Source: Verrucomicrobiota bacterium (lineage in GTDB: Bacteria > Verrucomicrobiota > Verrucomicrobiia > Limisphaerales > JADLHS01). Taken from it: a stretch of 64,000 nt of DNA. Under the pieces are notes generated by a model. The model had not been told where the DNA came from. It did not search any database and was given only the letters and a program-made list of their open reading frames with translations. The stretch covers positions 29,856 to 93,855 of the forward strand of contig JBDHQI010000003.1 of NCBI GenBank assembly GCA_039806955.1, read 5' to 3'. Shown here in pieces: positions 1 through 64,000 of the stretch. The first letter of the stretch is position 1, and every line of letters starts with the position of its first letter. The position numbers and the translations under genes are program-made.

Positions 1-1921
1 GTTCGTGCGCGGAAGACTCCATCGGCGGATGCTGCTTGCGCCAGTTCTCCTCCGCGATTTTGCCGTGCGCGACTGTGCTCGTGAGCACGAGGTCCATTTC
101 ACACTTCGGACATTTTCCGGGTTTGTCGGAGACCACATCGGCATGAACTGCCATCGGGCAGGTATAGAGCGTGGAAGGAATCGCGGCTGAAGTTGCAGAT
201 GGTTGAGGAATCGGCGGTGCTTCCATCACGGGAATGAGTGTCATGGCGCACTTGGGGCAGTTGCCGGGTTTCTCCGCGCGCACGTCATTGTGTTCGGGCA
301 TCGGGCAGGTGTAGTAAAGGAGCTTCCCGCCGGGTTGTAGTTTTTTCAGCGTCGCTTGAGACACGGGCACGAGCGTCATGGCGCACAGCGGGCACTTGCC
401 GGGTTGGTTGTATTCAATGGAGACGTGCTCCGGCATCGGGCAGATGTATTTGACGGTTGCGTTGGTGGCGGCGGAAGCCATGCCGGGCATTCCCTCGTGA
501 CCTGTTGCTGTCGCGCTTTCCTTGCCCGCCGATGTCGCCGGGCCGGATTCTTTTGGCTTCAACATCTTTTGGATGGCCTCGCGAAGTTGGCTCTCCGAAT
601 CCAACATGAATTGGCCGGACGTAACGATTCGTTCGCCTTCGTTCAATCCACTCAACACTTGATACATGTCACCCTCGGCCTGCGGACCGAGCGTGACGGT
701 GCGCGGATCGAACTTGCCGCCGTCCAACGCCACGAAAACGGTGGTCTTCTCACCGCTGCGCAAAATGGCCATGTCGGGCGCGAGCAACGCGGACGGTTCT
801 AACTCCGACATAACCTGAACCGTGGCAAACATTCCGGGTTTGAGGAAATAGCCGGGGTTGTGGAACTCCATCCGCACTTTTGCGGTGCGGGTTTTCTCGT
901 CCACATTCGGATAGATATAAGTCACCCGCCCACGGAACTCGCGGTCGTTCAGATACGAAAGTGTGACGGTCGCTTCCTGGCCGAGCTTGAGATAAACCAA
1001 ATCCTGTTCGTAAATCTGCGCCTGCACCCAGACCAGTCCCAAGTCAGCCAGCCGGTAAATCTTCATGCCGGCATCCACCATCTGGCCTTGGACCACCATT
1101 TTATCAGCTACAAATCCATCCTGCGGCGCGACGATTCGCAATGTCTTCGTCGCTTTCCGTGTCTTCTCCAGTTCGGCGATCTGCTCGTCTGAAATGTCGA
1201 AGAATTTCAATTTCGTCAGCGCGGAAGTTTTGAGTGCATCATTTCCCGCGCCCGCTTTGTTCGCGGGATCGGTGGCGAGCAGATACTCGACTTGCGCGCT
1301 GTAAAGCTCGGGCGAATAAATCTCGAACAGCGGATCGCCCTTCATCACCAGTTGCCCGGTGGCATTCACGTGAAGCTTTTCAATCCAGCCTTTGAACTTG
1401 GTCGTCACGTCCGCCAGCGCCGTCTCGTTATATTCAATCGCGCCGACAGTGCGAATGGCCCGGCGCAGCGGTCCTCGCGTGACGGTCGCGGTTCGGATTC
1501 CCATAGTCTGCGTGGTCACCGGGTCAACCGCGATGGCGGAAGATTCTGCCGCCGCCGCTTCATCTTCGTAAACCGCGACCATGTCCATGCCCATGCTGTC
1601 CTTGCCCGGCCCGGGCTTCACCTCGCCGGGATTCATGGTGGATTTGTAGTATTTAATCTTCCGTTCGCCGGACGTGGTAGGCGTGCCGCTTGCACCCGAT
1701 GCCTGTTTGCGAATGGGCGTGAGCTTCATGCCGCAAATCGGGCAGTTGCCGGGCGTGTCTTGAACGACCTGCGGGTGCATTCCGCAGGTGTAAAGGGTTT
1801 TGCCTTCCTTGGCGGACTCGCTCGTGACGGCGTGGTTGTGGCCGGTGGAACGTCCGGCGAAAAATGCGCCCACGCCAACTACGGCGATGGCAATAATGGC
1901 AACAATGGTCTTGGCTTTCAT
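1..1921 (-). CDS. RND efflux periplasmic adaptor (CusB/CzcB-type MFP) carrying 4 heavy-metal-binding CxxC modules; C-terminus runs off the window
   Basis: Not in ORF track because it leaves the window. My minus-strand translation from ATG 1921-1919 stays open to nt 1: MKAKTIVAIIAIAVVGVGAFFAG.. It has an N-terminal LYTCGMHPQVVQDTPGNCPICGMKL and an MFP core (VGAIEYNETALADVTTKFKGWIEKLHV; RIVAPQDGFVADKMVVQGQMV). Three C-terminal modules follow: KYICPMPEHV..PGKCPLCAMTL, YYTCPMPEHNDV..PGNCPKCAMTL, LYTCPMAVHADV..PGKCPKCEMDL. Confidence 0.85.
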   Translation of the reverse strand, partial: MKAKTIVAIIAIAVVGVGAFFAGRSTGHNHAVTSESAKEGKTLYTCGMHPQVVQDTPGNCPICGMKLTPIRKQASGASGTPTTSGERKIKYYKSTMNPGEVKPGPGKDSMGMDMVAVYEDEAAAAESSAIAVDPVTTQTMGIRTATVTRGPLRRAIRTVGAIEYNETALADVTTKFKGWIEKLHVNATGQLVMKGDPLFEIYSPELYSAQVEYLLATDPANKAGAGNDALKTSALTKLKFFDISDEQIAELEKTRKATKTLRIVAPQDGFVADKMVVQGQMVDAGMKIYRLADLGLVWVQAQIYEQDLVYLKLGQEATVTLSYLNDREFRGRVTYIYPNVDEKTRTAKVRMEFHNPGYFLKPGMFATVQVMSELEPSALLAPDMAILRSGEKTTVFVALDGGKFDPRTVTLGPQAEGDMYQVLSGLNEGERIVTSGQFMLDSESQLREAIQKMLKPKESGPATSAGKESATATGHEGMPGMASAATNATVKYICPMPEHVSIEYNQPGKCPLCAMTLVPVSQATLKKLQPGGKLLYYTCPMPEHNDVRAEKPGNCPKCAMTLIPVMEAPPIPQPSATSAAIPSTLYTCPMAVHADVVSDKPGKCPKCEMDLVLTSTVAHGKIAEENWRKQHPPMESSAHE

Positions 1922-1922
1922 A

Positions 1923-2345
1923 TCAGTGGGAGGATGGCGTCACCGAGTCGGAGGAATTGGTTGAGTTGTTCACGGACGGGGCAACCGTCCAGCCAGGAAT
2001 CGGCGGATGGCCGGGCGGCAAAGTCCGTTCCGGCACAGGTTCGTTTGTGCTTTTGGCGGCGCAGCAACCAGGATGATTCTCGCCGCTGCTGCCGCATTGT
2101 TCGTGGCCGGCTTTCATCTCGCCCGCAGGCACGAGGGCCATGCCGCACTTCGGGCAATCGCCCGGCTTGGCGCTCACCACGTCGGGGTGCATCGGACAGG
2201 TGTATTGCCCGCTGGCGACAGTTTTCGCCCGCACGTTTTGCAGGCGGGTTGGCACGTCGAAATACAGGCCCGCTGCCGCGCCGACAAAAATCGTCAATAC
2301 AAGAATGCCGAGAAACAGCCGGAGATTTTTGGAGAAGAAGTTCAT
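1923..2345 (-). CDS. membrane-anchored heavy-metal-binding-domain (HMBD) protein
   Basis: 140-aa ORF with an N-terminal TM (LRLFLGILVLTIFVGAAAGLY), then [25 protein letters not shown] and a Cys/His tail (HEQCGSSGENHPGCCAA). It lies between the tolC-like and MFP genes with 1-18 nt gaps. Confidence 0.7.
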   Translation of the reverse strand: MNFFSKNLRLFLGILVLTIFVGAAAGLYFDVPTRLQNVRAKTVASGQYTCPMHPDVVSAKPGDCPKCGMALVPAGEMKAGHEQCGSSGENHPGCCAAKSTNEPVPERTLPPGHPPIPGWTVAPSVNNSTNSSDSVTPSSH

Positions 2346-2363
2346 GGTTGATTGGGTTCGTTG

Positions 2364-3788
2364 TTACATTCCGCCCCGACTCTTTTTATTCATGGAAGGT
2401 TGCGCGCTCTTTGGGGTGTTGCTGCTCACACTGCCGGCCATCGCCGCGCCCGTCGGGGGCATTCCACGGACGATCAAGGACAGTTCCGCCAAAACCACTT
2501 CGCGTTGCGCGGCGACTTCCACCTTGTCCAACTGAAAACCGAGCAACGTGCGTTCGGCGTCAATCACGTTGATGAACTCCGTCTGCCCGGACAGATAACT
2601 CGCCCGCGCGACTTCCAGCGACTTCAGCGCCTTGGGCACAAGCTGGTCGTTCAAGACCTCCAGGTTGCGCGTAGTCTCACGGTAGAGATACATTCGTTCA
2701 GTCACGTCCACCGCGAGTTTGATTTGTTCGTCGGACAAGCGCGCCTGCGTGGAACGCTTGCTGGCCTGCGCTTCGGCGATTTGCGCTGCGATTTTGTCAC
2801 GCCAGATGGGCAACGAAACAGTTCCGAGCGGACGATAGAGCGTGGGATTCATCTTCACGTCCGCCATCAAGCCGAGGGTGAAATCCGGCAAGCGCGACCG
2901 CGTGGCCAAAGTGATCGAGGCTTCGGCAGCACGCACGTCAGCCGCCATCGCTTTCAGTTGGGTGTTCTGCGCCAAGGCCGCTTCAAACACCTGATTGCCG
3001 GAAAGGTCCAGCGCGGTGGATTCGAATCGGCTGGGCATCGGTGGTTCGGGGTCAGTCCCGCCCAAGCCGAGCGCGGCTTTGAATTGAGCCATGAGCGCGC
3101 TACGCGAGTCTTCGAGATTGGCGATTTCCGTCTGGAGGCTGTCCTGTTCGATCTGGGCGCGCAGCACGTCCTGCAAGGTGGCTTTGCCGACTTCGTTTTG
3201 GGCGCGGGCGGATTTTTCCACTTCGTTCAAGAGTTGCAGCGTCTCGCGATCAACGCGGATTTTTTCCGCCAAGAAATAAAGCTGGTAATAGGCACGCTTC
3301 ACATCGAATGCGCTCGCGAGTGCCGCTGACTGAAACGTGAAATACCGGGATTGACTCTCCTCCGACGCGATCTGCGCGCCGACGCGCAGCTTGTCCGGCC
3401 ACGGAATAGCTCCCATCAGACCGGGCATGACGGACGTGACGATGTTTTGAATGTCCATCTGAAACGTCAACTGCGGGTCAGGCAGCGACCGCGCCTGGGT
3501 GATGCGTTCAATGGATGACAACCAATCGTAGTATGCCGCTTCCACCTTGGGCTGGTTGAGCAGCGCGAACGCGAGATAATTGCTCAAGCCGGACTCGCCG
3601 GTCAGTTCAGGCAACGCGGGCTTTTCACCGTGCGGTCGGTAACTGCTCGCCGCCTCTTGCGCCTGACGACGCGCGGCCTTCTCGGTTTTCGTGGGAATGC
3701 CCTTGCAACCGGCGAGCAGCAAACCAACGAGCACAAGACTGGTTGCGCCAGTGAGCCAGCGGCGATGAGATTTGTTTTCTGAATTCAT
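2364..3788 (-). CDS. TolC-family outer-membrane efflux lipoprotein (CusC/CzcC-like)
   Basis: 474-aa ORF with a signal peptide and lipobox (VGLLLAGC) and helical-repeat OMF-like composition. It is the first large gene of a tolC - HMBD - MFP string on the same strand. Confidence 0.85.
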   Translation of the reverse strand: MNSENKSHRRWLTGATSLVLVGLLLAGCKGIPTKTEKAARRQAQEAASSYRPHGEKPALPELTGESGLSNYLAFALLNQPKVEAAYYDWLSSIERITQARSLPDPQLTFQMDIQNIVTSVMPGLMGAIPWPDKLRVGAQIASEESQSRYFTFQSAALASAFDVKRAYYQLYFLAEKIRVDRETLQLLNEVEKSARAQNEVGKATLQDVLRAQIEQDSLQTEIANLEDSRSALMAQFKAALGLGGTDPEPPMPSRFESTALDLSGNQVFEAALAQNTQLKAMAADVRAAEASITLATRSRLPDFTLGLMADVKMNPTLYRPLGTVSLPIWRDKIAAQIAEAQASKRSTQARLSDEQIKLAVDVTERMYLYRETTRNLEVLNDQLVPKALKSLEVARASYLSGQTEFINVIDAERTLLGFQLDKVEVAAQREVVLAELSLIVRGMPPTGAAMAGSVSSNTPKSAQPSMNKKSRGGM

Positions 3789-3835
3789 GCAGTCGAGTTT
3801 CGTTCAATTTCGTCACGACGACGAGCCGGATCGAG

Positions 3836-3982
3836 CTAGTGACAAGAACCCTGATGCGTGGAATGATCGGCTGCGCCGTCGCCTGTGGAAGCGCATCCCG
3901 TCAAAAAGATCACGCCCGCGAGTGCTACCGCGAGCGCGATGAGAGCGAAATTGATTTTGGAAAGGTCTCGGATTGGTTTCAT
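3836..3982 (-). CDS. mini-lipoprotein; predicted mature 19-aa His/Cys-tailed peptide
   Basis: Internal ATG (3982) of the 86-aa track ORF gives MKPIRDLSKINFALIALAVALAGVIFLTGC/ASTGDGAADHSTHQGSCH. Lipobox LTGC. It sits between the promoter motif at 4103-4127 and the tolC-like gene. A paralogue-like ORF lies at 20525-20644. Confidence 0.5.
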   Translation of the reverse strand: MKPIRDLSKINFALIALAVALAGVIFLTGCASTGDGAADHSTHQGSCH

Positions 3983-4102
3983 GGTCGGTTTCAAGTTTTG
4001 TCGTTGCTTTATTACCATTGCGACTCCGCCCCCATCGTTTGGGGCAGCGGAGTCGCGCAATTTTCCGCTTTGTGATCGGGAGCTTTTCCGCTCCACACAT
4101 TG

Positions 4103-4127
4103 ATTACGTTGTCGGAGACGGAATCCC
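4103..4127 (-). promoter_or_regulatory. ECF-type promoter candidate GGGATT-N13-CGTAAT
   Basis: Minus strand reads GAGGGATTCCGTCTCCGACAACGTAATCAAT. Geometry is the same as five other sites in the window. It lies 121 nt upstream of the 3982 start, ahead of the RND operon 1 genes. Confidence 0.55.
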
Positions 4128-4150
4128 TCCAGATTTTTTCTGTGGCCTGC

Positions 4151-4534
4151 TTAATGAAGCGGAGCGTATGGGACGGTGAGATAAACGTGGTGTGCGATGT
4201 ATTGGCTGGCCGCAAAATGCGCTTGCGTGCCCGATGCCGGATGGAAATGCACCTTCACGGATCTTCCTGGTTCAATCTCCTCGGGCCGAATCGGAATCCC
4301 GTTCTTCCAAAACTTTGTGCTCCTGTCCCACGCGAAGACAACAGGCTCACCCGGCTTCAACGGCAACAAGGTGAGACTTTGGTTTGTGAGATTTATGGAC
4401 TGGAGTGTGCCGTCGAAGCTCAAGCCGTGAATTGATCCGGGGTAGGCGCGGTGACTCGCGCAACCAGACCAAACCAAACCGGCCATGAGGAGAGTAAAGC
4501 CAGCGATCAGGAAATTCTTTCGCGTGGTTTTCAT
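4151..4534 (-). CDS. small lipoprotein, tandem paralogue of 4531-4872
   Basis: Start moved to MKTTRKNFLIAGFTLLMAGLVWSGC (lipobox). ATGA overlap with the upstream stop (4531-4534). It shares S-I-(N/E)-L-T-N..L.L...K....F.W..ST.F motifs with its neighbour. Confidence 0.6.
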   Translation of the reverse strand: MKTTRKNFLIAGFTLLMAGLVWSGCASHRAYPGSIHGLSFDGTLQSINLTNQSLTLLPLKPGEPVVFAWDRSTKFWKNGIPIRPEEIEPGRSVKVHFHPASGTQAHFAASQYIAHHVYLTVPYAPLH

Positions 4535-4872
4535 TTCTGATTTCGGTTGGCCTCGCTCCACCGCACTTCACGCAACACAAGTTTTCCGCTCTCTCTGCGG
4601 TAATACACCTTGATGGGCTGGCCTGCACGAAGTGAATTGGGCGATGTCTTTTGCCCGCCAACAAGAAAGCGCGTGGAATCCTTCCAGATGAAGATGCGAT
4701 TGGTCGCAGCCTTGGGTTCAGTCAGAACCAGAGTATGGTTCGTCAGCTCAATGCTTTGAACCACACCTTGAGCCGGATGCTGCACGGGCGGACGCGCCTG
4801 AGTCTCGAATGCCGCCAACGTCACGCCGAGCAGAATCAGAAAGCGAGTTAAAATGAGCGCGGGGAGTTTCAT
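4531..4872 (-). CDS. small secreted protein, tandem paralogue of 4151-4534
   Basis: Start moved to ATG 4872 (MKLPALILTRFLILLGVTLAAFETQA, signal peptide). The upstream part of the 173-aa track ORF is Arg/Gly-rich and looks non-coding. Confidence 0.6.
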   Translation of the reverse strand: MKLPALILTRFLILLGVTLAAFETQARPPVQHPAQGVVQSIELTNHTLVLTEPKAATNRIFIWKDSTRFLVGGQKTSPNSLRAGQPIKVYYRRESGKLVLREVRWSEANRNQK

Positions 4873-4919
4873 AGGTCTTTCATTGGTTCTCTTGTGGCAA
4901 AAAGACTGCGCGACACCGT

Positions 4920-5222
4920 TCAGTGTTGCATCAATAACGTTGCGCCTTTTACCGGCTCGCTGCTTCCAACGCTTGTGTGATGGCCCGCGTTGTTGGTGGC
5001 GCAGGAGGTCGTGATCACCGCGAGCAACACGGCCAGCGCCGCCGCTTGGCACGCTTTGATTGCGCGCGGTGATCGAATTGTGCTTGCGGAGTTCATTGAT
5101 GGTTGCTCAATGAGATTGCTGTTTCCCGGCGTGGGAATCGGGCGGGACGCCGCCGCGCACATTGCCAGAACGAAGAGCGCTGCGAGCAGCGTCCACAGAA
5201 TTGCGATGAGCCAGATTCCCAT
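4920..5222 (-). CDS. small hydrophobic protein (or a 58-aa His-containing lipoprotein from an internal start)
   Basis: 100-aa ORF with two hydrophobic segments. The internal MNSASTIRSPRAIKACQAAALAVLLAVITTSC/ATNNAGHHTS..LLMQH would be a short lipoprotein. There is no homology anchor. Confidence 0.35.
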   Translation of the reverse strand: MGIWLIAILWTLLAALFVLAMCAAASRPIPTPGNSNLIEQPSMNSASTIRSPRAIKACQAAALAVLLAVITTSCATNNAGHHTSVGSSEPVKGATLLMQH

Positions 5223-5258
5223 AACCGGTTTGTGTTTTGGTTGGTGACGTGACGTGCC

Positions 5259-5729
5259 TTACTTCAGCGGCGCAACTTCCACGTTTTTCTTCTCCATGCC
5301 TTTGGTGGCAACGCTGCTGCCCTTGCTCGTGTTGCAGCATGCGGCACTTTCCGCGCCGCATGACGAGCAAGTGTGGGTGGCAACGGATTGTTTGGCTTTG
5401 CCGTGGCCCACGATTTTCCAATCCGTTCCGCAGCCGTCGCAGAGGTGCGTCGAGACGCGGATGAGCGGCTTGTTTGCCCCTCGCGCGGAATAATCCACTC
5501 GCTCCGTCACTTTGTCTTTGCACTTTGCGCACGGCATCGCCGGGATTTCGGCAACCGCAGGAACAGGACTGTGATTCCGCTTATACTCATCGAGGAACTG
5601 GCGCTGTTTCGGCGAGGCAGTAATGCCATCGTCGCCCGTGGGTTTGTATTGGGCCTGTGCTGAACCGGCGAACAGGGACAGGGCAATGCCTGCCAGCGCC
5701 GCGATCAGGAGGTTGTTTGTGCGTTTCAT
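5259..5729 (-). CDS. secreted fusion protein: one ASPK repeat + 8-Cys domain + VAPLK tail
   Basis: Signal peptide MKRTNNLLIAALAGIALSLFAGSAQA, then GDDGITASPKQRQFLDEY. The Cys domain follows: PCAKCK..THLCDGCG..HGKA..THTCSSCGAESAACCNT..KGMEKK. It ends NVEVAPLK. Confidence 0.75.
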   Translation of the reverse strand: MKRTNNLLIAALAGIALSLFAGSAQAQYKPTGDDGITASPKQRQFLDEYKRNHSPVPAVAEIPAMPCAKCKDKVTERVDYSARGANKPLIRVSTHLCDGCGTDWKIVGHGKAKQSVATHTCSSCGAESAACCNTSKGSSVATKGMEKKNVEVAPLK

Positions 5730-5794
5730 AGTTTGCCTTTCGTTTTGTGGTGGTTTGTTTGTTGGTGTGATCCCTTTCGCCCGATGTAAATTGC

Positions 5795-6091
5795 CTATTT
5801 GCCGGTCCAGACAGTGACGGAGGGCGTCGCGTTGTTCGGCGCGTGCAACTCAATGAGCCGGGCAGCGCCGCCCTTGGCGGTCTTCGCTTCGTTGCGGGAA
5901 GGCGTTGCTGACCTGGACGTCCAGATGGTGACGGACGCCGTGGCATTGTTCGGCGCGTGGAGTTGAATCAACTGCGAAGCGCCGCCTTTGGCCGTCGAGG
6001 TTTCGGCGGCGGCGACAATTCCCGCGCTCGTGACGAGCAGAGCTGTTGCGATAGTGAGCCGGGCTAGCGCCGTGATTCGATTCGTTTTCAT
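5795..6091 (-). CDS. secreted protein with two tandem ~40-aa repeats
   Basis: Start moved to ATG 6091 (MKTNRITALARLTIATALLVTSAGIVAA). Repeats are AKGGASQLIQLHAPNNATASVTIWT and AKGGAARLIELHAPNNATPSVTVWT. Confidence 0.6.
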   Translation of the reverse strand: MKTNRITALARLTIATALLVTSAGIVAAAETSTAKGGASQLIQLHAPNNATASVTIWTSRSATPSRNEAKTAKGGAARLIELHAPNNATPSVTVWTGK

Positions 6092-6125
6092 ATTCGTGGG
6101 CTTTCGTCGTGAATTCATTCCGCCT

Positions 6126-6575
6126 CTACTTGAGCGGCGCGACCTCGATGGTTTCCGCCGCAGGCTTGTAACCCCGCGCGAGCCACGGAAACTGTTCAAT
6201 GGCCCTCGGGCTGGCCGCGTAAGCGCGATTCTTGAGCACCCTGGCAATCTCACTGTTCACGGATGCTGGTGTGGTCGTCGGCTTCGCGGTGTTGACGCGG
6301 GCCAACTGCGGGAACTGCTCCAACATGCGCGGGCTGGCGGCCAGCGCGCGGTTGTTCCTGATGTTGGCTGGAACGCTGTCGAAGCGTGTGCTTGATGCCG
6401 TCGTCGCCGACGACTGACGTGTCAGCCAGGGGAACTGCTCCTTCGCACGCGGACTGGCGGCGATGGCGCGGTTGGACAAGTCTTTGACCGAGAAGTCGGC
6501 GGCTTGGATGGTTGCGGTTGCGGTGAGGAGAGCGGCGGCGACCGCTCCCAGCAGAAGTGTTTGTGTCGTTTTCAT
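6126..6575 (-). CDS. secreted repeat protein (3x AASPR..EQFPxL) with IEVAPLK tail
   Basis: 149-aa ORF with a signal peptide ..ATATIQA. Repeats are RAIAASPRAKEQFPWL, RALAASPRMLEQFPQL and RAYAASPRAIEQFPWL. The C-terminus is ETIEVAPLK. Confidence 0.7.
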   Translation of the reverse strand: MKTTQTLLLGAVAAALLTATATIQAADFSVKDLSNRAIAASPRAKEQFPWLTRQSSATTASSTRFDSVPANIRNNRALAASPRMLEQFPQLARVNTAKPTTTPASVNSEIARVLKNRAYAASPRAIEQFPWLARGYKPAAETIEVAPLK

Positions 6576-6634
6576 AGTAAAGTGTTTGCTTTTGTTTTTG
6601 TTATTTCCGGCGATGTCTCTGCCGTTCTCCCTTT

Positions 6635-6659
6635 AATACGTTCGCAGAGTGGAAATCCC
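6635..6659 (-). promoter_or_regulatory. ECF-type promoter candidate GGGATT-N13-CGTATT
   Basis: Minus strand reads AAGGGGATTTCCACTCTGCGAACGTATTAAAG, 60 nt upstream of start 6575. Confidence 0.55.
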
Positions 6660-6761
6660 CTTTGCCATTCCTTGCTATTCGTCGAACATTTTTTGCTCAC
6701 TGCGGCGCAATCGAGGAACGGGATGAAATCCTCTCCGCAAATTGAAGGGCGAGCAGCGGCG

Positions 6762-7022
6762 TTAACTCACCGCAATCAATGATACCTTTTCCCCTTGCGG
6801 GCCGCGCGCCGTGCCCAGCGCGTGGGCATCCAGTGTCGGAACGCCATCAACGAGGAACAGGTAACGATGGTGGCCGTGATGGAGCGGAATCTGGATCGTC
6901 CAGCCGCCATCGGGCTGGCGTTGCATCGGATGCGAGGTGTGATTCCAGTCATTGAAATCCCCCGTCACAAATACCGCTCCGGCTTGGGCGGATCGGTGGA
7001 ACAAGCTGACTGGTTTGCTCAT
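6762..7022 (-). CDS. stand-alone CBM48 / AMPK-beta glycogen-binding-domain-like (E-set) protein
   Basis: Start moved to ATG 7022 (MSKPVSLFHR..). Motif AVFVTGDFNDWNHTSHPMQRQPDGGWTIQIPLHHGHHRYLFLVDGVPTLD fits the xVxVxGxFNxW...W....L.pG.y.Y.f.VDG pattern. No signal peptide. Confidence 0.7.
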   Translation of the reverse strand: MSKPVSLFHRSAQAGAVFVTGDFNDWNHTSHPMQRQPDGGWTIQIPLHHGHHRYLFLVDGVPTLDAHALGTARGPQGEKVSLIAVS

Positions 7023-7140
7023 CCGTTTCGCGGAGTAGCAGTTTGTCGGGAAGCATGAACCCGGTGAGCGCCGAGATGTTTCAGCTTCCACGAGATCAAT
7101 GTCCGTCGTTGCGTAGTTCGGTTGCATAACTCTATCCATG

Positions 7141-7165
7141 ACTACGCCACTCCCGACTCCCGCCC
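7141..7165 (-). promoter_or_regulatory. weak variant of the ECF-type motif (GGGCGG-N13-CGTAGT)
   Basis: Minus strand reads AGGGCGGGAGTCGGGAGTGGCGTAGTCATGG. Spacing is correct (13 nt) and it lies 119 nt upstream of start 7022, but the -35-like hexamer is degenerate. Confidence 0.3.
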
Positions 7166-7223
7166 TTGCCGAAGAAATGGACGCTTGATTGTGAACGGGG
7201 AGAAACTGGACCAATGAAGGGCG

Positions 7224-8534
7224 TCAACGGCTGGAGATTTCTTCCACCATCGCCGTCCAGGTGGAGAGTTCGCGCGACCCTGCGAAACGTCGGCGCAAAT
7301 TTCCCTGCGCATCAATCAGCGCGTAGGTCGGAACTTCTTGCACGTTGAAGCGGAAGACGAGAGAACCGTTCGCGTCCAATAGCACCGGATGATTGATGCT
7401 CATTCGCGAGATCAGCTCCTTGAGAGCAGGCTTGTTCGCCGCGCAGTTGGCGTGGGGGTCAGCAGAGTGCGCGTGATTGTGTTGATGCTCGTGTCCAGCG
7501 CCGCAGTCGTCTTGCGGGCCGACGGCTGGGTCAAACGCGATGCCGACGACTGTCAGTCGCCGGGACTCCTGTTCCTGCAATTGCTTGAGCGTTGCCACAT
7601 CATCGAAACTTGCTGCATTGCCGACTTTCCAAAAGCAAAGCAGAACTGCCTTGCCCTGAAAGTCGGAGAGATGGACTAATCTTCCCTCCGAATCTTCGAG
7701 AGCAAAATCTTTGGCGGGCAATTTGCTGGCAATGATACGTGGCGGCGGGGACGGCTGCGGAAATTCTGCGCGATGCAGCATCCACCACTCGCGCCACTCT
7801 TGCGCGCCGTGACGGATCGCGTCGAGATTGAAAGGCGGAAGTGGGGCTTCATCTGAGCGAGTGAATTTCGGCAGCGCGTGGCTCGAACGGATTCCGAAAT
7901 CCAACCCGGTTGTCTTGCGCAACAGCAAGGCCGCTTGCACGGTCACACGCGGATCGGGATCATCGAGAAGATGAACCGCCAGCGGCACATCGTTGGAACT
8001 GGCAACGCGCTGAAGTTGCTGGAGTGCGAGCACGCGCACGGCTGGGTCGGCATCGTTCGACTGCTGTCGGAGCAAGATCATTGAGTTCGCGCTCCTGGCT
8101 TCTGCCAAAATGTTCATCGCTGGTTCGCGCACATTCAAGTCGGGATCGTTAGCCGCTTCGTTCACGATTGCTTCCATTGCGCCAGCCAGTGCCGGTTCTG
8201 TGTGAAGGCGCGTCTTGAGGTGTTCCATTACAAACTGCTGCACGGTTAGATTGCCACTCCGCCACATTCGCTCCAATGTCGGCGCTCGGTCTGACGTTCC
8301 CTCGACCAGTTCTGATAGCACCGCACCGGACGGCGCATCGGAGCGCAGAGCCAAGGTTATGACCAATTCGTGTCGCACGGGTTTCCAGCAGAGGACGACG
8401 ACTAAGGAGAAAAGCGCGAAGCCTATCAACCACCATCGGTCGCGCGGACCAATCTTCGGCCACCGTTGTCGCGAGGACTCTGAAGCGTTGGTGGGCGCTG
8501 TCGAAACAGTTTGTTTGGCTAATGGCGCTGACAT
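7224..8534 (-). CDS. membrane-anchored HEAT-repeat + thioredoxin-fold (TlpA/redoxin-like) protein lacking the CxxC, with a His-rich insertion
   Basis: 436-aa ORF with a TM (WWLIGFALFSLVVVLCW). HEAT-like DPDLNVREPAMNIL, DADPAVRVLALQQL and DPDPRVTVQAALLL. The redoxin-like C-terminus has KAVLLCFWKVGNAAS where W-C-x-x-C is expected. There is a CGAGHEHQHNHAHSADPHANC loop. Confidence 0.75.
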   Translation of the reverse strand: MSAPLAKQTVSTAPTNASESSRQRWPKIGPRDRWWLIGFALFSLVVVLCWKPVRHELVITLALRSDAPSGAVLSELVEGTSDRAPTLERMWRSGNLTVQQFVMEHLKTRLHTEPALAGAMEAIVNEAANDPDLNVREPAMNILAEARSANSMILLRQQSNDADPAVRVLALQQLQRVASSNDVPLAVHLLDDPDPRVTVQAALLLRKTTGLDFGIRSSHALPKFTRSDEAPLPPFNLDAIRHGAQEWREWWMLHRAEFPQPSPPPRIIASKLPAKDFALEDSEGRLVHLSDFQGKAVLLCFWKVGNAASFDDVATLKQLQEQESRRLTVVGIAFDPAVGPQDDCGAGHEHQHNHAHSADPHANCAANKPALKELISRMSINHPVLLDANGSLVFRFNVQEVPTYALIDAQGNLRRRFAGSRELSTWTAMVEEISSR

Positions 8535-8718
8535 ATTCCCATACCGATTCGAGCAGACGAGTTGGCGAGGCGCGGCCCATGAAACGGTTTGCTATTGCGG
8601 GCCGCGCGCTTCGCTCTTTTGTCTCAACTCATCCGCATCACTTCCTTTCCATTGGTTCGTGTTTTGTGTTTTCGGACCGATCCAAATTTGCTTCGTTCGC
8701 TTCAGGTTCGCGGGAGCG

Positions 8719-9294
8719 TCACTCATTCAAACCCCAATGATTCACGCCTGCACCCTGCTGGATTACGCGCACGGCATCCAGGTCCTCGCCAACATACTTT
8801 GACAATTCAAAGGTGCGGGCTGGGTGATGGGGTGCGTGACCTGACAAATAGTAGTTCACAAAGCAGGCCAGACCGCTGACGCGGGCCGTCTCGCGCAAGT
8901 CGCGCTCCACAAGTGTCTGCGACGGTGTCGTCCCTGCCACAAGCGGAAGCAGAATCACGAGAGCGCCATCCGGCTGCGTGCGCCGCGTGAGCCAGTGGCA
9001 AAGCCAATCTTGCACCGGACGCGGCAGCATGTGTGGATTGCTCGGGCAACAAAATACGACGTCAGCCTCGGCGGCGATGCCCACAGCACGGGCAAAAAGA
9101 CTCCGCTCCGTCAGTGCGTCGAAGCGCCACCAGAAATCACGGAATTCAAATTCCACAGTCAAACTGCGGATCACGCCGAGATACACTTCCTTCGCCGCGC
9201 GGAAGGCCGCATCGTCATCGTATGCCAGTGCCACGGTGATTGGTAAATCGTCCTTTGGTTTGCAGGTCGCGGCGATGGATTTCGGAAGCATCAT
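8719..9294 (-). CDS. hypothetical cytoplasmic protein
   Basis: 191-aa ORF with balanced composition, co-oriented within the operon. It ends ..GVNHWGLNE. No family recognised. Confidence 0.5.
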   Translation of the reverse strand: MMLPKSIAATCKPKDDLPITVALAYDDDAAFRAAKEVYLGVIRSLTVEFEFRDFWWRFDALTERSLFARAVGIAAEADVVFCCPSNPHMLPRPVQDWLCHWLTRRTQPDGALVILLPLVAGTTPSQTLVERDLRETARVSGLACFVNYYLSGHAPHHPARTFELSKYVGEDLDAVRVIQQGAGVNHWGLNE

Positions 9295-9334
9295 AATTTG
9301 TTACGCACCAAGCGGACGAATCCCTCTCACCCAA

Positions 9335-10105
9335 TCAATTCTTGAGAAGACTGTGAACGATGATGAACGCGCCCAAAAGCAGAAGGCCAGTGGCGAGCAC
9401 GCGCGTAAGCCAGAGGCCGGACAGCCGGGCGGCCAGCCACGTGCCCGGCCACAGGCCAATCATTCCACCGAGCGTGAACAGGCCGGTCGTTTCCCAAGAC
9501 ACCCGTTGACCTGTGAGAAAATGAGCGCCGGTCGCTGCTGCGCTGACGAGTGCCACGCTGAACATGGCAGTCGCGATGGCGCGATGAATCTCCACGCGAC
9601 TGATGAGCACCAATCCGGGAACGAGAATGAATCCGCCGCCCACGCCAAGCAGTCCCGACAGCACGCCCGTGCCGAACCCAAGCGACGCCAGCCGGAAAAA
9701 TTGATGTGTCCTTGCGCCGGAGTTTTCACCCGTTGGACCGGATGGATTCTGCGTGCCGTTGGATGGTTGAAGCCATAATCGAATCGCAACGATCAACACG
9801 AGCGCGGCAAATACCAGCAGCAGCCAGCGTTCAGGCAGGTGTCGGCCAATCAACGCACCCACGGGCGCGCCCGCTAACCCGCCGAAGGCAAGCTGCCAGC
9901 CCAGGCGTTTATCAATTCCACGGCCGCGTGTGGTCTGAATCGCACGCACTCCCGCCATCGCACCCACCGCAATCATCGAAGTGCAAACCGCCGCGTGCGG
10001 GCGCAGATGCAGGGCATACACCAGCAATGGCACGGCGAGGGTTGATCCGCCGTTGCCGGTCAACCCAAACAAGACTCCTACAATCAAACCGAGAATCAGT
10101 GTCAT
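9335..10105 (-). CDS. TSUP (TauE/SafE) family anion-exporter-type permease
   Basis: 256-aa polytopic membrane ORF. It has the duplicated 4-TM pattern with GxxGGG-type motifs (FGLTGNGGSTLAVPLL; GLLGVGGGFILVP). Confidence 0.85.
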   Translation of the reverse strand: MTLILGLIVGVLFGLTGNGGSTLAVPLLVYALHLRPHAAVCTSMIAVGAMAGVRAIQTTRGRGIDKRLGWQLAFGGLAGAPVGALIGRHLPERWLLLVFAALVLIVAIRLWLQPSNGTQNPSGPTGENSGARTHQFFRLASLGFGTGVLSGLLGVGGGFILVPGLVLISRVEIHRAIATAMFSVALVSAAATGAHFLTGQRVSWETTGLFTLGGMIGLWPGTWLAARLSGLWLTRVLATGLLLLGAFIIVHSLLKN

Positions 10106-10166
10106 CGCGGGTCATTGCGGTTCTCGCGCGGGTGAAGTGCGACTCATGCGCCGACGTTTCACCCGT

Positions 10167-10628
10167 TTAAGAGACCGCGAACAGATGTAAGCCATCAACT
10201 GGTTCGTTGCGATGCGGCTTCCCGCCGATGAGCGCGGCCAGTTGATCCGAATTCACCGGCTTTTCGAGAAACGCCATTGCACCCAAGCGGCGCGCGGCCT
10301 CGCGGCGCTCCGCGTTGCTGGTGGCGCTCATCAAAATGACTGGCAGTTCCGGCCAGCGAAGGCGGATGAACTGGAGCAAATCAAAGCCGTTCATCACGGG
10401 CATCTCGACATCACTGATGACTATCCCGACCGGTTGTTCGGCGAGCTGGTGGATGGCGTCTTCGCCGTCAAAGGCCACGATGACCTCAAATCCTATGCGG
10501 CGCACGAGTGATTCGACCCAGCGGGCAGTTATCGGATTGTCGTCCACGACAAGAATCGGTTTTGTTTCTGCATCCATACCTGGTGATACGCCGGTTTGCC
10601 TGCCAACCCTCGCGGCGTTGGCGGTCAT
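10167..10628 (-). CDS. single-domain response regulator (CheY-like receiver)
   Basis: ILVVDDNP...VISDVEMPVMNGFDLL...PVILMSA receiver signature with no output domain. An alternative start is ATG 10577. Confidence 0.85.
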   Translation of the reverse strand: MTANAARVGRQTGVSPGMDAETKPILVVDDNPITARWVESLVRRIGFEVIVAFDGEDAIHQLAEQPVGIVISDVEMPVMNGFDLLQFIRLRWPELPVILMSATSNAERREAARRLGAMAFLEKPVNSDQLAALIGGKPHRNEPVDGLHLFAVS

Positions 10629-10631
10629 TCG

Positions 10632-10976
10632 TCACAACGCCTTCTCGCCTTCCTCGCCCGAACGAATGTTGATGGCGCGTTCGATGTTCAGAACAAAGAT
10701 TCTCCCGTCACCTTTTTCGCCGGTGTAGAACGGCTCGCGCAGCACGCCCACAAAACGATCCACGTCGGCGTCGCCACACACGATCTCGATCTTGGCTATC
10801 TTGGAGTATTTCTCCCAATACTGTTTGAACATCTTCAGACGGAACTGTTCGGCGTCGGCGAAAGCGCCGATGGCGATGACGTGAGAGACAGCCACATCAG
10901 TCGCGCCCTCCTCGGTCAAGCGCCCCAACACATGCTCCAGAAAGTTCTCACCGACGTAGGCTTTGATTTCTTTCAT
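10632..10976 (-). CDS. P-II (GlnB-like) family protein with divergent T-loop
   Basis: 114 aa. MKEIKAYV.. N-terminus and a C-terminal TGEKGDGRIFVLNIERAINIRSGEEGEKAL typical of P-II. The T-loop region (AFADAEQFRLKMFKQYWEKY) is atypical. Confidence 0.8.
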   Translation of the reverse strand: MKEIKAYVGENFLEHVLGRLTEEGATDVAVSHVIAIGAFADAEQFRLKMFKQYWEKYSKIAKIEIVCGDADVDRFVGVLREPFYTGEKGDGRIFVLNIERAINIRSGEEGEKAL

Positions 10977-11023
10977 TGGAGCAGATGCTGTGGGTTCGGG
11001 TCGTCCGATCTACTTGCGCCAAT

Positions 11024-11464
11024 CTACTTGGGCGACATTCCCTCGGTGGGCGGCGCTCCCCGATGCGTGGCGCAGCAAAACACAGAGTCGCTCCCACACG
11101 CGTCGCATGTATGCTCGACCTGTTCCTTCGCGCCAAAACCCCGGCCCGTCACGGTGATCGTGGATTTGCAACCCGGACAATAATGCCGATGCTCGAACGG
11201 CGTGAAGAATCGGTTTCGTGGCCGGTTCACGTCGGCGAACAGGACGGTCTTGCATTTGGCGCACGCCATCGCGACGGCGTCGCCTTTTTTGAGATTCAGT
11301 TCGTCACCGGTGTTCTTGACGTGATACAGCGGAATGAATTTGCGTTCTTCATAAACACGCGTGGTTGATTTGCCTCCCGATGACGCGCAACCTGTGACCG
11401 CCAATCCCACCGTGAGGAGTGCCGCCCAAGCGGCGAGATGCTTAAAGTGCCGTGTGATCTTCAT
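11024..11464 (-). CDS. 8-Cys periplasmic lipoprotein (paralogue of 14656-15117 and 5259-5729)
   Basis: Start moved to ATG 11464 (MKITRHFKHLAAWAALLTVGLAVTGC). Cys domain is ACAKCK..RHYCPGCKSTITVTGRGFG..EHTCDACGSDSVFCCATH..PPTEGMSPK. Confidence 0.75.
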   Translation of the reverse strand: MKITRHFKHLAAWAALLTVGLAVTGCASSGGKSTTRVYEERKFIPLYHVKNTGDELNLKKGDAVAMACAKCKTVLFADVNRPRNRFFTPFEHRHYCPGCKSTITVTGRGFGAKEQVEHTCDACGSDSVFCCATHRGAPPTEGMSPK

Positions 11465-11538
11465 GACTTTGCCTTTCTCGTAAGCCGCCACAATGCTTCG
11501 CACTGACGCATGTGACCGCTCGTTTCGCTGTCATTCCT

Positions 11539-11865
11539 TTATACGATCAACACGGAGTTCACCCCTCTACTATCGGCTGTCGCCGTCCCATTTGTCGCCG
11601 GGTTGCTGACAACCTGCCCGTCAACCACCAAGGCATAATCATAACGCCCCGGTGACAGGAACAATGCGCGCGCCCAGCGACCGCGACCTGCCGAACACAT
11701 CGGTGTGGCGGTTGGATTCCAGCCGTTGAATGTTCCCACAATGCTGACGTGATGAACGAAAGCCCGCTGGAGTTTGAACAGAACACACCGCAACTTCGGC
11801 TTGGTTGCGGTGCATCCCGTTTTCACGTGTGCTTGCAGTGATTCGTCATGTCGCGTTGCGCGCAC
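11539..11865 (-). CDS. stand-alone CBM48 / AMPK-beta GBD-like protein
   Basis: HVSIVGTFNGWNPTATPMCSAGRGRWARALFLSPGRYDYALVVDGQVVSNP. It starts 5 nt after the upstream stop. No signal peptide. Confidence 0.7.
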   Translation of the reverse strand: MRATRHDESLQAHVKTGCTATKPKLRCVLFKLQRAFVHHVSIVGTFNGWNPTATPMCSAGRGRWARALFLSPGRYDYALVVDGQVVSNPATNGTATADSRGVNSVLIV

Positions 11866-11869
11866 TGCG

Positions 11870-12478
11870 TCAGTGCATGTGCGCCGAGTGGTCTGCGTGT
11901 TCAGGTGCTCCCGAAGCGGTGGCTTTGACGAACTGGCCGCAGCGGGCCATCGCTTTGCCCATGTAGGGATTGCTCACGGTTGTTCCGGTTTGCAGCCAAC
12001 TGGCTTTTGCCATCGGGCAATGCACCTGCCGATAGATGCCGGACACAGTTGAATCCTTGGCGGCGAATTGAATGAGCGATTCACTCAACGGCTTGAACGC
12101 CTCGCGTGCGGCAACCAGGTCTTTGGCTTTGGCCACGGCTTCCGCCTGCTGTCCAATCGTCGCCGAAAAGGTATTCGCCTTGTCTTCCTTCACCGACTTG
12201 GCAATTGCCTGCGCGCTCGTTGTGATACCTTCGAGCGAATCAGCGGCCAGCGCGGTCTGAATCTGGATGTATCCGTCGAAAACCGCCGAGACCGGCTGCG
12301 GCAACTTGCCGGTGGCGGTGGTTGCCTGCGCGTTGTGCGACTCGTGCCCGGACATTTGCGAACAGCCCGGCATCGTGCTCGGGGTTTCGCCGCCGCAACA
12401 ACCGGCTTGGGCTGCAAACGCGGGCACGGCGATGAACCCAGCTACAAGGACGGAGAGAACGAATGTTTGTTTTTTCAT
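11870..12478 (-). CDS. DUF3347-like periplasmic metal-cluster protein
   Basis: Start moved to ATG 12478 (MKKQTFVLSVLVAGFIAVPAFA). N-terminal GCCGGETPSTMPGCSQMSGHESH, a helical core, then HCPMAKASWLQ...NPYMGKAMARCG and a His-rich tail (EHADHSAHMH). ATGA overlap with the upstream sigma gene. Confidence 0.7.
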   Translation of the reverse strand: MKKQTFVLSVLVAGFIAVPAFAAQAGCCGGETPSTMPGCSQMSGHESHNAQATTATGKLPQPVSAVFDGYIQIQTALAADSLEGITTSAQAIAKSVKEDKANTFSATIGQQAEAVAKAKDLVAAREAFKPLSESLIQFAAKDSTVSGIYRQVHCPMAKASWLQTGTTVSNPYMGKAMARCGQFVKATASGAPEHADHSAHMH

Positions 12479-13341
12479 GTTTTGATTTCGATTTTGTGTT
12501 GAGGTTTGAACGGACAAACGGAAATCCGGGGATGGAGAAAACGCTCGAAGTCGGCGCGCAATTGTTTGCGCGCATGATACAGTCGTGACTCGACTGCTTT
12601 GGCGGAGCAGTGCAGCAGGCCGCCAATCTCGATTTGGGAAAGCTCATCGTAGGCGAACAGGCGCACTGACTCACGCAGTTGAGGCGTCAGCGCCGCAAGC
12701 GAATCCTCCAAGCTGCGCATTTCTTCCTCGTGCTCCAATCGAACATCCGGCGCTGGCTCGCGAGCCGGAATGCGCTGTTGCGATTCCAGTTCCTCCTCGT
12801 TCAATTCCTCCAACGAAATGATCTCGGGCTGGCGAGCGCGGTGACGAAGGCGGTTGCGAGCCAGATTAAATGCGATGGTGTAAAGCCAGGTCGTGAACCT
12901 CGCCTGCAAATCAAACCGATGCCGGTGGCGATAGACCCGGATGAAAGCCTCGTCCACAACGTCCGTCGCCTCGTTCCAGTCCTTCAGCATTCGCGCAATG
13001 ACACCATGCAGACGGGCGGCATGACGTTGCATCAAACGCGTCATCGCTTCGTCTTCATCCCGGCACAGGCAGGCCATGTCAGCCGCATCCTGTCGGGCAA
13101 TCGCTTCCCGTCCGTTCGTGCTTCGGTCTGGCGTGAGACATAAATCCTTTTCAACCGTGAGCGCGCCGGATCGGCTACCGATTTGGCGGGCGTCGACTAC
13201 GAGCGTCTGTGTGGTGCGACTCCATGTCCACTTCGCTTCATGGCCGTTGGTATGCTCACTTCCGTTCGCAGGCGAAACGGACTTGCCGTTTCGGTCCAAA
13301 GTCTGGGTCGTTGTGTCAGAAGGTGAAAGAATCAGAGCCAT
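12475..13341 (-). CDS. ECF (group IV) sigma-70 factor with a long N-terminal extension or upstream leader
   Basis: Region 2 (DVVDEAFIRVYRHRHRFDLQARFTTWLYTIAFNLARNRLRH) and region 4 (FAYDELSQIEIGGLLHCSAKAVESRLYHARKQL). The alternative start MACLCRDEDEAM.. at 13077 would remove the 88-aa extension. Confidence 0.8.
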   Translation of the reverse strand: MALILSPSDTTTQTLDRNGKSVSPANGSEHTNGHEAKWTWSRTTQTLVVDARQIGSRSGALTVEKDLCLTPDRSTNGREAIARQDAADMACLCRDEDEAMTRLMQRHAARLHGVIARMLKDWNEATDVVDEAFIRVYRHRHRFDLQARFTTWLYTIAFNLARNRLRHRARQPEIISLEELNEEELESQQRIPAREPAPDVRLEHEEEMRSLEDSLAALTPQLRESVRLFAYDELSQIEIGGLLHCSAKAVESRLYHARKQLRADFERFLHPRISVCPFKPQHKIEIKT

Positions 13342-13375
13342 GAAATCGCTCCCATGTCAGACACGGCGCGCTGCG

Positions 13376-13678
13376 TCAGCCAATGGTTAGAACCGCGTTC
13401 GCTCCGCCGTGTGGGTTTGCCACGGTCTCTTTGGCGTTCGGGTCGTCCACCCAATTGCCATCCACCACGAGGCGGTATTCGTAGCGCCCCGGCGGCAGTG
13501 TGAGTTCTTTCACCCAACGACCGTTACCGAGAGCAACCATTGGCGTTGCGCCCGGTTGCCAGTCGTTGAACGAACCGGCGATGCACACGGTCTTGGCTTC
13601 GCTGCTCTGAAACTCAAACCGGCAGGCACGTTTGCCGGAAGCGGAAGTCGTTGCGGGATTTTTGTTCTTTCTGGCCAT
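13376..13678 (-). CDS. stand-alone CBM48 / AMPK-beta GBD-like protein
   Basis: Start moved to ATG 13678 (MARKNKNPATT..). CRFEFQSSEAKTVCIAGSFNDWQPGATPMVALGNGRWVKELTLPPGRYEYRLVVDGNWVDDPNA. The promoter motif at 13800-13824 supports the shorter start. Confidence 0.75.
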   Translation of the reverse strand: MARKNKNPATTSASGKRACRFEFQSSEAKTVCIAGSFNDWQPGATPMVALGNGRWVKELTLPPGRYEYRLVVDGNWVDDPNAKETVANPHGGANAVLTIG

Positions 13679-13799
13679 GCGGATTCCTTTCTTGCTCGCG
13701 GGTGAGCATTCCCCTGTGCGATGGGAACTTGAAATCCGGTGCTGGACCAGTCGCGCAGAGGAATTTTCACGAGCGTATTCATAAACTTCGTCGAACCTT

Positions 13800-13824
13800 G
13801 ATACGCCGCAGAACAACGCATCCC
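13800..13824 (-). promoter_or_regulatory. ECF-type promoter candidate GGGATG-N13-CGTATC
   Basis: Minus strand reads CAGAGGGATGCGTTGTTCTGCGGCGTATCAAGG, 122 nt upstream of start 13678. Confidence 0.5.
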
Positions 13825-13909
13825 TCTGCAAACACGGAGAAATCGTGCCGCCCGGTCGGAATGGAAAGCTCCGTCCGTTCTTGCGTGCTGCCGCATTTCG
13901 CGCGTCAAC

Positions 13910-14575
13910 CTATTCCGCCAGTAGTGGCGCGAGGCTTTCGCGGAGTTGCTGACGCGCTTTGTAGATACGCACCTCGACTGCTTTGGCGGAGCAATTTAGA
14001 ATCTCGCCGATCTCGGCGTGGGACTTCTCCTCGTATTCCGCCAGCACCAGCGGGACGCGCCACTTTTCAGGCAACGCGGCAACGGCGCGGCGCACGGTCT
14101 CCGCCCGTTCCTCCGCTTGTGTGGCTTCACTTGGCGACGGCCTGTTTTCGGGAAGCGATTCACTGAAGCTATTGCCCGTGGCTTCGTTATCCGCGTCGAG
14201 CGAAACCTGCTGATGGCGTCCGCGCCAGCGGTAACGGTCGCGCACTAGATTGCTGGCGATGGCGTAGAGCCAGGTGGAGAATCGTTTGGCCGCGTCGAAC
14301 TTCGTCCGGTTCTGATAAACACGGACGAAAGTTTCCTGCGCCAAGTCCGCCGCATCCTCCTCGTTTTGCAATGAACGAACCAAATACTGGAAGATCCGTT
14401 CCGCGTGGCGTTCCATCAAATCGTTCAACGCCGCGCCATGTCCCGACGCCAACCGCGCCATGTCGAGGCGATCCTGCTCGTCGGCATCGGCGGGTTTCGC
14501 GAACGAACTGCCCGCCTCCGTCTGCACCGACAAGGTGCTGATGCCGGGATGCGTGGTTGGCTGCTGCGAGAACAT
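13910..14575 (-). CDS. ECF sigma factor, close paralogue of 31073-31669
   Basis: [71 protein letters not shown], plus region 4 AEYEEKSHAEIGEILNCSAKAVEVRIYKARQQL. By eye it is about two-thirds identical to the sigma at 31 kb. Confidence 0.85.
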   Translation of the reverse strand: MFSQQPTTHPGISTLSVQTEAGSSFAKPADADEQDRLDMARLASGHGAALNDLMERHAERIFQYLVRSLQNEEDAADLAQETFVRVYQNRTKFDAAKRFSTWLYAIASNLVRDRYRWRGRHQQVSLDADNEATGNSFSESLPENRPSPSEATQAEERAETVRRAVAALPEKWRVPLVLAEYEEKSHAEIGEILNCSAKAVEVRIYKARQQLRESLAPLLAE

Positions 14576-14655
14576 GGCTTCAATCTATTTGCCCCCGCAT
14601 CAGGGCGGGCGGACGGACTCATGCCGTCACGCCGCGCCCCGGCGGGCAATGCGCG

Positions 14656-15117
14656 TTACTTTTTCTCCATGCCTTCGGTGGGCTTGGCGCTCTTGGTCGT
14701 AGCGCAGCAAAATGCCGAGTCATCGCCACATGCCTTGCAACTGTGCTTGAGTTCGGTGATGTCGCCTTTAGCGTGGCCGGTGACGGTGATGGTGGAATTG
14801 CAGCCGGCGCACGCGTGCGTGCCGATCAACTCCTTCGGCTGGCCGCCTTCCATCAGAAGTTGCGCGCCTTTCGTGCCCTGCTTGACGCGGGTAACCCACA
14901 CGGTTTTGCACTTACTGCACACCATCGCCATCGTGTCGTCGTCCTTGAGTGCCGCTGCGTCCTTGGTGGTTTTCACTTCCTTGAGCAGCATGAGTTGATG
15001 CTCGCCGCCTTTCATGGGCTTCATCGGCTCATCCGCGCGGGCGTTGAGCGACATGGCCAGAGCGAACGCGACGCCGAGGCCGAGGATTGTTTTGCAGACT
15101 GACTTGTTTGTTTTCAT
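14656..15117 (-). CDS. 8-Cys secreted protein (family exemplar)
   Basis: Signal peptide MKTNKSVCKTILGLGVAFALAMSLNARA. Cys domain is VCSKCKTVW..THACAGCNSTITVTGHAKG..KHSCKACGDDSAFCCATT..PTEGMEKK. Confidence 0.75.
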   Translation of the reverse strand: MKTNKSVCKTILGLGVAFALAMSLNARADEPMKPMKGGEHQLMLLKEVKTTKDAAALKDDDTMAMVCSKCKTVWVTRVKQGTKGAQLLMEGGQPKELIGTHACAGCNSTITVTGHAKGDITELKHSCKACGDDSAFCCATTKSAKPTEGMEKK

Positions 15118-15177
15118 TTTTGTTCCTTTTGGCTTTTTGTTTGTTGTTCGTTTCGGGGCGAGCCTGCGACCGCAGGC

Positions 15178-15606
15178 TCAAAGCGTTTCATCGGGTTCTT
15201 CGTCCGCCTTCAGCACTTCGTGGATGATGGTGATCAATTTCTCCGGGCCGTCCTGTTTGGGAGCAAAACCGCAAGCCCCTGCCGCGCGGGCGAGACGCTC
15301 CGTTCGACGCACGTCGAACATGGTGGTGGCCACGATGGGAAGCGCGGGAGTTTGCGCGTGGAGCAGCTTGATTAAATCCAGTCCGCTGGAAGATTTGAGC
15401 TGGATGTCGGTTAAAACGAGATCGGGTTGCAGGGACGCAATGGCTTCAATTGCTTCGCGCGCGTCCTCGGCCTCGCCGCACACGGTCAAATCGGTCTCGC
15501 GTTCCAGTGCGCCGACGATGCTTTGGCGCATCAGCGGGTGATCCTCGATGACAAAAACTCGGCGTTTCAAAATCCGCGTCGGTCGTTGAACTTTTGTGGC
15601 GTTCAC
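15178..15606 (-). CDS. single-domain response regulator (NarL-type receiver without HTH)
   Basis: VFVIEDHPLMRQ...DLVLTDIQLKSSSGLDLIK..PIVATTMF. It resembles the receiver half of 17472-18209. The start is a GTG (uncertain). Confidence 0.8.
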   Translation of the reverse strand: MNATKVQRPTRILKRRVFVIEDHPLMRQSIVGALERETDLTVCGEAEDAREAIEAIASLQPDLVLTDIQLKSSSGLDLIKLLHAQTPALPIVATTMFDVRRTERLARAAGACGFAPKQDGPEKLITIIHEVLKADEEPDETL

Positions 15607-15773
15607 GAGAGCAGATTACGTCGAGGTGGAACGCCTGCCCATTGGCGCAGAAGTCACGCTCGCGTAAAGGAGGGAGAATGCTGCGGATAAAGGAAATGCT
15701 TATGCACGAGGCGATGATGATGTCCGCTGTCCTTGCCTGCTCCTGGCGCTCGGGTTAATTTGGTTGCCTGACG

Positions 15774-16244
15774 ATGGCAGAATCTCTTTTCAAAGTTGGT
15801 GAACTAGCCGAGCGCGCCGAAGTCGGTGTGCAGACGCTGCATTATTACGAGCGGCTTGGACTGTTGCCGAAACCAGAACGCTCCGCCTCGAATTATCGTC
15901 TTTACCCGACGGATGCCCTTCGCCGAGTCCAGTTCATCAAGAAATCTCAATCGCTCGGTTTTGCGTTGGAGGAAATCAAAGAGATTCTCGGCTTGCGCGG
16001 GCAAGGCCGCGCTCCCTGCCGCTGCGTTGCGGACGTGGGCAAAAAGCATTTGAAAGAGTTGGATGCGCGCATTGCGGCGTTGCAGGAATTCCGGCGGGCG
16101 TTGGCAGCCGTCGTGCCGAAATGGGAAAAGGAAACGTCACGTCAACGGAAGTGTGCGGGCGAGTTTTGCGATTTAATCGAGCGTTTGCCCCAGATTCCAA
16201 GCGGCCCTCCTCCTCTTGAAAAACGGGTAAGAAAAGGCCCTTGA
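15774..16244 (+). CDS. MerR-family heavy-metal-responsive transcriptional regulator
   Basis: N-terminal wHTH FKVGELAERAEVGVQTLHYYERLGLL, then a coiled-coil dimerisation helix. Cys ligand candidates are PCRC and, ~46 aa later, KCAGEFC. Confidence 0.9.
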   Translation: MAESLFKVGELAERAEVGVQTLHYYERLGLLPKPERSASNYRLYPTDALRRVQFIKKSQSLGFALEEIKEILGLRGQGRAPCRCVADVGKKHLKELDARIAALQEFRRALAAVVPKWEKETSRQRKCAGEFCDLIERLPQIPSGPPPLEKRVRKGP

Positions 16245-16272
16245 CCCTCTAGCCAGATAGAGGCTGTAGGTT
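16241..16272 (+). promoter_or_regulatory. MerR-type promoter/operator: TTGACC - 19/20 bp spacer containing dyad CCTCTA-N6-TAGAGG - TAGGTT
   Basis: Sequence TTGACCCTCTAGCCAGATAGAGGCTGTAGGTT overlaps the merR-family stop codon and lies 29 nt upstream of the merT-like start. An over-long spacer carrying a dyad is the hallmark of MerR-family activated promoters. Confidence 0.55.
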
Positions 16273-16300
16273 TGTTCAGAAACTGAAACTGGAAAAGTTT

Positions 16301-16912
16301 ATGGACAAATCGAAAGCTCTACAAAAGGCCACGTTGGGCGGCAGTCTTCTCGCTGCTGTCATTGCCTCGCTGTGTTGCATCGGGCCGCTGCTCGCGGTGG
16401 CGTTCGGACTCGGCGGCTTTGCCGCGTCCGCCGTGTTTGAAAAATGGCGACCGGTATTTTTGGGCGTGACGTTCGCCCTGCTCGCGCTGGCCTGGTATCT
16501 TACTTATCGCAAACCGAAAGAAAGCTGCGAGGAAGGCTCGGCCTGCGCGACCAAGCCGGCGGGCAAATGGAACAAAGTAGTTTTGTGGATTGCTACGGGC
16601 ATTGTCTTACTCACGACCGCCTTTCCCAGTCTTTCGTCGGTGATCCTTCGCGGAACGCAGTCGAGTGTTCCCGGCGCGGTCGCGGGCGATAACAGCGTCG
16701 TCTTGAAGGTGGAGATACCGAGCATGGATTGCGCGGCGTGCGCCGTCAGCATCCAGACGAAAATGCGCAAGCTGGCAGGCGTCATCACCGCCAGCGTCAA
16801 CTACGACACGAAGGAGGCCGAGGTGCAATACGACGCCACAAAACTCGCGCCGGAGAAGATCATCGCGGCCATTGATGAAACCGGGTTCAAGGCCGAGCCT
16901 GCCAACAAATAA
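16301..16912 (+). CDS. MerT-like transporter fused to a MerP-like HMA domain (MerTP)
   Basis: TM1 has the vicinal Cys pair (ASLCCIGPLLAV) and there is a second Cys pair, CEEGSAC. The C-terminal ferredoxin-like HMA domain carries MDCAACAVSI. Confidence 0.85.
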   Translation: MDKSKALQKATLGGSLLAAVIASLCCIGPLLAVAFGLGGFAASAVFEKWRPVFLGVTFALLALAWYLTYRKPKESCEEGSACATKPAGKWNKVVLWIATGIVLLTTAFPSLSSVILRGTQSSVPGAVAGDNSVVLKVEIPSMDCAACAVSIQTKMRKLAGVITASVNYDTKEAEVQYDATKLAPEKIIAAIDETGFKAEPANK

Positions 16913-16933
16913 TTTCAACCAAGTCACCCTACG

Positions 16934-17446
16934 ATGTCAGACTGCTGCTTAATCAACTCAACGGATGAAAAGCCTTGCCCCGAAACAGAGAGGGCCGGAG
17001 CGAGCAATTGCCCGGAATGTGGTCACCCCGGCAAGGCCGTCGAAACGAAAACGCTGAAACAAATGGTGCAACCGCAGCACCTCGAACTTGCCAGCAAGCC
17101 GGGTTTCTTGTTTTGCCGCACCGCAGATTGCGACGTGGTTTATTTCCATCCTGACGGCGACTGTTTGCGGAAGCCCGATGTGCGCGTGCGGGTGGGACTC
17201 AAGGAAACCGAAGATCCCGTGCCTGTCTGCTACTGCTTCGGGTTCACGGAGGCGATGGCCGTGGAGGAAATCCGTGCGACCGGCAAATGCAGCATCCCGC
17301 GACGCATCACCGCCGAAGTGAAAGCCGGAAACTGCGCCTGCGAAATCCGCAATCCGCAAGGCTCATGCTGTCTGGGCAACGTCAACGCCGCAGTCAAAAG
17401 AGTGATGAGACTCATGGCGGTCGAAAACCCGGCAGCACTCCCCTGA
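16934..17446 (+). CDS. Cys-rich CopZ-N-terminal-domain-like metallochaperone (Zn/[2Fe-2S]-type)
   Basis: CPECGHPGKAVETKTL.., FLFCRTADCDVVYF, RVGLKETEDPVPVCYCFGF and NPQGSCCLGNV. This matches my recollection of the Archaeoglobus CopZ N-terminal domain family. I cannot confirm it without a profile search. Confidence 0.65.
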   Translation: MSDCCLINSTDEKPCPETERAGASNCPECGHPGKAVETKTLKQMVQPQHLELASKPGFLFCRTADCDVVYFHPDGDCLRKPDVRVRVGLKETEDPVPVCYCFGFTEAMAVEEIRATGKCSIPRRITAEVKAGNCACEIRNPQGSCCLGNVNAAVKRVMRLMAVENPAALP

Positions 17447-17471
17447 AATCCGCCGGCTGTTACGAACCTGC

Positions 17472-18209
17472 CTATACACTCGGCCCGCCCTGCGAAGCAA
17501 CCCACCGAATCGCAAACCGCGTGAACTCGGGCGTGGCTTTCAGGCCGAGCTTTTCTTTGATGTGCATCCGATGCACGTCAACGGTCTTGGGACTAAGATG
17601 AAGGCGCTGGGCAATCTCATCGGTGCTCCAGCCTTCGCCAAAAAGGCGCATCACTTCCAGTTCGCGGTCACTCAATTTGGTTTCCGGGTCGTTGCCGATT
17701 TTGCCGGAGGGAGCGGCCACGGATTCCAGAATCTTGGCGGACATGCGCGGGCTTACCGCAATTTGCCCGCTCAACACGGTGCGGATGGCGTTTGCAAGTT
17801 GCTCGTCCGAACCCGCGCCTTTCATCACGTATCCGCGTCCGCCTGCTCGCAACACGCGTGCCGCGTAAAGCGATTCATCCTGCATGGACATCGCGAGCAC
17901 GGGCAGACCGGGATGCAATGCGAGAATGTCCTTGATCAGTTCAAGGCCCTCCTTGTCGGGCAGCGTCATGTCCACCAGGACGAGATCGGGTTTCAGTTTT
18001 GCAATGGCTTCCATCGCTTCGCGCGCTGTGCCCGCCTCGCCGCAGACCATCAAGTCTTGTTCACGGCTCAAGAGATCAGCCTGACCTCGGCGCATCAACG
18101 GGTGGTCGTCCACCAGCAGAATCCTTTTGAACTGCGGAGGCGCTGGGCGCAAGGCAGGCGGCGCGAGCTTGCGCTGAGAACGGCTCGATCCTGACTCCAG
18201 ATGGCTCAT
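17472..18209 (-). CDS. NarL/FixJ (LuxR-HTH) family response regulator
   Basis: Receiver (ILLVDDHPLMRR..DLVLVDMTLPDKEGLELI) plus C-terminal LSDRELEVMRLFGEGWSTDEIAQRLHLSPKTVDVHRMHIKEKL. 4-nt overlap with the kinase gene. Confidence 0.9.
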   Translation of the reverse strand: MSHLESGSSRSQRKLAPPALRPAPPQFKRILLVDDHPLMRRGQADLLSREQDLMVCGEAGTAREAMEAIAKLKPDLVLVDMTLPDKEGLELIKDILALHPGLPVLAMSMQDESLYAARVLRAGGRGYVMKGAGSDEQLANAIRTVLSGQIAVSPRMSAKILESVAAPSGKIGNDPETKLSDRELEVMRLFGEGWSTDEIAQRLHLSPKTVDVHRMHIKEKLGLKATPEFTRFAIRWVASQGGPSV

Positions 18210-19357
18210 AGATTTCCTTTCGATTCAGTTGCTTTTCCGAGCATTGCCTCCGGCACGGAACAAATCACGGTGACACCTGCGCCGGGTTCGATGTTCACCT
18301 TTAATTGCCCGCCAATCAGTCGAGCACGCTGTTCCATCGTGCGCAAACCCAGGCCGTGGCAATTCTTCTGCGTGTCAAAACCGACGCCGTTGTCACGCAC
18401 GCGCAATTCCACATCTGCGGGGCGGCGCACCAGCTCAATGGCGATCCGCGAAGCGTGCCCGTGCTTGAGCGCGTTATGCACCGCTTCCTGCGCGATACGA
18501 TAAATGTGACTCGCCACATTCAGGTCATGCACCACAATCGCATCGGAAGACAATTCGGACGTGATGCCGTAACTGGCAGAAATACGTTCAGCGAGACTGT
18601 CCAACGCCTGAACCAAACCGTCGGGCTGCGGCGGCACGGCGTAAAGTTCGTGAGACAGATCGCGCGCCTGGGTGATGGCGGTGGCGAGCTCCTTGGAAAG
18701 TTGCGCGGCGATTTCGGCCTGTGCCGAGTTGGCGGATTTCAAATCACGATGCAGTCCGTTCATCAAAAAGAGCAATCCGCCAAGCTGTTGCCCCAAGCCA
18801 TCGTGCAATTCCCTCGCGATGCGGGAGCGTTCCTGCTCCGCCGCTGCCGCGACCGTCTGCTCAAGCTGCCGCCGCTCGGCTTCGCTCTGACGAAGCTTCT
18901 CCTCGGCGCGTTTGCGCTCGGTGATGTCGGCACGGATGGCGATGTATTGGCGGGGTTTGCCATGTTCGTCGAGGAAAGGGACGATGGTGGTATCCACCCA
19001 ATAAAACGAACCGTCCTTGGCCTTGTTCTTAATTTCGCCCTTCCAAACCTTGCCACGCGCAATGGTCGTCCACAGGCCGCGCATGAATTCCTTGGCATGG
19101 TGGCCGGAATTGATTACGCGGTGGTCCTGACCCAAGAGTTCCTCACGCGAATACTTCGAGATCGCGCAGAACTTGTCGTTGACGTAGGTAATCTTTCCTT
19201 GCGGATCGGTGATGGCCACGATGGCGTGCTCGTCGAGCGCGGCCTTCAATTCAGCCACTTCGCGATACCGCTCGTCACCTTGTGCAGAATGGGTTTTGCT
19301 CATCCGGTCTCCTTGGTTGTTTTCGGCGGTGGAAGTGGATCGCCACTTCCCGACCAA
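18206..19357 (-). CDS. cytoplasmic PAS-domain sensor histidine kinase (HisKA_3/NarX-type)
   Basis: PAS (AIVAITDPQGKITYVNDKFCAISKYSREELLGQDHRVINSG..), H-box IARELHDGLGQQL, and HATPase N/G boxes (QEAVHNALKHG; DNGVGF; GLGLRTMEQRA). An alternative start is ATG 19303. Confidence 0.9.
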   Translation of the reverse strand: MVGKWRSTSTAENNQGDRMSKTHSAQGDERYREVAELKAALDEHAIVAITDPQGKITYVNDKFCAISKYSREELLGQDHRVINSGHHAKEFMRGLWTTIARGKVWKGEIKNKAKDGSFYWVDTTIVPFLDEHGKPRQYIAIRADITERKRAEEKLRQSEAERRQLEQTVAAAAEQERSRIARELHDGLGQQLGGLLFLMNGLHRDLKSANSAQAEIAAQLSKELATAITQARDLSHELYAVPPQPDGLVQALDSLAERISASYGITSELSSDAIVVHDLNVASHIYRIAQEAVHNALKHGHASRIAIELVRRPADVELRVRDNGVGFDTQKNCHGLGLRTMEQRARLIGGQLKVNIEPGAGVTVICSVPEAMLGKATESKGNL

Positions 19358-19438
19358 ATGCAGAGGAACGGCAGCGCGCTGCCGAGGGCATAAAGCAGGA
19401 AGATGGCGACAATGAACGCAGTCATGTTTTGCCCAGGA

Positions 19439-20452
19439 TTACTCTTTCGCCACATTCAGAGTGAACCGCGCGAATTTGGACACGCCGCCGATTTGGACTT
19501 GGGCGTAGAGTCGCATCAGGCCGGGTTGCTCGGGTTCAATGTGGAACTCCAGACTGCCCGCGCCGCGATCGGCATCTGACTTCGGCTCTGCGCCCATCGG
19601 GTGAATGTGGACGATGGATTTGTAATCTTCGCCAAAGCCCACAAGGTGCGCGTAGGTGGCCATGATGGGTTCAAGCTGGGTGAAGATTTTTCCGTCGGGC
19701 GAGGTGATGCGGAGTTTGCCCATCGTGGCTTCGCCAACCTTGAGCTTGGCTTTGTTGAACACGACTTCGTATTTCAACCCTTCCACCTCGGTCACCGTCT
19801 TGATGTCCCGCTCAGTGATCGGTTCGCCCTGGGTGGGTGCGGCGATGTCCGTCATGGAATACTCCTGCGCGTCCGTGGCGACAGGGAGCAAGTCTGCCCA
19901 TGCACGATAAGCGCCCGGCTTGAGTGGTGTGAAGCTGAAGGCGTATTCGCCCGGTGTGCCGGTCGGCACGGGGTGTTCGTGATGATAATCCGTGAGGCTC
20001 TGGTCGTTGATGAGCAGGTGAATCTTTTTCGTGTGCGCGTCCTTCAAGTCGGAGAGCAGCACGGGCGAGCCGTCCTTCTTGGTCAGCCGCAAGATGGCTT
20101 CGGCCTTCTGCCCCACCTGCAAAGGCGCGGTGGTGGTGACGGTGGCGATGAGCGTCGGCTCGGTGGCATGGCCGCCGTGTGCGCCTTCCTCGTGTCCGCC
20201 GCCTGCGACCTGTTTCAACGTCATGCCGCACTTGGGACATTTGCCCGGTTTGTCGGATTCACTGCCCTCGCACTTCATCGGACAGATGTATTTGGCGGCG
20301 GCAACGGCGTGTTCATGGCCGGCCTTTTCAGCAGTGGCATGATCGTGGCCGGGCGCTTCGCCAGCGCTGTGTTCGTGTTCGCTGCGGTTGCAGGCGGTGA
20401 ACGCCAGCGCGATGGCCAGCACGGAAACGGAGAGGAGCAATGTTTTCTTCAT
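19439..20452 (-). CDS. lipoprotein with His-rich linker, HMBD module and two Ig-like (YtkA/FixH-like) domains
   Basis: Start moved to ATG 20452 (MKKTLLLSVSVLAIALAFTAC). HEHSAGEAPGHDHATAEKAGHEH, then YICPMKCEGSESDKPGKCPKCGMTL, then ..IHLLINDQSLTDYHHEHP.. and ..HIHPMG.. Confidence 0.75.
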   Translation of the reverse strand: MKKTLLLSVSVLAIALAFTACNRSEHEHSAGEAPGHDHATAEKAGHEHAVAAAKYICPMKCEGSESDKPGKCPKCGMTLKQVAGGGHEEGAHGGHATEPTLIATVTTTAPLQVGQKAEAILRLTKKDGSPVLLSDLKDAHTKKIHLLINDQSLTDYHHEHPVPTGTPGEYAFSFTPLKPGAYRAWADLLPVATDAQEYSMTDIAAPTQGEPITERDIKTVTEVEGLKYEVVFNKAKLKVGEATMGKLRITSPDGKIFTQLEPIMATYAHLVGFGEDYKSIVHIHPMGAEPKSDADRGAGSLEFHIEPEQPGLMRLYAQVQIGGVSKFARFTLNVAKE

Positions 20453-20524
20453 GGATTTTGGATTGATGAGTTTGGTGCGCGGCGGGTGGACGACCAAAGT
20501 CGCCCGCCCGCCGCCGAGATTTTA

Positions 20525-20644
20525 TTAGTGGCTATGCGTGTGAGTCGCGGAAGGCTGGCTGGAATTATCCTCCATGCTGGCGCAGCCGGTCAGCATAAGG
20601 CCCGCCGCCAACAACGTGAGCAAGACGGTGATTTTGATTTTCAT
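20525..20644 (-). CDS. mini-lipoprotein (39 aa; predicted mature 19-aa His-tailed peptide), absent from ORF track
   Basis: My translation gives ATG 20644 .. TAA 20527-20525: MKIKITVLLTLLAAGLMLTGC/ASMEDNSSQPSATHTHSH. Lipobox and mature length match 3836-3982. It is wedged between two HMBD genes. Confidence 0.5.
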   Translation of the reverse strand: MKIKITVLLTLLAAGLMLTGCASMEDNSSQPSATHTHSH

Positions 20645-20673
20645 TATTTAGTTGGAGCAACGCGTTCTGGCGT

Positions 20674-21234
20674 TCAGTGTTTGTGTTCGTCCTTTTTGGC
20701 CACGAGCTTCATGCCGCACTTGGGGCATTTACTGGGGCTGTCCTGCACCACGTCTTCGTGCATCGGGCAGGTGTATTGCATCGCGTGCTCGCCGCTTTCC
20801 ATCTTCATGCCGAACTGCGTTCCCAGCACTTTGAGCAAGCCGTCGAGCTTCTTGAGGTTCGCCTCGGTCTTCGCCTGATCCTTCGCGTCGCCGGAGGCGT
20901 CGAGGTCCTCGGCCAGCTTGGCGATGTTCTTTACCGTGCCTTCGACCTGGGTTTTCTTGTCTGCGGGAGCTTTGGGCACGAGCGCCTTCGCCAAGTCACG
21001 GATTTCAAAGGCAGTTTCGTGGACCTTTTCGAGCTGCTTCTTTTCCACGATTTCCTTCAACTCCGCGTGGTGCTCTTTGATTTCCTTCCAGATACCTTCG
21101 ACCGTGTCGGGGATTTTCGCCTTCTCCCCGGCCTTGTGTTCGTGGCCTTCCTGCGCCGACGCGGTGGTGGCGGTCAGGCCGGTAAATCCGATGGCGGCGC
21201 AAAGCCCCATCGCCAGTAGTGTTTTCATTTTCAT
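20674..21234 (-). CDS. periplasmic helical protein with C-terminal HMBD module
   Basis: Signal peptide ..TATTASA, a Lys/Glu-rich helical domain, then YTCPMHEDVVQDSPSKCPKCGMKLV and a KDEHKH tail. Its start overlaps the RND pump stop by 1 nt (TAATG). Confidence 0.75.
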   Translation of the reverse strand: MKMKTLLAMGLCAAIGFTGLTATTASAQEGHEHKAGEKAKIPDTVEGIWKEIKEHHAELKEIVEKKQLEKVHETAFEIRDLAKALVPKAPADKKTQVEGTVKNIAKLAEDLDASGDAKDQAKTEANLKKLDGLLKVLGTQFGMKMESGEHAMQYTCPMHEDVVQDSPSKCPKCGMKLVAKKDEHKH

Positions 21235-24200
21235 TATTTTTCTTTCGTGGTTGCTTCTCCAACACCGGACGCAACACCGGTTTCCGCCAACGTGGCGGCG
21301 GCGTCTTGTTTGCGATGTTGGGGAAAATCATTTGAGCCGTTCCCCGGCAAAGCCGGGATGGCATCCAGTGGATCGGTCTGGTCGCGCTGGATGTATTTCT
21401 CCGCCGCTTTGCGGCCGAATTTGAAAAACACGGCGGGCGTCACCGCCATGTCGAGCAGCGTCGAGCTGATGAGTCCGCCGAGAATGACAACGGCGACCGG
21501 ATACAAAATCTCTTTACCGGGCTGACCCGCCGCGAGCACGAGCGGAATGAGCGCCAGGCCCGCGACGGCGGCGGTCATCGTCACGGGCACGAGCCGTTCG
21601 AGCGAGCCGCGCACGATCATCTTCTCGTCGAACTTCTCGCCCTCGTGTTCCATCAGGTGGATGTAGTGCGAAATCATCATGATGGTGTTGCGCGAGGCGA
21701 TGCCGGCCAGCGTGATGAGGCCGACGAGCGTGGCGATGGAAACTTTGCCGACCATGAAGTAGGTCAGCGCCAGCCCACCGATGAACGCCAGCGGGATGTT
21801 CAGCAGGATTTGCCCAACAATCATCGTCGAGCGGAAGTGTGAAAAGAGGACGAGGAACATCGTCGCCAGCGTCACGATGGAAAGGATGCCGATGAGCCGT
21901 GTGGCTTCCTGCTGGCTCTGGAACTGGCCTTCGTAGCTGATGAAGAAACCGGTCGGCAAGTGAACCTTCTCGGTAATCTTCTTTTGAATTTCAGTGACGA
22001 CCGCCCCGAGGTCGCGCCCGGAGACGTTCGCCTGAACCACGATGCGCCGCTGGACGTTTTCGCGGTTGATGATGTTCGGGCCTTTGCTCTCGCGCACGTC
22101 CGCCAGCAACGCCAGCGGAACTTTCTGGCCGTTGGCCGTATCCACGAGCATCTGGCGCATGTCTTCAACGTGGTTGCGCGACACTTCGTCGTAGCGGACA
22201 AACACATCGTAAGTCTTCTGGCCGTCGAGCACCTGGGCGACCGTTCGACCGTTGAGCGCGGTTTCGAGCAGCTCGTTGAGTTCGCCCACTTGAATGCCAT
22301 AGAGCTTGGCCTTTTCGCGGTCGGGCTGGATGCGGACTTGCGGCATCAACACCTGCTTCTCGATCTGCAAATCCACGATGCCCTCCACGGTTTTCATCTG
22401 GCCCTCGACCTCGGCGGCGGCGGCGCGTAACGCTTCGAGGTTCTCGCCGAAAATCTTCACGGCGATTTGCGCGCGCACGCCGGAAAGCAAATGATCCAGT
22501 CGGTGCGAAATCGGCTGGCCCACGCTGAAGACCACGCCGGGGATTTGGCCGAGTTTGTCGCGCACGTCGTCGAGGATTTGCTCGCGCGTTCGTTTGGACT
22601 TGCGGAAGTCCACGTCAATTTCGGTGTAGTGAACGCCTTCGGCGTGTTCATCCAGTTCCGCGCGCCCGGTGCGGCGTCCGGTGGAGATGACTTCGGGGAC
22701 GGTGAGCAAAAGCTTCTCGGCGATTTCGCCGATGCGGTCGGATTGTTTGAGCGACGTGCCGGGTGCGGACAGCACGTTGATGGTGGCCGTGCCTTCGTTG
22801 AACTCCGGCAAAAATTCCTTGCCCATCATCGGGTAAAGCGCGAATGAGCCGATCACCAGCACCAGCGCGATGCCCATTACCCACCACGGATGGCGCAGCG
22901 TGTATTTCAAAATCACCGCGCGGTCGAAGGCTTTGAGTTGCCGCACGACCCAGCCGTCCGCCTCGTGTTCCATGCGTTTCATGCGCGGCAACAGGTAGGA
23001 ACAGAGCGCGGGAATCACCGTCAACGACACGACGAACGACGCAATCATTGCCACGATGGTCGCCACGCCGATGGGTGCGAACAATCGGCCTTCAATGCCG
23101 CCCAATCCGAACAGCGGGATGAACACCAGGATGATGAGCAGCGTGGCGAACAGGATGGAGTTCCGCACTTCCGCCGAAGCGTTGGCGATGACGCGCAGAA
23201 CCGGCTTCGGTTGCGTCGCGTGGCGGTTCTCGCGCAGGCGGCGGAAGACGTTTTCCACATCTACAATCGCGTCGTCCACCACCATGCCGATGGCTACGGC
23301 CAGACCGCCGAGCGTCATGGTGTTGATGGTGATGCCCGCCCACTTGAAATAGAGAATCGTCACAACGAACGACAGCGGGATGGCCGTGAGCGTGATGAGC
23401 GTGGTGCGGAAGTTCAGCAGGAACAGGAACAGGATGATGACGACCATGATCGCGCCGTCGCGAATGGCTTCTTCGACGTTGCTGATGGCGGCGTCAATGA
23501 AGCTGGCCTGCTTGAACAGCGGCGTGATTTTGATGTCGGCGGGCAAACCTTTTTGGATTTCGGCCAGCGCCTTCTCGACTTCAGCGGTGAGTTTGATGGT
23601 GTCCATGCCGGGCTGTTTCTGCACCGACACAATGACGGCGGACACGCCGTTGACGCCCGCGTCGCCGCGCATGACCCGTTTGTCGAACTTCACCTCGGCC
23701 ACGTCCTTGAGCAGGATGGGCACGCCCTGGCGCGATTCGATGACGGTGTTGGCGATGTCCTCGATGGCGATGCTGCGTCCGATATTACGGATGAGCGCCT
23801 CTTGGTTCGCGCCTTCGAGAAATCCACCGGCGGTGTTGACCTGCGACTTCTCAGCGGCATCAGTGACTTGTTTGAGCGTGATGCCAAAGGCCGCCATCTT
23901 CTCCGGCGAAGCAAGCACCTGGTATTGTTTCACGCCGCCGCCAATCGGGATGACTTGCGATACGCCCGGAATGGTCAGCAGGCGCGGGCGCACCGTCCAA
24001 TCGGCGATGGTGCGCACGTCCATCGGCGCGGTCTTGCCGCCCTCGCTCGACAGGCCGATCAACATGATCTCGCCCATGATGGAGGAAATCGGACCCATCA
24101 CCGGGCTGACGCCCTTGGGCAATTTTTCGGCGGCAAGTTGCAGACGTTCCTGAACAAGTTGGCGAGCGCGATAGATGTCCATGCCCCAATCGAATTCCAC

Positions 24201-24482
24201 GTAAAGAATCGAAAGTCCGATGCCGGAGTTGGAGCGGACACGCTTGACGCCCGGTGCGCCGTTCAACGCGGTTTCCAGCGGCAGCGTGACCAGCGTCTCG
24301 ACTTCTTCGGGCGCGAGGCCGGCCGCTTCCGTGAGGATGTTGACGGTCGGGCGGTTCAAGTCCGGGAACACGTCCACCGGCAGTTTGAGCGCCACGAACG
24401 CGCCGTAAGCCAGCACGAGGATGCTGGCCGCCACGATGAACAGGCGGTTGCGCAGCGAAAATTCAATGAGGCGGTTTAACAT
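21234..24482 (-). CDS. heavy-metal-efflux RND inner-membrane pump (CusA/CzcA family)
   Basis: 1082-aa, 12-TM RND architecture. MLNRLIEFSLRNRLFIVAASILVLAYG N-terminus. The TM4 motif is AIGMVVDDAIVDVENVFRRL. Confidence 0.95.
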   Translation of the reverse strand: MLNRLIEFSLRNRLFIVAASILVLAYGAFVALKLPVDVFPDLNRPTVNILTEAAGLAPEEVETLVTLPLETALNGAPGVKRVRSNSGIGLSILYVEFDWGMDIYRARQLVQERLQLAAEKLPKGVSPVMGPISSIMGEIMLIGLSSEGGKTAPMDVRTIADWTVRPRLLTIPGVSQVIPIGGGVKQYQVLASPEKMAAFGITLKQVTDAAEKSQVNTAGGFLEGANQEALIRNIGRSIAIEDIANTVIESRQGVPILLKDVAEVKFDKRVMRGDAGVNGVSAVIVSVQKQPGMDTIKLTAEVEKALAEIQKGLPADIKITPLFKQASFIDAAISNVEEAIRDGAIMVVIILFLFLLNFRTTLITLTAIPLSFVVTILYFKWAGITINTMTLGGLAVAIGMVVDDAIVDVENVFRRLRENRHATQPKPVLRVIANASAEVRNSILFATLLIILVFIPLFGLGGIEGRLFAPIGVATIVAMIASFVVSLTVIPALCSYLLPRMKRMEHEADGWVVRQLKAFDRAVILKYTLRHPWWVMGIALVLVIGSFALYPMMGKEFLPEFNEGTATINVLSAPGTSLKQSDRIGEIAEKLLLTVPEVISTGRRTGRAELDEHAEGVHYTEIDVDFRKSKRTREQILDDVRDKLGQIPGVVFSVGQPISHRLDHLLSGVRAQIAVKIFGENLEALRAAAAEVEGQMKTVEGIVDLQIEKQVLMPQVRIQPDREKAKLYGIQVGELNELLETALNGRTVAQVLDGQKTYDVFVRYDEVSRNHVEDMRQMLVDTANGQKVPLALLADVRESKGPNIINRENVQRRIVVQANVSGRDLGAVVTEIQKKITEKVHLPTGFFISYEGQFQSQQEATRLIGILSIVTLATMFLVLFSHFRSTMIVGQILLNIPLAFIGGLALTYFMVGKVSIATLVGLITLAGIASRNTIMMISHYIHLMEHEGEKFDEKMIVRGSLERLVPVTMTAAVAGLALIPLVLAAGQPGKEILYPVAVVILGGLISSTLLDMAVTPAVFFKFGRKAAEKYIQRDQTDPLDAIPALPGNGSNDFPQHRKQDAAATLAETGVASGVGEATTKEK

Positions 24483-24495
24483 GATGGCATCCTGT

Positions 24496-25695
24496 TCACT
24501 TGGAAACCGATCCGGTTGGTGCGTTGCTGGCAGACGGCGGCACCGCAGCCTCGGTCGTGGTGACTGCGCGTTTTTTCAGCAGCACCGCAATCAGGTTCGC
24601 CAGCAACAGCACGCCCAGCGCGAGGCCCATCCAGAGCAATGGCGAAGCCGCCGCGCCTGCGTGTTCGTGGTCGGCAGTCTTTGGCTCATCATGGGTGGCA
24701 GCGGGTGCATTTGTGCCGCCCGCTGCGGCGGGCTTGCGCGTGGTAACATATTGAAGCTGGTAGTTGCCGAGCGTGACGACTTTGTCGCTGGGGAAAATGC
24801 CCTCGACCACTTCCACGTAACGGTCGTCCTTCATGCCGAGCACGACGGGCTTTCGCTCAAACACCAATTCGTCCGTGTCCGACTGCACGAAGGCGAACAA
24901 GTTACCCGCCTCGCCAAGCACGGCGCTGTGCGGCACGGTTACGACCGAATCCGCCTCGGCGGTGACGATGTTGAGTCGCGCGCGCATGTTGGGGCGCAAC
25001 TTGAGGTCGGGGTTCTTGATTCGCACCCACACCTTGAGCGTGCGGGTTTCGGCATCGAGCGTGCCACTCAACAAATCCACCGTGCCGATGAACTCGTTCG
25101 TAGGATACGATTCAACCGAGACGCGAACCTTCTGGCCCGTTTTAATCGCGGCGATTTGTCCCTCGAAAATCCGCCCTTCGGCATAGACCTCCGACAAATC
25201 CACGATTTCCATCAAGTGTTTGTTCGGCTCAACCGAGTCACCTTGCACGGCGTGGCGGTCAATGACGACGCCATCAATCGGCGCGGCGTATTGCACGCGC
25301 GGCGGCGGGTCGCCGAGTTGCAGGCTTTCCACTTCCACGACGACCTGGCCTTTCTTCACCGACTCGCCATCGCTGACTTTCACATCAATCACGCGACCGG
25401 CGATACGGCTGCTGACGGCAGCGGAGTGATTGGGGATGATTTCGATCTGGCCGAAGACGAGCACGGTTTTGTCGAGCGTGCGCAACTGCGCTTCCTCGAC
25501 CACAAGCGCGAGGTTTTTCCTCGCCTCGGCGGTAATGGCAATTGGACCGGTGGTCGCGGCGTTGCCATCTTCGCCGGGTGCTTTGTTGTGGCCTTCATGC
25601 GGGAAGGCGGCAGGCGCGAAAGCGAGCAGCGCGACGAGTGTCGCGGATAATTTCAAATGGTTTGGTTTCATAATCGTTTCAGTCGGTAATTTCAT
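24496..25695 (-). CDS. RND efflux periplasmic adaptor (MFP)
   Basis: Biotinyl-lipoyl/beta-barrel MFP pattern (APIDGVVIDRHAVQGDSVEP..; VRVSVESYPTNEFIGTVDLLSG). The C-terminal TM tail is unusual. The start at 25695 gives an ATGA overlap with the tolC-like stop; an alternative start is ATG 25671. Confidence 0.9.
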   Translation of the reverse strand: MKLPTETIMKPNHLKLSATLVALLAFAPAAFPHEGHNKAPGEDGNAATTGPIAITAEARKNLALVVEEAQLRTLDKTVLVFGQIEIIPNHSAAVSSRIAGRVIDVKVSDGESVKKGQVVVEVESLQLGDPPPRVQYAAPIDGVVIDRHAVQGDSVEPNKHLMEIVDLSEVYAEGRIFEGQIAAIKTGQKVRVSVESYPTNEFIGTVDLLSGTLDAETRTLKVWVRIKNPDLKLRPNMRARLNIVTAEADSVVTVPHSAVLGEAGNLFAFVQSDTDELVFERKPVVLGMKDDRYVEVVEGIFPSDKVVTLGNYQLQYVTTRKPAAAGGTNAPAATHDEPKTADHEHAGAAASPLLWMGLALGVLLLANLIAVLLKKRAVTTTEAAVPPSASNAPTGSVSK

Positions 25696-26957
25696 TTCAC
25701 GGGCAGCACGGCGGCAGTTGCCGTTTCCCACTCGGTCTTGGCGCGGACAAATCCAGCGAGTGACTCAAGGTAGGAGAGGCGCAAATCCGTCAACTGTTGT
25801 TGCGCTTGAATGACGGCGGTGATGGTGACGAGGCCGTCGGCGTAGCCCTTTTGCAGCAGCGCGATGTTTTCCTCCGCGAGCTTGATGGATTCCTCGCGAT
25901 ACTGGCGCAGGATGTCGAGCAATCGGCGCATCTGGTTCTCCGCCGTCTGCGCCTCGGTGGCGATGCGCAAATCGAGCGCGTTTAACTCGGCTTCGGCGCG
26001 CTGTTGGGTGGCTTGCGCTTCGTTGACTCGACCTTGATTGCGATTCCAAAATGGCAGCGGAATCGAAACACCCACGCCAAGGAAATTGTCGGTCTTTGTG
26101 CCAATGGGCGCATCGAACTTGCCCACCGAGCGGCTGTAATCAAAGCCCACCGTCCAATCCTCCCACTTCTCTGCCTTGGCCAGTTTGATTTCCGCTCCCG
26201 CGCGGTCAATGCCGAGCGCCGCCAACTGACGGTCGGGGCGGCGGGCAATCGCCTGGCGCGAAATCTCTGCAACGGTATTCGTGTCAAACTCTGCGCTCGT
26301 CGCGCCGGACATCTGGAGCGGCGTTTGCGGCTCGCGCCCAAGCAGGCGGTTCAGCGTCGTCGCGGCGATTTCCTGCTGATTGCTCAACGTCGCCTGCGCC
26401 AACGCCAGCCTCTGCAATTCCAGCTTGGCTGAGTTCACATCAGCAGCAGAAACCTCGGCGACTTTCAATCGCTTCTCCGAAACCTCGATGACTTTTTGAA
26501 TGACGCCCTGAATCTCCTGATTCGCCTTGAGCTTCTCCTGCGTGACGAGTAGTTCGCGGCTCAGCCCAAGCGCTTCACCCGCAAGCAGCCGCTCCTGATT
26601 GCGCACTTCGGCCAACGCCATCGCCACGTCCACGCGGGCGACGGCCTTGGCTTTCTTCAGTCGTCCGGTGATTGGGAAGCGTTGCTTGAAGCCGGTCGCG
26701 AAATCGTATTCGCCGTCGTTGGCAAACGCGCTGTCGTTCTTCCCGCCAAGTTCAAACTCCGGATTGGGCCACAGCCCGGCCTGCTTCAGCCGCCCCTCGG
26801 CTTGGCGGATGGCAAAGCGCGCGGCGGCAAGATCGCGGTTCTCTGCCAGCGCCGTTGCCACGGCGCTTTCCGGCGTGAGGTTGGTCGCTATTGGCCCGGC
26901 GATTGCGCTGAACCCGGCCAACAGAACCACTGAATAAATTGAAAATCGTTTGAACAT
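25692..26957 (-). CDS. TolC-family outer-membrane efflux protein (CzcC-like)
   Basis: 421-aa ORF with a signal peptide and two OEP repeats. It lies directly upstream of the MFP and RND pump. Confidence 0.9.
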   Translation of the reverse strand: MFKRFSIYSVVLLAGFSAIAGPIATNLTPESAVATALAENRDLAAARFAIRQAEGRLKQAGLWPNPEFELGGKNDSAFANDGEYDFATGFKQRFPITGRLKKAKAVARVDVAMALAEVRNQERLLAGEALGLSRELLVTQEKLKANQEIQGVIQKVIEVSEKRLKVAEVSAADVNSAKLELQRLALAQATLSNQQEIAATTLNRLLGREPQTPLQMSGATSAEFDTNTVAEISRQAIARRPDRQLAALGIDRAGAEIKLAKAEKWEDWTVGFDYSRSVGKFDAPIGTKTDNFLGVGVSIPLPFWNRNQGRVNEAQATQQRAEAELNALDLRIATEAQTAENQMRRLLDILRQYREESIKLAEENIALLQKGYADGLVTITAVIQAQQQLTDLRLSYLESLAGFVRAKTEWETATAAVLPVK

Positions 26958-27046
26958 AATTCGTCATCTAAAATTGGATTTCGGAAATAATCTGCCTGTA
27001 ACAAGACAGAGGACTCCCCTGACACAAAGGACAGGGAACGGAGAGG

Positions 27047-27090
27047 AACTTGAATCAGGCCCGCGCGATGGCGCGCAGTTGATTCAAGTT
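27047..27090 (-). other. two-tier intercistronic stem-loop (11-bp outer + 5-bp inner stem)
   Basis: AACTTGAATCA (27047-57) pairs with TGATTCAAGTT (27080-90). Inner GCGCG (27063-67) pairs with CGCGC (27072-76). It starts at the stop codon of 27089-27550 and precedes the tolC-like gene. Confidence 0.5.
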
Positions 27091-27550
27091 AAACGAGGGG
27101 CGGAGCGTGACTGCGGAACGCCGGACCAAGGCACACTTCAGGCGTGAAGATGAATTCACGGTGTGGCGGTTGGCGCGAAATTGGCGCTTCGGACTGAACG
27201 AAAGTCAGCGCCTGGGACAGCCAAAGCAGATTAAACGAGAGCAGCTTCCCAAAATCAGGCTTGGTAAGGATGGTTTGGTGGGCCGAAGGCGCGGCGGCTG
27301 TGAGCGAAGAACAACAGGCATGTTCGTCGCCGCTGTTCTTGTCCGAATCGTGCGAGTGATGATCGGAATCTGCGGACGCAGGAGCAGCGTCGTGCTCATG
27401 TTGGACTGCACCGTCTGCATGATGATCTGCACCGATCAAGGACTCCACCGAGCAGAAGCCGGACGCAGCAACCCAGACCAATAGCGACACCACCGCACAG
27501 AGGCGAAGGGCCAGCGATGATTTGCGTTGTCGCGAATGGGTCATGCTCAA
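27089..27550 (-). CDS. His/Asp-rich membrane-anchored or secreted protein
   Basis: 153-aa ORF with a hydrophobic N-terminus (LALRLCAVVSLLVWVAASGFC), then ADHHADGAVQHEHDAAPASADSDHHSHDSDKNSGDEHACC. It holds the position occupied by small accessory genes upstream of czcC-type genes. Confidence 0.55.
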   Translation of the reverse strand: MSMTHSRQRKSSLALRLCAVVSLLVWVAASGFCSVESLIGADHHADGAVQHEHDAAPASADSDHHSHDSDKNSGDEHACCSSLTAAAPSAHQTILTKPDFGKLLSFNLLWLSQALTFVQSEAPISRQPPHREFIFTPEVCLGPAFRSHAPPLV

Positions 27551-27603
27551 TTGAAATCCGCCCGTATATTATTGAAATTGATTCTCACCGTCAACGCCGC
27601 TGG

Positions 27604-27894
27604 TTACTTCTTGGCCTTCTTTTCCTCCTCGGAAAGTTTCTTCATGTATTTGGCACTGTCCTTCTTGAAGTCGGAGAGGCAGCCCTTGCAGCAGAGTTTG
27701 ATTTCTTGGCCTTCGTGCGTGAACACGTAAGGATCGCCCATGCTGCCAAGCTTTTCGCCATCGGTGATGCAGGTCGTGAGCGGATACGGCTTGGGTTTGT
27801 CAGCTTTCTTGGCATCGTCAGCAAATCCGGCGAACGGCGCGGCCAGCAGGGTGGCAGCGATGAGTGCGGCAAAGGCGTGTTTCAATGATTTCAT
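27604..27894 (-). CDS. secreted YHS/TRASH-like Cys protein
   Basis: Signal peptide ..APFAGFA, then YPLTTCITDGEKLGSMGDPYVFTHEGQEIKLCCKGCLSDFKKDSAKY (C..CC-x2-C-x3-F pattern as in YHS/TRASH metal domains) and a Lys/Glu tail. Confidence 0.6.
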   Translation of the reverse strand: MKSLKHAFAALIAATLLAAPFAGFADDAKKADKPKPYPLTTCITDGEKLGSMGDPYVFTHEGQEIKLCCKGCLSDFKKDSAKYMKKLSEEEKKAKK

Positions 27895-27932
27895 GGCTTT
27901 TAATCTTATGTCGTGTTCAGACCGACGCTTGT

Positions 27933-27957
27933 ATTACGCCGGTGCGCGGCAAATCCC
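27933..27957 (-). promoter_or_regulatory. ECF-type promoter candidate GGGATT-N13-CGTAAT
   Basis: Minus strand reads TGAGGGATTTGCCGCGCACCGGCGTAATACAAG, 39 nt upstream of start 27894. It heads the RND operon 2 gene string. Confidence 0.55.
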
Positions 27958-28069
27958 TCAAAAATCTTTTGGCCGTGCCAGCGCATACCTGATCAGACAC
28001 CGGGACGGGCTGAAGATTCAATTTGACGCGGCTGGCACGCCACCCGTCTCATGTTGAGGGATAACCCGT

Positions 28070-29362
28070 ATGGACACGACTGCCTTGGTTGAATTGATCG
28101 CCCGCTACAAAGCCGACCCGGAGTCGGTCTATAACACCTGGTTCATCAACGGCGCGGAGCGCATGAAGGCGTTTCGCGCGATTCGACGCGGGGTGAAGGA
28201 CACGGTTGACGCCATCGCCGCCGGCACTTTTGGCAATGATTTCAAAGGCTCGCCGCTGGAAATCGTGCTCACGGCCATCACGGAGCAAAAGCAGGTCTTT
28301 GAGGGCGCGGCCCATCCGTTTTACTGGAAGCCCAAGCTGCGGATTCCCGACATTTACGAGAATCAGATCAACAAACAGAAGTTTGGCGCATTTCTGCAAG
28401 CGTGCCTCGTCGCGACTCGCGAAGACCAGGTGCTTGCCGAAATGAGTCGCCTCGGTTCGGCGCAAATCAAAGGGCTTGGCCCGGCGGCTGCCAGCATCAT
28501 TTACTTTTTACACCCAACGCTCGTTCCGCCGTTCAACACGGCGATGGTCAACGGATTCAACGCACTGTTTGCGGACAAGAAGAAACTCGGTTCGTGGACC
28601 AGCTATCTCGACATGCGCGAAGTCATCGTCCGCACGAATGACGAAGTGCGCGATCATCTCTCGAAAGACCTTGGCGCGTTTGCTGGTTTGTTATTTGAAA
28701 TCGGCAGTGGACGACTCGTCATCGCGGGCAATGCCGAGAACGTGCTGCAAGACGCAAAAGAGAAAGCGGTGAAAGTCGCCCGTGCTCGCCACAAAGATGT
28801 CCTGGCCGAACAAGAGGAAGAATCCGAGCACACGCGGATGCAACACCTGCTCATCAAAATCGGGCGTTCGCTGAAATACGATGTCCATGTCGCCCGCAAC
28901 GACCGGCATCGCACCTGTCACGGCGAAAACTTTGCGATGCTCACCGTGCCGCAACTACCACCGCAGAACTTGTCGGCGGAAGTGATGGACACCGTGACAT
29001 TGATTGACGTGATCTGGCTCAAGCCCGGCAACGGCGAGATTGTGAGCGCGTTTGAAATCGAGAAAAGCACGTCCATCTATTCCGGCATCCTGCGGCTGGA
29101 GGATTTAGCGCGCTCGATCCCCAACGGCGCGTGCCCGCTTTACCTCGTCGCGCCGAATGACCGCGAGAAGGAAGTCTTGGCACAATTGGCCCGTCCCGCG
29201 TTTCGCGCCGACCTTGAAAAAATCTCGCTCGCGTTTCTGCCGTTCAAGGAGCTTGCCGAACATTGCGACGCGCTTTGCAAGTTTGGAGACGACCACACGA
29301 TCTTGCAGAAGATTGCACGCGGCTTGAAGTCTTCCGCGCCGCCGCTTCAGCCGGCCAATTGA
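28070..29362 (+). CDS. PD-(D/E)xK nuclease-fold protein (restriction-endonuclease-like), solitary
   Basis: 430-aa ORF. The C-terminal HLLIKIGRSLKYDV...TLIDVIWLKPGNGEIVSAFEIEKSTSIYSGILRLEDL fits a D...(D/E)xK core (IDV..EIEK). The N-terminal ~230 aa domain is unassigned. It is the only plus-strand gene between 19.4 and 34.4 kb. Confidence 0.55.
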   Translation: MDTTALVELIARYKADPESVYNTWFINGAERMKAFRAIRRGVKDTVDAIAAGTFGNDFKGSPLEIVLTAITEQKQVFEGAAHPFYWKPKLRIPDIYENQINKQKFGAFLQACLVATREDQVLAEMSRLGSAQIKGLGPAAASIIYFLHPTLVPPFNTAMVNGFNALFADKKKLGSWTSYLDMREVIVRTNDEVRDHLSKDLGAFAGLLFEIGSGRLVIAGNAENVLQDAKEKAVKVARARHKDVLAEQEEESEHTRMQHLLIKIGRSLKYDVHVARNDRHRTCHGENFAMLTVPQLPPQNLSAEVMDTVTLIDVIWLKPGNGEIVSAFEIEKSTSIYSGILRLEDLARSIPNGACPLYLVAPNDREKEVLAQLARPAFRADLEKISLAFLPFKELAEHCDALCKFGDDHTILQKIARGLKSSAPPLQPAN

Positions 29363-29371
29363 GCTTCGTTC

Positions 29372-29869
29372 TCAATTTCCAACGCGACTGTAAGTGTCGG
29401 TGCGCGAAACGTCGTCGTGATTCATCATCTGCTCGCGCAGGCAGGTTTGCTCCTGCACCCAGGATAAATAGCGCCTACCTTGTTCCGGCGGCATGGCGCG
29501 GCTGACTTCAAAGAAATGCTTGAGCATCGCGGTCTGACATTCGCTTCGCATTTTGGCCCGTTCGGTGAGTGCGTTTTCAATTGCGGGCGTCAGGTCGGAA
29601 GTGGTGGCAAGCAATTGGCCCAGCCTGTCGTTCATTTGCCGGATGAGACGACAACGCTCCCGGCACTGCGGGAGATAGGCTTCATGCAATTTTGAAAGCC
29701 GCTCGAATTCCCCGTCGCTTAATTTGAACTCCTGCTTGAGCCAGACGAGTTCGGGTTGGCGGCTTTGCAACAATGCTCGCGGCCCGGTCGTTCCTGCCAG
29801 ATAGATGCAGTAATAGGAAGCAATTGCTGCCATCATACCGAAACCGAGAATCAAGAATCCGCGTCGCAT
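29372..29869 (-). CDS. membrane-anchored helical periplasmic sensor, CnrX-like architecture (copy 2)
   Basis: N-terminal TM (FLILGFGMMAAIASYYCIYL). It shares PEL.WL..EF, LH.AY.P.C.E.C, R.EC.TAML.HF and MPPEQG.RYL.WVQ.QT with 31666-32154. Confidence 0.7.
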   Translation of the reverse strand: MRRGFLILGFGMMAAIASYYCIYLAGTTGPRALLQSRQPELVWLKQEFKLSDGEFERLSKLHEAYLPQCRERCRLIRQMNDRLGQLLATTSDLTPAIENALTERAKMRSECQTAMLKHFFEVSRAMPPEQGRRYLSWVQEQTCLREQMMNHDDVSRTDTYSRVGN

Positions 29870-29872
29870 AGC

Positions 29873-30217
29873 TCACCTGGCCGCTTGATAGGGATCAACC
29901 GATTGCACATAGCGCTGGCTCATCTGTGTGCTAACTCGCAACCTCTCCTGCTGCGCCTGCGCCCACCCCGCACTTGCACCAATGACGAGGAGGATCGCCA
30001 CGTAGGAAACGGCCAACCCGGGGCGGCGCAACCGCGCGTCAACCCAGCGCGCGCAAGTCAGCCACAGGGCAACGAGAGTGGAAGGCTCGTCTTCTTGGCG
30101 CGCGATTTGTCGCCAGACTCTCTCTTGGAAACGCGGTGGCAACGTGACTGTGATCTTGCACTCGCGCAACAAGGCGCTCAATCCCGCGTCCTGCTCAATT
30201 CGTGCTTCGGCTTTCAT
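29873..30217 (-). CDS. single-pass anti-sigma-like protein, CnrY-like architecture (copy 2)
   Basis: 114 aa with LPPRFQERVW in the cytoplasmic part, one TM (LAVSYVAILLVIGASAGW) and a short periplasmic tail ending YVQSVDPYQAAR. Paralogue of 32155-32493. Confidence 0.6.
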   Translation of the reverse strand: MKAEARIEQDAGLSALLRECKITVTLPPRFQERVWRQIARQEDEPSTLVALWLTCARWVDARLRRPGLAVSYVAILLVIGASAGWAQAQQERLRVSTQMSQRYVQSVDPYQAAR

Positions 30218-30227
30218 TGTTTGATTC

Positions 30228-30257
30228 GGAGGGCGGTGGGTTTGAGCCGCGCCCTCC
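30228..30257 (-). other. GC-rich stem-loop between repeat-protein gene and anti-sigma-like gene
   Basis: GGAGGGCG (30228-35) pairs with CGCCCTCC (30250-57), 11 nt upstream of the 30217 start. Its position is equivalent to the hairpin at 32501-32525. Confidence 0.4.
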
Positions 30258-30287
30258 AGTTTGGTGGTTGCCGGTTTTGATTCGCTC

Positions 30288-30692
30288 TCACTTCAATGGC
30301 GCGATCTGGTAAGCGCCGTTGCGCTCGTCGAGAAACTGACGGAGTTTCGGCGAGGCTGTGATACCGTCATCGCCGGTCGCGCGATAGCCGACCTTGACGA
30401 CTGCTGTTCCGGGCATGCTCTCCACACCACGGCTGTCATTGATGAATTGCCGCAGTTTCGGCGAAGCGGTTATCCCATCCACGCCGGTGGCTCGATAACC
30501 GACGGACGCGACGGTGGCAGACTTCGCGCCTTTCACCATCGGCTTGCCGCGCTCATTCATAAACTGGCGCAGTTTGGGAGACGCCGCGATGCCATCATCG
30601 CCCACGGTGTTGTGTTGAGCCTGGCTTTGGCTGGTCGAGGCGAGCAAAGCGACTGCGGCGGCTGCAATCAGAATCAATTTTGTATTTTTCAT
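30288..30692 (-). CDS. secreted repeat protein (3x DGI(T/A)ASPKLRQF) with YQIAPLK tail
   Basis: Start moved to ATG 30692 (MKNTKLILIAAAAVALLASTSQSQA). Repeats are GDDGIAASPKLRQFMNERG, GVDGITASPKLRQFINDSRG and GDDGITASPKLRQFLDERNG. It ends AYQIAPLK. Confidence 0.75.
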   Translation of the reverse strand: MKNTKLILIAAAAVALLASTSQSQAQHNTVGDDGIAASPKLRQFMNERGKPMVKGAKSATVASVGYRATGVDGITASPKLRQFINDSRGVESMPGTAVVKVGYRATGDDGITASPKLRQFLDERNGAYQIAPLK

Positions 30693-30738
30693 AGTGTTAC
30701 TTTCGTTGGGTGCGCTTTGTTCGCACCATCCACTCTTC

Positions 30739-30763
30739 ATTACGCCGCAGCCGGGAAAATCAC
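30739..30763 (-). promoter_or_regulatory. ECF-type promoter candidate GTGATT-N13-CGTAAT
   Basis: Minus strand reads CGAGTGATTTTCCCGGCTGCGGCGTAATGAAGA, 47 nt upstream of start 30692. Confidence 0.5.
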
Positions 30764-30834
30764 TCGCAGGAAGGAAAAAGCCGTCTCGCTGCGAACTTCG
30801 GCAGTGAGACGGCTGAGAAGGAATGGCCTTGGGG

Positions 30835-31041
30835 TCAGCGTTTTTCGACTAGCGCCATACCGCACTTGGGGCAGCTACCGGGCTTGTCCTGCACAACTTC
30901 CGGGTGCATACCACATGTGTATTTGACGGCCTGTCCACTGCCTTGCGTGGAGGATTCTTTTTTGCAGCCGGTCGCACCAATGGCAATGACTGCGACTGCT
31001 GCAACCGTGAACGCAGCGATGATGAGTTTGGATGTCTTCAT
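30835..31041 (-). CDS. small lipoprotein consisting of one HMBD module
   Basis: [26 protein letters not shown], then a short linker, then [28 protein letters not shown]. Confidence 0.7.
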
Positions 31042-31072
31042 GTTGTGTCGTTTGTGGAGTGAGGTTTTCGGT

Positions 31073-31669
31073 TCACGCGTAACTTTTCAGCAGCCAGCCG
31101 AGGTTTTCGCGCAAGAGTTTTCGGGCGCGGTAAATCCGCGTCTCCACCGCCTTTGGAGTGCAAGCCAGGATCGCGCCAATCTCCGCATGGGAAAGTTCCT
31201 CATATTCGGAAAGGATGAGTGGCGTGCGGAGTTCTTCGGGCAGTTGACCCACCGCGTTACGAACGGCTTCCGCCCGCTCTGCGCCTTGCAGTGACTCGCT
31301 GGGTGTCGGTTTGTCCTCCGCCACGCTCTCCCGGAAGCTCTCGCCGGTAACTTCGTTTTCTGCGTCCAGCGACACTTGCGGATGGCGCGTGCGGTAGCGG
31401 TAGCGGCTTTTGACGAGGTTGGTGGCGATAACGTAAAGCCATGTCGAAAACTTGTGGCTCGCATCGAACCTCGCGCGGTTCTGGTAAACGCGCACAAATG
31501 TCTCCTGCGCGAGATCAGCGGCATCCTCCTCGCTTTGCAAACTGCGGACCAGATAGTGAAACAGTTTCTCGGCGTGTCGCTCCATGAGATCGTTCAACGC
31601 CGCGTCGTGGCCGGCGACCAATCGCGCCATGTCCGTCCGATCCGGGTCGTCGGTCGTGGCGGAATTCAT
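31073..31669 (-). CDS. ECF sigma factor (CnrH-like position in a Y-X-H module)
   Basis: Start moved to ATG 31669 ([17 protein letters not shown]..), giving an ATGA overlap with the upstream stop. Region 2 is [42 protein letters not shown]. Region 4 is [33 protein letters not shown]. Confidence 0.85.
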
Positions 31670-32154
31670 GGTTTGTTCATCGGAGCGACAGACGGCGAAT
31701 CGCCGGGCATCATCTTGCTCGGCTTCAAGGTTTGCTGCTGCACCCAATCGAGATAGCGTTTGCCCTGCTCGGGGGGCATGGTCTGCGCGACCTTGTAGAA
31801 GTGGTCAAGCATCGCGGTTTCACACTCGGCGCGGATTTCAGCAGCTTGGGCGAGCGCCTGTTTGATCTCCGGGGTGATGATGTTGGTGGCGGCGAGCAAC
31901 CTTTGGATTTCTGCGTTCTTCGCGTCAATCGTGCGGCACATTTCCTCGCACTTGGGCGCGTAAGCATTATGCAGTTCCATGACACGCGCCAACTGCGCGT
32001 CGGTGAGTTGAAACTCCATCTGCAACCACGCCAGCTCCGGGCGGGTGTTGCGTTCAACAGAACGCTGTGCGGATGTTTTGCCGAAATAGATGCAAAGGTA
32101 GGCGCACACCGCGAGCGCCAGCCCGCCGAAGATGATGAGCCACGGACGTTTCAT
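31666..32154 (-). CDS. membrane-anchored helical periplasmic sensor, CnrX-like architecture (copy 1)
   Basis: N-terminal TM (WLIIFGGLALAVCAYLCIYF). Helical periplasmic domain with C-x3-C (PKCEEMC), AEC, HF and MPPEQGKRYLDWVQQQT. Confidence 0.7.
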   Translation of the reverse strand: MKRPWLIIFGGLALAVCAYLCIYFGKTSAQRSVERNTRPELAWLQMEFQLTDAQLARVMELHNAYAPKCEEMCRTIDAKNAEIQRLLAATNIITPEIKQALAQAAEIRAECETAMLDHFYKVAQTMPPEQGKRYLDWVQQQTLKPSKMMPGDSPSVAPMNKP

Positions 32155-32493
32155 TCAGTTGCGGGGCGCTTGATACGGGTCAATGGACTGAACGTAGAGA
32201 GAGCGCATCTTGGATTCGGTTTGCGCGGTCTTGTCCTGCGCTTGCAAGTAGCCCGCTCCCAAGCCGACGAACAGGAGCACGGCGACATACACGGTGGCAA
32301 ATGCCGGACGCCGAAACACGGCCTCAATCCAGCGAACAGCCCCGGCAAAGACGCTCTGCGGCTTGCTTGCTTCCGCCCGGTCAATGGCTTTCCAAACCCG
32401 CTCTTGAAAGCGTGGCGGCAATGATGATTGTGGCTTCCACTCGTGGAGCAGTCCGCTCAACTGCCGGTCATTTTCGGGAATAGGTGTTTTCAT
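32155..32493 (-). CDS. single-pass anti-sigma-like protein, CnrY-like architecture (copy 1)
   Basis: 112 aa with LPPRFQERVW, a TM (FATVYVAVLLFVGLGAGYL) and a tail ..YVQSIDPYQAPRN. Its stop abuts the next start (TGAATG). Confidence 0.6.
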   Translation of the reverse strand: MKTPIPENDRQLSGLLHEWKPQSSLPPRFQERVWKAIDRAEASKPQSVFAGAVRWIEAVFRRPAFATVYVAVLLFVGLGAGYLQAQDKTAQTESKMRSLYVQSIDPYQAPRN

Positions 32494-32500
32494 AACGTGT

Positions 32501-32525
32501 GGGCGGCGGATTCATTCCGCCGCCC
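32501..32525 (-). other. perfect 10-bp GC stem-loop between repeat-protein gene and anti-sigma-like gene
   Basis: GGGCGGCGGA (32501-10) pairs with TCCGCCGCCC (32516-25) with a 5-nt loop. It ends 8 nt upstream of the 32493 start codon and has no U-tract. Confidence 0.5.
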
Positions 32526-32558
32526 GCTAAGTGTCGTTTGCGCGCCCGACATTTCAAG

Positions 32559-32909
32559 TTACTTCAGCGGCGCGATTTGAACTTCAGCCTTGCTGACGGC
32601 GTTGGCGCGGAGCGCGGCCTCGTAGCGCGAGTCTTTGGGCGACATCGTGGGGCGCGGCGCATGGGCCAGGTCAATACTCGGACCAGTGCTGGGCACAGAG
32701 CGGAAACTGCGGGCGAGTTCCCACGCTTTGGCGTTTCCTGCCGGGCGGTCCAGCGCCAGATTCACGTCGCTGGTGGCGGCGGGGACTTTCTTGAGCGAAT
32801 CGGCGAGGGCTTTGGCCTTCGGCGAATAGAGGGGTTCACCGGCATTGGCGTTGGCCGCGAGCGTGAACACACCGACAGCGGCAACTGCGAGGAGGATCAT
32901 TTTTTTCAT
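32559..32909 (-). CDS. secreted divergent SPK/AKA-repeat protein with VQIAPLK tail
   Basis: Start moved to ATG 32909 (MKKMILLAVAAVGVFTLAANANA). Degenerate repeats are YSPKAKALADSLKKVP, GNAKAWELARSFRSVP and MSPKDSRYEAALRANA. It ends AEVQIAPLK. Confidence 0.7.
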   Translation of the reverse strand: MKKMILLAVAAVGVFTLAANANAGEPLYSPKAKALADSLKKVPAATSDVNLALDRPAGNAKAWELARSFRSVPSTGPSIDLAHAPRPTMSPKDSRYEAALRANAVSKAEVQIAPLK

Positions 32910-32963
32910 AGCTTTATCTTTCTTTTTGCTGCGGCGTTTTGCCGCTGTTAATTCACATCCTTG

Positions 32964-32988
32964 AATACGCCGGGGGTCAAAGAATCCC
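32964..32988 (-). promoter_or_regulatory. ECF-type promoter candidate GGGATT-N13-CGTATT
   Basis: Minus strand reads TGGAGGGATTCTTTGACCCCCGGCGTATTCAAGG, 55 nt upstream of start 32909. The unit it heads contains the sigma gene 31073-31669. Confidence 0.55.
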
Positions 32989-33080
32989 TCCAAGATTCTT
33001 CAAAAGTGTGAACGCGAGGTAGATTTCTCAACGCAACCCGCAGAAATGCAGCCTAAAATGGAAGAAGACGACCCGAAGAC

Positions 33081-33932
33081 TTATCGCGCTTGGATGCGCT
33101 TTTCCAAGATTACGCGACCGGCCTTTGCATCAATGGTGACGGTGGAAAACCGGGAAAGCAGGCCGTTGCCGAGCAAACCAGCCTCGCCGGGAAAGATTGC
33201 CTTTTCGTGCAAGCCGGTTGGAACGTCGGAAAACTGATTTCCACCAATGCCGACAGATGTTTTGGTCTGAGGAATGGAAATCTCGGCCAAGCCGATGGCC
33301 ATCTGGTGCGTGCATTGGTCGGGCACATCCGAAGTCACCCATTGCAGCGCGGTGGCGCAACCGGTGTCGAGCCGCACCCATTGGCGGTCGTGACCATTTA
33401 CGCTGATCGGCACGCGCATCCCGCAGGAACGCAATTGGAGCGGCAAAGTTTCGCCGGATTGTCCGCCCTTCGGTGATTTCACCAACCGTATCTTCTTCGC
33501 GTCGAAATCAATTTGCACCACGCGCTCGCGAAAGAAATCCGCACCCACCAGTCCGTCCACGGGTCGCTCGCATGAACTGCTCAACTTTTCCAAATCAACC
33601 GCCAGATATTCGCTGGGCAACTTCGTGTCGCCGATTTTGGCGATCATGTGTTGCTGCCAATAGCCGGTGAGCATCGTGTCCACGCCGCGAACCGTGACCT
33701 GTTGTCCCAGCTTCAATCCGATGCGTTTGGCCGTGTCGAGATTGATGACGCTGACGCCCGCGCCGGTATCTACGAGAAAATTGAGCGGCTTCTCCGACTG
33801 CGGGATGACGACTTTGATCCAAAGCAATCCCTCGCGGTATTCAAACGGAAACTCGGTGGGAGAAGTTGCCGCCACTTCGTCGCGAGCAAACGCGACTTGA
33901 ACGGCTAAAATTGAGCACAACAACCAACGCAC
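33081..33932 (-). CDS. secreted two-lobed retropepsin-like aspartic protease
   Basis: Signal peptide MRWLLCSILAVQVAFA. Two catalytic-type motifs, FLVDTGAGVSVI and VRLDTGCATALQW, each sit in a ~120-aa lobe. Confidence 0.75.
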   Translation of the reverse strand: MRWLLCSILAVQVAFARDEVAATSPTEFPFEYREGLLWIKVVIPQSEKPLNFLVDTGAGVSVINLDTAKRIGLKLGQQVTVRGVDTMLTGYWQQHMIAKIGDTKLPSEYLAVDLEKLSSSCERPVDGLVGADFFRERVVQIDFDAKKIRLVKSPKGGQSGETLPLQLRSCGMRVPISVNGHDRQWVRLDTGCATALQWVTSDVPDQCTHQMAIGLAEISIPQTKTSVGIGGNQFSDVPTGLHEKAIFPGEAGLLGNGLLSRFSTVTIDAKAGRVILEKRIQAR

Positions 33933-34454
33933 TCCCGACAGCTTGCAGGAACAATGCCGTCGAAATCAACGGCAACCGATGCCTCAAAACTAAGGGGTTT
34001 CGCAGACAGCTATGAAGCGCGCATGATTTTATGTGTCGCCTTTTGCTCATGCCGTCGAAGATTTGCCATCGTTTTGTGCGACCCGCTCCCGTTGGCCGAA
34101 TCATGTTTTGCGAAAAAGCTTCGGTCGGGAGTTTGACGGCGTGAAGCGGAAGGCGAAGCGGACGGAACGAAATGAGTGAAGCCGCGCAGCCAGAGCGACG
34201 ACGCCAAACTCCCGACGGAAGCGCCGGCGGATGCGTTGCGTGTGGAGAATTCCGCTCGTGACGAGCGCGCGGTTTGTGACGCGGAACGGGCGTCGTCGAG
34301 AGGGGGACAGGGACGACGGGTAGCCCGTGGAGAGGAGCAAGCCGCGCGTTGGTCACGGCGGCTTCCGTCTCCGTGTGAGACGATAATGCAGATTGTCGGC
34401 CTCCGCTCCATCAGATAGCCTTCGGAGAACGCAGCGCACGGAAACCCTTGGCAC

Positions 34455-37400
34455 ATGGACATCTTTGAAGTTCACCGTCGAATTATGGACGATTATGCGA
34501 GCTACATTCGCAGTTTCGTTTCCATTTCTGATGATGAGATGCGCAAGCGGGTCGAGCAGCATCTGAATGACGGGCATCTCTGGCCAGAGCCGCTGCTGAC
34601 ATTCAATCCGTCGTTCGCGAAGGTTGGACGGATTGAAGAACTCGTCGCGTCGAAGGTGTTGGCCGCGCCATTGGGGGATGCGTTTCGTGGCTACGAATTG
34701 TTCGAGCACCAGTTGCAGGCGATCCAGCTTGGCGCGGGCGGCAACGATTTCGTTGTCACCTCCGGCACAGGTTCAGGGAAATCGCTCACTTACATCGCTG
34801 CGATTTTTGATCACTTGTTCAAGTCTGGCAATCCGATGCCGAACGGAGTGACGGCGGTAATCGTTTATCCGTTGAACGCGCTGGTGAATTCACAGGAGGA
34901 GGAGCTTCGCCGTTACGCTGAAAATTACAGCCTGGCACGCGGCGGCGAGAAATTTCCCATTCGCTTTGCGAAATTCACCGGCCAGGAGGACAAAACCCGC
35001 CGTGACGAATTGGAAGCTGAACCGCCGCACATTCTCCTCACGAATTACATGATGCTGGAGTTGCTGCTGACCCGTGGGGGGCAACGAACCTTGCGAGAGG
35101 CAATTTACGATCAGGTTCGCTTTTTAGTTTTTGATGAGCTGCACACCTATCGCGGTCGGCAAGGCGCGGACGTTGGCCTGCTCATTCGCCGGATTCGGGC
35201 GCGGGCAAAACACCCGGTCGTCTGCATCGGCACTTCTGCGACGATGATTTCGGTCGGCACGATTGCGGAACAAAAGCAACAGGTGGCGAAAGTCGCCGAA
35301 CAACTTTTCGGAAAGTCCTTCAATCCCGAAGCCGTCGTTCGTGAAACGCTGGTGGCAAAATTTCCCGGCGCTCCCAAATCGGACGCTTTGAAATCGGCTG
35401 TTGCCACGCCGGTGAACATAAACGCGCCGGAAGCGGCGCTGTTGGCGCACCCGACAGCCGCATGGCTCGAAGCTCTCATCGCCTTGGCCGAGCGCGAAGG
35501 GCAACTGGTTCGCAACAAGCCGTTGCGCTTTTCCGATGTCGTCGCTTTGCTGGCGGATGCAACGGGCCTTTCGCAACCGCAGTGCGATGCTCATCTGCGC
35601 GAAGTTTTGCTTTGGATTGGCGGAACGAACAAGCGCCTGCTCGATTCGGGCAAGCGATACACGCACCTGCCGTTCAAGCTTCATCAGTTTTTTTCTCAAA
35701 CGGGCGCGATCTACGTCACCCTCGACCGGGGAGCGGAACGTCACATTACGTTGCAGGCTGGGTATCATGTCGTCGGCGAACCAGACAGGCCGCTGTTCGC
35801 CGCCGTCTTCAGTCGCTACTCCGGCGAGACGCTCCTTTGCGTCTCGAAAGACCCGGCGGGCCGCAAACTGATGCCGCGTGCATTTTATCCGTCCCAAGAC
35901 GAGGAAGACGACATCACACGAGGCTATCTCATCCCGAACGCCGACTTGTGGAATCCCGAAACTGATTTGGAACTGCTGCCCGATTCCTGGCTGGACATAA
36001 ACTCCTCCGGGCAAATCCGCGTGCAAAAGAAATACAAAGCGCGGATACCGCAACGCATCTATTACGACACCCACGGCAATTGCTCGGATGAACCGCGTGA
36101 GGGCTGGATGCAGGGATGGTTCATGACAGCGCCGTTGCTGTTCGATCCGACTTCGGGACTGATGCCCGACCGTCAGACGAAGGATTCCACCAAGCTCAGT
36201 CAGCTTGGCACTGAAGGTCGCAGCACGGCGACTAGCATTTCTGCTTTCGCGATTCTCACACGAATGGCGGAACATGGCTATCGGCTGCGTGACCAAAAAC
36301 TTCTCAGCTTCACAGACAATCGGCAGGACGCCGCGCTTCAAGCCGGGCACTTCAACGACTTCATGGATGTCGTCCGGCTGCGCTCGGCGATTCGCAAGGC
36401 CGTCGAGATGGCGGAAGGAAAGGAACTCCGCCTCACTACGCTGGGTCGGGCGGTGCGCGTTGCCAGCGGCCTTCGATTTGATGATTACGCGACGGGCGGT
36501 TCGGACCTCCCGGAATTTCGCAAACGCATTTACGAAGAAACACTGGAAAGCTACTTTGCGTTTCGCTCAATCCACGACCTGCGCCGTGGCTGGCGCGTGG
36601 TGCTGCCCAATCTCGAACAATGTGCGCTACTAGAAATTGACTACGACCATCTCGACGAGATTGCCGCGATGGACAAACTCTGGGCGGATGTTCCGGTGTT
36701 CAACCAAATCAGCGCAGGCGACCGCCGTGAGTTGATTCGTGCGACGCTTGATTTCTTCCGGCACGAATTCGCGCTTCATAGCGAATCGTATCTGACGGAA
36801 GCGAAAATCAAGGAACACGCGACGGCCTTCCGCGAACGGCTTCGCGCGCCGTGGCGGTATGAGGATGAAGACGATATTCCGTCGCCCGCTTCGATTCGCA
36901 CCGAATCGCTCGCGCGTTACAGTCGCCGCGAGACGAGGAGCATCGGGCCGCAAAGCGGATACGGAAGGTTTGTGCGTCGTTTCGCGCAAGACAAACTGAA
37001 CCACACATTGAAGGCTGCGGACTACCAGGACTTCATCGAGAAGTTGTTGGCCGCGCTGGAAAACAAAGCCGGTTACTTGACCAGCACGGAAGCTAAAAAT
37101 CGCGAGGGCAAACCAACTCGTCTCTACCAACTGAAACTCACGGAAGTCATTTGGAAGCCCGGCGACGGTCAGACCGTGCGTGCGGACGCAGTGAAGTCGC
37201 GCGCTTACAAAAAGCTCGAACTTCGTCCGAATTCATTTTTTCAGGGCGTTTATCGCCGCGATTACGGCGTCGGAAAGCTGCTGCTCGCCGCCGACCATAC
37301 CGGGCAACTCAACTACAAAGACAAGCAGGATCGCGAGGATCGCTTTCGCGCGGAGTGGAAGACGAAAGATGGTCGCGACGACGAAAGCGAAATCCGTCGC

Positions 37401-37550
37401 CGCTCCATCAGTTCGCTGTTCTGTTCGCCAACAATGGAATTGGGGATAGACATCGGCGGCTTGAGTGTCGTCCACATGCGGAACGCGCCGCCGAATCCGG
37501 CGAACTACGCGCAGCGCAGCGGTCGCGCGGGTCGCAGCGGACAGCCACCG
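34455..37550 (+). pseudogene. SF2 DEAD/DEAH-box helicase of the large defence/repair-associated type, truncated just after motif VI
   Basis: Motif I TSGTGSGKS, Ia VYPLNALVNSQ, II FDELH, III TSATM, VI QRSGRAGRSGQP. Immediately after motif VI (about nt 37545-37555) the frame switches to hydrophobic membrane-protein sequence. No C-terminal domain (for example DUF1998-type) is present. Confidence 0.6.
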
Positions 37551-38048
37551 GAATACATCCACACGCTGCTGAATCCGCTGCCAGTTTATGGATTAAGCAT
37601 GGGTGTGCTGGCTTTGATGGCAGCCTTGTTCACGCGAAGTCGTGCAGCGAAGGGCGTCGCGCTGGGAATCATCATTCTTACATCGGCGGCGGCGTGGCCA
37701 GTTCTGCATTACGGGCAGAATGGTTATCAAAACGTCAGCAACACCAGCGATGAAGAAGGGAGACGCTGGCTGGCGGAACACATGGCGCGCGCGGCAAAGT
37801 TTATCTGGGGATTTTACGCGACCGCGTTGCTCGGTGTTGCCGCGCTGGTCAGTTTGAGAAAATTCCCGAAGGCAGCGAATCCACTGACGGTGACGACGCT
37901 GATTGTGGCCGTGATTTCGCTGGGCGTCGGCGCGTGGGTCAGCCGCGCGGGCGGACAAATTCACCATCCGGAATTTCGCCACGAACCCGCGCCGTTGGAT
38001 TCTTCCTCAGCCAGTGAAGATCATCATTCATCAGAAGCAAACCAATAG
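37551..38048 (+). pseudogene. 3' fragment of a polytopic membrane-protein gene fused in frame to the helicase
   Basis: ..YGLSMGVLALMAALF..GVALGIIILTSAAAWPVLHYG..FIWGFYATALLGVAALVSL..LTVTTLIVAVISLGVGAWV..HHPEFRH.. followed by a stop. It is followed 7 nt later by a multicopper-oxidase 5' stub, so it looks like a piece of a copper locus. Confidence 0.5.
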
Positions 38049-38055
38049 AATTACC

Positions 38056-38220
38056 ATGAAATCAAAACCGTCGAACCGCCGCCCTTTTCAACTGCTCGCC
38101 GCCACAATCCTTGCGCTCTGCGCCCTGCCTGTCGCCGCTGCGACTGTGGAATATCATCTCACCATTGCGGAGAAGGCCGTGAACTTCACGGGCAAGCCGC
38201 GCACCGCCATCGCGGTCACC
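38056..38220 (+). pseudogene. 5' stub of a Tat-exported multicopper oxidase (CopA/CueO-like)
   Basis: MKSKPSNRRPFQLLAATILALCALPVAAATVEYHLTIAEKAVNFTGKPRTAIAV. This shows a twin-Arg signal plus the typical MCO N-terminus. It breaks off near 38220, where the sequence becomes antisense of an integrase-like fragment. Confidence 0.5.
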
Positions 38221-38442
38221 CCACGTGCGGGTTGCGGCTTTGGGGTCGCTTACGGAAAGGTAAGCCCTGGCAATCTGCAAATTGATAATCGGCTGGCGGT
38301 GCGCCTCGTTCCTGGCCTGAAGAAGTTGCTCCGCTTCATCCCGGTCCTTTACGCCAAGCGATTCCTGTTTCCTCGTGAAGTTGTCCTGAACCCAATAAAC
38401 AGAACCACGGAGGAACATCCGAAACTTTTTCTTTACGCTCAT
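38221..38442 (-). pseudogene. N-terminal stub (~74 aa) of a probable tyrosine recombinase/integrase
   Basis: MSVKKKFRMFLRGSVYWVQDNFTRKQESLGVKDRDEAEQLLQARNEAHRQPIINLQIARAYLSVSDPKAATRTW resembles phage/ICE integrase N-termini. The rest of the 126-aa track ORF is antisense of the MCO stub. It lies next to the tRNA-like sequence. Confidence 0.45.
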
Positions 38443-38614
38443 AATTTTTCATTACGAGCTTAGAGCGGTTTCCTCTCGACCAGTCAGAACTGTCTGAGCC
38501 CCTTTTGCCGGTATGGTGCCGGTGTAGTGGCATCGTCAGTTTGTTTGCTGACGATTTTGCTGACAGTTCGCTCGTCAGTCCTCCAAAAACCACTGAAACA
38601 CGCGGGTTTCAGAT

Positions 38615-38689
38615 TGGAGGCGAGGGTCGGAATCGAACAGATGCAGGGAGTTTTTTCAAAATCCACTACTCCGTTACTACCACCCCGCC
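38615..38689 (-). pseudogene. degenerate tRNA-like sequence (GAA-anticodon-like loop, encoded CCA)
   Basis: Minus strand reads GGCGGGGTGGTAGTAACGGAGTAGTGGATTTTGAAAAAACTCCCTGCATCTGTTCGATTCCGACCCTCGCCTCCA (75 nt). The acceptor stem is 7 bp (1 G-U), with a TTCGATT T-loop and a TTGAAAA loop. However, the D-arm does not pair and the T-stem pairs at only 3 of 5 positions. Confidence 0.4.
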
Positions 38690-38994
38690 ACCAGAGGCGA
38701 ACAGCCTCATAACTAACGAACGCCAATAGAATCAGGCGTTTTCGCGTTTGTGTCAAGCACTCGACATCACGCACCAGATACCAAGCAGCTACTCCCCAAT
38801 TACTCATTTATCACCCGTTCACTGGCACTTTCACTGGCACTTCCTTATGCAAAAATGCCCTGTTAATCAGGGCTAAATGGCATTCGCCATCGGTGTGTGT
38901 TTGCTGACGCGACAGGGCATCTGCCGATGAGTTTATCCGCCGTGTTCATCCCGTCTGCACCCGCGCCTCTGGTTGCTCCGCGCAACCTCGCGCC

Positions 38995-39131
38995 AGCGGT
39001 CGAAACATCTTTTCGACCGCTGTCACTTTGTTGCTGATGCTCCGCTGCCCGGCGGCGCGGGCGCAGACGGGTGCGTTTCGTCAGGAGCGGGGCTGCTCTC
39101 TCCGTGCGGTGAAGAGAGCAGTCCCGCTCCT
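38995..39131 (+). other. two long perfect or near-perfect hairpins in the radC leader
   Basis: Hairpin 1: AGCGGTCGAAA (38995-39005) pairs with TTTCGACCGCT (39011-21). Hairpin 2: a ~19-bp stem, 39083-39101 with 39113-39131 (one G-T), and an 11-nt loop, ending 20 nt before the radC ATG. Confidence 0.5.
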
Positions 39132-39150
39132 TCGGAACGAAACGCAAAAC

Positions 39151-39696
39151 ATGAACACAACGGAAAACCTCATCTCCACTGGATGCCCCGCAACCACTCC
39201 GCAGCCCATCAATCAAATCATCAAGCCGGTAAAATTCCCGGCTCAACCGCAGGAATGGAAAATCGTATCACTTCGGGAATGTCCCACACCTGACACAATG
39301 CAACAGTGCGAAACACCGGATCAGGCAGCCGCCTATTGGAAAACGCACATCGCGACACATCCTTACTTCAATTCTGAATGTGAATGTCTGGTGGTGTTCA
39401 TCCTCAACACACGTCGGCGCATCAAGGGTCACTATCTGGTGTCCATTGGAACGATGGATACAATTCTCTGTCATCCCAGGGAAGTATTCCGTTTAGCAAT
39501 CATGGCGAGTGCCGCTGCAATCATCATCGCGCACAATCATCCGAGCGGTGAACCAACTCCGTCCGAAGCGGACATCAAAATCACCCGCGACCTCATCCGA
39601 GCCGGTCAACTTCTTAAAATCGAAGTTCTCGACCACATTGTAATTGGAAATCCCAACCATTCATCGCTCCGCTCCTTGGGTTATTTTTACTCCTAG
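39151..39696 (+). CDS. radC: RadC-like JAB/MPN domain protein
   Basis: Start moved to ATG 39151 (MNTTENL..). JAMM motif is AAIIIAHNHPSGEPTPSEADIKITRDL, followed by LDHIVIG. Confidence 0.85.
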   Translation: MNTTENLISTGCPATTPQPINQIIKPVKFPAQPQEWKIVSLRECPTPDTMQQCETPDQAAAYWKTHIATHPYFNSECECLVVFILNTRRRIKGHYLVSIGTMDTILCHPREVFRLAIMASAAAIIIAHNHPSGEPTPSEADIKITRDLIRAGQLLKIEVLDHIVIGNPNHSSLRSLGYFYS

Positions 39697-39780
39697 CCGA
39701 TCACGGCTTTCCCAAAAAAGGGGAGACCGCTGCTTGATCGAGCAGGTTGGACGACCTTCATTCCGTCCCCGACAGATTTC

Positions 39781-40137
39781 TCATTCCTGGTCTTTTTGAG
39801 CGCGCTTCTCAACATCTTTGGTCTCCGTAACGACAATTTCGACAATCACCGGCTGTCCCTCCGCAATTAGTTTCCGCTGACTGCTGGACAAAGCGGCGAG
39901 GAATGACAATTCCATTCGCTGCATCGTCGTCTCGATTCGGCGCAAGGCGTTGCCGCGAATCAAAACCTCGTGGGTCGCGAAGACCAAACGAAGATGCTGC
40001 TGCTTCGCTTCGGTTTTTAGTTCGGCGAAAGCGAACTGGTCAAACGGCAGCAATAGACTCCGTTCAGCCGACAGTTCGATTTTGACGCCGTGAGCGTTCG
40101 GATCGCTCGACCAACATTCGGGTGTTTTTGTGTTCAT
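39781..40137 (-). CDS. hypothetical protein (mobile-element accessory?)
   Basis: 118-aa ORF with balanced composition. It overlaps the Arg-rich 3' tail of the relaxase-helicase frame by 74 nt. No family recognised. Confidence 0.4.
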   Translation of the reverse strand: MNTKTPECWSSDPNAHGVKIELSAERSLLLPFDQFAFAELKTEAKQQHLRLVFATHEVLIRGNALRRIETTMQRMELSFLAALSSSQRKLIAEGQPVIVEIVVTETKDVEKRAQKDQE

Positions 40138-41461
40138 GTTTTTGCATTGGTTTTAGGTGACGACGATGCGCCAGTTTCAGCCGACAAAACGTGTCGGCGG
40201 CACGTTGTCCAAATCGAAGCATGTAGCCGTGCAACCGATCCCATAGCAGACGGCGTCCGCGCGGAACAAAGCCCGTCGCGAATTCCATTGCCAGTGGCCG
40301 ATGGCCGGAGCGGGTGACATTCTCGCGTAGCTGTTGCTTGTCCGGCGTGAAGATGCGGATGCCACGCCGCCCCCGCGAAATGGTCACATACCATTGCTGC
40401 GCGTTCGTCGCGGGCTTGATGGTCGAATCGGAGAACAAAACATAATCCACCGTCTTGCCTTGCGAACCGTAGGACGTGACCGCGTAGCCGGGAAGAAATT
40501 CACGGAATGATTTGTCCAGGACGCGGCCATCGGTGAGTTCAACTCCACCATCGGGACGAACTGACTTTGCGGTGACAAGCTCGCCATTCGTGACGCGCCC
40601 GCCCGAAGCCAGTTTGCGGTTCGCTTTGAGATGAAGACGGTCGCCTTGTGCGACCGAGATTTCGCGCGGGAGATAAACCGTAACGTGATCCAGAACTTTA
40701 TTTGAAACGGTGATGAACTTCCCGCCGACCTCGACGAGCACGCTTGATTTCAAAATGCCCGCCAGCTTTCCTTTCGCGCCCGGTTCAGCTTCACGCACTT
40801 TCTGATTGAAGACTACGACGGCATCAGGCGGGTAGAATCGTTCATCCCGTTTCTGCGCGTTCGTCAGGTCGAGCTTGTCCAGGACTTGAACCGCCGTGTC
40901 GGTTGCACCGAGCAACCCTTTGCCTTTGAGCGCATCGCGGACGCGCGAGTTGACCCGATGCACTTCACCCCAAGTCTGCGAGACGACGACCGCCGAAGCG
41001 TCTTGCTCGGCGAGTCGAAGATATTCTTCTGCCAGCTTGTCGGCTTGATCGCCCAAGCCGCACGCCACGACTGCGCCCATCTTGTCGAGGCGTTCAAACG
41101 ATTCACTCAATTTGCCCGCCGCCGCTGATTCGACCGCGTTTCGATAATCCTTGATGCGTGTGCGCTCATCGGCGTCTTTGCCAAGCGCGGGGTCTTGCCG
41201 ACGAATCTTGTGTAACTCGACCGGCCTGACGCCGGCGTGCCGCTCAATTGCCAGCAACGCGTCCGAAGCCTCAACTGCTCCGTGCTGCCGCGTGTCGCCC
41301 GAAAGAATCATTCGAGCATTACGCTCGCGGACCAACCGCATCAATTCCAACATTTGCCGCCCACCGATTTGCCCGGCCTCGTCCACGACAACGACGGCGT
41401 GTTCAGCCAGTTCACGCTTGAGGATGAAATTGGCGACCGTGGTGGGCGACGGGAATGGCGC
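40064..41461 (-). pseudogene. 5'-truncated conjugative relaxase-helicase (TraI/TrwC/MobF-type helicase half only)
   Basis: The frame is open from the stop at 41462-64 and begins mid-domain: ..ELAEHAVVVVDEAGQIGGRQMLELM..ARMILSGDTRQHGAVEA.. (Walker B onward). UvrD_C-like YAVTSYGSQGKTVDYVLF is present. There is no Walker A, no relaxase domain and no plausible start (the track M is an internal GTG). Confidence 0.65.
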
Positions 41462-41516
41462 TTAGGAAGGCACGCCGGGAGTGTGCATGTTTGGTTCAGG
41501 AATCGGCTTGTCGCCT

Positions 41517-41573
41517 GATTAGTTTAGGCGGTATAGTTAAAGCATGGCTTTAACTACGCGCCACAAACTAATC
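41517..41573. promoter_or_regulatory. nested palindrome centred on the abiEi-like start codon (candidate autoregulatory operator)
   Basis: Outer arms GATTAGTTT (41517-25) and AAACTAATC (41565-73). Inner arms AGTTAAAGC (41535-43) and GCTTTAACT (41547-55) flank the ATG at 41544-46. Both tiers share the same centre (41545). Confidence 0.5.
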
Positions 41574-42287
41574 AAAAGCCTGCAAACAGCTTTCCCACGC
41601 GGGACGCCGTTTGACCATCAACAACTGGCGAAATTGGGCGTGTCGTCGGCGTTGGCGCATCATTATTTGAAGTCGGGCTGGCTGACGCGACTGGGACGCG
41701 GTGTCTTTATGTTTCCGAACGACACATTGCGTCGGGACGATTGTTTGAAATTCCTGTCTCGTCAAATGCCGGGCTTTCACGTTGGCGGGAAAACAGCATT
41801 GGCTTGGCGCGGCGTTCGCCACAACCTGCCCGCACGTGAACCGCTGTCATTGTGGGGCGAGGGAAAGGCCAGCTTGCCGGAATGGTTTGAAAAGCTGTTT
41901 CCGTCGCGCTACACGACGCGAAACCCGTTCTCCCCCAAGTTGCCAAAGAACTTTGGCCTGCAACCGCTGCCCGAAACGTCCGGCGGAGTTCTCGTCTCCG
42001 TGCCGGAGCGAGCGTTGCTGGAAATGTTGAGCGAAGTGGGTGTGCATCAGGGAATCGAGGAGGCCCGCAATATCATGGAAGGGGCAAGGTCGCTCAGGCC
42101 AGAAGTGTTGACCACGCTGCTGAAGAACTGCCGGCGCGTCAAAGTCGTGCGGCTTTGCGTGAGTTGGGCAGAAGAACTTAACTTGCCGTGGGCCGACGCA
42201 GCGAAAAAGGCAGCGGAAAAGCGATTGGGCCGCGGTCGCTGGATGCATCGCCTCAAGGACGGAACATATCTCGTGCTGAAATCATAA
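41544..42287 (+). CDS. AbiEi-like (type IV TA antitoxin family) wHTH regulator
   Basis: N-terminal FDHQQLAKLGVSSALAHHYLKSGWLTRLGRGVFMF fits the AbiEi N-terminal wHTH pattern (..G.L.R..RG.Y). It is 247 aa. No nucleotidyltransferase toxin gene follows. Confidence 0.65.
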   Translation: MALTTRHKLIKSLQTAFPRGTPFDHQQLAKLGVSSALAHHYLKSGWLTRLGRGVFMFPNDTLRRDDCLKFLSRQMPGFHVGGKTALAWRGVRHNLPAREPLSLWGEGKASLPEWFEKLFPSRYTTRNPFSPKLPKNFGLQPLPETSGGVLVSVPERALLEMLSEVGVHQGIEEARNIMEGARSLRPEVLTTLLKNCRRVKVVRLCVSWAEELNLPWADAAKKAAEKRLGRGRWMHRLKDGTYLVLKS

Positions 42288-42557
42288 TGGACAAAGCTTA
42301 TAGGCGGCTGCCTGATCCGGTGTCTCGCACTGTTGCATGGTGTCGGGTGCCGGCGAGCGAACGAAGCGGTCCTTGCGGACAGCTACGTTGGCGTTGAATT
42401 ACCAGCGACGAACAGGCTCATCTGGCTGAAAGGCCAAGTGACGCACGAATTGTTGGGACGGACAGGACAGACACGACGAATGTGACCGGAAAAGGCTCAA
42501 AATCCCAATTTGCGGGTGTGAAAATAAGAAGCCGGCTTATTTGCGTTTTTTGGCTTT

Positions 42558-42588
42558 CGTGAAAATAGCGAGCTGTGCTATTTTCACG
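42558..42588. promoter_or_regulatory. perfect 12-bp inverted repeat upstream of fic
   Basis: CGTGAAAATAGC (42558-69), 7 nt spacer, GCTATTTTCACG (42577-88), ending 16 nt before the fic ATG (42604). Confidence 0.45.
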
Positions 42589-42603
42589 GTCGAAAGTAAC
42601 GAC

Positions 42604-43758
42604 ATGGCCAGCCAATCGAACATTCCGGGCCGGAAAGTGCCGCTGGGCAAATACGAAGCCTTCGTGCCTGCCCCACTGCCGCCCAAGTTTGAATGGACGC
42701 CGCGATTGATTCGAGTCCTTTCGGATGCTGATCGTCTGATTGGAAAACTTGCCGGGGAAGGCGGACGCCTGCCGAACCCGCATGTCCTCATGCGACCGTT
42801 CGTGAAACGTGAGGCCGTTCTTTCCAGCAAAATCGAGGGGACACAGGCCACGCTCGGTGAACTGCTGGCGGCGGAAGCGGGCGCAACCGTGGATCGCAGT
42901 CCCGAAGACTTGCGCGAAGTGGGCAACTACGTCATCGCGCTGGAACATGGCATCGCCCGACTGAAAGACCTGCCGCTTTGTGTCCACATCATCCGCGAGT
43001 TGCACGAAAAACTGATGACGGGAGTTCGCGGCGAACAAGCGACGCCCGGACGCTTCCGTAAAATCCAGAACTGGATTGGGAAACCCGGCAGCACGCCGCC
43101 CACGGCGTCCTTCGTGCCGCCACCGCCCGATGAAGTTGAACCGTGTCTGGCTGCGTGGGAAAAATTCGTTCATGATTCGGATTTGCCGCCGTTGATCACC
43201 GTGGCGCTGGCACACTACCAGTTTGAAGCCATCCATCCGTTCCTCGACGGCAATGGCCGTGTCGGTCGTTTGCTCATCACGCTCTTTCTGATTGAACGTG
43301 GCATACTGCCCACGCCGCTGCTCTATCTATCCGCATTCTTTGAGGCCGCACGCCGGGATTACTACGATGGCCTGCGTGGAGTGAGCGAGCGCGGCGAATG
43401 GAACGAATGGCTTGAATACTTTTTGCTCGGCGTGGCGCGCATGTCTGACGATGCCCTGAACCGCGCGACGCGGATCAACACAAAACTCGCCGACTGGCAG
43501 AAGAAAGTGGCTGGCGACTCGACCAACGCGCCGTTGCGCGTGGTGGAACTTCTGGCGGCGAATCCTTTCATCACCGCGAAAGGCGCGGCGGACAAACTGG
43601 ACGTGGCGTTCACGACGGCACAACGCGCAATTGAGCGATTGGCGCGATTGAAGATCGTGAAGCAGGTCGGTGACGCCAAGCGCGATCGCGTTTATTGTGC
43701 CGATGCATTGCTGGACATTCTGGAAGAACCGGCACAATTACGACCACAGAAAGAGTAG
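42604..43758 (+). CDS. Fic/DOC family protein (AMPylase-type) with N-terminal inhibitory helix motif and C-terminal wHTH
   Basis: Start moved to ATG 42604 (MASQSNIPG..). The active-site loop is HPFLDGNGRVGRLL. The upstream SSKIEG matches the (S/T)xxxE(G/N) auto-inhibition motif. Confidence 0.9.
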   Translation: MASQSNIPGRKVPLGKYEAFVPAPLPPKFEWTPRLIRVLSDADRLIGKLAGEGGRLPNPHVLMRPFVKREAVLSSKIEGTQATLGELLAAEAGATVDRSPEDLREVGNYVIALEHGIARLKDLPLCVHIIRELHEKLMTGVRGEQATPGRFRKIQNWIGKPGSTPPTASFVPPPPDEVEPCLAAWEKFVHDSDLPPLITVALAHYQFEAIHPFLDGNGRVGRLLITLFLIERGILPTPLLYLSAFFEAARRDYYDGLRGVSERGEWNEWLEYFLLGVARMSDDALNRATRINTKLADWQKKVAGDSTNAPLRVVELLAANPFITAKGAADKLDVAFTTAQRAIERLARLKIVKQVGDAKRDRVYCADALLDILEEPAQLRPQKE

Positions 43759-43778
43759 CGCGTTGGTGACATTGTTCG

Positions 43779-43816
43779 CGGCTCGCTGGCGCAAGTCAGC
43801 GAGCCGTTTCGTTTTT
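43779..43816 (+). terminator. intrinsic terminator after fic
   Basis: CGGCTCGCTG (43779-88), 8-nt loop, CAGCGAGCCG (43797-806), then TTTCGTTTTT. Confidence 0.7.
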
Positions 43817-44483
43817 GCCGCGCCGCCCGGCACGGCAATGAGTCAAGTGTCAGTCAAGTTATTGGTCAAGCGGCGCATGGTCGCCGGGTAGCTCACACTG
43901 GCCACTCGCGCCGCCGGGATGGCCGCGCCCAGCCGGTGATGACGAGCCAGCGCCAGACGAACGGCTGCCACCACGGGAGACGCGGAGTGAACTGTGCTGG
44001 ACGACCGAGCGCGTGCCAGAACTGCAACGGCTGTGTGACACGCCGGAAGTAAGCGCCGGAGATGCGCGACTGCAAGCGTAGCCAGTGCCCAAGTGCCGCG
44101 TTCCATCCAGTGGGTCGCTCATCGCCGCTTCCGTGGACATCTCGTATATCAATGCCGCTGAATGCATCAAGTAGCGCGGCATGCCTCCGTCTGGCTCCAT
44201 GAAAATGGCCGCCAGTCGCTCAAAATCTATCGGCGCTTCTGCTCCGGTTGGCAGACGAAACCCAGCGCAGGGGATGGTCGGACGCGCGGTGATGGGTCCG
44301 GGGCGTTGTCTGAACCTGCATCTGCGAAAGTGGCGGCGGAGCGCCCGACTGCAAGCGGTGCGCGGATAATTCTGGCCTCCTTTCCTTGACCGCTTCCATC
44401 AATGACGGTCCACTTCCGACGGCGCCGGCACGTCAGTTAGACAGATTTCGTGCCCGCGCGCGTCCTGAACGGGAACGACTTGA

Positions 44484-44990
44484 ATGGCAGCCGACTTGGA
44501 AAGGCTTTACGACGAACACGCCCAGGCGTTGTTCGCCTTCCTGCTGAATTTCACCCGCGACGAGGCGGATACCCGCGACGTGCTCCAGGACGTGTTCGTG
44601 AAACTGGCCCGGCAGTCGGAACTGCTTGCGGCGGTGCGCGACGAACGCGGCTTTCTGCTCCGCCTCGCCCACAATGCCGCGATTGATCTGATGCGCCGGC
44701 GCGGCACGCGCGACCGGAAGCATGAACAGTTCGGCACGGAGCAACTCCCGGCTTTTGCTCGCACCGAAGATCCTGACGAAGCCGCGTTTCGCACCGAACT
44801 CGCCGCCGCGCTCGGAGAGTTGCCCGCCGACCAGCGGGCCGTGGTTCACTTGAAACTTTGGGAAGGCTTGACCTTCGAGCAGATTGCCGCCGCGCTGGAA
44901 ATTCCCCTGAACACCGCTGCCAGTCGCTATCGCTACGGGCTAGACAAATTGCGCGACCGGCTGCGTCCCCTGTATGACGAGATCAAATGA
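44484..44990 (+). CDS. ECF sigma factor
   Basis: Region 2 DVLQDVFVKLARQ..ERGFLLRLAHNAAIDLMRRR. Region 4 LKLWEGLTFEQIAAALEIPLNTAASRYRYGLDKLR. ATGA overlap with the next gene. Confidence 0.85.
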   Translation: MAADLERLYDEHAQALFAFLLNFTRDEADTRDVLQDVFVKLARQSELLAAVRDERGFLLRLAHNAAIDLMRRRGTRDRKHEQFGTEQLPAFARTEDPDEAAFRTELAAALGELPADQRAVVHLKLWEGLTFEQIAAALEIPLNTAASRYRYGLDKLRDRLRPLYDEIK

Positions 44991-45427
44991 ACGACGACTT
45001 TGAAAAGCGATTGCAGCGTCAGCCGGTGCGGCCCGTGCCTTCCGCCTGGCGGGAGGAAATCCTCGGTGCCGCGCGTCAGGCTGCCCCGCTTGTTCACACG
45101 CGGCGCGAGGCGTCGTCCGACTGGCTGGTGACGATCCGCCAGGTTCTTTCATTCCTGTTTCGCCCGCAACGCGCTGGCTGGACAGGCCTCGCCGCTGTCT
45201 GGGTCGTCATCATCGCCTTGCATCTGGCCGCTCGCGATGATTCAGCGCCGGCTCCGACGATGCAGGCTGCGAACATCACCTCACCGGAAACCTTGCGGGC
45301 GTTGCGGCAACAACGCCTGCTGCTCACCGAACTTGTGGGCCGCCCGGAAGAACATCCGCCGACCCGGCAGCACTCCGCGTCTCCCGGGCCGCGGAGCCAA
45401 AGGTGGGAGACGGCGGTGGCCGTTTAG
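44987..45427 (+). CDS. single-pass anti-sigma-like protein
   Basis: 146 aa, translationally coupled to the sigma gene. One TM (WTGLAAVWVVIIALHLAA). No zinc-finger motif. Confidence 0.55.
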   Translation: MNDDFEKRLQRQPVRPVPSAWREEILGAARQAAPLVHTRREASSDWLVTIRQVLSFLFRPQRAGWTGLAAVWVVIIALHLAARDDSAPAPTMQAANITSPETLRALRQQRLLLTELVGRPEEHPPTRQHSASPGPRSQRWETAVAV

Positions 45428-45441
45428 TGAGGAACAAACGC

Positions 45442-47190
45442 ATGGACAAAGAACCCAAAAGTATTTGGCGACGGCATCTCAAAGGCAGGGCGGGGATCCT
45501 CGCCTGGCTGTTCATCCTGACGCTGGGGGTTTTTGCCGCATTGCTGATCCTCGGGTTGATTTCGGCTCGAAATATCGAATGGTCCACGTTTGCGATTGGA
45601 AGTCTAGGCATTTCGTTCGTCATTGCGACGGGGGCAATGTTGATTTTCTTTTTCCTGCGCTGGCTGTGTTGCTGGCGGAATGTCCGTCGGTTCCTGTTCG
45701 GCGTCGCGTGTCTGATCACGCTGGTTGCGCTGTTCTACGCGGAAGAGGACTGGCGCGGGAAGCGGGCGTGGGAGAAGCATCGCCGGGAGTGGGAGGCCAA
45801 AGGCGAGAAATTCAACATTGCGGACTTCGTGCCACCGCCGGTGCCGGATGAGAAGAATTTTGCCCTGACCCCATTGCTCAAACCGGCCTTGGAATTCAGC
45901 CACAGCCCGCGGGGTGTCGTGTGGACGGATACCAACGGCTGGGCGCGCCTGCGAAGCATTCGCGCCGATCTCGCGCCCAGCCCCAGGCGGCTCACCAACG
46001 ACCACCTGGTCCTGGGCAGTCTGGAGAAAGGGACCTTCGCCGATCTCGCGGCCTGCCGGGATTTTTACCGTGGCAATACCAACTACCCGCAACCCGCGAC
46101 CCCCGGAACACCGGCTGAGGACATCGCGTTTGCGCTGGCGAAATTTGATCCGGAAATGGCCGAGCTCCACGCGGCGACGATGAGCCGGCCTTTGTCGCGT
46201 TATCCCATCGAGTATGGATTTGAGCCGTCGTGGGGCATTCTGCTGCCGCATTTGGCGGATTTGAAAGGTTTGATCCAAGTAACGCAACTCCGCGCCGTCG
46301 CTGCGTTGGCAACGGGCCGATCCGCTGACGCGCTCGCGGATCTGGAGGTGGGATTGCGGCTTTCGGACAGCATTCGTGAGGAACCCACCCTGATTGCCCA
46401 CCTCGTGCGGATTGCCGGACTGGCGATCAATCTCCAAACCCTGCGCGAGGGATTGTGGCGCCACGCATGGAACGAATCTCAATTGGCCGAACTCCAGACG
46501 TCTCTGGCAGCGGTGGATTTGCTGGCCGAATACAAGCACGCGATGCGCGGTGAGCGCGCGTTCAATACCGCCGGCCTGGATTACCTGCGACGACAACGCT
46601 TTCGGCTTAATCCCATGGATTACCTTGGCAGCGAAGACGGTGGTGCAGCCTCCACGCCCACTCCGGTGTTGATGCCGTCCGGCTGGTTTTACCAGAACAT
46701 GCTGACCATTTCTGAACTGTACCAGAACTTCATCCTGACTTCGGTGGATGAAAACAATCGGCGTGTCTATCCCGGGCAGTGCGCGGCGTTCGATTCGCGG
46801 TTGGAAGCCATGCGCTCTGGTCCTTACACCATCTTTGCCAGACTGTTGATGCCCGCCTTGAGCCGGGCCATCGTCAAGTCGGCACGGATGCAATTCTACG
46901 TGGACACCGCGCAGGTGGCCTGCGCGCTGGAGCGCTACCGCCTGGCGAACGGCAAATTTCCCGAGACGCTCGATGCGCTGACCCCGCAGTTTCTCGGGAA
47001 AGTTCCGCACGACATCATTGACGGGAAACCGCTGCATTACCGCCCCACCTCAGACCACGACTACCTCCTCTACTCCGTGGGCTGGAATCAGACCGACGAC
47101 GGCGGCGAGCTGGCTTGGAAGACCGACAAGGAACGGACTGTGGACGCCACGCAGGGCGACTGGGTGTGGACCTGTCCTGCGCCGCTTTGA
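45442..47190 (+). CDS. large membrane protein with helical-repeat body and pseudopilin (GspG)-like C-terminal module; paralogue of 48272-49711
   Basis: Start moved to ATG 45442 (MDKEPKSIW..), with several N-terminal TMs. FYAEEDWRGKRAWEKHRREWEAKGEKFNIADFVPPPVPDEKN. The C-terminus is ALTPQFLGKVPHDIIDGKPLHYRP..YLLYSVGWNQTDDGG..GDWVW. Confidence 0.7.
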   Translation: MDKEPKSIWRRHLKGRAGILAWLFILTLGVFAALLILGLISARNIEWSTFAIGSLGISFVIATGAMLIFFFLRWLCCWRNVRRFLFGVACLITLVALFYAEEDWRGKRAWEKHRREWEAKGEKFNIADFVPPPVPDEKNFALTPLLKPALEFSHSPRGVVWTDTNGWARLRSIRADLAPSPRRLTNDHLVLGSLEKGTFADLAACRDFYRGNTNYPQPATPGTPAEDIAFALAKFDPEMAELHAATMSRPLSRYPIEYGFEPSWGILLPHLADLKGLIQVTQLRAVAALATGRSADALADLEVGLRLSDSIREEPTLIAHLVRIAGLAINLQTLREGLWRHAWNESQLAELQTSLAAVDLLAEYKHAMRGERAFNTAGLDYLRRQRFRLNPMDYLGSEDGGAASTPTPVLMPSGWFYQNMLTISELYQNFILTSVDENNRRVYPGQCAAFDSRLEAMRSGPYTIFARLLMPALSRAIVKSARMQFYVDTAQVACALERYRLANGKFPETLDALTPQFLGKVPHDIIDGKPLHYRPTSDHDYLLYSVGWNQTDDGGELAWKTDKERTVDATQGDWVWTCPAPL

Positions 47191-47264
47191 TCGCGATTCG
47201 CTCCGTTCACAAATCGGTGTTCTCATTGAACCTTTTCTCGCCTTGGGCATTCCTCTGATTGTAA

Positions 47265-47819
47265 ATGCTGGTGGTGGCTGCACCCGAACAACTGCCCGTG
47301 GCCCAGGCCCGCGCCGGGAAACCGGAGGCGTGGGACGCTTTGTTCCGCCGCTACCAGAAACCGCTTTACGTTTATGCGTATGAAATGGTTCACGACGAAC
47401 AAGCAAGCCTCGACATCGTGCAGGAAACGTTCATCGCGGCCACCCGTCACCTCGGCAGCCTGCGCGACGATGCCAGGTTCGGCAGTTGGCTGTTTGGCAT
47501 TGCGCACCAAAAGTGCCTGCAACGCTGGCGCAAGCAGGATCGCGAATCGCTCGCATTGGAGGAACTGGCAGCCGCCCCGGAGGAGTTTGAAACCGACCCC
47601 GCTGATCTGCTCATCCGCCGGGAACAGGAGGTCGAGTTCATGAACCTGTTGAATCAATTGCCCTGGCCGCAACGGTCGGTGTTGCTGCTTCATTTCATCG
47701 CGGATTTTTCCCTCGACGAAATCGCCATGGTCACCGCCACGCCGCTGGGCACGGTGAAGTCGCGCTTGCACTATGCCAGGCGCGCCTTGCGGGAACTGCT
47801 GAAGGAGAAGGTCCAATGA
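47265..47819 (+). CDS. ECF sigma factor
   Basis: Region 2 DIVQETFIAATRHLGSLRDDARFGSWLFGIAHQKCLQRWRK. Region 4 LHFIADFSLDEIAMVTATPLGTVKSRLHYARRAL. ATGA overlap with the next gene. Confidence 0.85.
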   Translation: MLVVAAPEQLPVAQARAGKPEAWDALFRRYQKPLYVYAYEMVHDEQASLDIVQETFIAATRHLGSLRDDARFGSWLFGIAHQKCLQRWRKQDRESLALEELAAAPEEFETDPADLLIRREQEVEFMNLLNQLPWPQRSVLLLHFIADFSLDEIAMVTATPLGTVKSRLHYARRALRELLKEKVQ

Positions 47820-48238
47820 AAACACCGCGAGACATCCTGTTCCACCGGCATCGAGCAGCCGAGTCAAAACTCAACGCCCTCCGCCATGAGGTCGTGGCGC
47901 AGCTTGCTCCTGTTGCCACCGAGCGTCCCGACGCGCTCCCGTGGCGCGTGGCCTTCACCCTCTGGCGGGAACTCATCCTGCCCGCCCACCGGATTTGGGC
48001 CGGGCTGGCCTGTGCTTGGGTTCTGTTGCTCCTCGTCAACTCGCAGCTTGCGCCGCCGCCTCGTGCAACCGTCGCCGGGCAAGACGACTCGTCGATGGCA
48101 TTCTGGCAACGTTACCAGGAGGAAAGACGATTCTTCGCCGAATTGTCGGGAGTGGCGGGAATCAAAGCCGTCCCCCCGGCGCAACCGTTCACGCCGCGTC
48201 CACGCAGTGAACGTCCGTTTCAACGGAGGCCGGCGTGA
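47816..48238 (+). CDS. single-pass anti-sigma-like protein
   Basis: 140 aa, coupled to the sigma gene. One TM (IWAGLACAWVLLLLV). Confidence 0.55.
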   Translation: MKTPRDILFHRHRAAESKLNALRHEVVAQLAPVATERPDALPWRVAFTLWRELILPAHRIWAGLACAWVLLLLVNSQLAPPPRATVAGQDDSSMAFWQRYQEERRFFAELSGVAGIKAVPPAQPFTPRPRSERPFQRRPA

Positions 48239-48271
48239 TGCTGTCCCCAACCTCCTCGCCAACGATTTGCC

Positions 48272-49711
48272 ATGACTGATCCGCGAACCTCTCCTCGTCC
48301 CGGGCGATTGAAACAGCTTTGGAACTGGCTGACCGCCTGGCGTTTCATCCGGCGTGCGCTGCTCACAATGGTGGTGTTCGCCACGCTGGTCGCGACGTTT
48401 TACACTGTTGAAAACTGGCGCGGCCGGCGGGCTTGGGAGCGGTGCAAGCGCGAACTCGTGGCCGCCGGTTTTGAACTGGATTGGAATAAATTCATCCCGC
48501 CGCCAATTCCAGACGGACAAAACATTTTCAAAGCCCCACACATGGAGGAATGGTTCGTCAAATCCAACACCGTCCCCGGCGGCGAGATTTCCCGGGTACT
48601 GGTCCAGCGACTCAGTAATACCAACACCACCGTTACCATCACCAATCGCCAAGTCGCGCAAAGTTATCTTGCATGGAGTGACGAACACGCGGCGGAATTT
48701 GAGGCCATCCGCGTGGCACTCCAGCGTCCGCAGGCCCGGATTGATTGTGATTATCGAGACCCGTACAAAATCGCCATTCCCAATTTCGTCAACCTGCGGG
48801 TTGTAGCCCAAGTGCTGGCACAACGGGCGCGCTGTCATCTGCTGCTGGGTGAACCGGCCGAGGCCGCCCGGGATTTGAGCCTGATATTTGAAACCCGCCG
48901 CCTGATGGAAACCCGCCCATTGACGTTGGTTGCGGCCATGATCAACGTGGCCATCACCGGCCTATACATGGAAGTCGTGAGCGAGGGAATACAACAACAG
49001 GCCTGGACGGAAACCGAGTTGAAACAACTGGAGCCGCAATTGAATCAAATCAAGCTCACACCGTTGATGCTGGCGGCTTTTCGGATGGGACTCACGGCCA
49101 CGAGTCATAGCTGGCATGAGAATCCGCGCCCTCTGTTGGAATTCTGGCGCTCGTCAAACGAGAACTCGGGCTGGAAGCGATACGCAAATCCCACATTTTG
49201 GTTCGCTCATTTCGCGCCCCGGGGCTGGTTTGACCAGAATTTGGTTGTCTTCTCCTCGTATCTCAAACGCATCACGGAAGTCTGCGTCTCGCAAGGCCGC
49301 TATTTCGAGCCCGCCAAACAGGAAAGCATCTTCAGTGAGTTGACTTCATTGCCGCAGCCACATTACAACCCGTTTGCCATCCTCGCCAACATCGGGATTC
49401 CCAATTCTCTCAAGGCCAGCCAGACCGCCGCGCGCGCTCAGGCCAAAGCTGATCAGGCGTTGATCGTTCTCGCCTTGGAAAAATTCCGTCAAGTGAACGG
49501 GCAATTCCCAACTGCGCTGGCCGCGCTGAAACCGCAGTTCCTGGCGGAAATCCCCGGCGATGTCATCAATGGCCAGCCGCTCCACTATCGGCGCGTGGAC
49601 AACGACTCTTTCCTTCTCTATTCGGTTGGTTGGAATGAAACTGACGACGGTGGCAAGACCGCCTCCTCCATTACCGAAGGCGACTGGGTCTGGCGGTATC
49701 GGTGGGAATAG
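48272..49711 (+). CDS. membrane-anchored helical-repeat protein with pseudopilin-like C-terminal module; paralogue of 45442-47190
   Basis: One TM (ALLTMVVFATLVATF). FYTVENWRGRRAWERCKRELVAAGFELDWNKFIPPPIPDGQN. The C-terminus is ALKPQFLAEIPGDVINGQPLHYRR..FLLYSVGWNETDDGG..GDWVW. Confidence 0.7.
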   Translation: MTDPRTSPRPGRLKQLWNWLTAWRFIRRALLTMVVFATLVATFYTVENWRGRRAWERCKRELVAAGFELDWNKFIPPPIPDGQNIFKAPHMEEWFVKSNTVPGGEISRVLVQRLSNTNTTVTITNRQVAQSYLAWSDEHAAEFEAIRVALQRPQARIDCDYRDPYKIAIPNFVNLRVVAQVLAQRARCHLLLGEPAEAARDLSLIFETRRLMETRPLTLVAAMINVAITGLYMEVVSEGIQQQAWTETELKQLEPQLNQIKLTPLMLAAFRMGLTATSHSWHENPRPLLEFWRSSNENSGWKRYANPTFWFAHFAPRGWFDQNLVVFSSYLKRITEVCVSQGRYFEPAKQESIFSELTSLPQPHYNPFAILANIGIPNSLKASQTAARAQAKADQALIVLALEKFRQVNGQFPTALAALKPQFLAEIPGDVINGQPLHYRRVDNDSFLLYSVGWNETDDGGKTASSITEGDWVWRYRWE

Positions 49712-49799
49712 AGGTGTCGCATTGGTTCGTCGTTTCCGTTCCGCCGGAATTCGGCGGCTTGATTCTGAACCGCGACATCCGGCACGAAGGGGCTCAGTG

Positions 49800-49870
49800 A
49801 ATGCGGAAGCATTTTGGAGTGCGGCGGAAAGCGAAGCGTCACGCCGCCATGGAAGGCTCCGGGGCGCAGG
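49800..49870. repeat. REP-like intergenic element (tentative)
   Basis: Its two strands translate to ..ECGGKRSVTPPW.. and ..VTLRFPPHSKML.. I recall these strings as signatures of a dispersed intergenic repeat in PVC/soil-bacterial genomes. Only one copy is visible here, with a short GCGGCG/CGCCGC stem. Confidence 0.3.
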
Positions 49871-50057
49871 ACAGTTTCGACGGCCCACTCCATCTGCCAG
49901 CGGGATCGCCGCCGCAACGCATGCGATCGGGGAAGACCTGCGGCGGCACCCGGGCTTCAGCGGTCGCAAGCGTGTCCGGTCGCGCGCGGTCCGGCGGGAA
50001 AATCATTTGACGCGGCGGATGGCGGTTTGTAGAGTTCGCGTCCGACTTGATCTGGGT

Positions 50058-50132
50058 TCCAGAGTAGCTCAATGGTAGAGCACGCGGCTGTTAACCGTGT
50101 GGTTGAAGGTTCGAGTCCTTCCTCTGGAGCCA
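50058..50132 (+). tRNA. tRNA-Asn (anticodon GTT), CCA encoded
   Basis: TCCAGAG TA GCTC AATGGTA GAGC A CGCGG CTGTTAA CCGTG TGGTT GAAGG TTCGAGT CCTTC CTCTGGA G CCA. All four stems pair. Confidence 0.9.
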
Positions 50133-50430
50133 TATTCAAACTCCTGTTCTCCGGGTTTTCTTCAAGGAAGGACTGGCCACTGGCAGGCACACGCGCTGGG
50201 GATCGTCAACTACTCCAGTAAATTGCCGGGAAACCGCCCGCCTGTAACTCCAATTCTTCCCACCTTAACCCAAAATCGTCGAAACCGGTTTTTAACCCGC
50301 GCTCCCCGGAAAAACGACGCTTCATGACGCTCTACACGCGGTTTTTAGAGCGGGCGAGGCTAAAGACCGGATCGCGTTCACCTGTCGGTCTGGGTTGCTT
50401 CCGGTACGCGTCGTAGTCCATATTGCCGCC

Positions 50431-51831
50431 ATGAAATTCGCCCGGAATAATTTTTCATCCCCAACGGCGTTCAACATCAATCGCCGCCAGTTTCTCAAAT
50501 CGGCCTCAGCGCTTACCGCGTTGGCGGCGCTGCCGAGCTGGGGCGCAGACGCGCTGGACTTGATCAACGGCAAACCCAAACGCGTGGGGTTGATTGGCGC
50601 GGGTTGGTACGGGAAAAGTGATTTGTGGCGGCTGATGCAGGTCGCTCCCGTTGAAGTGGTTTCCATTTGTGATCCGGACAAAAATCTGCTGGCGGGCGCG
50701 GTGGAGATGGCGAGTCAGCGGCAAAAATCCAACCGCAAGCCACGCGGGTATGGCGATTACCGCGAGATGCTGCGCGAAAAAGATTTGGACGTGGTGCTGG
50801 TCGGTTCGCCGGATCACTGGCACGCGTTGCACGCGATCGCCGCAATGGAAGCGGGCGCGGACGTTTACTGCCAGAAACCCATCAGTCGGGACGTGCGCGA
50901 AGGGGAAGCGATGCTGGACGCGGCGCGTAAATATGGGCGGGTGGTGCAGATCGGCACCCAACGCAGAAGCACACCGCATTTGATTGATGTAAAGAAGCAG
51001 GTGGTGGATGCCGGATTGTTGGGCAAGATCGGCCTCGTCGAGGTGTGTTGTTATTATCACATGCGCGCCAATGGCAATCCGCCGGTGCAGCCCGTGCCGG
51101 ATTTTCTGGATTATGAAATGTGGACCGGCCCCGCGCCGTTGCGTCCGTACGACCGGCTGCCGCATCGCAGTTGGTGGCGTACGTTCATGGAATACGGGAA
51201 CGGCATTATGGGCGACATGTGCGTTCACATGCTGGACGCCGGGCGCTGGATGCTGGATCTGGGCTGGCCGAAAGCCGTTCATTCCACGGGCGGCATCTTC
51301 GTGCAGAAGGAAGGGAAATCCAACATCGCGGACACGCAACACGCGGTGTTTGAATTCAAGGAGTTCAACGTCGCTTGGCAACACCGCACCTGGGGCAGCG
51401 CGCCCGATCCGGATTATCCGTGGGCGCTGTTTATTTATGGCGAAAAAGGCACGCTCAAGGTCAGCGTGATGCGCGCGGATTTTATTCCCATGGATCGGAA
51501 TGAAAAATCGCTGCACTTCGATTGTGTGTACGAACGCGAGCAGTATCCCGAGGATTTAACCGAGAAGGACATTGAACTTAACGCCGCTCCAGCAACGCGG
51601 CGGCACATGCTGGATTTTCTTGCGGCCATCGAAAAACGCAGCCGTCCGGTGGCGGACATCGAGGAGGGACACATTTCGACCGCCAGTTGCATTCTCGCCA
51701 ACCTGGCCATGGATCAGGGACGACCGGTGTACTACGATCCGGGGCAACGGGTGGCGTTGGGAGATGACGTTGTCACCAAATTGCTGAAGCGCGAGTATCG
51801 CGGTCCGTGGCAACATCCGAATCCAGTCTGA
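50431..51831 (+). CDS. Tat-exported Gfo/Idh/MocA family oxidoreductase
   Basis: Start moved to ATG 50431. Twin-Arg signal NINRRQFLKSASALTALAALP. Rossmann motif VGLIGAGWYG. EKP-type motif YCQKPIS. Confidence 0.9.
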   Translation: MKFARNNFSSPTAFNINRRQFLKSASALTALAALPSWGADALDLINGKPKRVGLIGAGWYGKSDLWRLMQVAPVEVVSICDPDKNLLAGAVEMASQRQKSNRKPRGYGDYREMLREKDLDVVLVGSPDHWHALHAIAAMEAGADVYCQKPISRDVREGEAMLDAARKYGRVVQIGTQRRSTPHLIDVKKQVVDAGLLGKIGLVEVCCYYHMRANGNPPVQPVPDFLDYEMWTGPAPLRPYDRLPHRSWWRTFMEYGNGIMGDMCVHMLDAGRWMLDLGWPKAVHSTGGIFVQKEGKSNIADTQHAVFEFKEFNVAWQHRTWGSAPDPDYPWALFIYGEKGTLKVSVMRADFIPMDRNEKSLHFDCVYEREQYPEDLTEKDIELNAAPATRRHMLDFLAAIEKRSRPVADIEEGHISTASCILANLAMDQGRPVYYDPGQRVALGDDVVTKLLKREYRGPWQHPNPV

Positions 51832-51876
51832 TCCGTGAGCGGTCCAGGTTGGGAATGGGAACACCCAGGTGTGACA

Positions 51877-52776
51877 ATGGCAATTGATCAACCGATGATG
51901 ACTTCATTCCGCTCCATTCGCTGTTTCGCAATCTGGTGCGCAGGATTTGGTTTGCTGGGTTCGCACCTGGCTCGCGCAGATAGCTTGACGACCGAGCATC
52001 CGTTTCCGGGCGTGTTGCTTTATTCCGAGGTGCGCACGAATCCACCGCAGTGCCTGTTTGTGGCTGAGATTGATTTGACGAACCCGCAGTTGCGGTTGTG
52101 CGTTGCGCCGGGCGGCGCGGATCCGGATGGGCCGGGCCCGTGGCAGACCACGCTGATGCATCCGACGCAAATAGCCATGCGGGAGAAATTCGATCTGGTG
52201 GTGAATGGAGATTTTTTCTCGATCCGCCGAACCAACGTCGCGGGCGCACCCAACCCCGGCTTTCGCCCCGCAGTTTGGAGTTCCGTTTTGGGACCGGCCA
52301 TGAGCGCGGGCCAGCTTTGGTCGTCGGGAACGGGCACGCGCCCGGCCTTGGTGGTGGATCGCGCGGGTCGGGTGTCCATTCGTCCCCTGCAGAAACCAGG
52401 CTCGAACGATTGGCAGATTGTTTCAGGAAACGTGATGCTGGTGCAGGCGGGGAAAGCCGTTAAACCCAATAACCAGGCGCGACACCCGCGTACTGTGGCG
52501 GGGCTGAATCAGTCGGCGACCAAACTGATTTTGCTGGTGGTTGACGGACGCAAACCGGGAATAGCGCGAGGGATGAGTTATGCCGAGCTGGCACAGGAAA
52601 TGTTGGCTCGCGGTTGCTCTGAAGCTCTGAATCTGGATGGCGGTGGCAGTTCGGTGCTGGCGGTGCGTGATCCAGATCAAAATACATTCAGGATTCTCAA
52701 TCAACCCTCGGACGGGCGCGAGCGGGCTGTGGCCAATGTGTTGGGCATCCGTGTTTCGTCGCGTAAAGATCCGTAA
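51877..52776 (+). CDS. phosphodiester glycosidase (DUF2233/NAGPA-like) family protein
   Basis: ..LVVNGDFFS.., HPRTVAGLN..LILLVVDGR.., MSYAELAQEML..GCSEALNLDGGGSSVL. The start is uncertain (51835, 51877 or 51895). Confidence 0.75.
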   Translation: MAIDQPMMTSFRSIRCFAIWCAGFGLLGSHLARADSLTTEHPFPGVLLYSEVRTNPPQCLFVAEIDLTNPQLRLCVAPGGADPDGPGPWQTTLMHPTQIAMREKFDLVVNGDFFSIRRTNVAGAPNPGFRPAVWSSVLGPAMSAGQLWSSGTGTRPALVVDRAGRVSIRPLQKPGSNDWQIVSGNVMLVQAGKAVKPNNQARHPRTVAGLNQSATKLILLVVDGRKPGIARGMSYAELAQEMLARGCSEALNLDGGGSSVLAVRDPDQNTFRILNQPSDGRERAVANVLGIRVSSRKDP

Positions 52777-52895
52777 GCTTTCCAATTCACCAGCGGGGTC
52801 ATCGCCGCCGTTGAGCGATTTACTTTCGACCCATTCAAAATCTGAACGAACGCGTTTTGGCCCGGTCGAAGAACTTGGTCAATACTGGAAATACC

Positions 52896-53171
52896 ATGAA
52901 ACAAGCACGAGTGAAAGTAGCGTGGGACCGGCGGTTTCCCATGCGGGCGACCGTTCAAATGGTGCAACTTGCGCGTCGGTTCCGTTCCCGCATCCTGTTC
53001 CGCGCGGAGGCACAGTTGGCCGACGCCCAGAGTATTTTGGGAATCTTGATCCTGGCCTCGAGCCTGGTTTCCTACATGGATGTCGAGGTTTCCGGCGACG
53101 ACGAACAAGAGGCAGTTCAAGCCATGGTTGAGCATTTCGATCGCCACCAACCGCCAGCTCAGAGCGCGTAG
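52896..53171 (+). CDS. HPr-like phosphocarrier-fold protein lacking the active-site His
   Basis: Start moved to MKQARVKV. It aligns by eye to HPr: RRFPMRATVQMV where G(I/L)HARPA is expected, ADAQSILGIL retaining the Ser46-like Ser, and VSGDDEQEAVQAMVEHF. Confidence 0.65.
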   Translation: MKQARVKVAWDRRFPMRATVQMVQLARRFRSRILFRAEAQLADAQSILGILILASSLVSYMDVEVSGDDEQEAVQAMVEHFDRHQPPAQSA

Positions 53172-53244
53172 GCGCGGCACGGGCGGCTCGGTTGGTTCTC
53201 TGATGCGAAGCGATCGGCCCCGAACGGAATGTCGAAGGTTGCAA

Positions 53245-53277
53245 TAAAAAAGCGCAGGTGAAGCACCTGCGCTTTGT
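53245..53277. terminator. bidirectional intrinsic terminator between convergent HPr-like and gnd genes
   Basis: AATAAAAA AGCGCAGGTG aag CACCTGCGCT TTGT. This is a 10-bp stem with an A-tract on one side and a T-tract on the other. Confidence 0.6.
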
Positions 53278-53345
53278 AAGACTGTAACTTCGTTGACGCT
53301 CAATTCCCCGCCTGCCGCATGGCGCGGACGGGGTTGACTCAGCCA

Positions 53346-54818
53346 TCAGACATTGTAGGTGCTGCTGCTTGTGGTACCGCCGCGCCCGGTCCAATTGGTA
53401 TGGAAAAATTCGCCGCGCGGTTTGTCCACGCGCTCGTAAGTGTGCGCGCCGAAGTAATCACGCTGCGCCTGCAACAAATTGGCCGGCAATATCGCGCTGC
53501 GATACTGATCATAAAATGCCAGTGCGGTGCTGAAGGCCGGCGCGGGGATGCCCTTCTTTGCGGCGGTGGCCACGACGTTGCGCCAGCCTTTTTGCGCCTT
53601 CTTAATTTCGGCGCGAAAATAATCATCCAGCAGCAGATTTGAGAGCTTGGGCTTGGCATCGTAAGCCGCTTTGATTTTCCCGAGGAAGCGCGAACGGATG
53701 ATGCAACCGCCCCGCCACATCAACGCAATCCCGCCGTAGTTCAAGTTCCATTTGTATTGTTGGGCCGCCGCGCGCATCAGCATGTAGCCCTGCGCGTAAC
53801 TGATGATTTTTGAAGCGTAAAGAGCGTTTTTGATGTCGTTGATAAACGCTTTTTTCTTTTCCGGATTGGTGGCAGTTGTGCCCAGGACCGGACGGGGGCC
53901 TTTCAATTTGCGCGCGGCTTTCACACGCTCGTCCTTCAAGGCGGAAACGCAACGGGAATAAACCGCTTCCGCAATCAACGTGATCGGAATCCCGAGGTCC
54001 TGCGAATTGATCACCGTCCATTTCCCCGTGCCTTTCTGGCCGGCGGTGTCGAGAATGTTGTCCACCAACGGCGTACCGTCGGCGTCTTTGTGCGCCAGGA
54101 TGTCGCGGGTGATTTCAATCAGATAACTGTCCAGCTCGCCCTGATTCCACTCGGCAAAGACGGAGTGCATTTCATCAGCGCTCATGCCCAGGCCATGCTT
54201 CATGATGTTGTAGGCTTCACAAATGAGTTGCATGTCGCCGTATTCAATGCCGTTATGCACCATCTTGACGTAATGGCCGGCGCCCTGTTCGCCGACCCAA
54301 TCGCAACACGGCGTGCCGTCCTCTACTTTGGCGGCAACGGCCTGCAATATATTTTTAACATGCGGCCAGGCGGCGGAAGAACCGCCCGGCATGATGCTGG
54401 GGCCGTGGCGCGCGCCTTCTTCACCGCCGCTCACGCCCGTGCCGATGTAGAGCAGCCCTTTGCTTTCGACATAGTGCTGGCGGCGGTTGGTATCCTCAAA
54501 GAGGGAGTTGCCGCCATCAATGATGATGTCGCCCGATTCGAGGTGCGGCAGCAGTTGTTCGATAAAATCATCCACCGGCTTGCCCGCCTTGACGAGCAGC
54601 ATCACGCGGCGGGGCCGCTTCAGCTTGGCGACCATTTCCGCGATGGAATGAGCGCCAAGGACTTTCGTGCCCCGGGCCTCATTCGCCAGAAAGTGATCCA
54701 CTTTTTCGATGGTGCGATTATAAGCCACGACGGTAAAACCGTGGTCGTTCATGTTTAAGATGAGATTCTGGCCCATGACGGCCAGACCAATGAGAGCAAT
54801 GTCACCTGTAGGTTGCAT
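53346..54818 (-). CDS. gnd: 6-phosphogluconate dehydrogenase, decarboxylating
   Basis: Start moved to ATG 54818 (MQPTGDIALIGLAVMGQNLILNMNDHGF..). It is full-length with a conserved core (IIDGGNS; GTGVSGGEEGAR; GAGHYVKMVHNGIEYGDMQ). Confidence 0.95.
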   Translation of the reverse strand: MQPTGDIALIGLAVMGQNLILNMNDHGFTVVAYNRTIEKVDHFLANEARGTKVLGAHSIAEMVAKLKRPRRVMLLVKAGKPVDDFIEQLLPHLESGDIIIDGGNSLFEDTNRRQHYVESKGLLYIGTGVSGGEEGARHGPSIMPGGSSAAWPHVKNILQAVAAKVEDGTPCCDWVGEQGAGHYVKMVHNGIEYGDMQLICEAYNIMKHGLGMSADEMHSVFAEWNQGELDSYLIEITRDILAHKDADGTPLVDNILDTAGQKGTGKWTVINSQDLGIPITLIAEAVYSRCVSALKDERVKAARKLKGPRPVLGTTATNPEKKKAFINDIKNALYASKIISYAQGYMLMRAAAQQYKWNLNYGGIALMWRGGCIIRSRFLGKIKAAYDAKPKLSNLLLDDYFRAEIKKAQKGWRNVVATAAKKGIPAPAFSTALAFYDQYRSAILPANLLQAQRDYFGAHTYERVDKPRGEFFHTNWTGRGGTTSSSTYNV

Positions 54819-55004
54819 ATTCGTAGTCGTTTTGAATGGAAACCAAACCAGGGAACCATACAAAAGTTCCGCCGTCCCGCCAGAAGATTTATGGGCTGCA
54901 AAATTTACCAGGAAGAACGGAACGAGTCAGTGTGGCCAGCTCTCTGACCGAGACGGGGCAGAATCGGGGCGGATTTCGATTGAGTGGCGACGTTTAATCG
55001 AGGT

Positions 55005-55508
55005 TCAACTCGCGCCGAGCTGCAAACGGGTGTCGTTCTCCAGCAGGGTTTGGAGATTCGACCAGTTCGCCTCATTCATTCCGTTGAAAGCGTTCAGATA
55101 AACCGCCACAGCTTCCGGCGGATACTTGGCCAGCAACGCTTCCACGGCCGCCTTCAATTTTTCATCGCTCATGGATTCCGGCAGATCTTCCACCACGCCA
55201 TTTTCGTTCGGGATCTCCAAGGCGTTGAGAAAATCTGTCAGCATGGATTGATATTTTTTGACGAGCCAGGTACGAAGCAGCGTGCCGGCGGCGGCGTCCA
55301 AATTCGGTCGGGCGAGGGTACTCAACATGGTGGCATGACGCTCGTTGCGTTCGCGACGCTCGAGAAAAACCGGCCGCACCCGACGCGCCTCGGCCACGGC
55401 TTGCAGAACCGCGCGATACGTGGGCTTCTCCGATTCGTGAGCAAAGGTAAGAATTTCACTCGCCAGCGCGGGCGACATGAAGCCGAACAATTCGTAAGAC
55501 TTGAACAT
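55005..55508 (-). CDS. conserved hypothetical helical protein
   Basis: Start moved to ATG 55508 (MFKSYELFGFMSP..). Balanced composition. No family recognised. Confidence 0.55.
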   Translation of the reverse strand: MFKSYELFGFMSPALASEILTFAHESEKPTYRAVLQAVAEARRVRPVFLERRERNERHATMLSTLARPNLDAAAGTLLRTWLVKKYQSMLTDFLNALEIPNENGVVEDLPESMSDEKLKAAVEALLAKYPPEAVAVYLNAFNGMNEANWSNLQTLLENDTRLQLGAS

Positions 55509-55662
55509 CGTTAGGGAGGTTAAGTTCTGAAGTCTGCGGTCTTTGGTCAAGCGGCGAGTTTTGACGACCCGGTCGCCTATGGCGGTTCGCGGGCCGGGTT
55601 CAAGCCAGCCTGGCGGGAAAGTTTGCTTCGGTTACTCGATATCCGCTATAAACCTGCGCCAC

Positions 55663-56331
55663 ATGAGAGAACTGTTACAACCAATCGTGGACTGGTATTT
55701 CAGCGTCCTCAGCACGTGGGGCGTTTGGGCCGTGGTGCTGTTGATGGCGGTGGAGAGTTCCATTGTCCCGTTGCCCAGTGAAGTGGTGATTCCCCCTGCC
55801 GCGCATCTGGCCTGGACGGGCGAAGGTATCTCCTGTTTGGGCTGGCGCTTGAGCGGCTGGCCAGCTCAAGGCGCGATCGTAGCGGCCGGCACGCTGGGGT
55901 CCTGGCTGGGCGCAGCGTTGATGTACTGGGTGTCGCGGATCGCAGGGCGTCCGTTTGTCCTGCGGTACGGAAAGTTTCTTTTCATCGGTCCGGAAAAGGT
56001 GAAAGGCGCGGAGCGTTGGGCGGCGCATTACGGCGCCATGGGAATTTTCGCCGCGCGATTGTTGCCCGTGGTGCGGCATCTCATCGGGATTCCCGCCGGC
56101 ATCGTGCGGATGAATTTTTGGAAGTATTCGTTCTACACCGTGCTGGGATCGGCGCTTTGGTCGGCGGTGTTATGCTGGCTGGGCGTGAAAATCGGCGGGG
56201 ACATCAGCAACGGAGAAATGCACCAGGTGACGTTCTGGCTGGTCGGTTTTGTGGGCGTGGTTGGCATCCTTTATTACTTTTTCGTGCATCGCCACATGAA
56301 GCCACCGTCGTCCAATGATGCCGCCGATTAA
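55663..56331 (+). CDS. DedA family membrane protein
   Basis: Start moved to ATG 55663 (MRELLQPIVDWYF..). ..AVESSIVPLPSEVVIPPAA.. and ..RLLPVVRHLIGIPAGI.. are DedA signatures. Confidence 0.85.
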   Translation: MRELLQPIVDWYFSVLSTWGVWAVVLLMAVESSIVPLPSEVVIPPAAHLAWTGEGISCLGWRLSGWPAQGAIVAAGTLGSWLGAALMYWVSRIAGRPFVLRYGKFLFIGPEKVKGAERWAAHYGAMGIFAARLLPVVRHLIGIPAGIVRMNFWKYSFYTVLGSALWSAVLCWLGVKIGGDISNGEMHQVTFWLVGFVGVVGILYYFFVHRHMKPPSSNDAAD

Positions 56332-56339
56332 GAAGCGGA

Positions 56340-56993
56340 TTAAATCGGCAGGCGGCGCGGCGGCGGCGCCTTGACGAAGGTTGTTTCCCGGAGGTAAATG
56401 GGCGTCAGATTTTCCGCAGTCACGAAATCCGGGCGCTGAGCCGCGAGTTGAGCCAGCAGGGTGGCGGAGGGGAAAACATCCCGTCCGCGCGGAAACCATC
56501 GCGTCACCCCCGGGCCGACGATCAACTCTCCCGCGCTGGCGCGGTGTTCCACTTCGGCACGCGTGACGATTTGCAAGGGCGTCATCACGCGCGCGTGCCC
56601 CGACTCAGCAAGATAACTGGCGCGATAAAATTCACCGCGCTGTGCATCCACTACGATCTGAAACTTGCCTTCCTTTTCCTGAATCGCAGTTTGCGCCGCC
56701 ATGCACTTCACGCTGCTGATTCCGAGTAGTTTTGCGTCGGTGACCAAATGCCAGCCTTGCGCCAGCGCGATCGCCACGCGGATTCCCGTATAGGACCCCG
56801 GCCCGATTCCAATTGCCAGAACGTCGATGTCTTCCCGGCGCAGCGCAGCGGCTTGCAAGGCGGATTCGATCAGATCGAAAGGGCGCATTTCATGGCCGGG
56901 CCGCTGTTCCGCCACTTCCCGAACACTTCCGCTCCCGTTCCAAACGGCGGCGCTCCGTCGCGCGGAACTGAAATCAAGCGCCAGAATCCTCAT
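56340..56993 (-). CDS. tsaB: tRNA t6A37 biosynthesis protein TsaB
   Basis: MRILALDFSSARRSAAVW.. and IDVLAIGIGPGSYTGIRVAIALAQGW. Confidence 0.85.
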   Translation of the reverse strand: MRILALDFSSARRSAAVWNGSGSVREVAEQRPGHEMRPFDLIESALQAAALRREDIDVLAIGIGPGSYTGIRVAIALAQGWHLVTDAKLLGISSVKCMAAQTAIQEKEGKFQIVVDAQRGEFYRASYLAESGHARVMTPLQIVTRAEVEHRASAGELIVGPGVTRWFPRGRDVFPSATLLAQLAAQRPDFVTAENLTPIYLRETTFVKAPPPRRLPI

Positions 56994-57420
56994 AAGTAAT
57001 GCGTCGTTCCGTTTCACCAATCACTTCGATCTGTGCGCGCCAGGGCGGTATCGGCGCGCTTTTTTTCCAGGTCGCCCAATTGCCCGGCAGGCGTTCGGCC
57101 CATTCGATGACGGCCACGCCATCGGGTTGCAAAAACTCTTCCAAACCCGCGCCGTGGATTTGTTCCGGCGTTTCGAGCCGATACAGGTCCAGATGAAATA
57201 ATTTCAACCGGCCACCCGGATACTCATTAACCAGAGTGAAGGTGGGCGAATGTACTCGTGCGGTGGCGCCCAGCCCCCGCGCAAGGCCGCGCACCAACTG
57301 GGTTTTGCCCGCGCCGAGATCACCGCTCAAGGCGATCACCAAACCGTGCCGCGCTTGGCGACCCCACTCGAAGCCGAACCGTTCGGTGTCCACCGGACTA
57401 TGAGAAATGAACATACCCAT
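56974..57420 (-). CDS. tsaE: tRNA t6A37 biosynthesis ATPase TsaE
   Basis: LSGDLGAGKTQLVRGLARGLG, SPTFTLVNEY and LFHLDLYRL. The start is 57420 or 57414. Confidence 0.85.
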   Translation of the reverse strand: MGMFISHSPVDTERFGFEWGRQARHGLVIALSGDLGAGKTQLVRGLARGLGATARVHSPTFTLVNEYPGGRLKLFHLDLYRLETPEQIHGAGLEEFLQPDGVAVIEWAERLPGNWATWKKSAPIPPWRAQIEVIGETERRITYEDSGA

Positions 57421-58330
57421 GAGCGGTAATTGGATGCAACCCGGTCTGGTCGCGGAGACGCAAGCCGGTCCCCGCAACAATTTTGCCGATGCAGCTTAGT
57501 TTTAATTCGGGAAATCGCGCCTTCCATGCATCCAACAACGGAACGGCATCCCGGCTCGCGACGGTGAACAGCAATTCAAAATCCTCGCCATCAGTGAGCG
57601 CCGCCACCAAAGCGGGTTTGGCGGCATCGCCACGACGAGCCATTGCCCGCGCGGCCCCGCTGATGGGCACGGCGGATTTGAGCAGCTCCGCGCCCACCTC
57701 GCTGGCGCGCAAAATGTGCGGTAAATCTCCCGCCAATCCGTCGCTCAAATCCATCATGGCGTGAATGGGATAATGTTCCGCCAGCCAGCGCGCCTCGACG
57801 AGTCGCGGCGTAAAGTCCAGATGCTTGCCGTTGATGCTGCCACCCAATTCGCCCGTGACCAAAATCGCATCGCCAACCTGCGCCCCCGAGCGCCGGATGG
57901 CTTTACCGGCGGCGACCCGGCCGAGCAACGCCACGGAAATCAGCAGCCGTTCGGGATTGGTGGTGGTTTCACCACCGACGATGGCGACGTCGTATTGGCG
58001 GGCGAGTTGATTCAATCCTGCGTAAATTTCGCTGACGAACTCAGGCGAGAATTGTTGGGGCAATCCCAACGTGATAATGGCGGCGAACGGGGTGCCGGCC
58101 ATCGCGGCCATATCGCTCAAACCACGCGCCAGCGCTTTACGCCCGATTTTTTGCGGCGGCGTGTCGTGCTTGAAATGAATGCCCTCCACCACTGCATCCG
58201 TCTTGAACAGTAACTGCTGTCCCGGAGCGCCGCCGTCCAACACCGCACAGTCGTCGCCGGCGCCGAGAACCACCGAGCCATTCGTCGGCAAGTCGCGGGT
58301 TAGTTGCGCGATCAATTCAAACTCATTCAT
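57398..58330 (-). CDS. thiL: thiamine-monophosphate kinase
   Basis: MNEFELIAQL..GAGDDCAVL.., AIITLGLP and IVGGETT. 310 aa. Confidence 0.9.
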   Translation of the reverse strand: MNEFELIAQLTRDLPTNGSVVLGAGDDCAVLDGGAPGQQLLFKTDAVVEGIHFKHDTPPQKIGRKALARGLSDMAAMAGTPFAAIITLGLPQQFSPEFVSEIYAGLNQLARQYDVAIVGGETTTNPERLLISVALLGRVAAGKAIRRSGAQVGDAILVTGELGGSINGKHLDFTPRLVEARWLAEHYPIHAMMDLSDGLAGDLPHILRASEVGAELLKSAVPISGAARAMARRGDAAKPALVAALTDGEDFELLFTVASRDAVPLLDAWKARFPELKLSCIGKIVAGTGLRLRDQTGLHPITAHGYVHFS

Positions 58331-58343
58331 ACGGCGGCAACGA

Positions 58344-59060
58344 TCATGGGGTGCGTTCGCGCAAGACCAGAAATAAGGTGAAGTTCACCGCATTAAACAG
58401 AGTGTGCGCGAGGATAGGAGCGAGGAGGTTATCCGTCTTTTCATAGAGCCAGACGAAGAGCAACGCCAGCCCCACCAGCGGCAGCAAAGCCGCCAGATTC
58501 CAATGAATGGCGCCGAACAGAATCGCCGTGCTCCATAAGGCCAGTCGCGGGAATCCCAGGTTTTTGATCCAAGGATACAACACGCCGCGGAAGACGATTT
58601 CCTCCGCCAGCGGCGCGAGAACTACGACGATGAATCCCAGCAGCAACAGGGCGGGCAGCGTGTTGGCGCTTTGCAGAATGAGTAAAGCGCTCTGCTCCTG
58701 ATCCGACCAGCCCACTGATTTCAACAGCAGCGCAATTCCGCCCCGCAGCAGCGCGCCGACGGGAAGAAACAAGGCAATGGTCACCAGAGGCAGCCAAAGC
58801 ACTGGCGCGCCATGGTTGCCCCAGCCAAACCCGGCGCGCCAGCCCGTCTGGTGCTGACGCAGAAACCGGCCGGCGCAGATCAAAGTGCCCAACTGATAGC
58901 ACAGCACACCGATCGCAACGCGCGGGACGGTCGGGACCGCGTCCTCGGGCAGCGGCCTGAAAAACAGGCGGGTGAGCACCATGCCGAGCAACAAAAAACT
59001 CAGCACGCCGAGCAGAAAAGCCACGACGGTTTCCGTTTTCCAATGACGATTGGACAACAC
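58344..59060 (-). CDS. CPBP family intramembrane glutamic endopeptidase
   Basis: Polytopic, with LAPLAEEIVFRGVLY, FGAIHWN and AHTLFNAVNF motifs. Confidence 0.8.
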   Translation of the reverse strand: MLSNRHWKTETVVAFLLGVLSFLLLGMVLTRLFFRPLPEDAVPTVPRVAIGVLCYQLGTLICAGRFLRQHQTGWRAGFGWGNHGAPVLWLPLVTIALFLPVGALLRGGIALLLKSVGWSDQEQSALLILQSANTLPALLLLGFIVVVLAPLAEEIVFRGVLYPWIKNLGFPRLALWSTAILFGAIHWNLAALLPLVGLALLFVWLYEKTDNLLAPILAHTLFNAVNFTLFLVLRERTP

Positions 59061-59235
59061 GGCGTCAGCTTAATGCAGCGGTTGCCGCCGGGCGAGAATT
59101 GGTTTCGCCTGCGGCCTTGGTCGGCAAGTTTAACCTGAAATCAATTGGTCAGCGGGACGAGGGTTACCCATTAGGGCCGACACCCGATGGCCATGTTGCG
59201 TTTGCGCTTTGGGTTCCTGAGAGTAGCTTTTCCTC

Positions 59236-59415
59236 ATGGAAGTCACTGAAACCATTCAATGCCCGTTTTGCGGACAACGCTTTGAGATCGTCGTGGACAC
59301 GAGCATGGGCGCGAACCGGTTCACGACGGATTGTGAAGTGTGCTGTCGCCCGATCGAAGTGGTGGCCGAGTGCGAACCGGGGGAAATTCTGAGCTTGGAC
59401 GTGCAGGCGGGCTGA
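59236..59415 (+). CDS. CPXCG-motif cysteine-rich small protein (59 aa), absent from ORF track
   Basis: My translation gives MEVTETIQCPFCGQRFEIVVDTSMGANRFTTDCEVCCRPIEVVAECEPGEILSLDVQAG, a zinc-ribbon-like CPFCG ... CEVCC. Confidence 0.6.
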   Translation: MEVTETIQCPFCGQRFEIVVDTSMGANRFTTDCEVCCRPIEVVAECEPGEILSLDVQAG

Positions 59416-59430
59416 GGCATTCTGCGCGCA

Positions 59431-59721
59431 ATGCAAAACACGGTCCTCTGGGTTTACATCGGCCTGCTGGTGCTCGGCGGCCTTCTCGGCTATTTCAAGG
59501 GCAAGAGCAAGGTTTCACTCCTCATGTCCGTGGGCTTTGCCGCGCCTCTGATTCTTTGCGCGCTGGGTGCCATCACCCAGCCGAAGGTTCCGGATGTTCT
59601 CATGACGGTGTTGTTGATCGTGTTTGCCATCCGCCTTGCCAAGACCAAAAAACTCATGCCGGCGGGCCTCATGCTGCTGGTGACAGTGGTTGCGCTGGCG
59701 TTGCGGAACATTCAATTTTGA
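59431..59721 (+). CDS. TMEM14-like small membrane protein
   Basis: 96 aa with four hydrophobic helices and GGLLGYFKGKS typical of TMEM14/UPF0136. Confidence 0.55.
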   Translation: MQNTVLWVYIGLLVLGGLLGYFKGKSKVSLLMSVGFAAPLILCALGAITQPKVPDVLMTVLLIVFAIRLAKTKKLMPAGLMLLVTVVALALRNIQF

Positions 59722-59866
59722 ACGGCTCCCCGGAAAATGTCAGCTTCCCTTTTGGCCTTCGCCAGCCACCAAGGAAAGCTGGGGAATTGATTTATCGAAG
59801 CTTCGTCTTGCACACACTGCCGTCGGATTTGTTCGTGAGGAATGACCGGCCTCGTGGTCTGTTGAA

Positions 59867-60697
59867 GTGGTGAACTGGAGTCCCTGGCTCGAATCGGCGG
59901 CGGTGGCCTTGCTGGCCGCGGGTGGTTTCCTGTTGGGCCATTGGTTTTCCCGGTTGCCCCGGCATTATTGGCTGCTTGGCTACTTCCTGCCATTGTTCCT
60001 CGTCCTTGTTTATGGTGCCGCCATGCGGTTTCCCCAGCTCTCATTTGTTCCGCCGGTCTCGTGGATGATGATGGGCCGCAACAAATTTGCCACCATCGGC
60101 TTCATTGCGGCCATGGTGTTGACCGCACCACTTTCCCGGCTGCCGCAACGGCGCAGTCGTATTGCCGTCGTTGTCTTGATGGTGGTGGTCGTTTGTGTCA
60201 TGTCGGTGTGGCCATTTCTCGCACCGGCCTTCAACCGGAAACATCTGGCTGGGTTGAAGACCCGTTTTGATGCCGATGGCATTTGCCTGCAAAGCAACGA
60301 CTACAACTGTGGGCCCGCTGCTGCCGTCACCGCCTTGCGCAAACTGGGTTTGCCCGCCGAGGAAGGAGAGATTGCTCTGCTTGCGCACACCAGTTCAGCG
60401 ATTGGCACGCCGCCCGATATGCTCGCCCGCGCGCTTCGAGACCGTTATGAGAAGGAAGGTTTGGTGAGCCAATACCGGGTCTTCAACCGGGTGGATGAAC
60501 TCAAGCACGATGGGCTGACTCTGGTCGTCATCAAGTACCGTTTCTGGGTGGATCATTATGTAACCGTGCTGGAAGTCACCGATGAGCAGATCGTGGTGGG
60601 CGACCCGTCGCGGGGACGAGGCACATTCACGCACCAGGAGTTCCGTGACAAGTGGCGCTTCGAGGGAGTGGTGCTCAGGCGTCCACAGCGTTCCTGA
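59867..60697 (+). CDS. membrane-anchored C39-like cysteine peptidase domain protein
   Basis: About 4 N-terminal TMs, then LQSNDYNCGPAAAVTALRKLG (catalytic-Cys context of C39 peptidases) and ..VDHYVTVL.. (His). There is no ABC-transporter domain. Confidence 0.65.
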   Translation: MVNWSPWLESAAVALLAAGGFLLGHWFSRLPRHYWLLGYFLPLFLVLVYGAAMRFPQLSFVPPVSWMMMGRNKFATIGFIAAMVLTAPLSRLPQRRSRIAVVVLMVVVVCVMSVWPFLAPAFNRKHLAGLKTRFDADGICLQSNDYNCGPAAAVTALRKLGLPAEEGEIALLAHTSSAIGTPPDMLARALRDRYEKEGLVSQYRVFNRVDELKHDGLTLVVIKYRFWVDHYVTVLEVTDEQIVVGDPSRGRGTFTHQEFRDKWRFEGVVLRRPQRS

Positions 60698-60836
60698 TGG
60701 AACGAAGAAGTAGCGGCGACGCCCCGTAGCCACAGTCCGGGAGTTCGAAGCACCAAGCGGTCGAAATGCGACAAGGCGGCGCTGCCACCATGTGGAAATT
60801 CGTTTTCATCTGTTCGCCATTCGCTATCTTCCGCGC

Positions 60837-62564
60837 ATGAGTTTATTGCCTTTTGGTGCGTTGCCGGCCTACAAACCCCGCCGCTTTGTGCCGGCGCAAC
60901 TGGATTTTGGTGACTGGTCAAAAATCGCGTCACTGTTCGATCAACTGGAAGCCCGCGTTGACCAATGCCGGACGGTCGCCGAACTGGAGCAATGGCTCTT
61001 GGATTGGGGTGAAATGAGCGCCGCGTTGGACGAGGAATCTTCACGTCGCCACATCGCCATGACCTGTCACACAGACAATGCCGAGGCGGAGAAAGCTTTT
61101 CTGTATTTTGTCGAGCACATCGAACCGCAACTCAAGCCGCGTCAGTTCCAGTTGGAGAAGCGGTTCATCGCCCACCCGCAGCGGGCAAAGTTGCCCTCAC
61201 CGCGTTATGACGTGTTCATCCGCGATGTCCAGAACCACCTCGAGTTGTTTCGCAAGGAGAACGTGGCGTTGGAAACGGAGGAAGCCAAGGTCGGCCAGCA
61301 ATACCAGAAAATCAGTGGCTCGCTCACCGTGCAATTTCGTGGTGAGGAGAAAACGCTTACTCAGATGGGCAAGTTTCTCGAAGAACCGGATCGCCCGTTG
61401 CGGCGGGAGGTGTGGGAACTGGTGGGCAAGCGTCGTTTGCAGGAACGCGACCAGTTCGAGGAGCAGTTCGATCAACTGGTGAAACTGCGCGAACAGATGG
61501 CGGCCAACGCAGGCTTCCAGAATTATCGCGACTACGCCTTTCGGCTGAAAGGGCGCTTTGATTACACGCCTGAAGATTGTGTGAAGTTCCACGATGCCGT
61601 CGCCAGCGAAGTGATGCCGGTCTTACGTGAATTGCAGGCGCAACGACGCCGGCAGCTTGGTTTGGAAAAACTGCGCCCGTGGGATCTGGCTGTGGACCCG
61701 ATGAATCGTCCGGCGCTCAAGCCGTTTGAGAAGGTTGAGGGCATGGTGACACGTTCCCAGCGCATCTTCGACAAACTGGATGGTGAACTGGCCGGAGGTT
61801 TTCAGCAGATGCAGGATTTGAAACTGCTCGATCTGGCGAATCGCAAAGGCAAGGCGCCCGGTGGCTATCAATCCACACTCAACGAGGCGCGCTTGCCGTT
61901 CATTTTCATGAACGCGGTCGGTCAGCAGCGTGACGTGGAGACAATTTTGCACGAAGCCGGGCACGCCTTTCACGCGCTCGCCACGCGCGACGAGGATTTG
62001 CTCGCCTATCGCAGCGCGCCGATCGAGTTTTGCGAGGTCGCCTCGATGAGCATGGAATTGCTCGGCAATGAGTTTATCGAGGAATTTTATTCGCCCACCG
62101 ACGGCAACCGTGCCCGGCGCGCGCACCTGGAAGGCATCATTGGCGTGCTGGCGTGGATTGCGACGGTGGACGCGTTTCAGCACTGGATTTACACGCACCC
62201 AGGGCACAGCCGCGCCGAACGCGCCGCTGCCTGGCAAGCCCGGATGGATCGCTTTGCCGGGGACGTGGACTGGAGCGGTTACGAGGAAGCCCGCGCACAT
62301 GCGTGGCATCGGCAACTGCACATCTTTCTGTATCCGTTTTACTACATCGAATACGGCATTGCCCAATTGGGCGCGTTGCAGGTGTGGGCCAATTCCCGAC
62401 GGGATAAAGCGAAGGCGCTGCGGGACTACAAAGCGGCGCTCGCCCTGGGTGGTTCGAAGTCCCTGCCGGAATTGTTCGCCACAGCGGGTTGCAAATTTCA
62501 GTTTGACGCGGCCACCATCAAACCGTTGGTGGAACTGGCCCGATCGGAACTAAAGAAGCTTTAA
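60837..62564 (+). CDS. M3B family oligoendopeptidase (PepF-like)
   Basis: Start moved to ATG 60837. Zinc motif ILHEAGHAFH with a downstream E (EVASMSMELL). About 575 aa. Confidence 0.9.
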   Translation: MSLLPFGALPAYKPRRFVPAQLDFGDWSKIASLFDQLEARVDQCRTVAELEQWLLDWGEMSAALDEESSRRHIAMTCHTDNAEAEKAFLYFVEHIEPQLKPRQFQLEKRFIAHPQRAKLPSPRYDVFIRDVQNHLELFRKENVALETEEAKVGQQYQKISGSLTVQFRGEEKTLTQMGKFLEEPDRPLRREVWELVGKRRLQERDQFEEQFDQLVKLREQMAANAGFQNYRDYAFRLKGRFDYTPEDCVKFHDAVASEVMPVLRELQAQRRRQLGLEKLRPWDLAVDPMNRPALKPFEKVEGMVTRSQRIFDKLDGELAGGFQQMQDLKLLDLANRKGKAPGGYQSTLNEARLPFIFMNAVGQQRDVETILHEAGHAFHALATRDEDLLAYRSAPIEFCEVASMSMELLGNEFIEEFYSPTDGNRARRAHLEGIIGVLAWIATVDAFQHWIYTHPGHSRAERAAAWQARMDRFAGDVDWSGYEEARAHAWHRQLHIFLYPFYYIEYGIAQLGALQVWANSRRDKAKALRDYKAALALGGSKSLPELFATAGCKFQFDAATIKPLVELARSELKKL

Positions 62565-62849
62565 CCAGAAACATTCCGCGATTGCGTGGAAGCACCCTGC
62601 CGCTTATCTGCTGGCTGCAGGTTCTGCCGGGAAGAGATTCTGGCGCGGGGCGGAGCGCGCGGGGTGCATTACAGCGTAGGCCTGTCAAAAAATCCCGGGT
62701 TGATTGAGCGATTGCAACCGACGCCGGCCGACGCGCGGGCGCGGCGGGGTCTGACCGGAGCGGCCGGTGTGCGGGTGTTCACTGAGTTTGCCCATCTGCT
62801 GCTGGAACGGGTACGGGCTTGGACTGCAGTTTTCACACTCGCATCGTAG

Positions 62850-62965
62850 CGCAGACTTCCCGTGTGCCGTCTCGCAGGTTTCCAAACCCGCGAACGCCTC
62901 GGACCATCGGACCGTCTGCCGATTTGGAAACCGGCGACACGGCAGGTTGGGAAACCTGCGCTCCA
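62850..62965. repeat. structured intergenic REP/MITE-like element
   Basis: CGCAGGTTTCCAAACC (62873-88) is inverted against GGTTGGGAAACCTGCG (62945-60), with 1 mismatch. GGTTTCCAAA (62877-86) is also inverted against TTTGGAAACC (62923-32). Translations give ..FGNRRHGRLGNLRS.. and ..ETGDTAGWETCA.., which I recall from dispersed PVC repeats. Confidence 0.45.
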
Positions 62966-63009
62966 CGGATTGTGTCCGGCGTCACCCGGCTGCCTGCAAA
63001 ATATCCGGG

Positions 63010-63702
63010 CTAATTGGTTTTCGGCTGGGCTGGGCCATCCTTGTCTGCTTCCAACAGGAACAAATCGTCCTTATCGGTGAGGGAGCAGAGTCGCAGCCCG
63101 GCCGCACTGGTGAGACCAAGCCATTGGTCTGGCGAGGGCATGAGGTCGCGGCAGACGGGATGACTGAGCTTGGAGTGGAACTGATCCAGATGGGCGCTGC
63201 CAGCAAGGTGCAAGATTAACAAGCGACCACCCGATTTGAGCAACCGCCCGATGTTCTGGAGGGCTCGCGGTTTGTCACGGAAATGCGGAAACGCATTGAA
63301 ACAGAAAACCACATCGAATCGCTCGGCCCCGGGCGGGTCCTGGCAAATATCCAACAACCAGAACTCGGCCGCGGTCTTGCGGGCCTGAGCCTGGGCCAGC
63401 ATGTCGGGAGAAAAGTCCGCCGCCACCACGCGTCCGGGGTGAACGCAATCCACCAGCCAGTTCGTGAGGCGACCGGTGCCACAGCCCAATTCCAGCAGGT
63501 CTTGCCCGGGGCGGAGCGCCAGCCGTTCGCGCAACGCATTGAGCCGTTCCAAAGTTCGCGTCACCTCCTGGTTGTTCTGATCCCAGGTGGGCGCATGATG
63601 GTTGAAGAAGGCCACGCGCGGATCGGAAGCCGGATGCGCTCCAGGGGGGTGATGCACACGAAATTGCGGTTGCGTAACACTGGATTTGTCAGTAAGACTC
63701 AT
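63010..63702 (-). CDS. class I SAM-dependent methyltransferase
   Basis: Motif I is DLLELGCGTGRLT. Post-I is VVAADFS. It is 230 aa. Confidence 0.85.
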   Translation of the reverse strand: MSLTDKSSVTQPQFRVHHPPGAHPASDPRVAFFNHHAPTWDQNNQEVTRTLERLNALRERLALRPGQDLLELGCGTGRLTNWLVDCVHPGRVVAADFSPDMLAQAQARKTAAEFWLLDICQDPPGAERFDVVFCFNAFPHFRDKPRALQNIGRLLKSGGRLLILHLAGSAHLDQFHSKLSHPVCRDLMPSPDQWLGLTSAAGLRLCSLTDKDDLFLLEADKDGPAQPKTN

Positions 63703-63706
63703 TCCT

Positions 63707-64000
63707 GTGAGCGTAACCCTCGATACAAATGCCGGTCAAGCGCAGCCCGCGCGGCGCTTTTCTGAAACCGTTTCCCACTCGCTGCTGAGAGCTTTTTGCA
63801 GTTTGCTTCTGGCCGCTGGCGTCAGCCACGCGGAGACGCACTGGAATCTGCAAGCCGTCAATGCCAACGGGGTGGCCACCTGGAGCGGACCCTTTCCCGG
63901 CACCGTGGTCGGAGTGCTGTTGACGGATCCGGAAGAGATGCTCGATGCAACCCCGAATTTTCTGCCGTGGGATGGCGGCGCCAACCAGTTCAACCTGGGG
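63707..64000 (+). CDS. secreted protein, 5' part only (runs off window)
   Basis: The GTG at 63707 opens a frame to the window end: ..RRFSETVSHSLLRAFCSLLLAAGVSHA/ETHWNLQAVNANGVATWSGPFPGTVVGVLLTDPEEML.. It has a signal-peptide-like segment. The start is uncertain. Confidence 0.35.
   Translation, partial: MSVTLDTNAGQAQPARRFSETVSHSLLRAFCSLLLAAGVSHAETHWNLQAVNANGVATWSGPFPGTVVGVLLTDPEEMLDATPNFLPWDGGANQFNLG

Follow-up and report, generated by a model that had tools for sequence, protein, structure and literature searches.

Foreign fragments can become incorporated at microhomologies during end-joining in bacteria (PMC5869714). When Streptomyces ambofaciens captures fragments by NHEJ, foreign or ectopic DNA comes to lie between broken ends, with microhomology scars and large flanking deletions, as in the locus described here; however, the captured pieces measure 30–83 bp in that organism (PMC5869714) and 50 bp to 3.2 kb in our case. 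Single-stranded DNA can also anneal at extended microhomologies (10.1101/2024.07.02.601687). In SPDIR, ectopic DNA is joined at such mismatch-tolerant "extended microhomologies", comparable with the 8/10 match at the first junction of our locus (J1), and single-stranded DNA of a mobile element is a possible donor. SPDIR yields microindels, whereas the changes here are kilobase insertions and multi-kilobase deletions. Microhomology scars in decaying integrative elements share with our locus sharp breakpoints, 2–4 nt of exact microhomology, the loss of mobility functions and an adjoining defence hotspot. Compared with other scars of this kind, the present one is unusually dense: its joints, at least five in number, crowd into 4.8 kb. 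Three of its segments have 100%-identical parents, which allows a nucleotide-level reconstruction of J1.

Two groups of described systems resemble the parts that were joined. TrwC (MOBF)-relaxase ICEs with a tRNA-3′-end tyrosine integrase are represented by the parent element (L015–L019), which has a coupling protein, ParA, TrwC relaxase, RadC, a 24-nt tRNA-Cys 3′ core and an integrase, and carries a copper cargo of membrane protein, CopA-like oxidase and Csp. In contrast, the window (the whole 64,000-nucleotide stretch of DNA analyzed) holds only rearranged fragments and no functional ICE. The likeness to DruE (Druantia) and to DISARM/Dpd loci consists of a helicase matched by DruE models and, in intact relatives, of DpdE/DrmD and DrmMI partners, but only the truncated helicase remains in the window.

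Results

Sharp joints between segments with intact relatives

Three gene fragments do abut at this locus, as was confirmed to the nucleotide. A sequence-only reading had proposed that three unrelated coding sequences meet here without intact ends and that the open reading frames 34455–38048, 38014–38463 and 38062–38442 are chimeras. Both proposals were borne out, and all fragments were found where they had been placed. Its description of a "triple" scar at an "island edge" was not: at least five novel joints (J1–J5) lie within 4.8 kb, delimiting fragments of 677, 3,238, 843 and 50 bp, and the integrase stub forms the end of an inverted ICE block of 3.2 kb (38219–41456). That block, joints J3–J5 and the origin of copper fragment and integrase stub from one ICE had all been missed.

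Each segment follows an intact parent collinearly up to a sharp breakpoint and is identical to one wherever a near-identical parent is available. Identity of the flanks is 99.9–100% with the parents of the helicase (L030, L031), of the copper fragment (L015, L016, L019) and of the ICE block (L019, L024), and these three segments carry 0 substitutions relative to the intact versions. A near-identical parent was not found for the integrase stub, the AbiEi module or the sequence right of J5. Exact microhomology at the joints amounts to 2–4 nt wherever it can be resolved, J2–J5 being partly resolved. No transposase, long repeat, terminal inverted repeat or target duplication was found at the joints.

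Could the joints be artifacts, formed when a metagenome assembly wrongly merged reads of the intact helicase operon, the intact ICE and other loci? The window does come from a metagenome-type assembly, and public metagenomes contain every parent in abundance at 100% identity. Yet J1 and J2 are spanned at 100% identity by Logan k=31 contigs L012 and L037 (runs SRR19427028 and SRR15900773), and J3–J5 by contigs L009–L011; these independent contigs cross the joints without branching. Since k=31 contigs from other runs repeat all five joints, mis-assembly is very unlikely. Moreover, the sequences that meet at the joints overlap by no more than 4 nt, much less than any k-mer, so no k-mer path could make the joints, and we consider an assembly chimera very improbable. 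One observation in its favor is that contigs from other runs break inside radC: they stop at 39387 and resume at 39486, and for the intervening 98 nt (39388–39485) the window's own assembly is the sole bridge. Because of this gap, the left half (J1, J2) stands next to the right half (J3–J5) on one assembly only.

A defence helicase broken after motif VI

The leftmost segment (34455–37543, forward strand) comprises codons 1–1030 of the 1,721 codons of a DruE-like SF2 defence helicase. The break follows motif VI (QRSGRAGRSGQ) directly, so the fragment retains the promoter and the entire ATPase core (motifs I–VI); 691 C-terminal residues have been lost. Pfam models DEAD, ResIII and Helicase_C match the fragment, as do PADLOC DruE models (E = 1e-63); taken together, the DruE matches reach 1e-63 to 1e-74, in partial profile alignments only. 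A DrmA match is weak (E = 1e-9 to 1e-11; 16 bits in NCBIfam vs a cut-off of 950), and NCBIfam scores for DpdJ, like those for DrmA, fall far under their cut-offs. The fragment is 100% identical, with 0 mismatches through 37543, to two intact alleles from other metagenomes (L030 and L031). In near-identical strains the intact helicase gene is followed by genes for a DpdE/DrmD-like SNF2 helicase and a DrmMI-like methyltransferase, both missing here; a 198-aa ORF and an LmuB-like gene of the same operon are documented only in an 85%-identical relative (L013). Of the Druantia partner genes, DruA–D and DruH were not seen with the DruE-like helicase; of the DISARM genes, DrmD-like and DrmMI-like members are present in the intact relatives, and DrmB and DrmC were not found. 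The helicase operon has no similarity to the ICE backbone. The site is variable, a JetD gene replacing the helicase in L032.

The first joint, J1 (37538–37547), leads from the helicase into a membrane-protein gene. The crossover lies in the CA at 37542–37543, within the imperfect microhomology CGGnCAnCCA (8/10); in a three-way alignment, the A at 37541 is helicase-specific and the G at 37544 is specific to the copper parent. Exact identity is limited to 2 nt, and the 8/10 match is reached by only 0.38% of random junction registers in a permutation test. The sequence-only reading had recognized this junction but placed it at 37545–37555. Both parents encode Gly-Gln-Pro at J1 in the same phase, and for this reason the fusion is in frame. 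The fused product of 1197/1187 aa (P0068, P0069) occurs only in this strain's contigs and is not a conserved intact gene elsewhere, a possibility that the sequence-only reading had raised against itself; its 90% cluster lists further full-length members, and these have 1,720–1,721 aa. We take the 1,197-aa fusion to be an accidental by-product of the shared codons, presumably without function.

A fragment of a copper locus between J1 and J2

The gene entered at J1 (37542–38048, forward strand) supplies codons 35–202 and the stop codon of a 202-aa four-helix membrane protein, known intact as P0150. Hydropathy analysis identified four hydrophobic helices, in agreement with the predicted 4-TM tail; all four transmembrane helices of the parent are kept and its N-terminal signal-like segment is lost. 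After the stop codon (TAG, 38046–38048) and the seven-nucleotide spacer noted earlier, an ATG at 38056 opens the 5′ stub of a CopA-like multicopper oxidase gene (38056–38218, forward strand), of which 54 codons plus 1 nt remain from 795 codons. Identity to the copper parent stops at 38218, close to the predicted cut at about 38220.

The assignment of this middle piece to a copper locus was confirmed by intact loci L015, L016 and L019, to which the copper fragment (37542–38218, 677 bp) shows 0 mismatches from 37542. In BLAST searches a 681-bp fragment is 99.7–99.9% identical to intact loci, and the single mismatch to these three, at 37541, lies on the helicase side of the crossover. Judged from these alignments, chance resemblance can be taken as excluded. 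The oxidase gene of one parent (L019, 2651–5038) encodes Cu-oxidase_3, Cu-oxidase and Cu-oxidase_2 domains and scores 434.8 bits with TIGR01480 (cut-off, 478.95). Instead of three cupredoxin domains, the 54 codons in the window cover the signal region only, where a hydrophobic stretch comes after the twin-arginine motif NRRPFQLL; no TAT_signal model matched at E ≤ 0.001. A copy of the intact locus within the same genome was considered as the source of the fragment and rejected: a 40-mer scan of species-representative genomes gave no match, and the joints are unbranched in independent contigs.

An inverted block of the same ICE beyond J2

At J2 (38215–38219; breakpoint 38218/38219) the coding strand switches, from oxidase codon 55 to integrase codon ~75. 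The sequence GTCA/TGAC may provide 0–4 nt of microhomology here; Asp76 is conserved across the integrase family. Of the two junctions for which the sequence-only reading had suggested a microhomology search, J1 thus shows one clearly and J2 possibly.

The reverse strand at 38219–38442 encodes the N terminus of an ICE tyrosine integrase (~75 of ~365 codons). It is 60% identical to the N terminus of a 365-aa Phage_integrase protein that occupies the corresponding position in a related ICE (L016) and 56% identical to that of P0231, and both full-length proteins have PF00589. A profile search returned 2,312 relatives; 74–76 residues of the stub align with the N termini of full-length tyrosine recombinases of 347–366 aa, as expected from the ~74 aa first reported. 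The catalytic domain is absent: the integrase sequence is left after residue ~75, and there is no Pfam match. A split (SSV-type) integrase and a recurrent truncation hotspot were both rejected as accounts of the stub, since the copper parent accounts for the break and full-length relatives exist. Several short integrase homologues diverge near residues 61–75.

Next to the integrase stub lies a 75-nt pseudo-tRNA-Cys (38615–38689, reverse strand), its surroundings being of attP type (RadC-core-int). Its last 24 nt (38638–38615), which form the attachment core of the ICE, equal the 3′ end of tRNA-Cys(GCA) in 13 Verrucomicrobiota genomes scanned. The core occurs as a single copy in the window, and relatives diverge right past it. 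Neither ARAGORN nor Rfam called a tRNA beside the integrase, and no tRNA-Cys gene was found in the window.

Stub and core belong to the block 38219–41456; reverse-complemented, this block corresponds to the TrwC(codons 489–951)-RadC-pseudo-tRNA-Cys/att-int segment of the ICE. Because the integrase stub ends this inverted block, J2 is an intra-element strand-switch joint and not a meeting of two unrelated loci. The RadC-like JAB-domain gene (39151–39696, forward strand; Pfam RadC, E = 7e-37) is inverted relative to the copper fragment, and its region is collinear with L019 at 99.93%. The TrwC relaxase/helicase 3′ fragment (40064–41456, reverse strand; codons 489–951) is 100% identical to L024, L015 and L021 through 41456. 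The parent relaxase (L019, 5626–8481) has TrwC and AAA_30 domains; the fragment has a partial AAA_30 only, the catalytic relaxase domain being missing.

In the intact relatives L016–L019, copper genes and integrase lie ~7.5 kb apart on the same strand of one mobile element, which agrees with the earlier suggestion that a copper-oxidase locus was once part of the element. By sequence comparison, the integrase stub is assigned to the same TrwC-relaxase ICE as the copper fragment, an element targeting tRNA-Cys. Of its mobility parts, an integrase gene cut at codon ~75, a relaxase gene without codons 1–488 and a single att core are left here; the relaxase catalytic domain, coupling protein, integrase catalytic domain and nearly the whole oxidase are absent. 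The window contains no T4CP or T4SS genes, and its first part (1–33 kb), a heavy-metal resistance island, contains no conjugation genes.

An AbiE module and a second radC fragment

At J3 (41456/41457) the interior of the relaxase gene passes into the upstream region of an AbiEi antitoxin module, a break relative to four ICE parents; ~35 conserved upstream nucleotides of canonical AbiEi loci are missing from the window at this joint. The module (41457–42301, forward strand) consists of the AbiEi gene (41544–42287; PADLOC AbiEi, E = 1e-63) and the first 5 codons (42287–42301) of the AbiEii toxin gene, the canonical downstream gene (PF08843), which is truncated by J4 at about 42300 (42299–42302). 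Homology of 80 metagenome loci to the module is limited to 41452–42302. Then follows a second, diverged radC fragment of 50 bp (42300–42349, reverse strand), which forms an inverted repeat with 39287–39336 (94%), is 96% identical to L161 and ends at J5 (42349/42350). Elsewhere (L161, L158, L188, L231) the AbiE module adjoins tRNA-Cys att cores. Look-ups of AbiEi and of an ECF sigma factor for the ancestral right-hand context returned only this strain's contigs.

Discussion

We conclude that the locus is very probably a dead and very recent rearrangement scar, formed by non-homologous, microhomology-guided joining of copper-ICE pieces onto a broken defence helicase. The helicase gene would have been broken after codon 1030 and then joined to pieces of a tRNA-Cys-targeting, TrwC-type copper ICE. 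The joints were probably made by end-joining or template switching at microhomologies rather than by integrase, transposase or homologous recombination. Because the 3.2-kb block spans RadC-core-int, its likely source is an excised or tandem ICE. The net effect would be loss of the defence operon and immobilization of the ICE remnant. As such, the scar is illegitimate recombination of an ordinary kind and represents neither a new mechanism nor a new system.

Two accounts that would give the joints a different meaning have little to recommend them. A selected, working protein made of the helicase core and a four-helix membrane tail might be suspected from the preserved reading frame, the helicase promoter and the complete set of motifs I–VI; but the frame is explained by the codons shared at J1, the fusion occurs in a single strain's contigs with no divergence, the operon partner genes are gone and the membrane part has no signal-like N terminus, so that such a function is hard to credit. 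Equally improbable is an origin of the joints through an IS element or through action of the ICE integrase at secondary att sites. J2 does have an integrase gene and an att core less than 400 nt away, but the break falls within the integrase ORF and 395 nt from the core. J1 and J3 fall within coding sequences that have no similarity to the core, and neither a transposase nor the terminal inverted repeats or target duplication of an IS element were seen.

Within the preferred reading of a microhomology-guided scar, the number of events can be argued either way. The nested insertion and deletion envisaged by the sequence-only reading is one possible history, for which exact-protein look-ups found no intermediate: one or more ICE copies beside the defence operon would have been worn down in place by successive deletions and an inversion. 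Repeated island turnover is suggested by the diverged fragment of a second radC copy and by an AbiE module of a kind found beside att cores elsewhere, and the neighborhood is a variable defence hotspot, as the JetD gene of L032 illustrates. Against this, at least three events would be needed at J1–J3 with no substitution in about 10 kb; if deletions were the only steps, two or three oppositely oriented ICE copies would be required; RadC, core and int adjoin in a way that a single integrated copy does not show; and the window has no tRNA-Cys gene. On balance we lean slightly toward this stepwise decay. The other possibility is one double-strand break or collapsed fork healed in a single step, with two pieces from an excised ICE, one AbiE module piece and one 50-bp radC piece stitched in by end-joining or serial template switching. 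The crowding of five joints into 4.8 kb, the apparently random orientation of the fragments, the short microhomologies, the freedom from substitutions in helicase, copper fragment and ICE block, and a block spanning attP (hence a circular or tandem ICE source) are all consistent with it. So are unbranched independent contigs, which imply that intact parents were not abundant in those samples, and the failure to find an intermediate carrying J2 only, although exact-protein look-ups have little power to detect one. However, the 50-bp radC fragment and the radC gene of the block share only 94% identity, pointing to a different source, and stepwise accumulation of such scars is common in decaying mobile-element clusters; we regard a single catastrophic event as rather unlikely. 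That all five joints go back to one event, in which the operon break was patched with excised copper-ICE fragments and other loose DNA, is a rather doubtful proposition. In this one-event case the incoming ICE was perhaps cut by that same helicase-methyltransferase system, and the locus, from an uncultivated Verrucomicrobium and with perfect parents known for three segments, would represent a naturally occurring bacterial parallel to multi-fragment end-joining or chromoanasynthesis.

As chimeric pseudogenes, the pipeline-called ORFs of 1,197, 149/135 and 126 aa are unfit to seed protein families. Because 100%-identical intact parents are public, the microhomology-guided scar offers a clean natural case for this type of joining in soil Verrucomicrobiota. 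For the strain itself, it means that a multi-gene defence operon was recently lost and that an immobilized remnant of a widespread copper-resistance ICE is held in the genome.

A Defence Helicase Fused to a Copper-Locus Fragment

Both the ORF listing and direct reading give a 1197-aa ORF at 34455-38048. Residues 1-1030 form an SF2 helicase that matches DruE models (DEAD/ResIII and Helicase_C, the latter ending at residue 1029), and the ORF's 168 C-terminal residues are hydrophobic. The other full-length members listed in the 90%-identity cluster containing the fused protein are 1720-1721 aa long, and the cluster listing confines the fusion to one NCBI contig (198 kb) and four Logan contigs. 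The window is 100% identical to the intact helicase loci L030 and L031 up to 37543; beyond this point both loci stay helicase, which means that 691 C-terminal residues and every partner gene are missing from the window. The intact helicase is present in strains sharing an identical neighbouring Asp-protease gene, where it is followed 3' by a DpdE/DrmD-like SNF2 helicase and then a DrmMI-like methyltransferase; in L013, an 85%-identical relative, the helicase operon additionally contains a 198-aa ORF and an LmuB-like gene. The partner content of the intact operon fits neither Druantia nor DISARM. In one more strain with the identical Asp-protease gene (L032), a Wadjet JetD-like gene (DUF3322/JetD_C; 154-1332), beside the equivalent of window 33081-33932, replaces the helicase operon of the window and L025-L031. 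The flank beside the Asp-protease gene is apparently a variable defence hotspot.

Further left, the entire half of the window at 1-33000 is a heavy-metal resistance island encoding outer-membrane efflux proteins, MerR, a MerT-HMA fusion, a CopZ-like zinc finger, HMBD proteins, a CzcB-like adaptor, several ECF sigma factors and Metal_resist proteins; its 1082-aa ORF (21234-24482) shows 66% DNA identity to the ACR_tran (CusA-type RND pump) gene of locus L002. Contigs of many unrelated samples match 23081-37546 at 98.3-99.99% identity (6 of 10 at ≥99.96%), which suggests that this segment itself lies within a widely spread mobile region.

When the 169-aa tail was used as query, a database search retrieved a family of ~202-aa membrane proteins, one of them 100% identical across the entire tail. 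Across public assemblies, 119 index blocks list the exact intact form, P0150; the tail keeps four hydrophobic helices and has lost the parent's signal-like first 34 residues. An ATG at 38056, 7 nt past the stop of the fused ORF, starts MKSKPSNRRPFQLL. A 77.6%-identical relative lies inside a large copper locus with a 799-aa multicopper oxidase 5 nt downstream; in the 100%-identical parents the gap is 7 nt, followed by a 795-aa CopA-like oxidase. Neighbouring genes in these parents encode Csp, a 951-aa TrwC relaxase, RadC and integrase, and those for ParA and a coupling protein lie upstream; this locus is a conjugative element. Segment 37538-38218 is 99.7-99.9% identical to these parents, with the alignment abrupt at both ends, and from 37542 on the segment matches L015, L016 and L019 at every base.

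The first joint (J1) was resolved by three-way alignment of the helicase parent (...AGCGGACAACCAGCG), the window (...AGCGGACAGCCACCG) and the copper parent (...TTCGGCCAGCCACCG). The window has the helicase-specific A at 37541 and the copper-specific G at 37544, which places the crossover within CA at 37542-37543. The parents agree at 8 of the 10 bases of 37538-37547, a level reached by just 0.38% of random junction registers. Because both parents encode Gly-Gln-Pro in the same phase, the fusion is in frame, and selection is not needed to account for it.

An Inverted Block of the Same Conjugative Element

The second joint (J2) follows 38218, the last base identical to the copper parent. On the minus strand, 38442 to ~38219 encodes MSVKKKFRMFLRGSVYW, an integrase 5' stub 60% identical to the N terminus of a 365-aa integrase that occupies the corresponding place in the related element L016, and 56% identical to protein P0231. 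Relatives of the stub are for the most part short ORFs, one of them with a frameshifted Phage_integrase ORF downstream. An exhaustive profile search yielded 2312 relatives, including 347-366-aa proteins with a C-terminal Phage_integrase domain. In the alignment of N-terminal homologues many such ORFs are 62-140 aa even on long contigs (compare L014, 101-340), several depart from the consensus around residues 61-75, near the end of the window's stub, and one, P0146, is a frameshifted integrase. A family-conserved Asp76 suggests that integrase-derived sequence reaches 38215; the overlap with the copper parent would then be up to 4 nt (GTCA). The intact element carries the copper fragment and integrase on a single strand with ~7.5 kb between them; J2 therefore represents a strand switch internal to that element.

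The stub, previously placed at an island edge, is instead the end of a block (38219-41456) that is the reverse complement of one contiguous stretch of the ICE. Identity is 99.93% to L019 over 38609-41456, 100% to L024 over 39522-41456, and 96% to L017 and L018 from 38258. The block contains the integrase stub, a 75-nt pseudo-tRNA, RadC, a small ORF and TrwC codons 489-951, the relaxase domain being absent. The pseudo-tRNA ends in 24 nt identical to the tRNA-Cys(GCA) 3' end in 13 Verrucomicrobiota genomes scanned; these 24 nt are the attachment core because related elements diverge directly after them. RadC-core-int is the attP arrangement, as in an excised or tandem element. There is no tRNA-Cys gene in the window, whose sole tRNA is tRNA-Asn at 50058. 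In some Verrucomicrobiota genomes we found further copies of the 24-nt core: two in L069 (2299-2322 and 3904-3927) with no tRNA called, one in L096 without a called tRNA (the tRNA scan covered L069 and L096), and one in L100 on the same contig as L096. They probably represent att repeats left by integrated islands.

Three further joints follow. At J3 (41456|41457) relaxase sequence passes into the region upstream of an AbiEi gene. Similarity to the window is confined to 41452-42302 in 80 metagenome loci, many of which have in common a conserved upstream stretch absent from the window; in these loci AbiEi overlaps the AbiEii toxin gene. At J4 (~42300) the window's AbiEii gene ends after five codons and gives way to a 50-bp piece of a second radC, 94% identical, up to J5 (42349|42350). 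AbiEi in 41544-42349 is an orphan antitoxin, its cut AbiEii partner joined to the radC fragment; a Fic gene (42604-43758) lies downstream. Elsewhere the AbiEi-AbiEii module lies ~1.1 kb from tRNA-Cys-like cores (metagenome loci L158, L159, L188 and L231) or, in L161, immediately past a radC-core junction.

Origin of the Joints

The joints are unlikely to be an assembly artefact. J1 and J2 occur at 100% identity in k=31 Logan contigs from SRR19427028 (L012) and SRR15900773 (L037), and J3-J5 in contigs from three runs (L009-L011); none of these independent contigs branches at the joints, and joint overlaps of just 2-4 nt cannot give rise to a k-mer path. Every independent contig ends at 39387 or begins at 39486 (one further start is at 40451), and the 98 nt between, inside radC, are bridged solely by the window's own assembly. 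These breaks suggest that radC variants in those communities have k-mers in common there. Many ICE contigs of other samples likewise break inside radC.

The sequence-only reading of three abutting fragments is borne out: intact versions were found in other metagenomes for the helicase (L030/L031) and the copper genes (L015/L016/L019), and each of these two fragments is collinear with its parent to a sharp breakpoint. The interpretation holds in part: the long ORFs are indeed chimeras, and a copper locus did belong to the integrase's element, since the parents carry both in one conjugative element. The extent of the "triple" scar was underestimated, J3-J5 making it larger.

The joints are free of transposases, terminal repeats and long repeats, and J2 lies 395 nt from the attachment core; microhomology-guided illegitimate joining is therefore the best explanation. 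Microhomology is present at J1 (CA within the 8/10 match) and possibly at J2. The joints are best explained by end-joining or template switching at such sites. As precedents, NHEJ repair in Streptomyces inserted fragments of 30-83 bp, leaving scars that carry microhomologies (PMC5869714), and mobile-element ssDNA can integrate at mismatch-tolerant "extended microhomologies" (10.1101/2024.07.02.601687). The five joints may have arisen together or stepwise. Relative to the parents, ~10 kb carry no substitutions, and exact-protein look-ups retrieved no intermediates, both of which suggest that little time elapsed; the divergence of the radC fragment suggests that at least part of the history is older.

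The event behind the scar at 37540-38442 is recent and well documented, and belongs to a known kind. The two radC pieces (39287-39336 and 42300-42349) form a 50-nt inverted repeat (94%) that could allow later inversion of the intervening 3-kb segment.
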